Source of the DNA: Halogeometricum borinquense DSM 11551
GTDB lineage: Archaea > Halobacteriota > Halobacteria > Halobacteriales > Haloferacaceae
Direction: 5' to 3'
Assembly (NCBI RefSeq): GCF_000172995.2
Contig: NC_014729.1
Location: forward strand, 1,080,001 to 1,112,000
DNA: 32,000 bases
Shown one piece after another: positions 1 to 32,000 of the stretch (the stretch's first letter is position 1; each line of letters starts with the position of its first letter). Under the pieces are notes generated by a model. That model was given only the letters and a program-made list of their open reading frames with translations. It was not told the origin of the DNA and ran no database searches. A program made the position numbers and the translations under genes.

Positions 1-1
1 G

Positions 2-340
2 CCACATCTGATCGTGGACGGCGCAGCGGGCATCTTCCTCGAAGAGTGCGACCGCGTCGTCGTCGGCATGGACTGCATCGTTGAGGACACGCTGTACAAC
101 CGCGTCGGCACGTTCCCCATCGTCGCTACCGCGGCGCAACTCGACATCCCCGTCACCGTTGTCGGATCGGGTGCGAAGATTGTCGATGACGGGTTCATCT
201 TCGAAAACGAGATTCGCTCCACGGCGGAAGTGTCGTTGGAACCCGTCGAAGACGTTTTCATCGAGAACCCCGCCTACGACGCGACGCCGACGGAACTCGT
301 AGACGAGGTCATCACCGACGAGGGCGTCCGCACGTTTTAA
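2..340 (+). CDS. C-terminal part of an IF-2B family protein (eIF-2B alpha/beta/delta-like; aIF-2B or ribose-1,5-bisphosphate isomerase type). The 5' end lies outside the window.
   Basis: The frame is open from position 2 to the stop at 338-340. The tail ...FPIVATAAQLDIPVTVVGSGAKIVDD...ENPAYDATPTELVDEVITDEG looks like the conserved C-terminal end of IF-2B family proteins. Composition is acidic. Confidence 0.7.
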   Translation, partial: PHLIVDGAAGIFLEECDRVVVGMDCIVEDTLYNRVGTFPIVATAAQLDIPVTVVGSGAKIVDDGFIFENEIRSTAEVSLEPVEDVFIENPAYDATPTELVDEVITDEGVRTF

Positions 341-385
341 AAGACAGCTACCGACGCTCCGAAGACGCTCCGAACCGGTATCAGC

Positions 386-2290
386 CTAATCCGAGTCGGC
401 GGCGGCCACGCTTTCGGTGTCGGAGTGGTCCGCACCGTCCCCACCAGAGTTATCTGTACTGTCAGTATCGCCAAGCTCGAAGCCGGACATCGACGCGTAC
501 AGTGACGCGTACGTGCCTTCGGCAGCGACTAACTCTTCGTGGGTGCCGTCTTCGACCATGCGCCCGTCAGCAACGGTGTAGATTCGGTCGGCGTCCACGA
601 CGCTTCCGAGTCGGTGTGTCACGACGACGAACACGCGGTTACGCGTCGCCTCACGGATGCTCCCGAGAACGGACTCCTCCATCCGCGCGTCGAGGTTACT
701 CGTTGCCTCGTCAAACACCACTACGTCCGCGTCTCGGAGGAGCGCGCGCGCGATGGCCACGCGCTGTTTTTGTCCGCCCGAGAGGCGTACGCCGTCCTCG
801 CCGAGAACGGTGTCGTATCCGTCCGACAACCCCTCCGCGAACGCTGTCACGCCCGCGTCGGCGCAGGCACGTTCGAACGCTGATTCCGAAGCCTCGGGCG
901 CGCTTGCAAGGACGTTGTTCCGAAGCGTATCGTCGAAGATGTACGGGTCCTGCCGGACGACAGCGAGACGGTCGCGCCAGTCGTCAACTCGAACAGTCGA
1001 GAGGTCGGTTCCGTTTACTCGAATCGTTCCCGTGTCGGGAGCGTACAGACGAGCGAGAAGCGAGACGATGGTTGACTTGCCCGCGCCCGACCCGCCGACG
1101 ATAGCAATGAATTCTCCGCGCTCAGCCCGGAGACTCACGTTCGAGACGCCTTGGTCGCCATCCGGATAGCGGAAGGAAACGCCGTCGAACGCGACCGATT
1201 CGACGGGTGCCGGTACGTCGGCGTCACCCCCGCGGACGGCCCGGGCAGCAGCCAGTTCGTCCAGTTCGCGGAGCGTCTCGACCAAGTGCGGAAGTTTGCC
1301 GTCGAGACCGTATAGTTGTGACTGAAGCGATGAGACACCGGGACCGAGACGGAGCATCGCAAAAAGCAGCAGGCCGACTGCGCCCAACGAGAGTGCCGCC
1401 CACGTCAACGCGAGATAGACGGCGACGAGAACGACGACGGCGGCGGCGAATCGGTGGAGATTCGAGACGATGGCCTGGTTGACGCGAAGGCCGACGACGG
1501 CGTCGATGTAATCGTCCAACGCGTCAGTGTAGCGTGTCGCGGCCACGTCGTCTAATCCGAACAGCCGCACGTCGCGGATGCCCTGTACGCCCGCCTGCGC
1601 GTGCGCTTGAATCTCCGTATTGGCCGCTGCGATGCTGCTTCCCGCCCCGTACGCAGACCCGACGACGGAGCGAACACCGACCGTAATGACACCGAGAAGA
1701 GCGGCGACAGCGGTCGTGAGGAGCGGGTCAACGGCGAGAGCGAGGATGAGATACGTAAAGACGAGCAACGTGCGTTCGACCACAGAGAGGACACTCGACA
1801 ACACCGTCGCCGGATAGTTCGACTGCGTGACAAGCGTGTTCAGCAGTTCGTCGGACCCGCGTTCGTCCACGTACGAGAGGTCCGCATCAAGGATGCCACG
1901 GAAGACACCCGTCTTGAGACTGCGGATATAGTCGGCGACGAGTTGCGCTTGCAGATAGCGGACGAACGTCGCCATCCCGAATCGGAGTCCGAGTGCGAGA
2001 GCCGCGCCGCCGAGAAGCGTCTCGAACGTGAACGGAACGCCCACAGCGCCGTACGCCGCCGCAAACCACGAGACGACGGTCTGGTCGGACGCCACAGTGA
2101 GCGATGTGCGCCCGGCTTCGACCAGCGGAAGCAGAAAGCTCAGTCCGACTCCCTCGAAGACAGCGACGACGAGGCTCAGTGCAACGACCCCGCCGAATCG
2201 TGTCGGGTCGTAGGAGATGACAGTCCGAAGTGCGGCGAGCTTCTCTCCGAGCGTCGCAGACGGTGCTTCCGAGGAACGTTCGTCGCTCAC
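386..2290 (-). CDS. ABC exporter with fused permease and ATPase domains (MsbA/McjD-like half transporter).
   Basis: 634 aa. The hydrophobic multi-helix N-terminal half begins near aa 33, so there is no N-terminal C39 peptidase domain. Walker A GGSGAGKST, signature LSGGQKQR, Walker B VVVFDEATS. The start at 2288-2290 is GTG. The C-terminal tail is acidic. Confidence 0.9.
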   Translation of the reverse strand: MSDERSSEAPSATLGEKLAALRTVISYDPTRFGGVVALSLVVAVFEGVGLSFLLPLVEAGRTSLTVASDQTVVSWFAAAYGAVGVPFTFETLLGGAALALGLRFGMATFVRYLQAQLVADYIRSLKTGVFRGILDADLSYVDERGSDELLNTLVTQSNYPATVLSSVLSVVERTLLVFTYLILALAVDPLLTTAVAALLGVITVGVRSVVGSAYGAGSSIAAANTEIQAHAQAGVQGIRDVRLFGLDDVAATRYTDALDDYIDAVVGLRVNQAIVSNLHRFAAAVVVLVAVYLALTWAALSLGAVGLLLFAMLRLGPGVSSLQSQLYGLDGKLPHLVETLRELDELAAARAVRGGDADVPAPVESVAFDGVSFRYPDGDQGVSNVSLRAERGEFIAIVGGSGAGKSTIVSLLARLYAPDTGTIRVNGTDLSTVRVDDWRDRLAVVRQDPYIFDDTLRNNVLASAPEASESAFERACADAGVTAFAEGLSDGYDTVLGEDGVRLSGGQKQRVAIARALLRDADVVVFDEATSNLDARMEESVLGSIREATRNRVFVVVTHRLGSVVDADRIYTVADGRMVEDGTHEELVAAEGTYASLYASMSGFELGDTDSTDNSGGDGADHSDTESVAAADSD

Positions 2291-2673
2291 CGGCGACCAC
2301 CCGGGCGGTGTGCCCGCACGGCATCTGTGTGGGTCACCAGTACGTTCATGCGAGAAAAGGCGTCCGAGAGGCGGTTAAGTATGGGTCGCATTACGGGCCC
2401 TAGCTGTTCGTTTCGGACGGCGGATTGGACGGTAACAAATAGCAAGTCAGACGAGGCGTGCCGAGCGGAGGAAATCAACAGTCGGAGAGGGACAAATAGA
2501 GGGTGCAGGCGAGGAGGACCGAATAAAGAGAGCAGGCAAGAGGACCGAATGGGGGAGCAACGGGATGAACCAACGGACGAGAATCAACGAGGGCAGTCAC
2601 CAGCGGAAATACAACAAACGAGGATTCTCGAGGATGACTCACCACTGCGAGTATCGATCCACCGACGAATGGG

Positions 2674-2781
2674 CTACGATTCGTACTGCTTCGGTGGGAT
2701 GCTCGCGTCGTAATCGTTGTAAGTCTGCGTCTGTTCGTGAACGGTTCCGTAGGTTTCGAGCGTCGGGCGGTCGTACGTCAT
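2674..2781 (-). CDS. Candidate RiPP precursor peptide, 35 aa: MTYDRPTLETYGTVHEQTQTYNDYDASIPPKQYES.
   Basis: It starts at an internal ATG (2779-2781) of track ORF 2674..2898 and ends at TAG 2674-2676. 27 of 35 codons end in G or C (hand count). Y3, P6, L8, G12 and T18 fit the lasso leader motif YxxPxLx3Gx5Tx exactly. The C-terminal residue is Ser. It lies between the ABC exporter and the GNAT/PqqD/kinase genes. An SD-like GAGGTG lies 15 nt upstream. Confidence 0.65.
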   Translation of the reverse strand: MTYDRPTLETYGTVHEQTQTYNDYDASIPPKQYES

Positions 2782-2856
2782 AGTTCGAGGTCTGGACACC
2801 TCACTGGATACCTGTCCGGTTTCGGTGTTAGTTACTCTCGCATGAACTGACAACCC

Positions 2857-2883
2857 ATATATCAGTTCAGACCATATACAATT
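2857..2883. promoter_or_regulatory. AT-rich divergent promoter block between the precursor ORF (minus) and the GNAT gene (plus), with two TATA-like elements.
   Basis: ATATAT at 2857-2862 and ATATACAATT at 2874-2883 sit in an otherwise GC-rich context. They lie about 76-100 nt from both divergent start codons, so both transcripts would carry 5' UTRs. Confidence 0.3.
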
Positions 2884-2966
2884 GTTCACAACCACCAAAT
2901 ACTGTTACCTTCGGGGTTAGCCGTGCCCATACTAGACGCGTTCTATCATCACAGTCTCAATAACCA

Positions 2967-4145
2967 ATGGCGTCTCAGCCGTCAGTTCCGGCAATGAGTC
3001 TCGCACGCCACTCGGAGACGGTCGAACTAGACGATCAAACCTATCTTGTCCGGCCGTTTCAGTCGGACGACGAAAGTGGTCTCCGTGGCGTCTACGAGTC
3101 GGTAAGTGGCCGGGATCCCGGACACGAGTGGTTCGAGACGATGTACGGCTCCGAGAGTCTATTCGAGGACGCACCCATCGTCGTCATCGAATTCGAGGGA
3201 GACATCGTCGGCATGCTCCCGTCAGTTGCGTACCGAGTTCGGGTCGGTGAGAAATCGGCTATCGGCCTGCTCGGACGCGACGTAATGGTTCACCCGGAAC
3301 ATCGCCGCCGTGGAGTGTTCACCGCGGCGACGAACGTCGCTCTCGGAGGATATCTCGACTATGGAGAGGCGACGTTCATCTTCGGCCACATGAACGAACA
3401 GTCTCGCCAAGCGTGCGAGGAGATGGGTTGGAACATCCCGTCGATGCAACCGCAGTTCATCCGGCCGCGGAACGTCCGCGACTTCGTCCGCACTCGGACG
3501 GGGCAAAATCGGAGTCTCCGCGGGGCGCTGACGGCGACAACGCTTGCGGGCAACACGCTCGTCCACGATGCCGTCCGACGCGAGCGCGGCCTCTGCCGTC
3601 CAACTGATACGCTCGACGTGCAACGCGTCGATGGCGTACCCGCAGACAGATTGACTCGACTCCACGAGACGGCCACCCCGGAGACTATTCATCCGATTTT
3701 CGACGTACAGACGATTCGAGCGCACTTTTCGGACCCTGATTTCACCGGGCTTCGGACGTACGTCGCCGCGCGCGGCGGTTCGGACGTGGCGGCTCTCGTC
3801 GTCTCCGAGCGGCGGTGGCACCGAACACGCTGGCATTCAATCGTCCACGTCGCTCCGCTCTCCGGTGGCAAGACGCGCAAGCGCGCACTCGCCGCGCTTC
3901 TCGAACGCGCTCTGACGGACAAAAAGGGAAGTGACAGCGCTACCTCCGCCGACGCTTATCGCGTCGCGGTTCCGTTCCCGTCGGACCTCCTCCGGTCGTT
4001 CGGCTTCCTCTCGGACCGGACGTTCCCGATGTCGCGGCTCGAACCGCCGCGACTCTCACTCGGGTACCGCGTCATCAACGACGGACACGGGATTCGTGCG
4101 GCGCTCGCCGACGACAGTCACCATCTCTGGCACGTGGCGATGTGA
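2967..4145 (+). CDS. Large GNAT-family N-acetyltransferase: an N-terminal GNAT domain plus about 200 aa of uncharacterised C-terminal sequence.
   Basis: 392 aa. GNAT motif-A-like segment LLGRDVMVHPEHRRRGVFTAATNVAL...HMNEQSRQACEEMGW. ATG at 2967; an alternative ATG at 2994 is possible. Confidence 0.75.
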   Translation: MASQPSVPAMSLARHSETVELDDQTYLVRPFQSDDESGLRGVYESVSGRDPGHEWFETMYGSESLFEDAPIVVIEFEGDIVGMLPSVAYRVRVGEKSAIGLLGRDVMVHPEHRRRGVFTAATNVALGGYLDYGEATFIFGHMNEQSRQACEEMGWNIPSMQPQFIRPRNVRDFVRTRTGQNRSLRGALTATTLAGNTLVHDAVRRERGLCRPTDTLDVQRVDGVPADRLTRLHETATPETIHPIFDVQTIRAHFSDPDFTGLRTYVAARGGSDVAALVVSERRWHRTRWHSIVHVAPLSGGKTRKRALAALLERALTDKKGSDSATSADAYRVAVPFPSDLLRSFGFLSDRTFPMSRLEPPRLSLGYRVINDGHGIRAALADDSHHLWHVAM

Positions 4146-4261
4146 GTCGCCGCATCGGTTCGAGGCAACAATGAGCCAGAGAAAGCAGGGACAGATGAGA
4201 GACGGTCTCAGAGGAACTGAATACCGCCCGCCCCTGAACCGAAATCGGTCGTTCGGGGTGG

Positions 4262-4552
4262 TTACGCCGTTTCCGTGACTTCGGCCAGCCCGGCGTCAAC
4301 GAGGGTTTCGACGTACTCGCGTACGTCGGCCGCCGCCACTTCCGACTCGATATCGTACTCCTCCTCGATGGCGGCCGCAACGGCCTCGACCGTCTGTGGT
4401 TCGTCGATGAGTTCGAAAATCCGCGTTCCGACCGGGTTCATGCCGTGGTACAGTCCGGTGTCGAGGTTTAACAGGAGTCGTTCGCCACCCACGTCGGCGG
4501 CAACGACATCGGCGGACGCAACTACCGTTTTCTCGGGTGCAATGGCTGTCAT
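4262..4552 (-). CDS. PqqD-family protein (RiPP recognition element, lasso B1-like peptide chaperone).
   Basis: About 96 aa from ATG 4552; the track ORF starts at GTG 4576. The sequence ...GERLLLNLDTGLYHGMNPVGTRIFELIDEPQTVEAVAAAIEEEYDIE...VREYVETLVDAGL is a typical PqqD winged-helix pattern. Confidence 0.8.
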   Translation of the reverse strand: MTAIAPEKTVVASADVVAADVGGERLLLNLDTGLYHGMNPVGTRIFELIDEPQTVEAVAAAIEEEYDIESEVAAADVREYVETLVDAGLAEVTETA

Positions 4553-4645
4553 AGTGAGTAGAACGGGCGGTTGCACGATAGTTACTCACCGCGAACCAGT
4601 TGTTAGCCGATGGAAACCGAGTCAGCGACTCGCTACGTTCCTCGC

Positions 4646-5905
4646 CTAGCGGGGTTCGACTCGTCGCCGAAGCGCTTTGACAGCAAGGCGTGCTGGGCGG
4701 GTGACACGGTAGAGGCCGTGTAGGGAGTCTGGAAGCGAGACGGCCGCGTAGTCGGCCTGTTGCGGGACGAACGCCAGCCGGCACAGTGTCAGCACCTGCT
4801 GGCGGCGAGTGTCACACAACTGCAGTTCGTACCGCGTCCGCCGCCGCCGTCCGCGTTCGCCGTACGCGGCCGTTTCAGGATTCGATGCGACGAACCCCTG
4901 TGCGTCGATGACGACGCGACGAACGTTCGAATCCGCGCGGGCGTCGGCGAGTATCTCTGCTGGAACGGGCGCGTCGGCCGTCTCAGCCGCGAGCAACAGA
5001 CAGGCATGGAGGATGCGGCGTCGGTTGGCGCGCGCTGCACGCGCGCGGAGTCGGTCCCAGTCGATGTCGTTCTCAGAGAGGAACGCCGCGACGTCTACTA
5101 CCCAACCGAGGCGATTCCAGTAGTGTTTCGCGCCGTGGCGTGCGAGGACGAGAACCGTGTCCTCGTTCGAGAACGTCGGCACCGGGCGGCCGCCGACGAG
5201 TACCTCGGTTCGACGCTCCCACGCCGTCTCGAACGTCAACCACGACGGTCTGAGGTCGGTCCCGAGTCGCCAACGGAGTTCGACAGCGACGCCGACGGAC
5301 GGCGGCCGTCGGGTTGCCACAGTTCTCTCGGGGGTGTCCTCGGAAGGTCGGAAGTACGTGCGCTCGGCAGCGCGTGAGACAAGACTCTCTGCGTCTGTAA
5401 CTGCCGTTCCGTTCTCGGACCACGGGTTGTAGCCGAGTGATTCGAGGACGGCGCAGGCCTCAGGCACGTCTCCGGGTGGGACGAACAAGTCGAGGTCCGA
5501 GAAATCTCGGCGTGACAGGTCGCCATAGGCCGATACGGCGAGAACCGGGCCTTTGTAGACCAGACAACGGAGTCCGGCGTCGGCGAACGCGGACAGGACG
5601 CGGTGGAGTTCAGCGACGAACGAGAGGTTTCGGACACCCGTGGCACGGCACCGCTCTCTCGCGCGCGATTCAAACGCGGCGGGCACGTCGGCGTCGGTGA
5701 GGTGCGATGCGACCAGTGGTCCAACGCCGAGGTGATGTGCGGCCGTCAGTACCTCGTCCGCCTCGACTTCGGGTGCAAGGCGAGATATCGCCGTTTGCGC
5801 TGTTTCGTCGAGTGTCGGCCGCGCCAGCGCAGTCGCCAGCGCCACGGCGTCGTCGTCAGTGTCTGCCCTTTCGTGACCCTTGCGCGCGGCGGATGTGGCG
5901 CTCAC
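4646..5905 (-). CDS. Nucleotidyltransferase-family protein (PF14907-like 'uncharacterised nucleotidyltransferase').
   Basis: The motif VYKGPVLAVSAYGDLSRRDFSDLDLFVPPGD is a typical NTase G..DxD-type segment. I propose the start at GTG 5903-5905, which overlaps the kinase TGA stop (5902-5904) as GTGA. The track's longer ORF (to 6010) would overlap the kinase by 109 nt. Confidence 0.7.
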   Translation of the reverse strand: MSATSAARKGHERADTDDDAVALATALARPTLDETAQTAISRLAPEVEADEVLTAAHHLGVGPLVASHLTDADVPAAFESRARERCRATGVRNLSFVAELHRVLSAFADAGLRCLVYKGPVLAVSAYGDLSRRDFSDLDLFVPPGDVPEACAVLESLGYNPWSENGTAVTDAESLVSRAAERTYFRPSEDTPERTVATRRPPSVGVAVELRWRLGTDLRPSWLTFETAWERRTEVLVGGRPVPTFSNEDTVLVLARHGAKHYWNRLGWVVDVAAFLSENDIDWDRLRARAARANRRRILHACLLLAAETADAPVPAEILADARADSNVRRVVIDAQGFVASNPETAAYGERGRRRRTRYELQLCDTRRQQVLTLCRLAFVPQQADYAAVSLPDSLHGLYRVTRPARLAVKALRRRVEPR

Positions 5906-6840
5906 GAACCGACCTCCTGTTCGATACGGGAGACCACGTCCGGAAGCGCGTCGAACCGTCGAGGACGCGTTAGCGTTGCTACGGGGACCGACTCGACGAC
6001 AGAGAGACACCGGTCTACGGCGAGTATCGCCTCATCGCGGCGCTGTTGCGTGCCGACTGTGTAGGCGTTCCGCCCGAGTTCCGCGACGGCGGCGACGGAC
6101 GGAAGCGGGGTCACTGTCACGTCGTCGCCATCAACGAGGCGATAAACTGCCGCGAGCGGTACTGGATCGGAGTCTACATCGGCGGTCCGGTAGAACCGTT
6201 CGTCGGGACGAGAAGCAGTTGGCGTATTCTCACCGCCGTCAGTGACCGGGACGAGTCCACCGCCGAGCGTGGCCGCCGCGTCGTCGTGGAGTTTGATGGA
6301 CGCGAATCCGGGTTGGACGACGGGGCCGTCGTCGGTGAATCGGATGGCCGCCACGTCGTCGCCGAGCGCTCGGTGCCCGGCGGCGGCGAACGCGCCCGCG
6401 GTCGTAGATTTTCCCGCACCGGACTCACCGACGAACGCGACGGCACGACCGTCAACGGCGACGACGCTCCCGTGCAAGACGAGGTGGCCGCGTTGGTGCA
6501 AAAGGAAGTTGAACGCGGGGCCGAGAACCGTCCAGCGGACGTCTCTCTCGGTAGCGTCGGGCGCGGGGTCCACGACGATTTCGCGCCCTTGACTAACAGT
6601 AATGCGACAGGCGTCGTAAAGGAGGATGAACTCCTCGGGTGTCTCGAACGTTACGGCGGGGCCGTCGTCGGGGGTTTCTCCGTCGAACGGCACGGTTCCG
6701 ACGCGGACAAATACGTCGGCGTCGCCCTCAGCAGATTCGGTGACGACAGTTTCCGGGAGTTCCGGAAACGTAAGCGTCGAGGCAACGTCGAGACCGAACG
6801 CGCGGTATCGAAAGCGGCCTCGGGAGTCGGTACGCGTCAT
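5902..6840 (-). CDS. HPr kinase/phosphorylase-like P-loop kinase (HprK-related, lasso-cluster 'K'-type).
   Basis: 312 aa. LHGSVVAVDGRAVAFVGESGAGKSTTA matches the HprK C-terminal domain P-loop context. ATG at 6838-6840. Confidence 0.8.
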   Translation of the reverse strand: MTRTDSRGRFRYRAFGLDVASTLTFPELPETVVTESAEGDADVFVRVGTVPFDGETPDDGPAVTFETPEEFILLYDACRITVSQGREIVVDPAPDATERDVRWTVLGPAFNFLLHQRGHLVLHGSVVAVDGRAVAFVGESGAGKSTTAGAFAAAGHRALGDDVAAIRFTDDGPVVQPGFASIKLHDDAAATLGGGLVPVTDGGENTPTASRPDERFYRTADVDSDPVPLAAVYRLVDGDDVTVTPLPSVAAVAELGRNAYTVGTQQRRDEAILAVDRCLSVVESVPVATLTRPRRFDALPDVVSRIEQEVGS

Positions 6841-6864
6841 GGAAAACAGACGGAGACGTTCGTC

Positions 6865-6876
6865 AATAAGTATAGA
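6865..6876 (-). promoter_or_regulatory. TATA box for the kinase-NTase-PqqD operon (leaderless transcript).
   Basis: The minus strand reads TCTATACTTATT, centred about 30 nt upstream of the kinase ATG (6840). Confidence 0.5.
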
Positions 6877-7148
6877 GCGCGTTACGCGTCAAAACCAGCC
6901 GTTAGCCGTCAACAATCGATTCGGGAACTCCCTCACCGTGTGAGGTGACAAACACCGGTGCGGGAGCGCCCGTGACTACTCGTCGTCCATCGTGAGCTGA
7001 CGACGACCCTCGTATCGTCTACGTCTGTTTGTCTACGTTCCGTACGTTTCGGTCGGAGGGCGGTCGTCCATGCTCGGGGGAGTTCCCCATTGCCGAGATA
7101 GCCGTCGAAACTGTTAGTTACTCGGCGCTGTCCTCATATTGGCGCGTC

Positions 7149-7298
7149 CTAACTGCGGCGAGATTCGACCGGAATGAACCAATGCTTGGCAATATCTACC
7201 GCATAACCGTTGCGTCGCAGCCGTTCAATTTCGCCGGACAACGAGCGGATATCCGAAATGATTCGGATATGTGTCAGTTCAGTATCCTCTACTATCAT
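7149..7298 (-). CDS. Small hypothetical ORF (49 aa, MIVEDTELTHIRIISDIRSLSGEIERLRRNGYAVDIAKHWFIPVESRRS) in an AT-rich gap. It may be a gene remnant.
   Basis: Hand translation gives ATG 7296-7298 and TAG 7149-7151. The sequence looks like a plausible amphipathic protein, but codon third positions are AT-rich, unlike the neighbouring genes. Confidence 0.25.
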   Translation of the reverse strand: MIVEDTELTHIRIISDIRSLSGEIERLRRNGYAVDIAKHWFIPVESRRS

Positions 7299-7447
7299 AG
7301 CCTTCTCAGAGTATTCTCATCATCTGTATTTGGAGATTTAGCGGCGTTTGCTGGTAGAATGGCGTTTGAACTCTAGATATCTGCGTTCGCTAGCAATAAT
7401 ATTTCCAACACGCTCTAGTTCTCTGGTATGATATCTGGGACCAAGGG

Positions 7448-7455
7448 TTATTTTT
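7448..7455 (+). promoter_or_regulatory. TATA box for the 7477 gene (leaderless).
   Basis: TTATTTTT is centred about 26 nt upstream of ATG 7477. Confidence 0.45.
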
Positions 7456-7476
7456 GTCGGCTGCTGTGGTGCCCGT

Positions 7477-7863
7477 ATGGGTATCGCACATCTAGTTGAT
7501 CTCCTCCGGTCAGAGCTGCACGAGGACTTGCGGTGCTGCGTGGAGTATGCGGGTGAGGAGGTTCAACCACATTATCTGCGGTCCGACGTGGACCCAGCTA
7601 CTGCGCGCGAACACGCGCATCTCCTGCGACGGTTCTACATCGGTCAAGAGTCCGTCCGACGTCACGAGACGAATCCGTCCGGTCCGGGCAGCCTGCGCGG
7701 GTCCGTCCACTACTTCGAGGAACTAGTCGCCATCATCGTCCCCTTGGGCACGGACACCACTATCGGTGTGTTCCTCGACGGGGATTCGGCGGTGATTCCC
7801 GAACCACGCCTCTCCCAGTTGTCGGAAGAATGGGCAATCGAAGCGTCCGACTGCGTCCGCTGA
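7477..7863 (+). CDS. Hypothetical protein (128 aa, acidic, haloarchaeal type).
   Basis: Clean ATG ORF with a TATA box at -26. I recognise no family with confidence. Confidence 0.55.
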   Translation: MGIAHLVDLLRSELHEDLRCCVEYAGEEVQPHYLRSDVDPATAREHAHLLRRFYIGQESVRRHETNPSGPGSLRGSVHYFEELVAIIVPLGTDTTIGVFLDGDSAVIPEPRLSQLSEEWAIEASDCVR

Positions 7864-7923
7864 GGACCGCGAATCGATAGCGACGACGGCAAACTGGCTG
7901 GTACCCGCGAATAGAGTCAGCCG

Positions 7924-9033
7924 TCAGAGCGAAACCCATTCGCCGCTGTCGTCCGACCGCTCGATTGCGTCCAGAATCTGCTGGACTGCGTACCCAGCCT
8001 CGAAGGAGGGAGAGAACGCCACCCCGTCGCGGATGGCCGAAAGGAATTCGTAGTTTTCGTGGACGAACGTGTGTTCCCAGCCGAGAACGTGTCCCGGTGG
8101 CCACCAGTGGTCGAGGTACGGGTCGTCCGCGTCGGTCATGAGAATCGTTTCGTAGCCCCGATGGTCGGCACCTTTGTACTCCAGTTCGTTCAGCCGTTCG
8201 AGTGAGAACCGTAGACTCCCCTCGGAGCCGTGAATCCGGATCGTGTGGTCGTTTTTGTGCCCATCGGCGACGCGTGACGCCTCAAACGTTCCCATCGCAC
8301 CGTTCTCGAACGTCGCCTGCGCGGAGTAGGCGTCGTCAACCGTCACCGGTCGCGTTTCGTCTGTTCCCTCGACGGGTCGCTCTGCTACGAACGTCTGCAA
8401 ATTCCCGGAGATACGTTCGATGTCACCCGCGACATCACCGACGAGGAAGCGTGCGAGGTCGATTGTATGCGCGCCGAGGTCGCCCAACGCGCCGCTTCCG
8501 GCGAGTTTCGCATCGTTCCGCCACGACCACGGAGCGTCAGCGTCTGTTAGCCAATCCTGCATGTAGCTCCCGCGGACGTGACGAATCTCGCCGAGTGTTC
8601 CGTCGTCGATCAGTCCCTTCGCGTATTGAATCGCCGGGACAAACCGGTAGTTGAAGGCACATCCGGCGATGGCGTCGGAGTCGGCGGCGGCATCACGCAT
8701 CTTCTCGGCCTCGTCCAGCGTCGGCGCGAGCGGTTTCTCGCAGAAGACTGGCGTGTCGGCCTTCAGCGCGGCAATGGATGGCTCCGCGTGGATGTGGTTC
8801 GGTCCGAGGTTGTAGAAGGCGTCAACTTCGTCTACGACCGATTCCCAGTCCGTCGCGGTGTGTTCGAAGCCGAGTTCGTCGGCGGCGCTGGCGAGCGCCT
8901 CCTCGTCGCGGCCGATGAGCGTGTGGCGGTGGACATCGGGCGCGTCGGGGAAGAACATCGGGAGACGCGCGAGCGCGTTCGAGTGCGCCTTACCCATGAA
9001 CCGGTAGCCGAGGACGGCGACGTTGAGCGTCAT
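7924..9033 (-). CDS. Gfo/Idh/MocA family NAD(P)-dependent oxidoreductase.
   Basis: 369 aa. N-terminal Rossmann segment LNVAVLGYRFMGKAHSNAL and the EKPLA motif (FCEKPLAPTLDEAEKM) are typical of the family. Confidence 0.88.
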   Translation of the reverse strand: MTLNVAVLGYRFMGKAHSNALARLPMFFPDAPDVHRHTLIGRDEEALASAADELGFEHTATDWESVVDEVDAFYNLGPNHIHAEPSIAALKADTPVFCEKPLAPTLDEAEKMRDAAADSDAIAGCAFNYRFVPAIQYAKGLIDDGTLGEIRHVRGSYMQDWLTDADAPWSWRNDAKLAGSGALGDLGAHTIDLARFLVGDVAGDIERISGNLQTFVAERPVEGTDETRPVTVDDAYSAQATFENGAMGTFEASRVADGHKNDHTIRIHGSEGSLRFSLERLNELEYKGADHRGYETILMTDADDPYLDHWWPPGHVLGWEHTFVHENYEFLSAIRDGVAFSPSFEAGYAVQQILDAIERSDDSGEWVSL

Positions 9034-9158
9034 AGTGAGCGGTTCTCACGGCGACGGCTTAGCGTTTCATGTCCAGCAACCTTTTGCGACGGTCCGCTCT
9101 CCTCCATTGAGGAGATACACTGTATCCCGAAAAACTGCTGACGAGTCTCTGAGACAGA

Positions 9159-10127
9159 CTACTCTGCCCAGTAGGCCTCGCCGGGTTTGGTGTCGAAGAC
9201 CGCGCGTCCGAGTACATCCACTGCCTTTTCGAGGCCCTCTCTGGACGAGGTGAGCGAGTCCTCGTGTTCGATGGAAAGTGCGCCCTCGTAGCCGACCATT
9301 CTGAGCGTCGAGACCACGTCCTTCCAGTGACTTTCGCCGTGACCGTAGCCGATAGAGCGGAACAGCCACGAGCGGTTCGGTTCGTCGGCGTAGTCGGTGG
9401 TGTCGAGGACGCCTTTGATGCGCGACTTGGGTTCGTACACTTTCGTGTCCTTCGCGTGGAAATGGTGAATCGCATCTTCCGTACCGAGGAACCGAATCGC
9501 GTCGGTCACCTCGATTCCCTGCCAGTAAAGGTGCGAGGGGTCGAAGTTCGCGCCGATTCGGTCGTTGGTCGCTTCGCGCAGTTTCAGCATCCCCGTCGGT
9601 TCGTAGACGAGCATGTTCGGGTGCATCTCGATGGCCATATCGACGCCGTGGTCGTCGGCAAATTCGGCGAGGGCAGACCAGTACTCGATTGCGACATCCC
9701 ATTGGTACTCGTGGGCGTCGGCGTGCTCGGTCGGCCACGGGGCCGTGATCCAGTTCGGCACCTCGTCGTTCGGGCCGCCCGCCGGAAGCCCCGAAAAGCA
9801 GGTGACGGTGTTTACATCTAACTGCGCGGCCAGTTCGATGGCTTCGCGGAGTTCGGTGTCCGCTTCCTCGGCCGTCTCCTCGTCCGGATGCAGCGGGTTG
9901 TTGTGCGTGGCGAGCGCGCTCACCTGCATGTCGTGTTCGTCTAACAGGTCGTGCAGTTGCGCCTGCTTGGACTCGTCGCCGAGGTACGCACGCCTGTCGA
10001 GATGGTCGTCGCCCGGAAAACCGCCGACACCGATCTCGACGCCCTGAACGCCGATATCGTCCAGATACGAGAGCGCGTCGGCGAGCGATTCGCCACCGAG
10101 CGGAACGGTGAGTACGCCGATGTACAT
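9159..10127 (-). CDS. Sugar phosphate isomerase/epimerase (xylose isomerase-like TIM barrel).
   Basis: 322 aa, with the pattern GVQGVEIG...HNNPLHPD...MAIEMHP...GHGE typical of AP endonuclease 2 / xylose isomerase-like TIM barrels. It is adjacent to a Gfo/Idh/MocA partner, a common pairing. Confidence 0.85.
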   Translation of the reverse strand: MYIGVLTVPLGGESLADALSYLDDIGVQGVEIGVGGFPGDDHLDRRAYLGDESKQAQLHDLLDEHDMQVSALATHNNPLHPDEETAEEADTELREAIELAAQLDVNTVTCFSGLPAGGPNDEVPNWITAPWPTEHADAHEYQWDVAIEYWSALAEFADDHGVDMAIEMHPNMLVYEPTGMLKLREATNDRIGANFDPSHLYWQGIEVTDAIRFLGTEDAIHHFHAKDTKVYEPKSRIKGVLDTTDYADEPNRSWLFRSIGYGHGESHWKDVVSTLRMVGYEGALSIEHEDSLTSSREGLEKAVDVLGRAVFDTKPGEAYWAE

Positions 10128-10226
10128 ACCGAATGCACAGGGTGCGTTTGATTAAATCTTGAGGGGGATGGTACCGATGGGCGAACGGCCTACAGTCTTT
10201 TGACTCTCTGTCATAGATATAGAGCC

Positions 10227-10514
10227 ATGCCGACATACATCACACACGTCGATGTCGATGGGGACGAATATCAGAATCCGCAGGAACTCGCGTCGATCTG
10301 GGGGTCCATCCGGGAAGATGTCCGGCAACTCGGCGGCGAAATACTCGACACGCACGTGGTTCTCGGCCCGTACGACTTCGACGTTCGGTTCGAGGTCTCG
10401 GACGACTGGGAGGCGTTTCAGGTGACGCAGGTCATCGAACGCCACGGTCTCGACACCGAGACGATGCAGGCGCTTCCCATCGAGCGTCTCGGAGAAGTCG
10501 TCGAGGACGTTTGA
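10227..10514 (+). CDS. GYD domain protein.
   Basis: 95 aa from ATG 10227 (MPTYITHVDV...LGPYDFDV...), the characteristic GYD-family start and core. The track ORF begins 27 nt upstream. Confidence 0.7.
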   Translation: MPTYITHVDVDGDEYQNPQELASIWGSIREDVRQLGGEILDTHVVLGPYDFDVRFEVSDDWEAFQVTQVIERHGLDTETMQALPIERLGEVVEDV

Positions 10515-10581
10515 ACACGTCCGGAGTGAAAGTCACCGGCGCGGTCGCTCCGACGGTGACCATCAGCCGATCAGCACAGCC

Positions 10582-11124
10582 TTATCGACGGAACAACTCG
10601 GAGAACTTCTCGCGGATACTCGCTTTTTCGCCCAAGCGGAGGTAGTATGCGTCGCCGCCGTCCTCGTAGTAGTTGCTGATCCGGCGCTTGACCTCGAATC
10701 CGATGTGTTCGTAAAACGAGAGGGCGTCTTCGTTCGTCGTTCGTGCGTGGCAGGAAACAGAGCGGTGGTCGCGGGCGACTTCAGCGACGAGTCGTTTGCC
10801 GTACCCCTTGCCGCGTGCCTCGGGGGCGACGGCAAGAAAGAGAATGTATCCGTCGCGGCGCGCGGCGGCAAACCCCATGAGTGTCTCATCCTCGAAGTAG
10901 AGGTGCGTCGTCGCGCGACGGTAGGCGTCCGTGAAGAATCCGTGTCGCTGCTTCAGCACGCCCTCGGACTCCCGGATCCGCTCTTTGAGTTCCCACGCCT
11001 CTTCGGCGTGTTCTGCGGACCCCGGTTGATCCACTCGTTTCTCCACGTTGACGCTCACACCGTCGGTTAGAGTGGTCACGAATATAACTCCACCGTCGTT
11101 GTGACCGAGACGCGAGAATTTCAT
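10582..11124 (-). CDS. GNAT family N-acetyltransferase (small).
   Basis: 180 aa. The motif LAVAPEARGKGYGKRLV...ALSFYEHIGFE is GNAT motif A/B. Confidence 0.88.
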   Translation of the reverse strand: MKFSRLGHNDGGVIFVTTLTDGVSVNVEKRVDQPGSAEHAEEAWELKERIRESEGVLKQRHGFFTDAYRRATTHLYFEDETLMGFAAARRDGYILFLAVAPEARGKGYGKRLVAEVARDHRSVSCHARTTNEDALSFYEHIGFEVKRRISNYYEDGGDAYYLRLGEKASIREKFSELFRR

Positions 11125-11189
11125 AGCGGCCCGCTCGCTGAAAACGGATGCATATCATAGCGGTCCGCTTGCTGACAAGCGGATGCACC
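11121..11189. repeat. Imperfect tandem duplication (about 34 bp x 2) spanning the GNAT start codon. The second copy carries a perfect palindrome.
   Basis: Unit 1 is TCATAGCGGCCCGCTCGCTGAAAACGGATGCATA (11121-11154). Unit 2 is TCATAGCGGTCCGCTTGCTGACAAGCGGATGCACC (11155-11189). The palindrome CCGCTTG-CTGA-CAAGCGG lies at 11165-11182. Confidence 0.7.
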
Positions 11190-11237
11190 CGACGACGACC
11201 GGAAGAGAGAGGGTGACGGCGACGCAGATTCGATGAC

Positions 11238-11651
11238 ATGAGCTTCGAACTCCGCGACCACACTGCCGACGTGGCCGTCGCCGCGTCCGCACCGACGCGT
11301 TCTGCACTGTTCGCCGCCGTCGCCGATGGCCTAGCCGCTGCCGGGTGCGACGAAATCCCCGAGACGGGTGGTGACCGGTTCGATGTTGAGGTCCGCGCCG
11401 AAAACGTCGAAGCGCTTCTGTTCGACTATCTCGATCAGCTTATCTTCGAACGCGACGTTCGCGCCGTCATGCCCGTCGATAACGAGGCGTCGGTCGAAGA
11501 ACGCGACGGGGAGTGGGTACTCACGGGGTCCGCACGCGGCGTCTCACTGGACGAGATTGATGCCCGCGAGATCAAGGCCGTCACCTACTCCGAGATGCGG
11601 GTCGAAGAGACGGACGAGGGGTGGGAAGCGTACGTCGTTCTCGACGTGTGA
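11238..11651 (+). CDS. Archease (RtcB activator/chaperone).
   Basis: 137 aa with the N-terminal FELRDHTADVAV signature and C-terminal KAVTYSEMRVEE... Confidence 0.9.
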   Translation: MSFELRDHTADVAVAASAPTRSALFAAVADGLAAAGCDEIPETGGDRFDVEVRAENVEALLFDYLDQLIFERDVRAVMPVDNEASVEERDGEWVLTGSARGVSLDEIDAREIKAVTYSEMRVEETDEGWEAYVVLDV

Positions 11652-11758
11652 TCCGCATGGGGTGAATCTATCTCTATTGTTCGTTATCGGGTTTCTTGCG
11701 CCCTCTACCGCCGTGATACGTCCGACGAACTTACCCCTTCTCGGTCGAAGGGAGAGAT

Positions 11759-12865
11759 ATGAAACAGAGACCGTTCGCGGCCCAGTTCGTCTCGTTCACC
11801 GCAGTTGTCGTCGTCGCCATCGTCGCTGCCACCGGACGAGCGAGCGCGCACGTGAAATACGTCACACCGGGAAGCGAACCGGTCGAAGTCGTCCAGTTCT
11901 TACTGACGGCGCTGTCGGATCCGTTCACACTCGCCGTCCTCGGCATCGGCGGCGTTACTGTCGGCGCACTCGTTGCACTCTACCTTCATCTCCGTCCGGC
12001 CCGCCGCGATGTTGCGGTGTTCCGTGAGACGATGGCTAGTTATGACGACTTGCTTCCGTGGTTGCTTCGTCTGAGTGTCGGACTCCCTCTCGTGGGTGCG
12101 GGCTTCGCTGGCTACTTTTTCAGTCCTCTCGTCCAGACTGCGATCCCGACGTTCACGCGCCTGTTCGGCATCGGCGTCGGCTTCCTGCTCCTGTTCGGAT
12201 TCGGGACGCGCCTCGTCGCCACCGTCGGTCTCCTCTCGTACCTCGTTGGTCTCGCTTTCGAACCGGCGCTGTTTCTCGCGTTCGAGTACGTCCCCGGGTT
12301 CCTCGCCATTGCGCTCCTCGGCGGCGGCCGTCCGAGCGCAGACCATCTCGTCGCGCGCCTCGCCGCCGACGACACTCTCTACTCCCGTATCGATCCGTTT
12401 TACCGCGCTGTCGCCGTGCCGTTCGTCCGTCGCGTTGAACCGTACACGTCGCTTGTTCCCGTCGTCCTCCGCGTCGGTCTCGGGATCTCGTTTATCTACC
12501 TCGGGATCGCGCAGAAACTGATGAACCCAGGCGACGCCCTCGCCGTCGTTGCCAAGTATGACTTGACCGCTGTGGTCCCCGTCGCGCCCGAACTGTGGAT
12601 CGTCGGCGCGGGTCTGACGGAAGTTCTCGTCGGCGTTGCACTTCTTTTCGGCGCGTTCACCCGCGGGGCGGCCGCCATCTCCTTTCTGCTCTTTACGACG
12701 ACGCTGTTCGGCCTTCCGGACGATCCGGTACTCGCTCATATCTCGCTGTTCGGTCTCGTCTCGGCGCTGTTAGTCACGGGTTCTGGCGCGTTTTCAGTGG
12801 ACGCGTGGCTTCACGAAACCGATGAGAGTCAAAAACACGAAGATACCGCACCGTCCGGTACCTGA
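11759..12865 (+). CDS. Polytopic membrane protein, DoxX-like (two hydrophobic modules), with an N-terminal signal/anchor.
   Basis: 368 aa with about 8 hydrophobic segments. The DoxX assignment rests on general resemblance only. Confidence 0.6.
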   Translation: MKQRPFAAQFVSFTAVVVVAIVAATGRASAHVKYVTPGSEPVEVVQFLLTALSDPFTLAVLGIGGVTVGALVALYLHLRPARRDVAVFRETMASYDDLLPWLLRLSVGLPLVGAGFAGYFFSPLVQTAIPTFTRLFGIGVGFLLLFGFGTRLVATVGLLSYLVGLAFEPALFLAFEYVPGFLAIALLGGGRPSADHLVARLAADDTLYSRIDPFYRAVAVPFVRRVEPYTSLVPVVLRVGLGISFIYLGIAQKLMNPGDALAVVAKYDLTAVVPVAPELWIVGAGLTEVLVGVALLFGAFTRGAAAISFLLFTTTLFGLPDDPVLAHISLFGLVSALLVTGSGAFSVDAWLHETDESQKHEDTAPSGT

Positions 12866-12949
12866 GTTGACACCGGCTTACGTCGCTTCCGGAGACTTTC
12901 AGCGGACGCGGACGGAATTCTATTCAGTTACCGCGTCGAACCTCTATCT

Positions 12950-14419
12950 ATGACCAAGGATGACGTGAAAGAGTTCGGCGACATCCGCCTCGAACGCGTC
13001 CGTGAACACGTTTGGGAGATGCCGCGAGAAGGCGATATGCGCGTGCCTGCCCGCGTTCTCGCCAGCGAAGAACTCTTAGAACAGATTCGGCAGGACAAGA
13101 CGCTCGAACAGTTACGGAACGCCACGCATCTGCCGGGGATGACGAAGTACGCCATCTGCATGCCCGACGGGCACCAAGGGTACGGTTTCCCAGTCGGCGG
13201 GGTCGGCGCGACTGACACAGAAGAAGGCTGTATTTCGCCCGGAAGCGTCGGTTACGACATCAACTGCGGCGTCAGGATGATGAGAACGAACCTGACGTAC
13301 GACGAACTCAAGGGCAACGAAGAGGAGTTAGTCGAAGCTCTGTTCGCCAACATCCCTTCGGGACTCGGCGGCGGCGGCATCGTCGAGAGCGACGTCGATA
13401 CCGTTGATCAGGTCCTCTCTCGTGGTGTTGACTGGGCGCTCGAACACGGCCATGCGGTCGAAGCGGACTTGGCCCACTGTGAGGACGAGGGGTTCCGCCC
13501 GGATGCAGACCCGGACGCCGTCTCGCAGAAGGCCAAGGACCGAGGCAAGAACCAACTCGGCAGTCTCGGCTCCGGTAACCACTTTCTCGAAGTCCAGCGC
13601 GTGACCGACGTGTTCCGCGAGGACGTGGCAACTGAGTTCGGTCTCGAAGAAGACCAGATTGTCGTCCTCATCCACTGCGGGTCGCGCGGGTTAGGGCATC
13701 AGGTCTGTACGGACTACCTCCGGCGCATCGAGAAGGAACACGGGGACCTCCTCGAATCGCTTCCGGACAAGGAACTGGCCGCCGCGCCCGCCGGGTCAGA
13801 TCTCGCAGAGGAGTACTACGGCGCGATGTGTGCCGCAATCAACTTCGCGTGGGTGAACCGGCAACTCATCATGCACCGGACGCGACGGGTGTTCGAACGC
13901 GTGTTCGGGCGCGACTGGGAGGAGATGGAGATGGACCTCCTGTACGACGTGGCGCACAACATCGCCAAGAAGGAGGTTCACGACGTGGGGGGCGAGGAAC
14001 GCGAACTGTTCGTCCACCGGAAAGGCGCAACGCGCGCGTTCCCCGCCGGACGGCCCGAACTGCCGTCTGCCTACCGCGATGTTGGTCAGCCGATCATTAT
14101 CCCCGGAAGCATGGGCGCGGGGAGTTACGTTCTCCGCGGCGGCGAACACTCGCTTGATCTCACGTTCGGTTCGACGGCCCACGGCGCGGGCCGGACGATG
14201 AGTCGGACGCAAGCGAAAAACGACTACTGGGGCGAAACAGTCCAAGAGGAACTGCGCGACCAACAGAAAATCTACGTCAAGGCACAGTCGGGAGCGACAA
14301 TCGCCGAGGAGGCTCCGGGCGTCTACAAGGACGTTGACGAAGTCGTCCGCGTCTCCGACGAACTCGGTATCGGCGACAAGGTGGTGCGGACGTTCCCCGT
14401 CTGCAACATCAAGGGGTGA
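12950..14419 (+). CDS. rtcB: RNA-splicing ligase RtcB (3'-phosphate/5'-hydroxyl tRNA ligase).
   Basis: 489 aa. Motifs MPDGHQGYGFPVGGV, DINCGVR, GSGNHFLE and HCGSRGLGHQ, with a C-terminal ...PVCNIKG. Confidence 0.95.
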   Translation: MTKDDVKEFGDIRLERVREHVWEMPREGDMRVPARVLASEELLEQIRQDKTLEQLRNATHLPGMTKYAICMPDGHQGYGFPVGGVGATDTEEGCISPGSVGYDINCGVRMMRTNLTYDELKGNEEELVEALFANIPSGLGGGGIVESDVDTVDQVLSRGVDWALEHGHAVEADLAHCEDEGFRPDADPDAVSQKAKDRGKNQLGSLGSGNHFLEVQRVTDVFREDVATEFGLEEDQIVVLIHCGSRGLGHQVCTDYLRRIEKEHGDLLESLPDKELAAAPAGSDLAEEYYGAMCAAINFAWVNRQLIMHRTRRVFERVFGRDWEEMEMDLLYDVAHNIAKKEVHDVGGEERELFVHRKGATRAFPAGRPELPSAYRDVGQPIIIPGSMGAGSYVLRGGEHSLDLTFGSTAHGAGRTMSRTQAKNDYWGETVQEELRDQQKIYVKAQSGATIAEEAPGVYKDVDEVVRVSDELGIGDKVVRTFPVCNIKG

Positions 14420-14441
14420 AAAGCGAGCGACCGACGCCGGC

Positions 14442-14807
14442 TTACGCCTGCGCCGTGGTCGCTGAGTCGGCACCGCGGTCCTCCCGGCGCTTGTAGAAGT
14501 AGTACGCGAGGGCGGCGAAACCGACGAACGCGGCCGCGATTCCCTCCTGCGGAACACCGCCAGCGAGGAGCGTCGTCGTCACGTCTGCGAGGCCGAGAGC
14601 GACGAGGACGAGTCCGCCGCCGAGAATCCACGCACGGCTATCGGTTCGGAGTTGTTCGTACTGCCCCGCCTCGATGAGCGCCATCTCCGTTCTGTGTTCG
14701 AGGCGCACGATGTAGACGACGGCACCGAGGAACGCGAGGACAGTGAATCCGAACAGCGTGAAGAACGCTACATCACCGAGTATCGACTGCATAGGTGTGA
14801 GTGTCAT
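14442..14807 (-). CDS. Small membrane protein (hypothetical).
   Basis: About 121 aa from ATG 14805-14807; the track start at 14810 is TTG. It has 3-4 hydrophobic helices. Confidence 0.55.
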   Translation of the reverse strand: MTLTPMQSILGDVAFFTLFGFTVLAFLGAVVYIVRLEHRTEMALIEAGQYEQLRTDSRAWILGGGLVLVALGLADVTTTLLAGGVPQEGIAAAFVGFAALAYYFYKRREDRGADSATTAQA

Positions 14808-14876
14808 CAAGCCAACAGACGCGCGGTGAGGAGATATACTCCGCTGTGAGCAGTGCTGACTCTCGTATACGCCACG

Positions 14877-15224
14877 CTACAGCCCGATATCCACGTACTC
14901 CGTCTCGGGCACGGGTTCGACCTCGTGTCCGTCCTCGAACCGGACGAACGAGAGGTAGAAGTCGCGGCCGCACGGCACGTCGAGCATCGGATTCTCCACG
15001 TCGTCCGCCTCGCTTTGGTCGCCCGTCCACCGGAGACCCGCAGCAGCGCTCTCTCCGCAGACGAAGTTGATTCCGTCCGCCGACTCGAAATCGTCGCCGG
15101 GGTCTGTGTACTCCCATCCTACGAGCGGGTAGGGCGTGACGGATTTGTCAGCGAGGTAGCCCTCACGCTGGAGTTCGACGACCGCCCCGCAGTGCGGGCA
15201 GTAGTAACTGACCGGATAACTCAT
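14877..15224 (-). CDS. Hypothetical zinc-ribbon protein (haloarchaeal type).
   Basis: About 115 aa from ATG 15222-15224; the track start at 15233 is TTG. It has a CPHCG ... C..G ... VPCG cysteine pattern and is very acidic. Confidence 0.55.
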   Translation of the reverse strand: MSYPVSYYCPHCGAVVELQREGYLADKSVTPYPLVGWEYTDPGDDFESADGINFVCGESAAAGLRWTGDQSEADDVENPMLDVPCGRDFYLSFVRFEDGHEVEPVPETEYVDIGL

Positions 15225-15319
15225 CGCTTCCAATAGGTGCCTGTCCGACTTAACGTCCTCGTCGCAAGACCCCGTGAGAACGTCCTCACCGGGCGTGACG
15301 GAAGGCGTACAAGTCTGAT

Positions 15320-15871
15320 TCAGACGCCAGAGGGGCCGTCGCCGACGTATCGGAATGCGACGCCAGCGCGTTCTGCAGTCAGTTTGTCCCGCCGGGAGTC
15401 ACCGACGAAGACGGCATCGTCCGGTGCGGCGTCCATCCGCCGAAGCGTCTCCAACAGCGGTTCCGGGTCGGGTTTCCGCGTCGCAACGGAGTCGCGGCCG
15501 ACGACGGCGTCCGCGTGCCCCGCGAGGTCGTGCGTGTCGAGCGCGACGTGACAGGCCGCTTCGCAGTTGAGCGAGCAGACGCCCTCGACCTCGAACGTGC
15601 CCATCGTCTCGGCGCAGGCGAGTCGCTTCGAGCGTCGCGCCCCCTCCTGTTCATGTTCAGAAAGAATCGCTTCGATGTCCTCACGCATGTCTGACTCGTC
15701 CGCGAGGTCTAACATGCCCCAGAGGTCCGTCCCGTCGGCATCGATTCCCGCCGCTCGAAACGTCGCTTCGGCCTCAGTCGCCACGGCACCCCAGTCCACG
15801 GCGAGGTGGACGAGCGTTCCGTCGAGGTCCCACACCACCGCGTCGAACGGCGCGAGGTCGCAAGTAGGCAT
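15320..15871 (-). CDS. HAD-superfamily hydrolase (phosphoglycolate phosphatase-like).
   Basis: 183 aa with motif I VVWDLDGTLV and motif IV FVGDSRRD. Confidence 0.85.
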   Translation of the reverse strand: MPTCDLAPFDAVVWDLDGTLVHLAVDWGAVATEAEATFRAAGIDADGTDLWGMLDLADESDMREDIEAILSEHEQEGARRSKRLACAETMGTFEVEGVCSLNCEAACHVALDTHDLAGHADAVVGRDSVATRKPDPEPLLETLRRMDAAPDDAVFVGDSRRDKLTAERAGVAFRYVGDGPSGV

Positions 15872-15983
15872 CGCCGGAGGTACGTGGTCAGGCGAAAAGA
15901 CCCTTCGGGAGCGTCCCGGCCTGCCGTGTTTGGGAGCGTCCCGCCTCGACGTGGTTTCCCTTCGACTGACGCTCTCGACCCGT

Positions 15984-17129
15984 TCAGTCGAGGACGCCGC
16001 GAGCGATGACTTCCTTTTGAATTTCGCTCGTTCCCTCGTAGATGGTCGTGATCTTCGAGTCGCGGTACATCCGCTCTACCTCGAAGTCCGTCGTGTAGCC
16101 GTATCCGCCGTGTATCTGGACCGCTTCGTTGGTTACGTCCACGGCCGCCTCGCTGGCGAAGTACTTGGCCATCGACGCCGCGATGCGCGGGTCCTCGCCC
16201 GCGTCGTCCTGCCGTGCGGCCTCGCGGACCATCAGGCGGGAGGCGTGGATTTGCGTCGCCATCTCGGAGAACTTGTGCCGGACGGCTTGGATGTCGGAAA
16301 TCGGGCCGCCGAACTGTTCTCGGTCGTGGGCGTACTCGCGCGCCTCGTCAAACGCTGACTGCGCGAGGCCGACCGCCTGCGCGGCGATTCCCATCCGCCC
16401 GCCGGTGAGAATGCGGAACGCCGCAGAGAGACCCTTCCCCTCCTCGGTGAGTCGGTTCTCCGCCGGAATGTGAACGTCGTCGAAGATGAGCGAGGTCGTG
16501 TCGGAAGCGCGGAGACCGAGTTTGTGTTCCTTCTTTCCGACTTCGATGCCCGCGTCCTTGGGAACGAGGAACTGCGTGACCGACGAGGGGTCGTCGGGAT
16601 CCGTCTTGGCGAACAGAATACAGACATCGCCGCGCTGGCCGTTCGTTATCCACTGTTTCTTGCCGTTTATCACGTACTCGTCGCCCTCACGGCGTGCGAC
16701 AGTAGACATCTCTGCGGGGTTCGATCCGGCGTCAGGTTCCGACAGTGCGAACATCCCGACGGGCCGACCGCGAGCCATCTCGGGCAACCACGCCTCTTTC
16801 TGTTCGTCGCTCCCGAATTTGGCGATACATGAGGTGGCGAGACAGTGTACCGACAGGGCAGTCGCCACGGCAAGTTGGCCGTAGGCGACCTGTTCGTTGA
16901 CGACGGTGTACGTCATCCGGTCGGCGTCGAAGCCACCGTACTCCTCGGGGACAGTCAGGCCCGTCAGATCGAGTTCAGCGAGGCCGTCCCAGACATCCTC
17001 GGGGAACGATTCCGTCTCGTCCGCCTCGCGCGCCGTCGGACGAATCTCCTCGACGGCAAACTCTCGAACTACGTCGCGAATCGCCCGTTGCTCGTCGGTG
17101 AGTGCCGAACCGGCGTCTGCAATTTCCAT
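15984..17129 (-). CDS. Acyl-CoA dehydrogenase.
   Basis: 381 aa with the typical ACAD architecture and motifs (LSEPDAGSN, ...IHGGYGYT..., IYEGTSEIQ). Confidence 0.93.
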   Translation of the reverse strand: MEIADAGSALTDEQRAIRDVVREFAVEEIRPTAREADETESFPEDVWDGLAELDLTGLTVPEEYGGFDADRMTYTVVNEQVAYGQLAVATALSVHCLATSCIAKFGSDEQKEAWLPEMARGRPVGMFALSEPDAGSNPAEMSTVARREGDEYVINGKKQWITNGQRGDVCILFAKTDPDDPSSVTQFLVPKDAGIEVGKKEHKLGLRASDTTSLIFDDVHIPAENRLTEEGKGLSAAFRILTGGRMGIAAQAVGLAQSAFDEAREYAHDREQFGGPISDIQAVRHKFSEMATQIHASRLMVREAARQDDAGEDPRIAASMAKYFASEAAVDVTNEAVQIHGGYGYTTDFEVERMYRDSKITTIYEGTSEIQKEVIARGVLD

Positions 17130-17226
17130 ACCTCACGGTCGCATCTGTGATGGAAAAAGGTGATCGAATTGGCGCGGTGAGACACGTGCGATCATTACCC
17201 ACTCCTTCGGTGCGATAACCGGCGGC

Positions 17227-18429
17227 TCAGGCGTCTTTGAGGAACGACGTCACGTCCGCCGGATCGGCGTCGAGGCCGCCGCCCTGTGCGAACGTCGCGC
17301 CGCCGCCGCCACCGCCACCGAACTCGTCGGTCGCCCGACTCACTACGTCACCGGCATCGACACCGCTGTCGGACCCGGCGGCGACGACGAGATACGGTCG
17401 CTCTCCCGCGCCAACGGCGGCCACCACGTCCGTCTCATTCTCGTCTCTGACGACATCTTTCGCTGCTTCCCCCGCGTCGTTGCTGTCGAAGCCGTCGATG
17501 ACACCGACGTGCCACTGCGCGCCGTTCTTCGCCAGCGTTTCGAACTCCGTGATACGCTCTGTGAGAAGTTCAGACTCCAGTTTCCGTCGTTCCGCTTCGA
17601 TCGACTGTTTCTCAGCCCGCAGGGATGCCGCTGCCTCAGCGGTGTCGTCAACCGACGTTTCGAGTTCGCATGCGGTGTCGAGGGCGGCGCGGTGGACCGT
17701 CGCGCGTCGGTCGATGCCGGTCGGGCCGACCGCGAATTCGACGCGGGTGAGCCCCTCGCCGGGGTTCGAGCGGCCGAGAACGGTGACAGGGCCGATTTCG
17801 AGCGTGTTCGAGACGTGTGTGCCGCCGCAAGCGGCCACGTCCCAGTCCTCGACGGTGACGAGGCGTATCGTATCAGAATCGCCCATCACGCCCTCTTCGG
17901 TCTTCGTGTTGAATGCCACGTCGTCCCGTTCGAACGCCTCCTCAGCGGGGACTTCCTCCCACGAGACGGGGCGGGCATCCCACACCGCGCGGTTGACCAG
18001 TCGTTCGAGTTCGACTAGCACCTCGTCGTCGATCTCCGTTGTGGTGACGAAGTCCACGCGTACCTTCTCGGGCGAGATGTCGAACCCGCCGTAGCCGAGG
18101 TCCGAGAGGATGCGTCGTCCCGCGCCGTAGAGAACGTGGCTCGCCGTGTGCGCGCGCATGCAGTACGTCCGGAAGTCGTCGTCGATGACGCCGGTGATCG
18201 TCTCGCCCTCGTCGAAGTCGGGGGCAGACGCCAGCGTGTGAACCACGTTCCCATCAACCTTCTGTACGTCATCGAGAGGGATCCCACCGAGTGTTCCCCT
18301 ATCGGCGGGTTGGCCGCCGCTCTCGGCGTAGAAGTACGTCTGATCGAGTGTCACGTCGCGGCCGTCCACGCTCGTCGCCGCGGCGTCGAACTCACGGACG
18401 GTCGGCTCCTCAGGGGCACGCGTTAACAT
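17227..18429 (-). CDS. alaX: Alanyl-tRNA editing protein AlaX (long form with a DHHA1-like C-terminus).
   Basis: 400 aa. Zinc/editing motifs HTASHVL and CGGTHV, with a C-terminal GGGGGGATFAQGGG segment. Confidence 0.85.
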   Translation of the reverse strand: MLTRAPEEPTVREFDAAATSVDGRDVTLDQTYFYAESGGQPADRGTLGGIPLDDVQKVDGNVVHTLASAPDFDEGETITGVIDDDFRTYCMRAHTASHVLYGAGRRILSDLGYGGFDISPEKVRVDFVTTTEIDDEVLVELERLVNRAVWDARPVSWEEVPAEEAFERDDVAFNTKTEEGVMGDSDTIRLVTVEDWDVAACGGTHVSNTLEIGPVTVLGRSNPGEGLTRVEFAVGPTGIDRRATVHRAALDTACELETSVDDTAEAAASLRAEKQSIEAERRKLESELLTERITEFETLAKNGAQWHVGVIDGFDSNDAGEAAKDVVRDENETDVVAAVGAGERPYLVVAAGSDSGVDAGDVVSRATDEFGGGGGGGATFAQGGGLDADPADVTSFLKDA

Positions 18430-18504
18430 GGATTGTGGTGGGCGGTCGTCCGATAAAAAGGGTGCCGTCCCAGCACGGCCAGACGGACGGTTGTCGCGTC
18501 CGTA

Positions 18505-19023
18505 TTATTCGTCTACGAGCGTCACGTCCAGTTTCTCTTCGATAGCGCGGACGAGCGACCCGCCGACACCCGCGCGCGTCGCACGTCCCTGTTCGACGGC
18601 GTCGATATCCGATTCGTCGGCGTCGAGTTCAGCGGCGAGTTCTTCGACGGTCAGACCGGCGTCCTGCCGCGCCGTCGCAACCACATCGCCGTAGTCGGAG
18701 ACGAGATACGGTAGTCGGTCCTTCTCGTAGTTCGTTCCCTCTCGCTCCCAGTGCTTCGAGTCGCCCTTCGCTTGGTCGTACATCTTCGCTTGGCGCTGGG
18801 CGGCCCGCTTCTTTCGACTTGGTTCGCTGTCCGACGTATCGCTACTGGACGACCCACCCGTCCCTTCGTGCTTGGAGTCGTCGTGCGGTGCGCAGTCCGG
18901 GCAGACGAGCAAGTTCGCACCGGCGACGTTAGCGCGGCGAAGTTTCGGCGACGAACGGCCGCAGAGTTCGCAACTGTCGGCATCTCCCCCACCACCCCCG
19001 CTTCCGGTCGAGTATTTGGGCAT
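18505..19023 (-). CDS. Archaeal MBF1-type transcription factor (N-terminal zinc ribbon plus a C-terminal XRE helix-turn-helix).
   Basis: 172 aa with CELCG...CPDC near the N-terminus and an HTH-like C-terminal segment. Confidence 0.8.
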   Translation of the reverse strand: MPKYSTGSGGGGGDADSCELCGRSSPKLRRANVAGANLLVCPDCAPHDDSKHEGTGGSSSSDTSDSEPSRKKRAAQRQAKMYDQAKGDSKHWEREGTNYEKDRLPYLVSDYGDVVATARQDAGLTVEELAAELDADESDIDAVEQGRATRAGVGGSLVRAIEEKLDVTLVDE

Positions 19024-19045
19024 ACCCCCTCTTACCGCCTCTACC

Positions 19046-19055
19046 TTTTTAAAAT
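19046..19055 (-). promoter_or_regulatory. TATA box for the MBF1 gene (leaderless).
   Basis: The minus strand reads ATTTTAAAAA, centred about 27 nt upstream of ATG 19023. Confidence 0.5.
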
Positions 19056-19148
19056 CGCGGCACCAGTCGGGGGTTCGAGGTGGATACGTCCCCAGTCCAT
19101 GGAGCGGAAACGCTGTGCTTCCCTCGCCAGAAGTGGCACCGGAGAAAC

Positions 19149-19155
19149 ATTTTTG
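19149..19155 (+). promoter_or_regulatory. TATA-like box for the GrpB gene (leaderless).
   Basis: ATTTTTG is centred about 28 nt upstream of ATG 19180. Confidence 0.4.
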
Positions 19156-19179
19156 TGAACTGAATTTCTTGGCTTACTG

Positions 19180-19725
19180 ATGGACGAGACGCCGATCACG
19201 ATTGCAGAGTACAACCCGGAATGGCCCGACATATTCGAGCGCGAGCGACAGCGACTTGCGTCAGTTTTAGACGAGTACACCGCTCGAATCGAACACATCG
19301 GAAGTACGTCGGTACCGGGGCTGGCTGCGAAACCAATCATCGACATTACGGCCGTTGTAACGGATATTGACGGCTGTTGGGGTGATTTGGACAAACTCAG
19401 CGCCGTCTTCGGCTACGAGTTGAGTTCCATCCCTTCCGATTGGCTGTTCGTGCAGCGAACTGACGAGAGCGGTCAACTGTACAATCTCCATCTCATCAGC
19501 GCTGCGGACGACCAGTGGAAACAGGACCTTCTCTTCCGCGAGTATCTACGGACGTATCCGGATGTTCGAGACGAGTACGCGTCCGTAAAGCGTTCGGCGG
19601 CCGAATCGAATCCGAACGACATCACCGCGTACACCCACTCGAAAAACGAGTTCTGTCAGTCCGTTCTCGAACGAGCGCGCGCGGATGACACTATCGAGGT
19701 CCCGGGCGTGATTCCTGAGGTCTGA
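19180..19725 (+). CDS. GrpB family protein (UPF0157, nucleotidyltransferase-fold).
   Basis: 181 aa with EYNPEWPDIFERE...IEHIGSTSVPGLAAKPIIDI, the hallmark of the family. Confidence 0.85.
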   Translation: MDETPITIAEYNPEWPDIFERERQRLASVLDEYTARIEHIGSTSVPGLAAKPIIDITAVVTDIDGCWGDLDKLSAVFGYELSSIPSDWLFVQRTDESGQLYNLHLISAADDQWKQDLLFREYLRTYPDVRDEYASVKRSAAESNPNDITAYTHSKNEFCQSVLERARADDTIEVPGVIPEV

Positions 19726-19880
19726 TACAGACAGTCGTTTGTCTCGGGAGTCACCGTTCGAGAGAAACGAACCCCGAAGAAGGCTCTCCGGAGTTAGCGT
19801 CGGAAAGGATTGTGCGTGGGTGATGTCCCGAAAGGGAGATCACCTGCATCGTGTGGTGGTTTGTTGGACCACCTGTGCGA

Positions 19881-19965
19881 TGCGTGGGACCGGATTTGAA
19901 CCGGCGGACTCCTACGAGACAGCGCCCTCAACGCTGCGCCGTTGGCCTGGCTTGGCTACCCACGC
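19881..19965 (-). tRNA. tRNA-Leu, anticodon GAG (type II, long variable arm). CCA is not encoded.
   Basis: The reverse complement folds by hand. Acceptor stem GCGTGGG/CCCACGC with discriminator A. Anticodon stem CAGCG/CGCTG with loop TTGAGGG. Variable arm CTC-GTAG-GAG. T arm GCCGG-TTCAAAT-CCGGT. Confidence 0.9.
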
Positions 19966-20098
19966 TCGCTGCGTCTTGTTGCACTCAATCGTTGTTCGGG
20001 GTAATTTAAATGAGTTTCCTTTCGACGGTGACGTGTCGGCCGTTCGCAGACAGCATTCGTTCGGCATTGTTTTGCTCGTCCGGCCGTCTCGTTTCGAT

Positions 20099-20662
20099 AT
20101 GGCATTTCGCGTTCGAGACAACGTCCCCGGTGTGGCGGCCGCACTAAGCGTCGTCTCACTTGCACTCGTCTTCGGTGCGGTTCTCGGATACATTCCGGCG
20201 TCATTGCTCCCGCACGTTTCGGAGAGTGCCCTCGACCTCATCCCACACGTTAACGCCGTTCTGAGTACGACAGCAATCGTCACTATCGTCTTGGGCGTGC
20301 GCGCTATTCGGCGCGGCAACGTGGCCCGACACCGTGCGCTGATGCTCAGTACGCTCGGACTGTTCATCGGGTTCCTTGTCCTTTATCTCTACAGGTTAAC
20401 CATCCTCGAAGGACCCACGGAGTTCCCCAGTCAGGGGGTGGTGTACCAGTTCGTTTACCTCCCGACGCTGGCCGTCCACATCCTCCTTGCTATCGTCTGC
20501 ATCCCGCTTCTGTACTACGTCCTCCTCTTGGCCGTCACCCGGCCCATCGAGGAGATCTACGAGACGCGGCACAAGACGGTCGGACGGGTGGCGGCGTCGC
20601 TGTGGTTGGTCTCGTTCGTCCTCGGCGACGTAGTGTACACGCTCTTGCACCTCGTCAACTGA
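20099..20662 (+). CDS. DUF420 family membrane protein.
   Basis: 187 aa from ATG 20099 (MAFRVRDN...), with four hydrophobic helices and the conserved HR.LM segment (ARHRALML). The upstream part of track ORF 19739..20662 overlaps the tRNA and is not coding. Confidence 0.75.
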   Translation: MAFRVRDNVPGVAAALSVVSLALVFGAVLGYIPASLLPHVSESALDLIPHVNAVLSTTAIVTIVLGVRAIRRGNVARHRALMLSTLGLFIGFLVLYLYRLTILEGPTEFPSQGVVYQFVYLPTLAVHILLAIVCIPLLYYVLLLAVTRPIEEIYETRHKTVGRVAASLWLVSFVLGDVVYTLLHLVN

Positions 20663-20733
20663 TCTGGGCTCGGCGATTCGGGCGAGGGTTCGGCCGGGGG
20701 GTAATTCCCACATAGTTGCAATTGCCTTTGTTG

Positions 20734-20743
20734 TTTTTTCATA
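20734..20743 (+). promoter_or_regulatory. T-rich tract acting as a TATA box for the multicopper oxidase gene and/or an oligo-T terminator for the DUF420 gene.
   Basis: TTTTTTCATA is centred about 30 nt upstream of ATG 20769 and about 75 nt downstream of the DUF420 stop. Confidence 0.4.
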
Positions 20744-20768
20744 CCTGTCCCTACGACCAACTGTAGTT

Positions 20769-21911
20769 ATGAGACGAATGGGCGCTCCCGGTACTGGATT
20801 GTCGCGTCGTGAATTTCTGAAGGCCACCGGTGTGGCAGGACTCTCCGCGAGTGCGGGCTGTACCGCACCCTCGGCCGAGCAACCAGCGGCGAATACGCAG
20901 ACGACGACGGCGGCGGCGTCCTCGTCGCTCCCGACCACCGCTCCACCGCAGGTGGTGGATGTCGAAGATCAAGGCGGGTCGGTGACGCTGAAAACCAAAC
21001 CCGCACGTCACGAAGTTCACCCGCTCGACTCGATGGGTGGACCTGTCGAACTCCCGAAGGTGTGGGCATTTCAAGCGGACGACCGGCCGCCGTCCGTCCC
21101 CGCACCGATACTCCGGACAACCGAAGGCGAGGATATGGAAGTCGTCCTCGACAACACGCAGGGCAAGCGGCCACACACGGTACACTTCCACGGCGTCCAG
21201 AAGGCGTGGAAGGACGACGGCGTTCCGACGACGACGGGAATCACCGTCAAGCCCGGTGAGAAACACACGTATACGATTCCGGCGAACGTGCCGGGCACGC
21301 ACATCTACCACTGCCACTTCCAGACGCACCGCCACATCGACATGGGGATGTACGGTATCTTCCGTGTCGATCCCAAGGGGTACGAACCGGCCGACAAGGA
21401 GTACTTCATGACGCTCAAAGAGTGGGACTCCCGACTCAACCGCATGATGGCGGGCGAGGACATGTCCTACTCGCCGCGGAACCGCAACCCCGATGTGTTC
21501 ACCATCAACGGGAAGAGTGCGCCGCGGACGCTCCACCCTGAAGACGGGTCGCCAATCATCGTGTCGCAGGGCGACACCGTTCGCCTGCACCTCGTCAACG
21601 GCGGCTACATGAGCCACCCGATGCACATTCACAACCACCGCTTCCAGCGCGTGGAGAAGGACGGCGGGACGGTTCCGAAGGCCGCTCGGCACGATATGGA
21701 CGTGACCAACATCGCACCTGCCGAGCGTCACACCATCGAGTTCACCGCGAACTCCGACCCCGGCATCTATCTCATGCACTGCCACAAGGTCAACCACGTG
21801 ATGAACGGGAACTTCTACCCCGGCGGGATGCTCTCCGGCGTCGTCTACGAAGAGGCGATGGACACGGACATCTTTGCGACGTTGATGGATTACGCCGGAT
21901 ACAAAGGCTGA
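20769..21911 (+). CDS. Multicopper oxidase domain protein, a Tat-exported lipoprotein.
   Basis: 380 aa. Twin-arginine signal SRREFLKATGVAGLSASAGC with a lipobox Cys. Copper motifs HCHFQTHRHIDMGM and HCHKVNHVMNG. Confidence 0.85.
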   Translation: MRRMGAPGTGLSRREFLKATGVAGLSASAGCTAPSAEQPAANTQTTTAAASSSLPTTAPPQVVDVEDQGGSVTLKTKPARHEVHPLDSMGGPVELPKVWAFQADDRPPSVPAPILRTTEGEDMEVVLDNTQGKRPHTVHFHGVQKAWKDDGVPTTTGITVKPGEKHTYTIPANVPGTHIYHCHFQTHRHIDMGMYGIFRVDPKGYEPADKEYFMTLKEWDSRLNRMMAGEDMSYSPRNRNPDVFTINGKSAPRTLHPEDGSPIIVSQGDTVRLHLVNGGYMSHPMHIHNHRFQRVEKDGGTVPKAARHDMDVTNIAPAERHTIEFTANSDPGIYLMHCHKVNHVMNGNFYPGGMLSGVVYEEAMDTDIFATLMDYAGYKG

Positions 21912-21923
21912 ATCGACACTGAC

Positions 21924-21943
21924 GCCGGTCGTCATCGACCGGC
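21924..21943 (+). terminator. Hairpin downstream of the multicopper oxidase gene.
   Basis: Perfect 8-bp stem GCCGGTCG/CGACCGGC with loop TCAT, followed by the T-rich TATTCCTTCTC, 13 nt after the stop. Confidence 0.4.
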
Positions 21944-22145
21944 TATTCCTTCTCACCTGCTTCGACTCGGCGTTGTGAGCGGCGTCGCCGAACAGCGATA
22001 CACGATGACGACCTCCCCGTTAGCGCGTCGTCACTCACTATCGAATCTCAAAAAAGAGCGGTTCGCAGGGAGCGCTATCGCAGGTGGTCTCTCGAACACC
22101 TCGACGTTTCTCGGCGATCAGGCCGTCCGCTCCTTCGGTCCGCCC

Positions 22146-23207
22146 TCAGTCTGACGGATGGCCGTGAGTTCGCTCATCCGTTTCCGGCGGGCAGTCGTCG
22201 TCACCGAGGGCCAGCATCACCGCGACGGCTATCGGTGAAAGGAACGCCCCAAGCAAACTCCCGCCGAACAGCAGTGCCGAGTCGGAGACACCACCGAATG
22301 CGCCGGAATTAGAACTTCCGCCACTGCCACCGGCACCGCCGCCGGCGTCGCCGACGAGGACAACACCTTTCATTCCCATCGACTTGTGCGGTGTGCAGGC
22401 GTATTTGTAGGTACCCGTCTCCTCGAACGCGTGCGAGAAGGAGTGACCGCTCTTGTTGACCATCTCTGACTTGAACGACCCGTCCTCTGCGACGACGTTA
22501 TGCGCGCCGCCCTTCCCGTTCCACTCCCAGACGACGGTCGTTCCGGGATCGACGCGAATCGCGGCCGGACCGAACGCGAAACTCGCACCGTTACCTTTTG
22601 CGCCCACCTCCACTGTGACTTCGTCGTTCCCCGTCCGGTCAACGACGCCGTCGTAGTTGCTCGTGTTCGAAAACCACGATTTGAGAGCGGCGGGTTTCTC
22701 GCCGCCGGATTTCTCCGCCGTCGATTGCGTTGCCGACGACTCACCGCCGACAGCGGCGTCACCGACGACGACGGCACCTTTCATCCCCATCGGCTTGTGC
22801 GGTGTGCAGGCGTACTTCCAGACGCCCGCCTCTTCGAACGTGTGCGAGAAGGTGTGACCGCTCGTTCCGACCATCTCGGATTTGAACGAGCCATCCTCGG
22901 CAACGACGTTGTGACTGCTACCCTTCCCGTTCCATTTCCAGACGACGGTCGTTCCGGGATCGACGCGAACCGCTGCGGGGCCGAAGCCGAAATTACCGCC
23001 GTTCCCCGACGCGCCGACAGTGATGGTCACCTCCGACTGCCCTGTTCGGTCAACGACGCCGTCGTAGTTGCTCGTGTTCGAAAACCACGACGAGAGAGTC
23101 GGAGACTGCGCGCTGACCGTCGAGGACCCCACCCCGAGCGCGGCGGTTGCACCGACACCCACAGCCGTACGTACGACAGCTCGACGAGAGAAGCGGTTCG
23201 TCGTCAT
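22146..23207 (-). CDS. Two-domain halocyanin (tandem type-1 blue copper domains) with a Tat signal and a C-terminal hydrophobic anchor.
   Basis: 353 aa. Signal is RRAVVRTAVGVGATAAL. The module SWFSNTSNYDGVVDRTG...YACTPHK.MGMKG occurs twice. The C-terminus carries a Gly/Ser linker and a TM segment. Confidence 0.88.
   Translation of the reverse strand: MTTNRFSRRAVVRTAVGVGATAALGVGSSTVSAQSPTLSSWFSNTSNYDGVVDRTGQSEVTITVGASGNGGNFGFGPAAVRVDPGTTVVWKWNGKGSSHNVVAEDGSFKSEMVGTSGHTFSHTFEEAGVWKYACTPHKPMGMKGAVVVGDAAVGGESSATQSTAEKSGGEKPAALKSWFSNTSNYDGVVDRTGNDEVTVEVGAKGNGASFAFGPAAIRVDPGTTVVWEWNGKGGAHNVVAEDGSFKSEMVNKSGHSFSHAFEETGTYKYACTPHKSMGMKGVVLVGDAGGGAGGSGGSSNSGAFGGVSDSALLFGGSLLGAFLSPIAVAVMLALGDDDCPPETDERTHGHPSD
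22347..23090. repeat. Intragenic tandem duplication in the halocyanin gene (two units of about 333 bp, period 411 bp).
   Basis: Units 22347-22679 and 22758-23090 align with long identical runs, for example GTCAACGACGCCGTCGTAGTTGCTCGTGTTCGAAAACCACGA in both. Confidence 0.85.
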
Positions 23208-23340
23208 AACGTTCGGATATTGGACTGGTTAGAAAAAGGGGAGACGCAAATTCTCATCGCGTTAGAACAGCGCGAGGCGCGAGTAAGACGGGACGAGAAA
23301 GCGAAAGACGACAGGGATCGAGTGAGCGGAGCGAGTTGAC

Positions 23341-24894
23341 TCAGTCGTCAGCCGGAAGCGTCTCGTCGCTGATAGACGGGCGTTCGACCGACCGGTCGGT
23401 CGGTTCGCCATCGATATCGTAGGGGTACTCGCTCGTGACGCACCCGAGACAAAGGTCCGCACGAGACTCGCCAAGAGCGGCCGCGATGGCATCGATAGAG
23501 AGGTACGAGAGACTGTCCGCACCGATATCGTCGCGTATCTCCTCTGTGGTCTTGTCGGAGGCGATGAGTTCCTCGCGGGTCGCCATGTCGATACCCATGT
23601 AGCAAGGTGCGATGATTGGCGGCGCACCGATACGAACGTGAACCTCCTCGGCACCGGCGTCGCGGACGAGTTGGACGAGTTGGCGCGAGGTGGTGCCGCG
23701 GACGATGCTGTCGTCGATGATGGTGACAGAGCGGCCCTCGATGGTACTTTTGATGGGGTTGAGTTTCAGGCGAACGGCGCGCTCGCGTTCGTCCTGCGTC
23801 GGCATGATGAACGTTCGACCGACGTAGCGGTTCTTCATCAGCCCCTCCGCGAACTCGACGCTATCGTCGCTTTCACGGGGGTCACCGTCTGCCGTGGTTT
23901 CGTTGGCTGCTTCGGCGTAGCCGGTGGCGAACGCGCGTCCGGAATCGGGGACTGGCATCACCACGTCGGACTCGACACCTGACTCCTCCCAGAGCTTCCG
24001 ACCGAGGTCACGACGCGCCTCGTAGACGAGCGTGTCGTCGATGACGGAATCCGGGCGGGCGAAGTAGACGTGTTCGAAAAAGCAGTGGGCGGTGTGCTCC
24101 TGTTCGACGAGTTGGTAGGAGTCGAAGCCGGAGCCGTCGGATTCGAGGACGACGAGTTCACCCGGTCGCACGTCGCGGACGAGGTCTCCGTCGAGGGTAT
24201 CGATGGCCGCAGATTCGCTTGCGACGACGTAGCCGTCGTCAAGTTTTCCGATGCAGAGCGGTCGATTCCCCTGCGGGTCGCGCACCGCAAGCACCGTCTC
24301 GTCGTGCATGATGGTGAGCGAGTACGACCCGTGAATGCGTCCCATCGTATGCTTGACCGCGCGGACGAGGTCCTCTTCGAGCAGATTCCGCGCAAGGTCG
24401 TGGGCGATGACTTCGGTGTCGCCGTCGGACGTGAACGCGTGTCCGAGATCTTCCAGTTCGTCGCGTATCTCGTCGGCGTTGACGAGGTTGCCGTTGTGTG
24501 CGAGGCCGAGTGATCCCGATTTGAACGACACCGAGAACGGTTGGGCACAACAGGAGTCGAGACCGCCGGACGTGGGATAGCGGACGTGCCCGATACCTGT
24601 CGTTCCGGTCAACGAGTCGAGGTCGGACTCACCGAACACGTCACCGACGAGTCCCGTCTCGACGTGGCTGTGCTGTTGGAACCCGTCGTGGGTGACGATA
24701 CCTGCCGACTCCTGTCCGCGATGTTGGAGCGCGTACAGAGAGTAGTACAGCGGTCGCGCGGCGGCGCGGTCCGCGAGCGCGACGCCGACGACGCCGCATT
24801 TCTCGGTCGGTCCCGAGAGGTCGTCGGCCGTCGGTTGCTGTCGGCCCGCGTCGCGTCCGGGTGTGGGGGTCTGAGCGTCCCGCCCGTCTGACAT
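23341..24894 (-). CDS. purF: Amidophosphoribosyltransferase.
   Basis: 517 aa. N-terminal nucleophile context CGVVGV, a glutamine amidotransferase class II domain, and a PRTase motif VTIIDDSIVRGTT. Confidence 0.95.
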   Translation of the reverse strand: MSDGRDAQTPTPGRDAGRQQPTADDLSGPTEKCGVVGVALADRAAARPLYYSLYALQHRGQESAGIVTHDGFQQHSHVETGLVGDVFGESDLDSLTGTTGIGHVRYPTSGGLDSCCAQPFSVSFKSGSLGLAHNGNLVNADEIRDELEDLGHAFTSDGDTEVIAHDLARNLLEEDLVRAVKHTMGRIHGSYSLTIMHDETVLAVRDPQGNRPLCIGKLDDGYVVASESAAIDTLDGDLVRDVRPGELVVLESDGSGFDSYQLVEQEHTAHCFFEHVYFARPDSVIDDTLVYEARRDLGRKLWEESGVESDVVMPVPDSGRAFATGYAEAANETTADGDPRESDDSVEFAEGLMKNRYVGRTFIMPTQDERERAVRLKLNPIKSTIEGRSVTIIDDSIVRGTTSRQLVQLVRDAGAEEVHVRIGAPPIIAPCYMGIDMATREELIASDKTTEEIRDDIGADSLSYLSIDAIAAALGESRADLCLGCVTSEYPYDIDGEPTDRSVERPSISDETLPADD

Positions 24895-25138
24895 ACACGT
24901 TGGTACGAGAGCCGAGGGCTAAAAAACCCGTCCTTGTGCGTTCTTCACCACTTTCTAACCCCAAATATATACACGAACATGTATACTATCATGATCAACC
25001 GAATTATCTGCTCGGCGTCAGGACTCGTGTCTCTGCGGATCGAAAGCGCGGCGCTACTCGGAAACAGCGAAGGCACTGCTGAGAGAGCAGTCGCTCAGGA
25101 ACGAAGAGAGTGGAAGAAGAATCGGTTCGAAGGGGGCG

Positions 25139-25315
25139 TTAGTTGTCGCCCGTCTTCGACTGCCACTCGTAGTCACGGCGTTTGGCGGATTTGCCAAAGC
25201 CGCACGACGAGCAGACTTTCTTGTTCACGTGGTAGGACTTCTCACCGCATCGACGGCACTTCACGTGCGTCGTTTTGTTCTTCTTTCCTTGGCTCGGTGT
25301 TCCGGCTCCCGTCAT
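25139..25315 (-). CDS. rpl37e: 50S ribosomal protein L37e (eL37).
   Basis: Not in the ORF track because it is under 60 aa. Hand translation gives [58 protein letters not shown] (58 aa), with a C-x2-C...C-x2-C zinc ribbon typical of L37e. Confidence 0.9.
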
Positions 25316-25545
25316 GCTTTGATGGTGACGACGTTATCGCCGCGTATAATCGTTGTGTCTTCAACCGGCGTAACCTCTATCTCGCCGAGAATCGCCTCTT
25401 CCTCGTCAGCTGGCGCTTCGAGGACAACGTTCATATGCTGGTCGTAGCCCGCCAGAGTACCGTAGTACGAACTGCCGTCTTTCAGGTTGACAGTCACGGA
25501 TTCTTCCAGCGAAGCCTCGAGTACGTCGAGGGGTCGTCCGCTCAT
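25312..25545 (-). CDS. lsm: Sm-like archaeal protein (LSm/SmAP).
   Basis: 77 aa from ATG 25543-25545 ([13 protein letters not shown]...[15 protein letters not shown]...[10 protein letters not shown]), carrying Sm1/Sm2 motifs. Its TGA stop overlaps the rpl37e ATG as ATGA. Confidence 0.9.
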
Positions 25546-25602
25546 GGCAAAGACGCGTCGGGTTTCGGTATTAAATGTGCCGAACACCTGCCCGATACCT
25601 TG

Positions 25603-26655
25603 TCACCATTCCCCATTGTTAGTTTCCTCAACGATAGGTACATAAACGGTGACGACACTTCCTGACCCATTCGGCGCGTCCGCGACACGGAGATGGCCGC
25701 CGATACGGCGAACGACGGTCCGGACCAACCAAAATCCCAGTCCGCTTCCGTGGACGAGGTCCGTCTCCTCACCGTGTCGTAGCACCGCGCGTTCGTGATC
25801 CGGAATTCCGGGACCCTCGTCGGTGACACATATCTTCACCCAGTTGCCGTCAACGCGTGACGCATCAATGCGGACTTCGGGGCTGTCGCAACTGGTGTGT
25901 TTGACGCCGTTCTCGCAGAGTTCGTCGATCACGGCACTGAGGCGGGAGGAGACGTGGACATCAGCGACTTGCTGTTCGATCTGAATCGTCGCGTCGGGCC
26001 ATCCCATCTCCACCGCTGTCTGTACCTCGTGGAGGAGTTTCGGCAGGTGTGCAGACCGGTCGGTCGTCTCCTCGAACAGCCGTTCTATCTCCGTCGCTTT
26101 CTCCGTCAACGACAGCCACCGTTCGACAGCCCGCCCGACGACGTTCGCAGACTCCACGACGGATTCGTCGTCGTGTTGTGCGAGCATCTCGGCGTGTCCG
26201 TGCAAGACGTTCAGATCGTTGCGGATGTTGTGGCGCATCACCCGGTTGAGGACGTTTACATGTTGTTCGCGCCACTTCTGTTCTGTCACATCGACGTAGA
26301 CAGCGACCACACCAACCACCTCGCCATCAACTCGTCGAGGCGTCGCACGCACGACGGTCGAAATGACGTTTCCGTCGGCGGTGAGAAAGTCTCGTTCTTC
26401 CCGGTCGTAGTCGCCGCGCCGCGCCCGTTCGTACCCTCCGTGAAGGTGGTTCGCCGCGGATTCAGCGGTGTAAAACTCCGTGACGCGGCGGCCGATAACC
26501 GACTCGTAGTCATAGCCGAGTCGCTCAAGGAATCGGTCGTTACAGTCTTCGATCACGGGAACGCCGTCTTCGTCGGGACGAGTCACAACAACCAGGACCG
26601 GCAGATACGCGAACGGGTCCTCTTCTACCTCCTCAACCAATCGTCCCGTGTCCAT
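25603..26655 (-). CDS. Cytoplasmic PAS-domain sensor histidine kinase.
   Basis: About 350 aa from ATG 26653-26655; the track start at 26667 is TTG. PAS-like N-terminal half, H-box region VMRHNIRNDLNVLHGH, and HATPase_c motifs (DEGPGIP, GSGLGFWLV). Confidence 0.85.
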   Translation of the reverse strand: MDTGRLVEEVEEDPFAYLPVLVVVTRPDEDGVPVIEDCNDRFLERLGYDYESVIGRRVTEFYTAESAANHLHGGYERARRGDYDREERDFLTADGNVISTVVRATPRRVDGEVVGVVAVYVDVTEQKWREQHVNVLNRVMRHNIRNDLNVLHGHAEMLAQHDDESVVESANVVGRAVERWLSLTEKATEIERLFEETTDRSAHLPKLLHEVQTAVEMGWPDATIQIEQQVADVHVSSRLSAVIDELCENGVKHTSCDSPEVRIDASRVDGNWVKICVTDEGPGIPDHERAVLRHGEETDLVHGSGLGFWLVRTVVRRIGGHLRVADAPNGSGSVVTVYVPIVEETNNGEW

Positions 26656-26679
26656 TCGTTGTCCCAACCTAGAAACATC

Positions 26680-26690
26680 GAATATTCAAT
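26680..26690 (-). promoter_or_regulatory. TATA box for the histidine kinase gene (leaderless from ATG 26655).
   Basis: The minus strand reads ATTGAATATTC, centred about 30 nt upstream of ATG 26655. Confidence 0.4.
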
Positions 26691-26781
26691 CTTTCCCGAT
26701 AGTCAACATTACGTGAGTATCGTACACACGGATCGTGAGGGCGCTGGCGGCAATTCGAGCTGAGATGAGTAACCCACGTAG

Positions 26782-26790
26782 TTTTTAATA
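26782..26790 (+). promoter_or_regulatory. TATA-like element about 215 nt upstream of rnj.
   Basis: TTTTTAATA is the only strong AT element in the 26668-27000 gap. It predicts an RNA 5' end near 26812-26818. Confidence 0.35.
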
Positions 26791-26817
26791 CCCCAGTGTG
26801 TAGCCCCAACTACCGAT

Positions 26818-26948
26818 ACACCCGCGGGTAAGTGCGATGGCCTTGTGTCATCGCACGCGGGGCCGACGACCGACGCGCTGTAAGATGCCGGGGCCGTTCA
26901 GTCCCGTGACGCAACTCGTCGATTTGGGACGGGTTCGACACCCGCGGG
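26818..26948 (+). other. Structured segment bounded by 11-nt direct repeats. It may be a long rnj leader or an independent small RNA.
   Basis: ACACCCGCGGG occurs at 26818-26828 and again at 26938-26948. A perfect 8-bp hairpin pairs GTGCGATG (26832-26839) with CATCGCAC (26849-26856), closed by CCCGC/GCGGG (26821-26825 with 26857-26861). A long-range helix pairs CGACGA (26864-26869) with TCGTCG (26916-26921). Confidence 0.3.
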
Positions 26949-27000
26949 GCGTTTCAGTGAGCACCTTCGCCACGTTGTGGCTTTCAATGCTCGGAAAACC

Positions 27001-28353
27001 ATGGAAATCGAAATTGCAACCATAGGCGGTTACGAAGAAGTCGGTCGTCAGATGACGGCGGTTCGCGCGGGCGATGACGTCGTTGTCTTCGACATGGGCC
27101 TGAACCTGAGTCAGGTCCTCATCCACGACAACGTGGAGACCGAAAAGATGCACAGCCTCGACCTGATCGACATGGGCGCGATCCCTGACGACCGGGTCAT
27201 GTCCGACCTCGAAGGTGACGTGAAGGCCATCGTGCCCACGCACGGTCACCTCGACCACATCGGCGCCATCTCGAAACTGGCCCACCGCTACGATGCACCC
27301 ATCGTGGCATCCCCGTTCACCATCGAACTGGTCAAACAGCAGGTCGAAGGGGAGAACAAGTTCAACGTCGGCAACGACCTCGTGAAGATGGAAGCCGGCG
27401 AGATGATGTCCATCGGCGACTCCGGAAACGTCGAACTGGAATTCGTCCACGTCACACACTCCATCATCGACGCGATCAATCCGGTTCTCCACACGCCGGA
27501 GGGAGCCATCGTCTACGGTCTCGACAAGCGGATGGACCACTCGCCGGTCCTCGAAGACCCCATCGACATGAAGCGGTTCCGCGAGATCGGCCGTGAGGGT
27601 AACGGCGTTCTCGCGTACATCGAGGACTGTACGAACGCCGGTCGGAAGGGCCGCACGCCCTCGGAGTCCGTCGCGCGCAAGCACCTCGAAGACGTTATCC
27701 GGTCGGTCGAGGACTACGACGGCGGTATCGTGGCGACGACGTTCTCGTCGCACGTCTCCCGTGTGTCCTCTATTGTCGAGTTCGCCAAGGACATCGGCCG
27801 TCAGCCAGTGCTTCTCGGTCGCTCGATGGAGAAGTACTCCGGGACGGCTGAACGACTCGGCTTCGTGGACTTCCCCGACGACGTGGGCATGTACGGCCAC
27901 CGTAAGTCCGTTGACCGGACGTTCAAGCGCATCATGAAGGAGGGCAAGGAGAACTTCCTTCCCATCGTCACCGGCCACCAGGGTGAGCCGCGTGCGATGC
28001 TCACCCGGATGGGCCGCGGCGAGACGCCCTACGAAATCGAGAACGGTGACAAGGTCATCTTCTCGGCGCGAGTCATTCCGGAGCCGACGAACGAGGGCCA
28101 GCGTTACCAGTCCGAGCGGCTCCTGAAGATGCAGGGCGCGCGTATCTACGACGACATCCACGTCTCCGGCCACCTTCGTGAGGAGGGCCACTACCAGATG
28201 CTCGACGCACTGCAACCGCAACACGTCATCCCGGCCCACCAGAACCTCAAGGGCTTCTCGCCGTACGTGGACCTCTGTGAGTCGCAGGGTTACGACATGG
28301 GGCGCGACCTTCACGTCACCCGTAACGGCAACATGATTCAACTGGTGGAGTGA
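27001..28353 (+). CDS. rnj: Ribonuclease J (archaeal beta-CASP metallo-beta-lactamase RNase).
   Basis: 450 aa from ATG 27001 ([15 protein letters not shown]...), with the MBL motif [10 protein letters not shown] and beta-CASP-type motifs downstream. Confidence 0.9.
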
Positions 28354-28354
28354 G

Positions 28355-29401
28355 ATGAGTTCGGAAGCGACGGAGGAACGGGTGCTGGACGCGGTCAAAG
28401 CGCGGCGTGAACTCGTCAACGACGCGCTGGACGAGGACGTGCCGATGGCAGACCCAGAGCGACTGTACGAGGCGACGCGCTACCTCTTGGAGGCTGGCGG
28501 GAAACGTCTTCGTCCGACGGTAACGCTGCTTACCGCAGAGGCACTCGCGGACGCCGAACCGCTCTCGGAGGACTATCGGTCGTTCCCAGCGCTGGACGGT
28601 GCCGACATCGATGTGATGGCCGCCGCGGTGAGCATCGAGGTCATCCAGTCGTTCACGCTCATCCACGACGACATTATGGACGACGACGACCTCCGTCGTG
28701 GCGTCCCCGCAGTCCACAAAGAGTACGACACCGAGACGGCCATCCTCGCGGGCGACACACTCTACGCGAAGGCGTTCGAGTTCATGACCCAGACGGGTGC
28801 GGACCCGCAGAACGGACTCGAAGCAGTGCGTCTGTTGGCAACCACCTGTACCAAAATCTGCGAGGGGCAGGCGCTGGACGTGGAGTTCGAGCGCCGGACC
28901 GAGGTGTTGCCCGACGAGTATCTGGAGATGGTCGAACTGAAGACGGCCGTTCTCTACGGTGCGGCAGCCGCGACAGCCGGGGTGCTGATGGGTGCCGACG
29001 ACGAGACAGTCGAAGCGCTCTACCGGTACGGTATCGACTCCGGGTGTGCGTTCCAGATTCAAGACGACGTACTCGACTTGACTGTTCCGTCCGAGAAACT
29101 CGGCAAACAACGCGGGTCGGACCTCGTCGAGAACAAGGAGACGCTCATCACCTTGCACGCGCGCCAACAGGGCGTTAACGTGGAGGACCTCGTCGCCGCG
29201 GATACTGTCGAGGGCGTCACCGAAGACGACATCGACGCCGCTGTGGCGGAACTGAACAAGGTCGGTTCCATCGACTACGCCCGCGATAAGGCACAGGAAC
29301 TCACCGACAGAGCGAAACGCCACCTCGAAGTCCTTCCGGACAACGACGCGCGGTCGCTCTTGGCAGATATTTCGGACTATCTCATTAGTCGCGGCTACTA
29401 A
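28355..29401 (+). CDS. idsA: Polyprenyl (geranylgeranyl) diphosphate synthase.
   Basis: 348 aa. First Asp-rich motif LIHDDIMDDDDLRRG, second motif FQIQDDVLD. The ATG lies 1 nt after the rnj stop. Confidence 0.92.
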   Translation: MSSEATEERVLDAVKARRELVNDALDEDVPMADPERLYEATRYLLEAGGKRLRPTVTLLTAEALADAEPLSEDYRSFPALDGADIDVMAAAVSIEVIQSFTLIHDDIMDDDDLRRGVPAVHKEYDTETAILAGDTLYAKAFEFMTQTGADPQNGLEAVRLLATTCTKICEGQALDVEFERRTEVLPDEYLEMVELKTAVLYGAAAATAGVLMGADDETVEALYRYGIDSGCAFQIQDDVLDLTVPSEKLGKQRGSDLVENKETLITLHARQQGVNVEDLVAADTVEGVTEDDIDAAVAELNKVGSIDYARDKAQELTDRAKRHLEVLPDNDARSLLADISDYLISRGY

Positions 29402-29404
29402 CTG

Positions 29405-29420
29405 CGTCCCTCGCGGGGCG
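29405..29420 (+). terminator. Hairpin plus T-rich tract after idsA.
   Basis: CGTCCC-TCGC-GGGGCG (6 bp including one G-U pair), followed by TTCGTTTGC and a later GCTTTTCG. Confidence 0.35.
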
Positions 29421-29586
29421 TTCGTTTGCAACGCTCGATAGCGCTCCGCTTTTCGAACGTGAATCCGCGAAAGCGATATATACTGACCATGCTAATATTT
29501 GTCGTACCCCTACCCGTGCGCCCACACGGCGGGCATTGGAGTGCCGGTCGGGCTTTGGACGGTACTCGGTGTGCCCAAATCCGGGC

Positions 29587-29596
29587 TTGTTTTTAG
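29587..29596 (+). promoter_or_regulatory. TATA box for gltX (leaderless).
   Basis: TTGTTTTTAG is centred about 28 nt upstream of ATG 29620. Confidence 0.45.
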
Positions 29597-29619
29597 GCGG
29601 CGTGCGGAAGCAGAGGGTA

Positions 29620-31353
29620 ATGGACGACGACTTACGAGAGCGCGTCGAGCGAGAGGCGGAGAAACACGCCCTCCTCAACGCGGTCAAGTACGAGAGCGAC
29701 GCCGATGTGGGCGCGGTCATGGGACCACTCATGGGCGAGAACCCCGACTTCAGACCGCACGGTGACGAGATTCCGGGCGTTGTGGGCGGCGTCGTCGCTC
29801 GCGTGAACGACCTTCCGACCGAGAAAAAGCGCGACCGACTGGAGGAGTTGGCCCCCGAGGAACTCGCGGAGATGGAGGCCGAAGCAGAGGCGGACGACCA
29901 GATTCTACCGGACCTGCCGAACGTCGAAGAGTACGACGAGGTGCGAATGCGCGCGGCACCCAACCCGAACGGCCCGTGGCACATCGGCCACGCGCGGATG
30001 CCCGCCGTCATCGGGACGTACAAGGACCTTTACGACGGGTCGTTCATCGTCCGCTTCGACGACACCGACCCCGAAACGAAGCGCCCCGACTTAGACGCCT
30101 ACGATGCCATCTTGGAGGACGTAGAGTACCTCGGCTTCGAACCGGACGAGGTTCTGAGAGCCTCCGACCGGGTCGAGACGTACTACGACCACGCCCGAGA
30201 GATCATCGAGATGGGTAAGGCGTACACCTGTTCGTGTTCGGGTGAGGACTTCTCGGAGTTGAAGAACGCAGGCGAACCGTGTCCGCATCGCGATAAAGAC
30301 CCCGAGACGACCCGCGAGGAGTTCGAGGCGATGATCGACGGCGAGTACTCCTCCGGCGAGATGGTCCTCCGCATCAAGACCGACATCGAACACAAGAACC
30401 CCGCCCTGCGCGACTGGGTGGCGTTCCGGATGGTTGACACGCCGCACCCGCGCGAGGAGGCGGCGGACTACCGGTGCTGGCCGATGCTCGACTTCCAGTC
30501 CGGCGTTGACGACCACCTGACGGGCGTCACGCACATCATCCGCGGCATCGACTTGCAGGACTCCGCAAAGCGCCAAGGGTTCCTCTACGACTACTTCGGC
30601 TGGGAGTATCCCGAAGTCGTCCACTGGGGCCACGTGCAGGTGGACGCCTACGACGTGAAGATGTCCACTTCGACGCTCAAGGAGAAAATCGAGGCCGGCG
30701 AACTCGACGGCTGGGACGACCCGCGCGCACCAACCCTCAAGAGCCTCCGACGCCGCGGTATCCGCGGGTCGGCCATCGTGGATGCGATGCTCGAACTCGG
30801 CACCTCCACCTCCGACGTGGACCTGTCGATGTCGGCCATTTACTCGAACAACCGCGATATCGTGGACGACGAGGCAGACCGCTACTTCCTCGTGCGCGAC
30901 GGTGAGCGATTCGCCGTCGAAGGCGGACCGGACGCCGGTCATCCGGCGCTTCACCCCGACCACGAGGACCGCGGCGACCGGACCGTTCCGGCGACGGACG
31001 GCGTCCGCATCGAATCCGCGGACGTGCCCGCTTCGGGCGAACGCGTCTGGCTGAAAGGATACGGGTGCGTCCGCCGCGAGGACGACGCCCTCGTCCACAC
31101 CGACGACACCATCGAAGCGGTTCGCTCCGGCGACGTGGACGTGATTCACTGGGCACCCGCCGAGGACAACGTCGCCGTCCGAATGCGGACGATGGAGGGC
31201 GACGTGACCGGTGTCGCCGAACCCGACTTCGCCGACACGGAGACCGACGACGTGGTGCAGTTCGAGCGCATCGGGTTCGTCCGCGTCGATAGCCACGACA
31301 GCGATGCCCGCGACGCGGACGACGAGTCCGTCGTCTACTGGTCGCACAAATAA
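29620..31353 (+). CDS. gltX: Glutamyl-tRNA synthetase (archaeal/eukaryotic-type GluRS).
   Basis: 577 aa from ATG 29620 (MDDDLRERVE...), with class I motifs HIGHAR and KMSTS. The track ORF starts 84 nt upstream, within the promoter region. Confidence 0.93.
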   Translation: MDDDLRERVEREAEKHALLNAVKYESDADVGAVMGPLMGENPDFRPHGDEIPGVVGGVVARVNDLPTEKKRDRLEELAPEELAEMEAEAEADDQILPDLPNVEEYDEVRMRAAPNPNGPWHIGHARMPAVIGTYKDLYDGSFIVRFDDTDPETKRPDLDAYDAILEDVEYLGFEPDEVLRASDRVETYYDHAREIIEMGKAYTCSCSGEDFSELKNAGEPCPHRDKDPETTREEFEAMIDGEYSSGEMVLRIKTDIEHKNPALRDWVAFRMVDTPHPREEAADYRCWPMLDFQSGVDDHLTGVTHIIRGIDLQDSAKRQGFLYDYFGWEYPEVVHWGHVQVDAYDVKMSTSTLKEKIEAGELDGWDDPRAPTLKSLRRRGIRGSAIVDAMLELGTSTSDVDLSMSAIYSNNRDIVDDEADRYFLVRDGERFAVEGGPDAGHPALHPDHEDRGDRTVPATDGVRIESADVPASGERVWLKGYGCVRREDDALVHTDDTIEAVRSGDVDVIHWAPAEDNVAVRMRTMEGDVTGVAEPDFADTETDDVVQFERIGFVRVDSHDSDARDADDESVVYWSHK

Positions 31354-31360
31354 GCGGACG

Positions 31361-32000
31361 ATGACCCGACTGGTGGACCTCACGCGACCGGTCGAAACCG
31401 GGATGCCGACGTATCCCGGCGATCCCGACGTGGCCGTGACACCGCATGCGACGCAGGAAGCGGACGGCTACCGCGTCTCTCGTCTCGAACTCGGGACGCA
31501 CACCGGGACGCACATCGACGCCCCGGCGCACACCGAACGCGACGGCGCGACGCTCGATTCGTTCGACGCCGAGCGGTTCCGCTTCGATGCGCGTCTGGTA
31601 GACTGTCGCGGCGTCGGCGCGAACGAGGCCATCGGTTCCGAAGCAGTCCCCGAAACGGATGCGGAGATGCTCGTCTTCCGCACCGGGTGGGAAGCCGAAT
31701 GGGGGACCGACCGGATGACCGAGCATCCGTATCTCGCGCCGGAGACAGCCGAACGGTGCGCTGACGCCGGATACCATGTCGGCATCGACGCGCTCAGTCC
31801 GGATCCAACGGGCGGGAACGAAGCGAGCGACGGCGACGCGGACGGCCACAGCGACGAGTCGGGTGTCCCAGCCCACCACGCACTCCTTGGTGCCGGACTG
31901 CTAATCGTCGAAAATCTCACTAACCTCGGCGCGGTGCCAGAACGGTTCGAGTTACTCGCGCTCCCGTTGTGTGTGGACGCCGACGGCGCGCCCGTGCGGG
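31361..32000 (+). CDS. Cyclase family protein (kynurenine formamidase-like, PF04199 type). The 3' end lies outside the window.
   Basis: Hand translation from ATG 31361 stays open to the window end: MTRLVDLTRPVETGMPTYPGDP...LGTHTGTHIDAPAH... This carries the HxGTHxDxPxH motif. It is absent from the track because there is no stop in the window. Confidence 0.8.
   Translation, partial: MTRLVDLTRPVETGMPTYPGDPDVAVTPHATQEADGYRVSRLELGTHTGTHIDAPAHTERDGATLDSFDAERFRFDARLVDCRGVGANEAIGSEAVPETDAEMLVFRTGWEAEWGTDRMTEHPYLAPETAERCADAGYHVGIDALSPDPTGGNEASDGDADGHSDESGVPAHHALLGAGLLIVENLTNLGAVPERFELLALPLCVDADGAPVR

Follow-up and report, generated by a model that had tools for sequence, protein, structure and literature searches.

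Linear polyphosphorylated peptides (LPPs) are encoded by lppA-K-B-S-D-N gene clusters, which, as described, occur in Bacillota only (Popov et al., Nat Commun, May 2026; PMC13381572). These clusters lack a cyclase; their kinase, LppK, polyphosphorylates the internal residue Ser3 and did not accept Tyr, and LppN showed no activity in the single LPP reconstitution (PMC13381572). Pseudomycoidin is acted on by PsmK and PsmN, the latter being required for hexose addition to phospho-pseudomycoidin. PadeK, PsmK and LppK are the closest characterized homologs of the kinase discussed below, and they leave stable phosphates on the peptide.

Here, we have analyzed a 32-kb stretch of DNA from Halogeometricum borinquense (the window), part of which had been read in a first-pass annotation as a ribosomal-peptide (RiPP) cassette of lasso-type recognition and tailoring parts. 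Profile, structure and leader-motif evidence bears this reading out. Taken as a whole, the region is best explained as a functional RiPP gene cluster of a lasso-derived, cyclase-less haloarchaeal family, an explanation that we consider probable. Most likely, the cluster would make a small, linear, phosphate-decorated peptide by means of lasso-derived recognition and tailoring enzymes.

Gene layout and encoded enzymes

All six ORFs of the first-pass annotation were found at the coordinates given there, and its two cluster boundaries could also be identified: an IF-2B-family ORF at 14-340 (Pfam search) and a low-GC intergenic region of 636 bp at 6841-7476 (GC 0.50 versus ∼0.63-0.66). The latter lies upstream of the kinase operon and is presumed to be a promoter region as well as a cluster boundary; GC content was 0.50 in 7001-7500 versus 0.60-0.68 in the flanks, and no precursor-like ORF or Rfam match was found in the gap. 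The six ORFs were intact and of equal length in at least four H. borinquense strains. Between two H. borinquense strains, whose synonymous divergence was ∼7%, pN/pS was ∼0.22 over 164 substitutions (0.13-0.22 for the individual kinase, nucleotidyltransferase, RRE and ABC genes; 0.42 for the GNAT gene). As judged from these sequences, the cluster is under purifying selection.

The kinase gene (5902-6840, minus strand) encodes a lasso-kinase-like P-loop protein of 312 aa with an HprK/PEPCK fold. Its match to PF07475 was below the gathering cut-off (3.5e-6, 27.1 bits; cut-off 33.3), and it scored under the equivalog cut-offs of TIGR04352 (39.1 bits; cut-off 200) and the ScmC NCBIfam model (24 bits; cut-off 125) and under the curated cut-off of TIGR04355. 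Despite the weak PF07475 match, the HPr-kinase-like assignment stands on the basis of a precomputed Pfam match to PF27840 ('ScmC'), the family profile, the AlphaFold model and invariant motifs. The family profile matched the HprK/P structure 1jb1 (1.8e-10) over LHG...GxSGxGKS...GHxLxxDD, and the AF2 model (pLDDT 88.8) matched PEPCK (E 1e-7) and HprK/P (E 3e-5). LH[AG]S, GxSGxGKS and DD were invariant in the family alignment, and the catalytic motifs are intact in H. borinquense (H123, G138xSGxGKS and D161-D162). The kinase belongs to the HprK/P-PEPCK P-loop superfamily, with the fold, Walker A, catalytic His and Asp-Asp all present. Over 95% of its length, it is 33% identical to a Paenibacillus kinase from a canonical paeninodin-type C-A-K-B1-D-B2 cluster.

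The PF14907 nucleotidyltransferase-fold enzyme of the PsmN/LppN type (NTase; 4646-5905, minus strand, 419 aa) has a GTG start that overlaps the kinase stop by 4 nt, in agreement with the gene calls of other strains, and is translationally coupled to the kinase. It passed the PF14907 cut-off (1.9e-60, 204.9 bits; cut-off 31.2), has K118-G119, R133 and D137-x-D139 as invariant residues and carries the Pol-beta-type motif hG[GS]...DxD. Structural relatives of the AF2 model (pLDDT 88.4) were ANT(2'')-Ia (Foldseek matches 5cfs and 4xje), LnuA and FKRP; PsmN has been reported with the same ANT(2'')-like templates and the same DxD motif. Kinase and NTase were always adjacent in haloarchaeal loci, with overlapping reading frames in many of them.

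The discrete RiPP recognition element (RRE), a PqqD-family, lasso-B1-like protein of 96 aa (4262-4552, minus strand), is predicted by homology to bind the leader. It matched PF05402 (1.9e-18), and its top NCBIfam match, lasso_PqqD_Bac (2.9e-16), was below the cut-off, the lasso_PqqD models carrying 'exception' cut-offs under which the RRE scores; it was likewise below the cut-off of TIGR04353 (26.1 bits; cut-off 35). Ranking of its solved relatives placed TbiB1 at the top (1.8e-10), followed by PbaB1 (9x90, 6e-8) and LppB (9x8z, 1e-4). The GNAT acyltransferase (2967-4145, plus strand, 392 aa) has an N-terminal Acetyltransf_9 domain (PF13527, 5e-9) and ∼260 further residues; an alternative start at 2994, which is the one called in other strains, yields 383 aa. 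The stretch VHP[DE]HRRRG[LV][FY]TA is conserved in its orthologs from the Halobellus, Salinigranum, L078 and L161 clusters, and the gene is missing from many haloarchaeal relatives. The earlier nucleotidyltransferase, PqqD and GNAT assignments agree with these profile matches. The MsbA/HepA-like ABC exporter (386-2290, minus strand, 634 aa) has permease and ATPase fused (PF00664, 1e-10; PF00005, 1e-30) and lacks a C39 peptidase domain; in agreement with the first-pass annotation, no peptidase domain was found in it by Pfam search. Its top NCBIfam matches, HepA_fam_ABC and MsbA, were all below equivalog cut-offs, and orthologs (1e-144 to 1e-216) were found in all haloarchaeal loci of sufficient context.

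The set of kinase, NTase, RRE and ABC exporter is kept in Haloarcula, Halobellus, Halorubrum, Natronomonas, Salinigranum and metagenomic contigs. The gene order A-K-N-D-B1-B2 of the L078 and Salinigranum loci is rearranged in H. borinquense; a more distant relative, with a precursor of 82% identity, has the same GNAT-precursor-ABC arrangement.

Precursor peptide and candidate modification site

The precursor gene (2674-2781, minus strand) encodes 35 aa, with leader codons at 2725-2781, core codons at 2677-2724 and the stop at 2674-2676. The 19-residue leader, MTYDRPTLETYGTVHEQTQ, is followed by a core of 16 aa, TYNDYDASIPPKQYES. The leader is an exact match to the lasso leader motif YxxPxLx3Gx5Tx, its motif residues being Y3 (-17), P6 (-14), L8 (-12), G12 (-8) and T18 (-2); a weak match of the precursor to NF033528 lasso_cyano was also observed (E 0.012). 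In haloarchaeal loci, 47 small ORFs homologous to the precursor adjoin kinases, and the motif is conserved across the 30 distinct sequences among them; precursors of this family are 30-43 aa long. A precursor-like ORF adjoins the kinase in 40 of the 41 haloarchaeal loci (the exception is a 3.5-kb contig), and the small ORF noted at first pass is thus a recurrent neighbor of the orthologous cassettes. In a second H. borinquense strain, the core was identical and a single change was present at a variable leader position. Its sequence identifies the 35-aa ORF as a genuine precursor.

Core positions 7-9 are A, S and I, ring-forming Asp/Glu being absent, and no conserved Asp/Glu was found at these positions among ∼30 haloarchaeal cores. 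All seven clade-A cores contain a [G/A]-S-x-P motif, whose Ser corresponds to Ser8 in H. borinquense. The C-termini of these seven cores vary (S, A, L, E, R, F and E), and the core of the closest relative ends in ...QYDA, that is, in Ala and not Ser. Because the Ser of [G/A]-S-x-P is invariant and the C-terminal Ser is not conserved, the internal Ser8 is the likely candidate target of the kinase, and the previous description of the product as C-terminally modified could not be maintained. Several cores of the sister clade (Haloarcula, Halobellus and others) are without any Ser/Thr (for example, WWYDDGYGQWD), so that the kinase family cannot be uniformly a Ser kinase and the chemistry could differ from that of LPPs. 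The cores of this clade B conserve D-x-x-Y, and those of clade A [DE]..[GA]S with an acid-to-hydroxyl spacing that varies from i+2 to i+4. Asp and Tyr are the only conserved modifiable residues in Haloarcula/Halobellus cores (D-[DG]-G-Y-G). On the more speculative reading of an independent archaeal RiPP class, considered below, the HprK-fold enzyme would therefore have to act there on Tyr or Asp; to our knowledge, no Tyr- or Asp-directed activity has been described for this fold.

Cyclase, leader peptidase and proposed pathway

Consistent with the first-pass annotation, neither an Asn-synthase-like cyclase nor the transglutaminase-like leader peptidase B2 (PF13471/NF033537; best tblastn E = 0.5) was found in the window, and both were absent from the 10 kb to each side of the cluster in three other H. 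borinquense strains. The only weak cyclase match in the window, at 23341-24894, was PurF. No lasso cyclase was detected in the 41 haloarchaeal loci (670 kb), including those with clustered B2, when one archaeal and one actinobacterial lasso cyclase were used as queries. The single Asn-synthase among these loci, from Halobellus ordinarius, was rejected as a lasso cyclase: it keeps the MCG nucleophile, scores 480 with TIGR01536 (cut-off 267) and does not pass the lasso cyclase model. A linear product, as had been suggested, is almost certain, since the core is without Asp/Glu at 7-9 and a cyclase is absent from all the haloarchaeal relatives.

Nearly all related haloarchaeal loci carry B2 (NF033537, 86 bits; cut-off 33), and a genuine lasso B2 is found in the next-closest complete clusters, those of L078 and Salinigranum rubrum; a second lineage (L080) is likewise without B2 beside the RRE. 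Searches of limited sensitivity revealed no Halogeometricum protein among the 76 B2 homologs found and no Halogeometricum B2 on plasmids, and neither the six cluster genes nor neighboring ones encode an SpI/SipW-like peptidase (LppS). Because nearly all relatives have B2 and the H. borinquense leader keeps Thr at -2, comparison of the loci indicates that B2 absence is a secondary, lineage-specific loss. The lack of a leader peptidase can hence no longer be regarded as a design feature, and the description of the pathway as self-contained becomes doubtful.

In the pathway that we propose, the PqqD-type RRE would bind the 35-aa precursor through leader residues Tyr-17, Pro-14 and Leu-12, as homology and the motif suggest, and would hand it to the HprK-fold kinase, which, by homology with PadeK, PsmK and LppK, would phosphorylate a core hydroxyl, possibly several times. 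The site would most likely be Ser8 of the clade-invariant [G/A]-S-x-P. By analogy with PsmN, the PF14907 enzyme would put a further group on the phosphorylated peptide; the GNAT may perhaps acylate the amine of the new N-terminus or that of Lys12, and the MsbA-like ABC pump would carry the linear product out. In nearly all relatives, the lasso B2 cysteine protease would cut the leader off after Thr-2-x. With the clustered B2 lost, the H. borinquense leader would be removed by an unlinked protease or retained.

It is very improbable that the locus is part of a split canonical lasso cluster, in which C and B2 are encoded elsewhere in the genome and a threaded lasso peptide is then phosphorylated. 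The leader, of a perfect lasso type that includes Thr at -2, and the proximity of the RRE to lasso B1 proteins would agree with such an arrangement, and B1-B2-C clusters are known from archaea (pHALXA01 of Halopiger xanaduensis carries one, for example). However, Ala, Ser and Ile occupy core positions 7-9, the ring-forming acid is unconserved in ∼30 haloarchaeal cores, none of the 41 loci has a cyclase even where B2 is present, and neither gene lies within 10 kb in the three other strains; the absence of Halogeometricum from the 76 B2 homologs and from plasmids, albeit in searches limited in sensitivity, points in the same direction. The rearranged, B2-less cluster might instead be a decaying remnant that yields no mature product and whose genes are heading to pseudogenization, as the presence of B2 in nearly all relatives and the departure from the A-K-N-D-B1-B2 order of L078 and Salinigranum could suggest. 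This is unlikely, given that the six ORFs are intact and of the same length in at least four strains with intact catalytic motifs, that pN/pS is ∼0.22 over 164 substitutions and the core identical between strains, that GNAT-precursor-ABC is kept in a distant relative with an 82% identical precursor, and that the L080 lineage also lacks B2 beside the RRE.

There is also some, rather small, chance that phosphorylation or adenylylation by the kinase-like and NTase-like enzymes serves to activate a residue and leaves no stable phosphate, which would make this a RiPP class distinct from LPPs. Such chemistry could lead to modification of Tyr or Asp, to dehydration, or to an ester or lactone that joins the conserved acidic and hydroxyl residues. 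Both core clades conserve an acid near a hydroxyl (D-x-x-Y in B and [DE]..[GA]S in A), Ser/Thr are missing from several clade-B cores whereas LppK did not accept Tyr, and the two enzymes are always adjacent with frames overlapping in many loci. On the other hand, the i+2 to i+4 spacing in clade A argues against a defined ring, PadeK, PsmK and LppK leave stable phosphates, and the cluster has no lyase or ATP-grasp partner. More broadly, we tentatively raise the possibility, which we regard as doubtful, that the haloarchaeal kinase-NTase pair represents an independent, archaeal-centered RiPP class, in which lasso machinery minus the cyclase has evolved in parallel to LPPs toward chemistry beyond Ser phosphorylation. 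If so, the H. borinquense lineage would mature its peptide without a dedicated leader peptidase.

Relationship to described systems

With regard to canonical lasso clusters, the leader motif and a B1-type RRE are present in H. borinquense, and B2, cyclase C and Asp/Glu at 7-9 are absent. The paeninodin and pseudomycoidin systems (PadeK, PsmK, PsmN) resemble it in their homologous kinase and NTase, B1-type RRE, ABC pump and lasso leader; however, the H. borinquense cluster is without cyclase, ring-forming acid and B2, and its modification site is probably internal, whereas theirs is a C-terminal Ser. In HPr-rel-A (TIGR04352/TIGR04353) and SynChlorMet (ScmC/ScmD) cassettes, a PqqD-family RRE likewise accompanies an HprK-like P-loop protein. 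The HPr-rel-A families named in the first-pass annotation do exist, but the H. borinquense proteins fall far short of their equivalog cut-offs, and the radical-SAM partners of the SCM cassette are absent from this cluster.

The preferred reading, a linear phosphate-decorated peptide, brings the cluster closest to LPPs. Both have an HprK-like kinase, a PF14907 NTP transferase, a discrete RRE and an MsbA-like exporter, and no macrolactam cyclase; both leaders carry a Y-x-x-P-x-[L/V] RRE-binding motif, and in each case the predicted product is a linear peptide whose modified residue is an internal Ser close to the core N-terminus. The differences concern several features. LPPs use a leader peptidase of the SpI/SipW type and the haloarchaeal family a lasso B2, whereas the H. 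borinquense cluster has neither. The LPP motif YxxPxVLxHQxIxFETxxS does not occur in the H. borinquense leader, with only the YxxPxL part in common; beyond it, the leader continues as the lasso-type ETYGxVxExTx, in which -8 is Gly and -2 is Thr. Precursors are 35-200 aa in LPPs versus 30-43 aa in haloarchaea (the core here being 16 aa), the RRE sequence resembles those of TbiB1 and PbaB1 more closely than that of LppB, and the H. borinquense cluster has a GNAT and an archaeal host. The concept is no longer unprecedented, as the same enzyme set has been published for the LPPs of Bacillota (PMC13381572), and the H. borinquense cluster is most likely their undescribed archaeal counterpart and functional analogue.

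The gene cluster and its enzymes

All six open reading frames (ORFs) listed by the first-pass annotation could be found at their positions in the window: an ABC exporter (386-2290, minus strand), a 35-aa ORF (2674-2781, minus strand), a GNAT (2967-4145, plus strand), a PqqD-type RRE protein (4262-4552, minus strand), a PF14907 nucleotidyltransferase (NTase; 4646-5905, minus strand) and a kinase (5902-6840, minus strand), whose stop overlaps the NTase start by 4 nt. Gene calls made independently for three further strains matched these models, the 35-aa ORF included. The kinase ORF differed by one residue from the NCBI H. borinquense protein, and the window was 99.4% identical to assembly GCA_004150395.1 (locus L001) across 15.9 kb. 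The apparent truncation of the L001 ABC gene (a 450-aa call) is an artefact of a 100-N scaffold gap (15903-16002 of that locus), which also gives unrelated context downstream of the gene. As previously proposed, the cluster ends at an IF-2B-family gene on one side and at a 636-bp low-GC gap on the other. Just across this gap from the kinase lies a gene for a 128-aa DUF7522 protein (7477-7863, plus strand; PF24366 in a precomputed table, no match in the local Pfam copy); its position was kept in all H. borinquense strains and not in other genera, and thus it is probably outside the cluster. The remainder of the window carries housekeeping genes, including tRNA-Leu(GAG) (19881-19965, minus strand) and a PurF-type amidophosphoribosyltransferase (23341-24894, minus strand). 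No Rfam family reached its gathering score in the entire window, and neither Rfam nor tRNA scans gave anything relevant to the cluster locus.

Pfam assignments were clear for the NTase (PF14907, 1.9e-60), the RRE (PF05402, 1.9e-18), the GNAT (PF13527, 5e-9) and the exporter (PF00664 with PF00005). For the kinase, PF07475 remained below its gathering score (27.1 versus 33.3 bits) and TIGR04352 far below its cut-off (39 versus 200 bits), so these two models did not bear out the proposed assignment, which was settled instead by four other, independent lines drawn from sequence and modelling that predict an HprK/PEPCK-fold kinase. The protein bears the newer Pfam signature PF27840 ('ScmC'), and a profile of its family (21 members) matched HprK/P crystal structures (1.8e-10) across LHG...GxSGxGKS...GHxLxxDD. 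Its AlphaFold model (pLDDT 88.8) resembled the PEP carboxykinase and HprK/P folds, and the family showed no variation at H123, at D161-D162 or in the Walker A loop. Beyond these four lines, the protein was homologous over its full length (33% identity, coverage 95%) to the kinase of a canonical paeninodin-type cluster in Paenibacillus (gene order cyclase, precursor, kinase, B1-type RRE, ABC pump D, B2 leader peptidase). The NTase model (pLDDT 88.4) had a Pol-beta-type core closest to ANT(2'')-Ia, LnuA and FKRP, with invariant K-G and D137-x-D139; for PsmN, from the pseudomycoidin pathway, the same structural templates and DxD motif have been reported (PMC6993621). The best solved relatives of the RRE were TbiB1 (1.8e-10), PbaB1 (6e-8) and LppB (1e-4). 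PDB sequence searches with the NTase and the GNAT returned nothing useful.

Precursor peptides and their core motifs

The 35-aa ORF reads MTYDRPTLETYGTVHEQTQ (leader) followed by TYNDYDASIPPKQYES (core), and its residues 1-19 exactly fit the lasso leader consensus YxxPxLx3Gx5Tx (Tyr-17, Pro-14, Leu-12, Gly-8, Thr-2). Calculated masses are 1890.839 ([M+H]+; 945.923 for [M+2H]2+) for the unmodified core and 4140.854 (monoisotopic) for the whole 35-mer. To examine its relatives, 41 haloarchaeal loci with kinase orthologues were gathered by genome, metagenome and exact-protein look-ups, spanning Haloarcula, Halobellus, Halorubrum, Natronomonas, Salinigranum, further H. borinquense strains and metagenomic contigs. 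An archaeal nine-sequence kinase alignment was used to retrieve related loci; an H. borinquense-clade alignment found none among metagenomic contigs. A six-frame motif scan of 38 loci identified 47 small ORFs (30 distinct sequences) whose leaders fit M-x-Y-[DE]-x-P-x-[LV]-E-T-Y-G-x-[VI]-x-x-x-[TS]-x; the majority are located 140-550 bp upstream of the kinase gene. Loci from Salinigranum and from additional H. borinquense strains, which joined the set afterwards, contained precursor ORFs as well, and only one locus, a 3.5-kb contig, lacked one. These ORFs dispose of the suggestion that orthologous cassettes might never carry an adjacent small ORF, and on sequence grounds the 35-aa ORF is a real precursor. 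Searching 1.84 billion representative proteins with this peptide gave three matches, two of them spurious repeat proteins. In many loci there are two or three precursor genes, whose leaders are nearly the same and whose cores differ, and some of the copies are 3-8 kb away from the enzyme genes (for example, L005:3778-3888, L006:1220-1327, L010:6239-6367, L011:8221-8337 and L083:1069-1771).

Two sister clades of cores could be distinguished. The seven H. borinquense-type cores (clade A: TYNDYDASIPPKQYES, TYDDYPGSVPPKQYDA, SEYEASYPPQEVNL, VEYIGSEPPLTYE, LVEGSAPPEVR, GGDYNGSEPTYF and VYDNGSYPVKVE) all contain an acidic residue followed by [G/A]-S-x-P, and therefore Ser8 is the sole invariant hydroxyl residue. 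Their C-terminal residues are S, A, L, E, R, F and E, so that phosphorylation at a C-terminal Ser, proposed by analogy with paeninodin, found no support from conservation of that residue. Modification is probably at the internal Ser8 instead, in parallel with the Bacillota linear polyphosphorylated peptides (LPPs), whose kinase LppK polyphosphorylates an internal Ser3 of its core (PMC13381572). Clade B cores, from Haloarcula, Halobellus, Halorubrum and Natronomonas (for example, ORFs L002:9669-9767, L012:9534-9626, L011:1309-1407 and L005:3778-3888), have the common motif x3-D-[DG]-G-Y-[GD], as in WWDHDDGYGKWS, the core of a Haloarcula cluster with the gene order A-B1-B2-K-N-D, and in DSYDGGYGKNDVLR. 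Several are entirely free of Ser and Thr (WWYDDGYGQWD, WWHDDGYGKWD, ELMDGKYGDRVA and RGHDGGYGKNGGEILD), and hence their HprK-fold kinase homologue would have to act on Tyr or Asp, or have some other activity; a pure Ser-kinase model leaves these cores unexplained.

Leader peptidase, cyclase and the lasso alternative

The absence of a leader peptidase had been regarded as part of a self-contained design, which did not hold when relatives were compared. A lasso B2 is encoded in Haloarcula, Halobellus, Halorubrum, Natronomonas, Salinigranum and L078, the closest long metagenomic contig (kinase 64% identical to that of the window); these proteins scored 86 bits against NF033537 (cut-off 33) and kept the catalytic Cys and His. 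Neither B2 nor a remnant was present in the window or within 10 kb in other H. borinquense strains, and B2 was likewise missing beside the RRE in the L080 lineage. Searches elsewhere in H. borinquense (protein database and plasmids) found none, by a word-seeded method that missed even the Haloarcula B2 proteins. Thr-2 of the leader is the B2 recognition residue, and the H. borinquense leader still has it. Judged from these sequences, the lack of a clustered B2 is a secondary loss.

The cluster itself appears not to be decaying. All six ORFs were intact and of equal length in four strains, and against a strain at about 7% synonymous divergence pN/pS was 0.13-0.22 for the kinase, NTase, RRE and ABC genes, 0.42 for the GNAT and 0.22 overall (substitutions relative to the near-identical GCA_004150395.1 were too few to inform). 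In the same comparison the core peptide was identical and the sole precursor change was T7A, at a variable leader position; the GNAT, precursor and ABC arrangement was also kept in a more distant relative. In Salinigranum rubrum (L155:3726-6290) the GNAT is apparently duplicated or split into 395-aa and 280-aa ORFs, and the C-terminal half of the longer copy fails to align with orthologues, which suggests a frameshift or pseudogene.

Alternatively, the locus might be part of a split canonical lasso cluster with its cyclase encoded elsewhere. We built a cyclase HMM from bona fide lasso cyclases adjoining bacterial kinase homologues (reference L038:7887-9746; PF00733 2.4e-45, top NCBIfam match the lasso cyclase model), and used the Halopiger xanaduensis pHALXA01 cyclase, which is without the Cys1 nucleophile, and one actinobacterial cyclase as tblastn queries. 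Across 670 kb of haloarchaeal loci, both the HMM and the tblastn searches came up without a cyclase. By contrast, many of the bacterial kinase homologues (below about 35% identity) do have one in the retrieved flank. In addition, core positions 7-9 are Ala-Ser-Ile in H. borinquense, and no ring-forming acid is conserved there family-wide; by themselves, these cores speak strongly against a lasso. Given cyclase-free loci and such cores, a split lasso cluster is very unlikely.

Two candidate cyclases were rejected. The weak HMM match at window 23341-24894 is the PurF gene (GATase and Pribosyltran domains). The Asn synthase of Halobellus ordinarius (L006:5559-7493, minus strand) fails the lasso cyclase model, and is not a lasso cyclase because it keeps the MCGIAG nucleophile, passes TIGR01536 (480 versus 267 bits) and shares no more than 27% identity with the Halopiger cyclase, which has no such Cys. 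This glutamine-hydrolysing enzyme is encoded within the cluster, with the precursors on one side and the ABC gene on the other. The Halobellus marinus locus (L005), syntenic in all other respects, does not have this gene, which could serve peptide amidation or be an unrelated insertion. On the Halopiger plasmid itself (L156; NC_015658.1 22874-25552 plus flanks), a PqqD-B2-AsnB-like operon has an AsnB homologue without Cys1, hence lasso-cyclase-like. Close by are a precursor (MSGNKDSSQYSPPELTEYGSIESVTEQVNKEGVASDQWSENTPLLGSIQPAPT) and genes for a flippase, a sulfatase-like protein and a member of the nucleotidyltransferase family. Although no Asp/Glu at core positions 7-9 is obvious, this is probably a true archaeal cluster of the lasso type.

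Proposed pathway and comparison with known systems

We consider it reasonably likely that the RRE would guide the kinase to (poly)phosphorylate an internal core Ser, after which the PF14907 enzyme would decorate the peptide further, with GNAT acylation as an optional step and export as the last; the individual chemical steps are held with less confidence than the scheme as a whole. Thus, the linear, lasso-derived product of the original proposal stands, on the cyclase-free loci and the lasso leader, whereas its C-terminal modification and self-contained design are not supported. To our knowledge, very few archaeal RiPPs have been characterised, and this family would be the first phosphorylated lasso-derived one from Archaea. 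Its roughly 30 natural precursors, with [G/A]SxP and D[DG]GY[GD] core clades, form a substrate panel suited to questions of the role of PF14907 enzymes and of Tyr targeting by HprK-fold kinases, and the Ser-free cores pose a concrete biochemical puzzle. Since H. borinquense can be grown in culture and its relative Haloferax volcanii is amenable to genetics, these predictions can be tested directly.

In antiSMASH-based genome surveys the Haloarcula version, with its B1, B2 and kinase, has been flagged as 'RRE-containing' and left unassigned (PMC10093198), and the literature searched contained no published analysis of it. In Acidimicrobiales MAGs (L053:7462-13190 and L037), an ABC gene (minus strand), PqqD, B2, kinase, precursor (MEKKSYTTPKVAVLGTVKDLTR|GNEWGGSGRRPS), a fatty-acid-hydroxylase-like gene and a PF14907 NTase occur together, and in L053 the 10 kb retrieved to either side showed no cyclase. 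Therefore, B2-type cyclase-less clusters extend beyond archaea.

The closest known system is that of the Bacillota LPPs. Besides an HprK-like kinase and a discrete RRE, their clusters encode an NTP transferase, a leader peptidase of the SpI/SipW type and an MsbA-like pump; they lack a cyclase, and the linear peptide that they produce bears polyphosphate on one Ser (Popov et al., Nat Commun, May 2026, PMC13381572). The H. borinquense cluster is predicted to work in the same way, but it has neither the extended leader motif nor the SpI peptidase, both of which are defining for LPPs, and its RRE is nearer to lasso B1 proteins than to LppB. The cyclase-less archaeal variant probably arose by independent cyclase loss. 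Lasso pathways would then have been 'linearised' more than once, each time losing the cyclase and retaining RRE, kinase, NTase and pump: with the lasso B2 retained in haloarchaea and apparently Acidimicrobiales, and with an SpI peptidase in Bacillota. The LPP family was stated to be restricted to Bacillota (PMC13381572); the haloarchaeal family contradicts such a restriction of linear phosphopeptides and carries a just-described RiPP class into Archaea, where the H. borinquense cluster is best described as a B2-type (here B2-less) LPP variant.

What the first reader, a model, noticed from the sequence alone, without database searches (positions are those of the whole stretch)
2674..2781. 35-aa ORF not listed separately in the track, whose N-terminus matches the lasso leader motif YxxPxLx3Gx5Tx at all five positions
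The peptide is MTYDRPTLETYGTVHEQTQTYNDYDASIPPKQYES. Y3 (2773-2775), P6 (2764-2766), L8 (2758-2760), G12 (2746-2748) and T18 (2728-2730) have exactly the spacing Y(-17), P(-14), L(-12), G(-8), T(-2). That spacing was reported for lasso leaders recognised by PqqD-like B1/RRE proteins, from RODEO genome mining and B1-leader structures as I recall them. The ORF sits 1.5 kb from a PqqD gene. 27 of 35 codons end in G or C, like genuine genes here, and an SD-like GAGGTG lies upstream. It is visible in the track only as the tail of a longer, implausible ORF (2674..2898).
Basis: partly seen in the sequence, partly recalled or inferred. Interest (0 to 1): 0.9.

Follow-up and report, generated by a model that had tools for sequence, protein, structure and literature searches.

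The report
Archaeal lasso-like precursor peptide, no cyclase
The 35-codon ORF is a real, conserved precursor-peptide gene of Halogeometricum borinquense with a lasso-type leader, but its gene cluster lacks the ring-forming enzyme, so it most likely makes a linear, phosphorylated, exported peptide of unknown role.

Summary
ORF 2674..2781(-) encodes MTYDRPTLETYGTVHEQTQTYNDYDASIPPKQYES, and the motif is far beyond chance. It is not unannotated: GenBank lists it as Hbor_11630, a hypothetical protein of H. borinquense.

It sits in a cluster of six genes:
- an HprK-like peptide kinase;
- an NTP_transf_5 nucleotidyltransferase;
- a PqqD/B1-type recognition protein;
- a GNAT acetyltransferase;
- the precursor;
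- an MsbA-like ABC exporter.

Thirty-three of 35 related haloarchaeal loci carry homologous small ORFs with the leader YxxPx(L/V)ETYGxVxxxT. In Haloarcula these evolve mostly by synonymous change.

No archaeal locus has a lasso cyclase, and the cores have no conserved Asp/Glu at positions 7-9. Most relatives keep a B2 leader peptidase. H. borinquense has none in the locus.

The close relatives of the H. borinquense kinase share a core motif [G/A]-S-x-P (Ser27 here), a likely phosphorylation site. The C-terminal Ser is not conserved.

The best reading is a cyclase-less, lasso-derived pathway. It would be an archaeal analogue of the linear polyphosphorylated peptides described in Bacillota in 2026. 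The modifications, the leader removal and the function are all inferred, not shown.

This is a new variant of a known kind, of moderate interest.

The parts
2674..2781 (-). Precursor peptide gene (Hbor_11630, 35 aa). The predicted leader is residues 1-19 (2725-2781) and the predicted core is residues 20-35 (2677-2724).
   Evidence: Sequence. The motif is unique in the window against 0.015 expected. Homologues lie beside orthologous cassettes. GenBank record ADQ66753.1. Weak hit to NF033528 lasso_cyano, E=0.0034.
2701..2703 (-). Codon of Ser27, the Ser of the clade-wide core motif [G/A]-S-x-P. It is the inferred phosphorylation site.
   Evidence: The motif is present in 8 of 8 precursors from the loci whose kinases are closest to this one (H. 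borinquense, L064, L066, L068). The C-terminal Ser35 (2677-2679) is not conserved. This is inference only.
4262..4552 (-). Stand-alone PqqD-type RiPP recognition element (lasso B1-like).
   Evidence: Pfam PqqD, E=1.9e-18. NCBIfam lasso_PqqD_Bac, E=2.9e-16, below cut-off. Best solved relatives are TbiB1 (E=2.2e-10), 9x90 and 9x8z. The equivalents of LppB N33/Y60/D70/F74 are N47/Y74/D84/Y88. Gene call of 96 aa.
5902..6840 (-). HprK-like peptide kinase of the PadeK/PsmK/LppK type.
   Evidence: Pfam Hpr_kinase_C, weak. PF27840 ScmC and Hpr_kinase_C are precomputed for the identical protein. H123, K144, D161 and D162 are invariant across archaeal and bacterial homologues. Weak match to HprK/P structures.
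4646..5905 (-). NTP_transf_5 nucleotidyltransferase (PsmN/LppN type). Its start overlaps the kinase stop.
   Evidence: Pfam PF14907, E=1.9e-60, nearly full length. Gene call of 419 aa. It follows the kinase in the related archaeal loci that extend past the kinase.
2994..4145 (+). Eis-like GNAT acetyltransferase, divergent from the precursor gene. It is an accessory gene; its role (tailoring or immunity) is unknown.
   Evidence: Pfam Acetyltransf_9, E=5e-9. Homologues lie next to the cluster in L064/L065 and in Halobellus L002/L003 but not in Haloarcula.
386..2290 (-). MsbA/HepA-like ABC exporter (permease plus ATPase, no peptidase domain).
   Evidence: Pfam ABC_membrane and ABC_tran. NCBIfam HepA/MsbA-like, below cut-offs. 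Conserved in the related archaeal loci long enough to show it.
2829..2835 (-). Promoter-like box GTAACTA, 54 nt upstream of the precursor ATG. The family consensus is ATAAC(A/T)A.
   Evidence: The box is present 43-58 nt upstream of the ATG in most of the 37 unique precursor upstream regions, across otherwise unalignable DNA. Its function is inferred.
2786..2803 (-). Predicted 6-bp hairpin UGAGGU-GUCCAG-ACCUCG in the 5' region.
   Evidence: RNAfold gives -7.8 kcal/mol. Similar GC-rich hairpins occur upstream of many homologues, but enrichment over shuffles is not significant.
2375..2393 (-). Conserved element TAATGCGACCCATACTTAA, 25 nt upstream of a fossil ATG (2347-2349) and 85 nt upstream of the ABC start. 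It is a putative promoter of the leaderless-transcript type.
   Evidence: One match in the window with none in 100 shuffles. The same element lies 25-27 nt upstream of the kinase start in L064, L065 and L136.
6866..6885 (-). Diverged copy of the same element (GTAACGCGCTCTATACTTAT), 25 nt upstream of the kinase ATG.
   Evidence: Alignment A6.

Best explanation
ORF 2674..2781(-) is the precursor (A) gene of a lasso-derived RiPP pathway that has lost the lasso cyclase.

Proposed mechanism. Every biochemical step below is inferred from homology; what is shown is gene content, conservation and motif retention.
1. The 35-aa peptide is translated from its own promoter.
2. Its N-terminal YxxPxL motif (Y3, P6, L8) docks as a beta-strand onto the stand-alone PqqD/B1-type recognition protein. 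Tyr3 would be held by Asp84 of that protein.
3. The recognition protein presents the C-terminal core to the HprK-like kinase. The kinase (poly)phosphorylates a Ser: most likely Ser27 of the clade-conserved [G/A]-S-x-P motif, otherwise the C-terminal Ser35.
4. The NTP_transf_5 enzyme adds a further group, such as a hexose or nucleotide, to the phosphate, as PsmN does.
5. The GNAT either acetylates the product or protects the producer.
6. The MsbA-like ABC transporter exports the product.

Because there is no cyclase and no acidic ring acceptor, the product stays linear.

Relatives have a B2 cysteine peptidase that would cut after the conserved T(-2)-x. H. borinquense has none in the locus. Its leader is therefore removed by an unlinked protease or is not removed at all.

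The biological role (antagonism, signalling or cell surface) is unknown.
For: The gene is real and conserved:
- Motif uniqueness in the window.
- Homologous small ORFs in 33 of 35 archaeal loci, always inside the cassette.
- In Haloarcula the ORF is 94-98% identical while its flanks are 49-83% identical. Changes are mostly synonymous, except in L011, where core substitutions bring pN close to pS.
- There is a conserved upstream ATAAC(A/T)A box.

Cluster content.

The recognition protein is lasso-B1-like and keeps the Tyr-binding Asp: read together with the LppB and PbaB1 structures described in PMC13381572 section 8.

The kinase keeps the His-Lys-Asp-Asp residues of characterised lasso kinases: with PMC9266682.

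Known activities of homologues:
- PadeK, ThcoK and PsmK polyphosphorylate a Ser of the precursor, and PsmN is needed for adding hexose to the phosphate (PMC9266682, PMC6993621).
- LppK polyphosphorylates an internal Ser of a linear peptide, in a Bacillota cluster of RRE, kinase, NTP transferase and MsbA-like exporter with no cyclase (PMC13381572).

No cyclase:
- Pfam scans of window ORFs and gene calls with Pfam families for the neighbourhood.
- tblastn with 11 bacterial cyclases and the Halopiger cyclase against all archaeal loci.

The core motif follows the kinase grouping. [G/A]-S-x-P occurs with the kinases 54-65% identical to this one, and D-[G/D]-G-Y-[G/D] occurs with those about 40% identical.
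Against: - No expression, mass-spectrometry or binding data exist.
- H. borinquense lacks B2 in the locus, so leader removal is unexplained.
- The locus is rearranged relative to its relatives. In a second strain the ABC gene is truncated, so the pathway could be decaying.
- In the larger group (Haloarcula, Halobellus, Halorubrum, Natronomonas) many cores have no Ser or Thr at all, and the conserved hydroxyl residue is Tyr. LppK did not accept S-to-Y (PMC13381572). The chemistry in this family may therefore differ from simple Ser phosphorylation.
- A cyclase or B2 elsewhere in the H. borinquense genome could not be excluded. The B2 protein search was insensitive: it missed even the Haloarcula B2 proteins.
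Confidence: 0.66

Rival explanations
1. It is a true lasso peptide precursor. The leader peptidase B2 and the lasso cyclase C are encoded elsewhere in the H. borinquense genome and act in trans.
For: - The leader is of lasso type, and the recognition protein is closest to lasso B1 proteins.
- Complete B1-B2-C clusters with the same type of leader exist in haloarchaea, for example Halopiger pHALXA01.
- Bacterial relatives of the kinase sit in full lasso clusters.
- Whole-genome absence could not be tested.
Against: - The core TYNDYDASIPPKQYES has no Asp/Glu at positions 7-9. Its first residue is Thr, which I recall as unusual for lasso cores.
- No ring acceptor is conserved across the family.
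- None of 35 archaeal loci has a cyclase within the sequence held (up to 10 kb on each side; many contigs are much shorter), although most keep B2.
- The only Asn-synthase gene found (L003) has the MCGI glutaminase N-terminus and scores like a housekeeping AsnB.
- No B2 hit from Halogeometricum appeared in the protein or plasmid searches, though those searches have limited sensitivity.
Confidence: 0.07
2. The locus is a decaying remnant in H. borinquense. The peptide gene is conserved by descent, but the pathway no longer yields a mature product.
For: - B2 is absent, with no remnant.
- The gene order is rearranged, and a duplicated promoter plus fossil kinase start now lies in front of the ABC gene.
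- In strain GCA_004150395.1 the ABC gene is cut at 450 aa and joined to an unrelated transducer gene.
Against: - All six genes are intact in the window, and catalytic residues are kept.
- The peptide and PqqD genes are identical in the two strains, and the other cluster genes differ by only 1-5 bases.
- An independent relative (L066/L067) also lacks B2 but has an otherwise complete, compact operon.
- Pseudomycoidin is made efficiently without its leader peptidase (PMC6993621).
Confidence: 0.15
3. The peptide is bound by the recognition protein and exported, but the kinase and NTase modify something else, or carry out different chemistry on the peptide such as Tyr or Asp modification or nucleotidylation.
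For: - In the large sister group the only conserved hydroxyl residue in the core is Tyr, in D-G-G-Y-G.
- The H. borinquense core also has D-Y-D just before A-S.
- One relative (L069) has the kinase and NTase among glycosyltransferase and DUF1616 genes, with no peptide found, although that contig begins only 227 nt before the kinase.
- The exact reaction of PsmN is unresolved (PMC6993621).
Against: - All characterised members of this kinase family phosphorylate Ser of the co-encoded precursor (PMC9266682, PMC13381572).
- The precursor, kinase and NTase are adjacent in nearly all loci.
Confidence: 0.1
4. It is a chance ORF, or only the tail of the longer 74-codon ORF 2674..2898.
For: The mechanical ORF list shows only the 74-aa version.
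Against: - Motif statistics.
- In all homologues the Met lies 1-3 residues before the Tyr, and sequence upstream of it is not conserved.
- GenBank and other gene callers call the 30-43 aa versions.
Confidence: 0.01

Closest known systems
Linear polyphosphorylated peptides (LPPs) of Bacillota (Popov et al., Nat Commun 2026, PMC13381572)
   Same: [quoted passage not shown]
- A short precursor with an N-terminal YxxPx(V/L) RRE-binding motif.
- No macrolactam cyclase.
- In LPPs the phosphorylated Ser is internal (core residue 3), which parallels the inferred internal Ser27 here.
   Different: - LPP clusters are defined by a SipW-like signal peptidase I as leader peptidase. The archaeal clusters use a lasso B2 (Transglut_core3) peptidase, or, in H. 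borinquense, none.
- The rest of the LPP leader consensus (VLxHQxIxFETxxS) is absent. The archaeal leader is ...ETYGxVxxxT-x.
- The paper describes LPPs as restricted to Bacillota, and this is a haloarchaeon.
- A GNAT gene is present here.
Paeninodin- and pseudomycoidin-type phosphorylated (and glycosylated) lasso peptides (PadeK, ThcoK, PsmK, PsmN; PMC9266682, PMC6993621)
   Same: - The same enzyme families: B1 RRE, HprK-like kinase with His-Lys-Asp-Asp, NTP_transf_5 and an ABC exporter.
- The same leader logic, with Thr at -2.
- The H. borinquense peptide happens to end in Ser, as their precursors do.
   Different: - No cyclase C, no B2 in this locus, and no ring-acceptor Asp/Glu.
- The C-terminal Ser is not conserved among archaeal relatives. 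It is conserved in the bacterial kinase-containing lasso clusters seen here.
Halopiger xanaduensis pHALXA01 lasso cluster (NC_015658.1)
   Same: It is a haloarchaeal cluster with PqqD, B2, an NTP transferase and an ABC exporter. Its precursor has a closely similar leader (YSPPELTEYGSIESVTE).
   Different: It has a cyclase-type Asn-synthase homologue (no Cys2; 34% identical to a bacterial lasso cyclase) and no HprK-like kinase. The H. borinquense locus is the opposite: a kinase but no cyclase.
NCBIfam lasso leader and precursor models NF033521 (lasso_leader_L3) and NF033528 (lasso_cyano)
   Same: 12 and 16 of 19 archaeal family members match these models at E<=1. PGAP names Halobellus and Halorubrum homologues accordingly.
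   Different: The H. borinquense peptide reaches only 17.3 bits against NF033528 (cut-off 33) and does not match NF033521. It remains 'hypothetical protein'.
HPr-rel-A system (TIGR04352 and TIGR04353) and SynChlorMet cassette proteins ScmC and ScmD
   Same: An HprK-related P-loop protein is paired with a PqqD-family peptide chaperone.
   Different: The matches are far below cut-off: 39 bits against 200 and 26 against 35 for HPr-rel-A, and 24 against 125 and 37 against 100 for Scm. This locus is not a member of either.

Membership tests
Lasso peptide biosynthetic gene cluster | Precursor with a [Y/W]xxPx[L/V/I..] leader motif and Thr at position -2 | tested here: met
   Y3, P6, L8, G12 and T18 are present. 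Y3, P6 and G12 are invariant in the alignment of 19 family members; position 8 is L, V or I, and position 18 is T or S. The motif definitions come from PMC13381572 and PMC10368454.
Lasso peptide biosynthetic gene cluster | Stand-alone or fused PqqD-like RRE (B1) | tested here: met
   Pfam PqqD, E=1.9e-18. The closest solved structure is TbiB1, E=2.2e-10.
Lasso peptide biosynthetic gene cluster | B2 transglutaminase-like cysteine leader peptidase (PF13471) | tested here: not met
   No tblastn hit. No hit with an HMM built from 13 archaeal B2 proteins against the six-frame window (best E=0.16). B2 is present in most relatives. Elsewhere in the genome was not testable.
Lasso peptide biosynthetic gene cluster | Lasso cyclase (Asn-synthetase homologue) | tested here: not met
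   No Asn_synthase domain among the window ORFs scanned or among the gene calls covering window 939-16866 and about 5 kb of the other strain's sequence beyond the breakpoint. tblastn with 12 cyclases finds only the purF glutaminase domain.
Lasso peptide biosynthetic gene cluster | Core with Asp/Glu at position 7, 8 or 9 to close the ring with the new N-terminus | tested here: not met
   The core after T18-Q19 is TYNDYDASIPPKQYES, with acidic residues at positions 4, 6 and 15 only. No acceptor position is conserved in relatives.
Linear polyphosphorylated peptides (LPP, PMC13381572) | [quoted passage not shown] | tested here: met
Linear polyphosphorylated peptides (LPP, PMC13381572) | SipW-like (archaeal-type) signal peptidase I as the cluster-encoded leader peptidase | tested here: not met
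   No signal-peptidase family appears among the cluster genes or their called neighbours. Relatives carry B2 instead.
Linear polyphosphorylated peptides (LPP, PMC13381572) | Leader consensus YxxPxVLxHQxIxFETxxS | tested here: not met
   Only the YxxPxL part matches. The remainder here is ETYGTVHEQTQ.
Linear polyphosphorylated peptides (LPP, PMC13381572) | Polyphosphorylation of a core Ser by the kinase | not testable with these tools
   This needs mass spectrometry. There is only indirect support: the conserved [G/A]-S-x-P Ser and the conserved catalytic residues.
Paeninodin-type kinase-tailored lasso peptides | Strictly conserved C-terminal Ser as phospho-acceptor | tested here: inconclusive
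   The H. borinquense peptide ends in Ser. Its closest relatives end in L, E, R, N or T, and Haloarcula variants end in S, N or D.
NCBIfam NF033528 and NF033521 lasso precursor/leader families | Score at or above the curated cut-off | tested here: not met
   17.3 bits against a cut-off of 33 for NF033528, and no NF033521 hit for this peptide.

The most novel reading that the evidence does not exclude
Haloarchaea carry a widespread, uncharacterised RiPP family that descends from lasso clusters. It keeps the B1 recognition protein, usually the B2 peptidase, an HprK-like kinase and an NTP transferase, but it has dropped the cyclase and makes linear, phosphate-decorated peptides. Its acceptor residue has switched between Ser ([G/A]-S-x-P in the group that includes H. 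borinquense) and Tyr (D-G-G-Y-G in Haloarcula, Halorubrum, Halobellus and Natronomonas). That would imply Tyr-directed chemistry by an HprK-family kinase or by the NTP transferase. In H. borinquense maturation would also proceed without a dedicated leader peptidase.
Probability: 0.3. Interest if true: 0.72.

Novelty: new variant of a known kind. Interest (0 to 1): 0.55.

Why it matters
If correct, the linear phosphorylated relatives of lasso peptides are not confined to Bacillota. That class was described only in 2026 and was reported as restricted to that phylum. It would extend to Archaea, with a different leader peptidase (B2, or none).

The family offers about 30 natural precursor variants with two distinct conserved core motifs. 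These make the substrate rules of the HprK-like peptide kinases and of the enigmatic NTP_transf_5 enzymes directly testable.

It also identifies the substrate gene for a haloarchaeal cluster type that genome-mining papers have flagged only as an unassigned RiPP/RRE cluster (PMC10093198).

For genome annotation, Hbor_11630 should be relabelled from 'hypothetical protein' to a lasso-type leader-containing precursor.

Tried and rejected
- The 35-aa peptide was too short for the search for homologous proteins, so I reached homologues through the kinase instead.
- The first kinase alignment (25 sequences) was too diverse to seed the locus search. A 10-sequence alignment worked.
- I treated the Asn-synthase gene inside the Halobellus ordinarius cluster (L003 5562-7550) as a possible cyclase and rejected it. 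It has the MCGI glutaminase N-terminus, scores 301 and 151 bits on Asn_synthase and GATase_7 like a housekeeping AsnB, and is absent from the sister species.
- I treated the SGGKDS-containing ORFs near the Haloarcula clusters as possible cyclases and rejected them. They are diphthamide-synthase family proteins.
- The search for B2 elsewhere in H. borinquense was inconclusive. The protein search returned 76 hits, none from Halogeometricum, but it also missed the Haloarcula B2 proteins. The plasmid search found only Halopiger.
- A conserved 5'-UTR hairpin upstream of the precursors looked attractive, with apparent compensatory stems. It is not statistically supported: mean z is -0.8, and 81% of sequences have a hairpin against 61% of shuffles. 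MAFFT also misaligned the window sequence.
- PDB sequence searches for the GNAT and the NTase gave nothing.
- Rfam gave no match in the window.
- The sigma-70 promoter and intrinsic-terminator scans found nothing, and they are not suited to archaea.
- The two available H. borinquense strains differ too little for a dN/dS estimate.
Full report
OBSERVATION.

Reading the minus strand from 2781 to 2674 gives ATG...TAG and the peptide MTYDRPTLETYGTVHEQTQTYNDYDASIPPKQYES. 27 of 35 codons end in G or C. GC content by codon position is 0.50/0.39/0.78, a coding-like pattern in a window whose genes have GC3 of 0.70-0.85.

The pattern Y..P.L...G.....T occurs once in all six frames of the window. 200 Markov simulations gave 0.015 occurrences on average, and none had an ORF beginning with the motif.

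The mechanical ORF list shows only the 74-codon version starting at a TTG. The 35-aa protein is nevertheless already in GenBank as ADQ66753.1 / Hbor_11630, 'hypothetical protein', of Halogeometricum borinquense DSM 11551. The kinase next to it is 100% identical to an H. borinquense protein, which identifies the organism.

THE NEIGHBOURHOOD.

Pfam, NCBIfam and public gene calls give this order:
- 5902-6840(-): an HprK-like kinase.
- 4646-5905(-): an NTP_transf_5 nucleotidyltransferase (E=1.9e-60). Its start overlaps the kinase stop.
- 4262-4552(-): a stand-alone PqqD protein (E=1.9e-18).
- 2994-4145(+): an Eis-like GNAT.
- 2674-2781(-): the small ORF.
- 386-2290(-): an MsbA/HepA-like ABC exporter with no peptidase domain.

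The flanking genes are housekeeping: an IF-2B family gene on the left and a GFO/IDH/MocA oxidoreductase on the right.

The PqqD protein's best solved relatives are lasso B1 proteins: TbiB1 (E=2.2e-10), then 9x90 and 9x8z, which are PbaB1 and LppB. In the ungapped alignment to LppB, the residues that the crystal-structure paper names as holding the leader Tyr and Pro are matched here. LppB N33, Y60, D70 and F74 correspond to N47, Y74, D84 and Y88 (PMC13381572, section 8).

The kinase keeps H123, K144, D161 and D162 invariant across archaeal, cyanobacterial, proteobacterial and Paenibacillus homologues. This fits the His-Lys-Asp-Asp catalytic motif reported for lasso-tailoring kinases (PMC9266682).

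COMPARATIVE EVIDENCE.

I collected 35 haloarchaeal-type loci using the kinase as the handle. They came from one genome scan, one metagenome scan and several exact-protein look-ups. Genera include Halobellus, Haloarcula, Halorubrum and Natronomonas, plus metagenomic contigs.

Thirty-three of the 35 contain one to three small ORFs of 28-43 aa with the same N-terminus, M-x(1-3)-Y-x-x-P-x-(L/V)-E-T-Y-G-x-(V/I)-x-x-x-(T/S)-x. The ORFs always lie inside the cassette. The two exceptions are contigs that end just upstream of the kinase.

In seven Haloarcula species the ORF is 94-98% identical, while the DNA 120 nt upstream and 200 nt downstream is 49-83% identical. Substitutions are mostly synonymous. 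The exception is L011, where core substitutions bring pN close to pS.

Y3, P6, T10 and G12 are invariant across 19 diverse members. Gene callers in other projects call these ORFs. NCBI's pipeline names the Halobellus and Halorubrum ones 'lasso RiPP family leader peptide-containing protein'. Twelve of 19 match NF033521 and 16 of 19 match NF033528. The H. borinquense peptide reaches only 17.3 bits against NF033528, whose cut-off is 33.

WHAT IS MISSING.

Cyclase. No archaeal locus has a lasso cyclase. tblastn with eleven bacterial lasso cyclases and with the Halopiger cyclase finds nothing. The one exception is a gene in Halobellus ordinarius that has the MCGI glutaminase N-terminus and housekeeping-level Asn_synthase and GATase scores, and that is absent from its sister species. 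In the window itself no scanned ORF or called gene has an Asn_synthase domain.

B2 peptidase. Most relatives do have a B2-type Transglut_core3 peptidase, usually directly after PqqD. H. borinquense and one metagenomic relative (L066/L067) do not. An HMM built from 13 archaeal B2 proteins finds no remnant in the window.

Ring acceptor. With cleavage after the conserved T(-2)-x, the H. borinquense core is TYNDYDASIPPKQYES. It has no Asp/Glu at positions 7-9, and no such position is conserved in the family.

Contrast with full lasso clusters. The bacterial relatives of the kinase retrieved in the same scans sit in complete lasso clusters. Their precursors have a Gly-1...Asp-8/9 pattern and an invariant C-terminal Ser. 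Halopiger xanaduensis pHALXA01 has a full B1-B2-C cluster with a very similar leader but no kinase.

The H. borinquense cassette is thus derived from lasso clusters but is not a lasso cluster.

TWO PRECURSOR GROUPS.

- Loci with kinases 54-65% identical to this one (H. borinquense, L064/L065, L066/L067, L068) have cores that share [G/A]-S-x-P. Examples are DAS27IPP here, then EASYPP, IGSEPP, EGSAPP, NGSAPI, NGSYPV, VGSEPV and NGSEPT: 8 of 8.
- Loci with kinases about 40% identical (Haloarcula, Halobellus, Halorubrum, Natronomonas and others) have cores that share D-[G/D]-G-Y-[G/D]. These cores often contain no Ser or Thr at all.

The conserved Ser or Tyr lies 5-8 residues after the predicted cleavage site in both groups. 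The C-terminal Ser of the H. borinquense peptide is not conserved, even among its closest relatives.

MECHANISM (inferred).

Characterised homologues set the expectations:
- PadeK, ThcoK and PsmK (poly)phosphorylate a Ser of the linear precursor before cyclisation.
- PsmN (NTP_transf_5) is required to add one or two hexoses to that phosphate (PMC9266682, PMC6993621).
- In Bacillota a cyclase-less cluster of RRE, HprK-like kinase, NTP transferase and MsbA-like exporter polyphosphorylates an internal Ser of a linear peptide that carries a YxxP leader. These are the 'LPPs' (PMC13381572).

By analogy I propose the following sequence:
1. The PqqD protein binds Y3/P6/L8 of the leader.
2. It presents the core to the kinase, which phosphorylates Ser27 or, less likely, Ser35.
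3. The NTase decorates the phosphate.
4. The GNAT either acetylates the product or protects the producer.
5. The ABC transporter exports a linear product.

Leader removal in H. borinquense is unexplained. Function is unknown, as it is for LPPs.

COMPARISON AND NOVELTY.

The system works like an LPP or a phosphorylated lasso pathway, but it fails defining features of both:
- Against lasso clusters: no cyclase and no ring acceptor.
- Against LPPs: no SipW-like peptidase, a different leader tail, and it is not from Bacillota.

In the literature searched I found no description of this archaeal cyclase-less family or of its precursors. I found only passing antiSMASH-based mentions of a Haloarcula RiPP cluster with B1, B2 and a kinase (PMC10093198), and general counts of euryarchaeal lasso clusters (PMC7533575, PMC12214591).

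I therefore rate it a new variant of a known kind. The leader motif itself is already captured by NCBI models for relatives.

CAVEATS.

- Nothing here shows expression, binding or modification.
- The H. borinquense locus is rearranged relative to its relatives, where the order is precursor-kinase-NTase-ABC-PqqD-B2. A duplicated promoter-like element and a fossil kinase start now lie in front of the ABC gene.
- In a second strain the ABC gene is truncated, so decay is a real possibility.
- A trans-encoded cyclase or B2 cannot be excluded with the tools available.

Noticed in passing
window 2829-2835 (-); homologous positions 43-58 nt upstream of precursor ATGs in L002-L017, L064-L081: A conserved box ATAAC(A/T)A (GTAACTA in H. 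borinquense) precedes most of the 37 unique precursor upstream regions, in DNA that is otherwise unalignable between genera. It is probably the TATA/promoter element of the precursor genes, which would imply a 5' UTR of about 20-25 nt.
   Followed up: partly
window 2375-2393 (-) and 6866-6885 (-); L064 9958-9974, L065 2719-2735, L136 167-183: The element TAATGCGA(C/G)CCATACTTAA lies 25-27 nt upstream of the kinase ATG in relatives. That spacing suggests a leaderless transcript. In H. borinquense a diverged copy precedes the kinase. A perfect copy precedes a fossil ATG (2347-2349, ATGAACGTA...) that aligns with kinase starts but now lies 59 nt upstream of the ABC gene. This is evidence of a partial duplication or rearrangement of the locus.
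   Followed up: partly
window 2344-2355 and 2836-2847: A perfect 12-nt inverted repeat (GTTCATGCGAGA / TCTCGCATGAAC) brackets the precursor ORF and its 3' spacer. The minimum-free-energy fold of the minus-strand RNA pairs the two arms. The downstream arm overlaps the fossil kinase start. This could be chance, a long-range RNA stem, or a scar of the rearrangement.
   Followed up: partly
window 2514-2524 and 2540-2550: A direct repeat GAGGACCGAAT occurs twice, 26 nt apart, in the 383-nt spacer between the precursor stop and the ABC start. Its meaning is unknown.
   Followed up: no
window ~939 (inside the ABC gene 386-2290); L063 15902: A second H. borinquense assembly (GCA_004150395.1) is 99.4% identical to the window from 16866 down to 939, then diverges completely. 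There the ABC gene is called at only 450 aa and is followed by a 580-aa ORF with MCP/transducer-like sequence. So there is a strain-specific rearrangement breakpoint inside the exporter gene.
   Followed up: partly
L002-L017, L070-L083, L137, L138 (Haloarcula, Halobellus, Halorubrum, Natronomonas): The larger sister group of precursors has the core motif D-[G/D]-G-Y-[G/D], and many of its cores lack any Ser or Thr. The conserved Tyr would be an unprecedented acceptor for an HprK-family peptide kinase, so the chemistry may differ.
   Followed up: partly
L003 5562-7550 (-) (Halobellus ordinarius): A glutamine-hydrolysing AsnB-like gene (MCGI N-terminus) is inserted between the precursors and the ABC gene. 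It is absent from Halobellus marinus. It is not a cyclase by sequence criteria, but it could be a cluster-specific amidotransferase.
   Followed up: partly
L134 (Halopiger xanaduensis pHALXA01, NC_015658.1 22874-27979): This is a complete archaeal B1-B2-C lasso cluster with an NTP transferase and an ABC exporter. An unannotated candidate precursor, MSGNKDSSQYSPPELTEYGSIESVTEQVNKEGVASDQWSENTPLLGSIQPAPT, lies directly after the cyclase (locus 11311-11472). There is no kinase.
   Followed up: partly
L069 228-2349 and neighbours; L134 4768-5820: One kinase-NTase pair sits among glycosyltransferase, UDP-sugar and DUF1616 genes with no precursor found, although the contig begins only 227 nt before the kinase. 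DUF1616 also flanks the Halopiger cluster. This hints at a link to cell-surface glycan loci, as reported for LPPs in Bacilli.
   Followed up: no
window 2786-2803 (-) and equivalent positions in relatives: Short GC-rich hairpins lie just upstream of many precursor ATGs, with different stem sequences: GGGTG/CACCC, GGGT/ACCC, GGGG/CCCC, GGGC/GCCC, and GAGGT/ACCTC here. The pattern is suggestive of covariation, but enrichment over shuffled controls was not significant.
   Followed up: yes

Follow-up and report, generated by a model that had tools for sequence, protein, structure and literature searches.

A cyclase-less, probably lasso-derived gene cluster in the haloarchaeon Halogeometricum borinquense and the predicted modification of an internal serine in its precursor peptide

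The stretch of Halogeometricum borinquense DSM 11551 DNA analysed here (32,000 nucleotides; hereafter the window, in whose numbering all positions are given) encodes a 35-residue peptide that is probably the substrate of a RiPP pathway derived from lasso peptide biosynthesis, but working without a cyclase and, in Halogeometricum, also without a B2 leader peptidase. By analogy with the linear polyphosphorylated peptides (LPPs) of Bacillota, of which this would be the archaeal counterpart, we consider it probable that the modified residue is an internal serine, Ser27. A sequence-only reading of the same DNA had instead named the C-terminal serine, Ser35, as the site of phosphorylation. The locus spans positions 386-6840 and comprises genes for an ABC exporter, the precursor, a GNAT acetyltransferase, an RRE, a nucleotidyltransferase (NTase) and a kinase.

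The precursor gene (2674..2781, minus strand) runs from ATG to TAG and encodes MTYDRPTLETYGTVHEQTQTYNDYDASIPPKQYES, which we divide into the leader MTYDRPTLETYGTVHEQTQ (residues 1-19; 2725-2781, minus strand) and the putative core TYNDYDASIPPKQYES (residues 20-35, 16 codons; 2677-2724, minus strand). The stop codon lies at 2674-2676 on the same strand, and the interval 2674-2724 consists of this codon and the 16 codons of TYNDYDASIPPKQYES. We conclude that the gene is real and not a chance reading frame, since a leader HMM trained solely on leaders from other haloarchaeal loci and genomes picks it out at E=1.6e-9 from the 739 stop-to-stop ORFs of the window, the next-best ORF scoring E=0.11. 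It is also annotated as a 35-residue CDS, with an identical core, in the genome of a second Halogeometricum strain (L136), and NCBIfam lasso_cyano matches residues 2-22 weakly (17.3 bits against a cutoff of 33). The leader follows the pattern Y(-17)xxP(-14)xL(-12)xxxG(-8)xxxxxT(-2)x, formed by residues Y3, P6, L8, G12 and T18; this is the canonical spacing of lasso leaders (YxxPxLx3Gx5Tx), and as a sequence motif YxxPxL...G...T is of the type bound by discrete lasso-type RREs. Scanning for sigma-70 promoters and intrinsic terminators around the precursor, which is uninformative for archaeal promoters, found neither.

The same strand carries, downstream of the precursor, the gene for an MsbA/HepA-like ABC exporter of 634 residues without a peptidase domain (386..2290, minus strand; PF00005, PF00664; HepA_fam_ABC 5e-98), which is conserved in all related loci. 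The RRE is a discrete, B1-like member of the PqqD family (4262..4576, minus strand; PF05402 1.9e-18; lasso_PqqD_Bac 2.9e-16, below its exception cutoff), and the locus thereby has the PqqD-family B1 RRE, discrete or fused, that is expected of a lasso cluster. Compared with structures in the PDB, it scores against TbiB1 at 2e-10 (44 bits), PbaB1 (9x90) at 2.4e-8 (37.5 bits) and LppB (9x8z) at 1.3e-4 (25.6 bits). The NTase is of the NTP_transf_5 type (4646..5905, minus strand; PF14907 1.9e-60) and 419 residues long, as it is also called in L136; its likely start is the GTG at 5905, which overlaps the kinase stop as GTGA. All 14 aligned relatives that cover the motif KGP...R...D-L-D (D137/D139) keep it, and its aspartates are comparable to the catalytic residues D134/D136 of PsmN (PMC6993621). 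The 312-residue P-loop kinase is HprK-like, of the ScmC family (5902..6840, minus strand; PF07475 3.5e-6 and TIGR04352 4e-10, both below cutoff; precomputed PF27840 ScmC). Its GxSGxGK Walker A motif and D161-D162 are invariant, the latter pair being analogous to D158/D159, which are essential in PsmK (PMC6993621), and its AF2 model (pLDDT 88.6) resembles PEPCK (1e-7) and HprK/P (2e-5).

Oriented divergently from the precursor is the gene for a divergent GNAT acetyltransferase of 392 residues (2967..4145, plus strand; PF13527 5e-9; possible alternative start at 2994). Its loop H-R-R-R-G is invariant in 7 homologues; against the PDB its profile gave weak generic GNAT matches only, and the single-sequence AF2 model failed (pLDDT 30.5). 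A GNAT gene is also found in L136 and in the related loci L137, L063, L135 and L002/3.

In agreement with the sequence-only reading, no Asn_synthase-type cyclase (PF00733) is present in any ORF of the 32 kb window. Pfam scans of the other large window ORFs identified housekeeping genes only, with no Asn_synthase cyclase, transglutaminase-like B2 or signal peptidase. Neither cyclase nor B2 is found within ±10 kb of the locus in L136, and no lasso cyclase occurs in the roughly two dozen related loci for which 7 kb or more of flanking sequence is available on each side. Several candidates for a cyclase were rejected: the one PP-loop/GATase ORF of the window is PurF-like, Haloarcula matches to the PP-loop motif SGGxDS, which was used as a proxy for the cyclase, are diphthamide synthase, and the single Asn_synthase seen among the relatives, that of locus L003, is a genuine MCG-type AsnB (PF00733 1.7e-89).

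The B2 leader peptidase has a different distribution, in that most related loci keep a genuine lasso B2, scoring 72-91 bits with NF033537 (cutoff 33). In the window, the best tblastn match of four haloarchaeal B2s (E=0.024; 31391-31582) falls in an unrelated protein of the HxGTHxDxPxH type. When 5.8 billion proteins were searched with a B2 profile, the best 120 matches listed included many haloarchaeal B2s and none from Halogeometricum, and a plasmid collection contained a Halopiger B2 only and none from Halogeometricum. B2 is also missing from L065/L066, an independent B2-less relative. Nor did we find a SpI/SipW-like signal peptidase among the Pfam-scanned window ORFs or in the gene lists of L063, L065, L135 and L136. 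The sequence-only reading had assumed cleavage after T-Q to release a free 16-residue core; given that the B2 that makes the T-x cut in relatives is missing, this core must be regarded as putative in Halogeometricum. Either the leader is removed by an unlinked protease, or the peptide stays attached to its leader.

The related loci were gathered by scanning contigs from genomes and metagenomes with an alignment of kinases, in which 11 close sequences replaced an initial, too diverse set of 26, and by exact-protein look-ups. About 40 haloarchaeal loci were collected, from Haloarcula, Halobellus, Halorubrum, Natronomonas, Salinigranum, the second Halogeometricum strain and MAGs, and all of them have the kinase, NTase, ABC exporter and RRE. 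A more complete cluster, with B1, B2, cyclase, kinase, NTase and ABC exporter, is carried by the Halopiger xanaduensis plasmid pHALXA01 (NC_015658.1; L140). Its kinase (3e-44), NTase (8e-56), ABC exporter (4.5e-151), PqqD protein and B2 belong to the same families, and its leader reads ...YSPPELTEYGSIESVTE. Unlike the window, it keeps an Asn-synthetase-like cyclase, lacking the N-terminal Cys and encoded directly after B2, and its core is longer and unrelated (QVNKEGVASDQW...). Taking this full set together with the cyclase-less and the B2-less loci, we infer a likely evolutionary series from a full lasso set, through loss of the cyclase, to loss of both cyclase and B2.

We compared 51 distinct cores from the related haloarchaeal loci, 31 of Type A and 20 of Type B, part of the Type B precursors coming from a database search with a padded Type B profile. 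Residue -2 is T or S in every one of the 51. Type A cores carry D-[D/G]-G-Y-[G/D], with the Tyr in 31/31 (an example is the Haloarcula WWDHDDGYGKWS cluster, in which B2 is present). In Type B cores, [G/A]-S has a Pro no more than three residues after it; the Ser occupies one of core positions 5-8 and is found in 20/20, and in a MAFFT alignment of the Type B precursors this Ser and the Pro are the sole invariant core columns. The kinases fall into two clades that co-segregate with core type (Tyr in Type A, Ser in Type B). The window core is of Type B. The sequence-only reading described it correctly as 16 residues beginning with Thr, with acidic residues at positions 4, 6 and 15 only (D4, D6, E15), A, S and I at positions 7-9, a single Lys (K12) and a terminal Ser (precursor S35). 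The invariant Ser of the window core is S8, or Ser27 of the precursor (codon AGC, 2701..2703, minus strand), within D-A-S-I-P-P, and this is our predicted site of modification.

Ser27 is proposed as the acceptor on two grounds, its conservation in Type B and the analogy with LppK, the HprK-like kinase of the LPPs, which places several phosphates on an internal serine, Ser3 of the core, and does not phosphorylate S3A, S3T or S3Y variants (PMC13381572). LPPs had been left out of the kinase analogy drawn in the sequence-only reading. Under the mechanism that we propose, the RRE would bind the YxxP leader and present the peptide's C-terminal portion to the kinase, which would (poly)phosphorylate Ser27 rather than Ser35. 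The NTase, acting as PsmN does, would then elaborate the Ser27 phosphate with a hexose or a group derived from a nucleotide, the GNAT may acylate an amine that does not belong to a conserved Lys, for example the N-terminus or an appended group, and the ABC transporter would export the linear product. Most relatives would in addition cut after T-x with B2. The conservation of Ser27 shows functional importance, which could also reflect roles other than that of phospho-acceptor: as the site of the NTase, as a recognition determinant or as part of the pharmacophore. We reject the idea that the kinase makes an acyl-phosphate or ester on an acidic residue before Gly-Ser, because many Type B cores have N, I, T, P or G at Ser-2.

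In the alternative that follows the sequence-only reading most closely, a T-Q cut frees the 16-residue core, the HprK-like kinase phosphorylates Ser35, the NTase extends that phosphate, and acetylation by the GNAT falls on K12 or the N-terminus newly made by the cut. The kinases PadeK of paeninodin and PsmK of pseudomycoidin do phosphorylate a C-terminal Ser, to whose phosphate PsmN then adds hexoses (PMC6993621). Ser35 (codon TCG, 2677..2679, minus strand) and K12 are both present in the peptide, and a Lys at Ser+4 is kept in the closest subclade (PPKQY / PPKEY). However, a C-terminal Ser occurs in only 1/20 Type B cores, that of Halogeometricum, and in 2/31 Type A cores, so that the family does not have the conserved C-terminal Ser acceptor of the paeninodin type. 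The precursors of the closest relatives (64-82% identical: TYDDYPGSVPPKQYDA, TYDDYPGSVPPKEYDA, TYDNHGGSVPPKEYDHN, THYEGSQQPEWFDD and TMYEGSEQPGWYGDE) end in A, N, D or E, with the C-termini ...KQYDA, ...KEYDA and ...KEYDHN. K12 fares little better as a target of the GNAT, with Lys present in half of the Type B cores (10/20; in 8 of them at Ser+4) and none in either core of the GNAT-containing locus L063 or in one of the two Salinigranum rubrum cores. The B2 that the T-Q cut requires is, moreover, absent. We therefore regard this alternative as unlikely. Given that the paeninodin and pseudomycoidin kinases use a C-terminal Ser and that Halogeometricum has one, Ser35 could by the same analogy be a lineage-specific additional site.

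A second alternative arises from Type A, where the invariant position is occupied by Tyr. Since LppK rejects Tyr, the kinase may not act on this position throughout the family, and a Ser-to-Tyr swap fits an HprK-like, Ser-specific kinase less well than it fits a hydroxyl-directed transferase. The NTase might then modify the hydroxyl of [G/A]-S or G-Y directly, by O-nucleotidylylation or phosphoglycosylation, while the kinase has another target, such as the invariant Thr/Ser at -2 of the leader or a Tyr. That 9/31 Type A cores contain no Ser or Thr at all is consistent with this, as is the presence of T or S at -2 throughout. On the other hand, PsmN accepts only peptide that is already phosphorylated (PMC6993621), T(-2) is already explained as the residue recognised by B2, and the kinase clades track core type, as would be expected if the kinase reads the core. 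Weighing these points, we find direct modification by the NTase distinctly unlikely.

We also considered whether the Halogeometricum locus, having lost cyclase, B2 and a precursor copy, is a decaying remnant that makes no functional product. A decayed second precursor copy lies at 7017..7071 (minus strand), 177-230 nt upstream of the kinase start, which is the canonical position of the precursor in relatives. It is the second-best leader HMM match in the window, aligns to the intact gene with 42/52 identities (E=3e-8, gapped blastn), and has lost 1 nt and acquired a TAG in place of CAG; its ORF at 7033-7071 reads MDDRPPTETYGT up to the stop. The decayed copy is common to both strains, and in L136 reads MYDRPPTETYGT up to the stop. 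Loss of B2 and pseudogenisation of this second precursor hint at partial decay.

Further in favour of a remnant, the genes stand in a different, rearranged order from those of L063 and L135, most relatives keep the B2 that is absent here, and selection on the GNAT appears relaxed, with a dN/dS of 0.43 between the window and L136 (~97% nucleotide identity). Measured in the same comparison, however, the kinase has a dN/dS of 0.15, the NTase of 0.21, the RRE of 0.12 and the ABC exporter of 0.16, against 0.08 for two flanking genes; these four genes are under purifying selection, are all full length and have intact catalytic motifs. The precursor differs between the two strains by one leader substitution (T7A), with an identical core, the local arrangement of GNAT, precursor and next gene recurs in metagenomic relatives, and L065/L066 lacks B2 independently. 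Thus the Halogeometricum cluster is reduced and rearranged with its enzymes maintained, and we judge it improbable that it is a mere remnant.

Finally, the production of a true lasso with a cyclase from another part of the genome, for which minimal lasso systems such as that of pseudomycoidin (PMC6993621) and the complete pHALXA01 cluster might be cited, is highly improbable, as the window core has neither G/A/S/C at position 1 (it has Thr) nor D/E at 7, 8 or 9, only 10/51 family cores have the former and 15/51 the latter, about two dozen loci have no cyclase within ±7-10 kb and the L003 Asn_synthase is AsnB. The statement in the sequence-only reading that this core cannot form a lasso, for want of a cyclase and of D/E at 7-9, hence holds, and does so across the family.

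Returning to modification of an internal Ser in a linear peptide, the closest known system is that of the bacterial LPPs, whose gene set consists of a discrete RRE, LppK as HprK-like kinase, the uncharacterised NTP transferase LppN and an MsbA-like exporter, with no cyclase (Popov et al., Nat Commun 2026, PMC13381572). The window shares this gene set and the YxxP RRE-binding motif of the leader. The acceptor demonstrated for LPPs is internal, a Ser close to where the core begins (S3), and their product is linear, as we propose for the window. LPPs are reported as restricted to Bacillota and are defined by a SpI/SipW-like leader peptidase; their leader consensus is YxxPxVLxHQxIxFETxxS, with the phospho-Ser at core position 3 (PMC13381572). 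The haloarchaeal family instead has a lasso B2, and Halogeometricum has neither peptidase. The window leader aligns with the consensus only in YxxPx[L/V] and the Thr, without HQ, FET or HQxIxFETxxS as a whole, and there is no Ser three residues after the leader Thr. By sequence score its RRE is nearer to the lasso B1 proteins TbiB1 and PbaB1 than to LppB, its host is an archaeon, and the GNAT is an added accessory. The locus would be LPP-like in its working, yet it is not an LPP BGC in the published sense, because it has no SpI-like peptidase, no HQxIxFETxxS in the leader, an RRE nearer to TbiB1/PbaB1 and an archaeal host. It is better seen as an archaeal variant of the LPP-like kind, since peptidase, apparent RRE lineage and domain of life all differ; and since the first two differ, the cyclase-less haloarchaeal lineage appears to represent an independent, archaeal loss of the cyclase. 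An Oceanobacillus locus (L021) was discarded as an LPP comparator, as it begins with an Asn_synthase fragment and is a paeninodin-like lasso cluster.

Paeninodin and pseudomycoidin share with the window the HprK-like kinase, the NTP_transf_5-type NTase, the B1 RRE, the ABC exporter and the kind of leader, and the window peptide likewise ends in Ser. Theirs, however, are a macrolactam synthetase, cores with A/G1 and D/E7-9, and phosphorylation of the C-terminal Ser, while the window has no cyclase, a core that is not lasso-competent and a conserved Ser that is internal. Nor is the locus a lasso BGC, given that it has no cyclase and no B2 and its core departs from the lasso rules. Albusnodin, a true lasso whose acetylated Lys is essential, also has a GNAT-type acetyltransferase in its cluster; among the haloarchaeal GNAT-associated cores, by contrast, Lys is not conserved. 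Two bioinformatically defined pairings of an HprK-like with a PqqD-family protein, HPr-rel-A (TIGR04352 HprK-related kinase A / TIGR04353 PqqD) and SynChlorMet (ScmC/ScmD), also lack a lasso cyclase. Assignment to either was rejected, the scores being well below the curated cutoffs for HPr-rel-A (39.1 bits against 200 and 26.1 against 35) and for ScmC/ScmD (24 vs 125 and 37 vs 100 bits), and the window proteins are only distant relatives of both.

To our knowledge, no product of the lasso or LPP type has been characterised from an archaeon. 'Lassopeptides' in archaea appear in survey lists, and a 2023 genome note on a Haloarcula isolate reports, without analysis, a RiPP cluster called by antiSMASH that includes B1, B2 and a kinase (PMC10093198). 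The literature searched contained no account of the cyclase-less family, of either of its core motifs or of the variant without B2. NCBI uses the name 'lasso RiPP family leader peptide-containing protein' for the S. rubrum precursors and 'lasso peptide biosynthesis B2 protein' for the B2s. This is likely to be an annotation trap, with NCBI and antiSMASH labelling parts of these clusters 'lasso' although no lasso can form. We tentatively advance the broader idea, in which we place less trust than in the modification of Ser27, that these loci represent an undescribed haloarchaeal class of linear lasso-derived RiPPs, in which an RRE-guided pair of HprK-like kinase and NTP_transf_5 enzyme decorates one invariant hydroxyl residue within acidic-Gly-[Ser/Tyr], Ser in Type B and Tyr in Type A, and from which B2-less Halogeometricum exports a modified peptide that either keeps its leader or has it trimmed by a housekeeping protease.

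What these results mean for the family is, first, that this locus and its ~40 relatives place the loss of the cyclase from kinase- and NTase-bearing lasso clusters in Archaea as well, and that the comparative data yield a prediction for the acceptor site, Ser27 as against Ser35. In the Type A sister clade Tyr-directed chemistry is possible and, if it occurs, Type A would hold the first Tyr-directed enzyme pair of the kinase/NTP_transf_5 family. If our interpretation is correct, the haloarchaeal loci would also document a stepwise natural reduction, from a lasso, through a linear peptide made with B2, to a linear peptide made without it.

Immediately upstream of the kinase gene lies a pseudogenised second precursor (7017-7071, minus strand), which reads MDDRPPTETYGT followed by a stop and carries both a one-nucleotide deletion and a CAG to TAG change. 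This pseudogene is common to the window and the second Halogeometricum strain, where the decayed copy reads MYDRPPTETYGT before its stop and the Tyr of the YxxP leader motif is unbroken. At the other end of the kinase gene, the mechanically called nucleotidyltransferase ORF starts at 6010, giving a protein of 454 residues and a 108-nucleotide overlap with the kinase. Almost certainly, translation really begins at the GTG at 5905, where start and kinase stop share the four nucleotides GTGA (5902-5905); the resulting nucleotidyltransferase has 419 residues, the same length as that called in the second strain.

The sole weak tblastn match in the window to B2, the lasso leader peptidase, falls in an ORF that is unrelated to the cluster and runs off the window end (31361-32000, plus strand); its HxGTHxDxPxH motif is typical of the kynurenine-formamidase-like 'cyclase' family. 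Elsewhere, there is a multicopper-oxidase-domain protein (20769-21911, plus strand), whose neighbour (22146-23207, minus strand) contains two copper-binding stretches of the plastocyanin/azurin type. The pair, which has no connection with the precursor finding, may form a module for copper redox chemistry or denitrification.

Turning to related loci, that of Salinigranum rubrum (CP026309.1) has about 1.5 kb without called genes on one side of the kinase. The Halobellus ordinarius cluster (L003), otherwise cyclase-less, carries between its precursors and its ABC gene a genuine glutamine-hydrolysing asparagine synthetase (L003:5559-7550, minus strand; MCG start, PF00733 at 1.7e-89, full GATase domain). 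This gene, absent from the locus of the sister species (L002), could encode an amidating tailoring enzyme or be a passenger. In the Type A sister clade (loci L004-L017 and L067-L080, proteins P0260-P0266), the Tyr of D-G-Y-G is invariant and some cores bear striking Gly/Trp/His-rich tails (HYDSYGGWDGGGGWDWGWG; HTDDSYGGWHKGKGHGGHGGHGHKGGWGGGFGW). Both Ser and Thr are absent from nine of the 31 Type A cores, which prompts the question of what role the HprK-like kinase has there.

A complete haloarchaeal lasso-type cluster is found on the Halopiger xanaduensis plasmid pHALXA01 (NC_015658.1, 19-29 kb), comprising ABC, PqqD, B2, cyclase, precursor, HprK-like kinase and nucleotidyltransferase genes, and adjoining a flippase and a sulfatase-like gene. 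Its cyclase is without an N-terminal Cys, and in its precursor the leader ends in YSPPELTEYGSIESVTE and is followed by QVNKEGVASDQWSENTPLLGSIQPAPT in the core. This cluster is a candidate source of the first lasso peptide from an archaeon.
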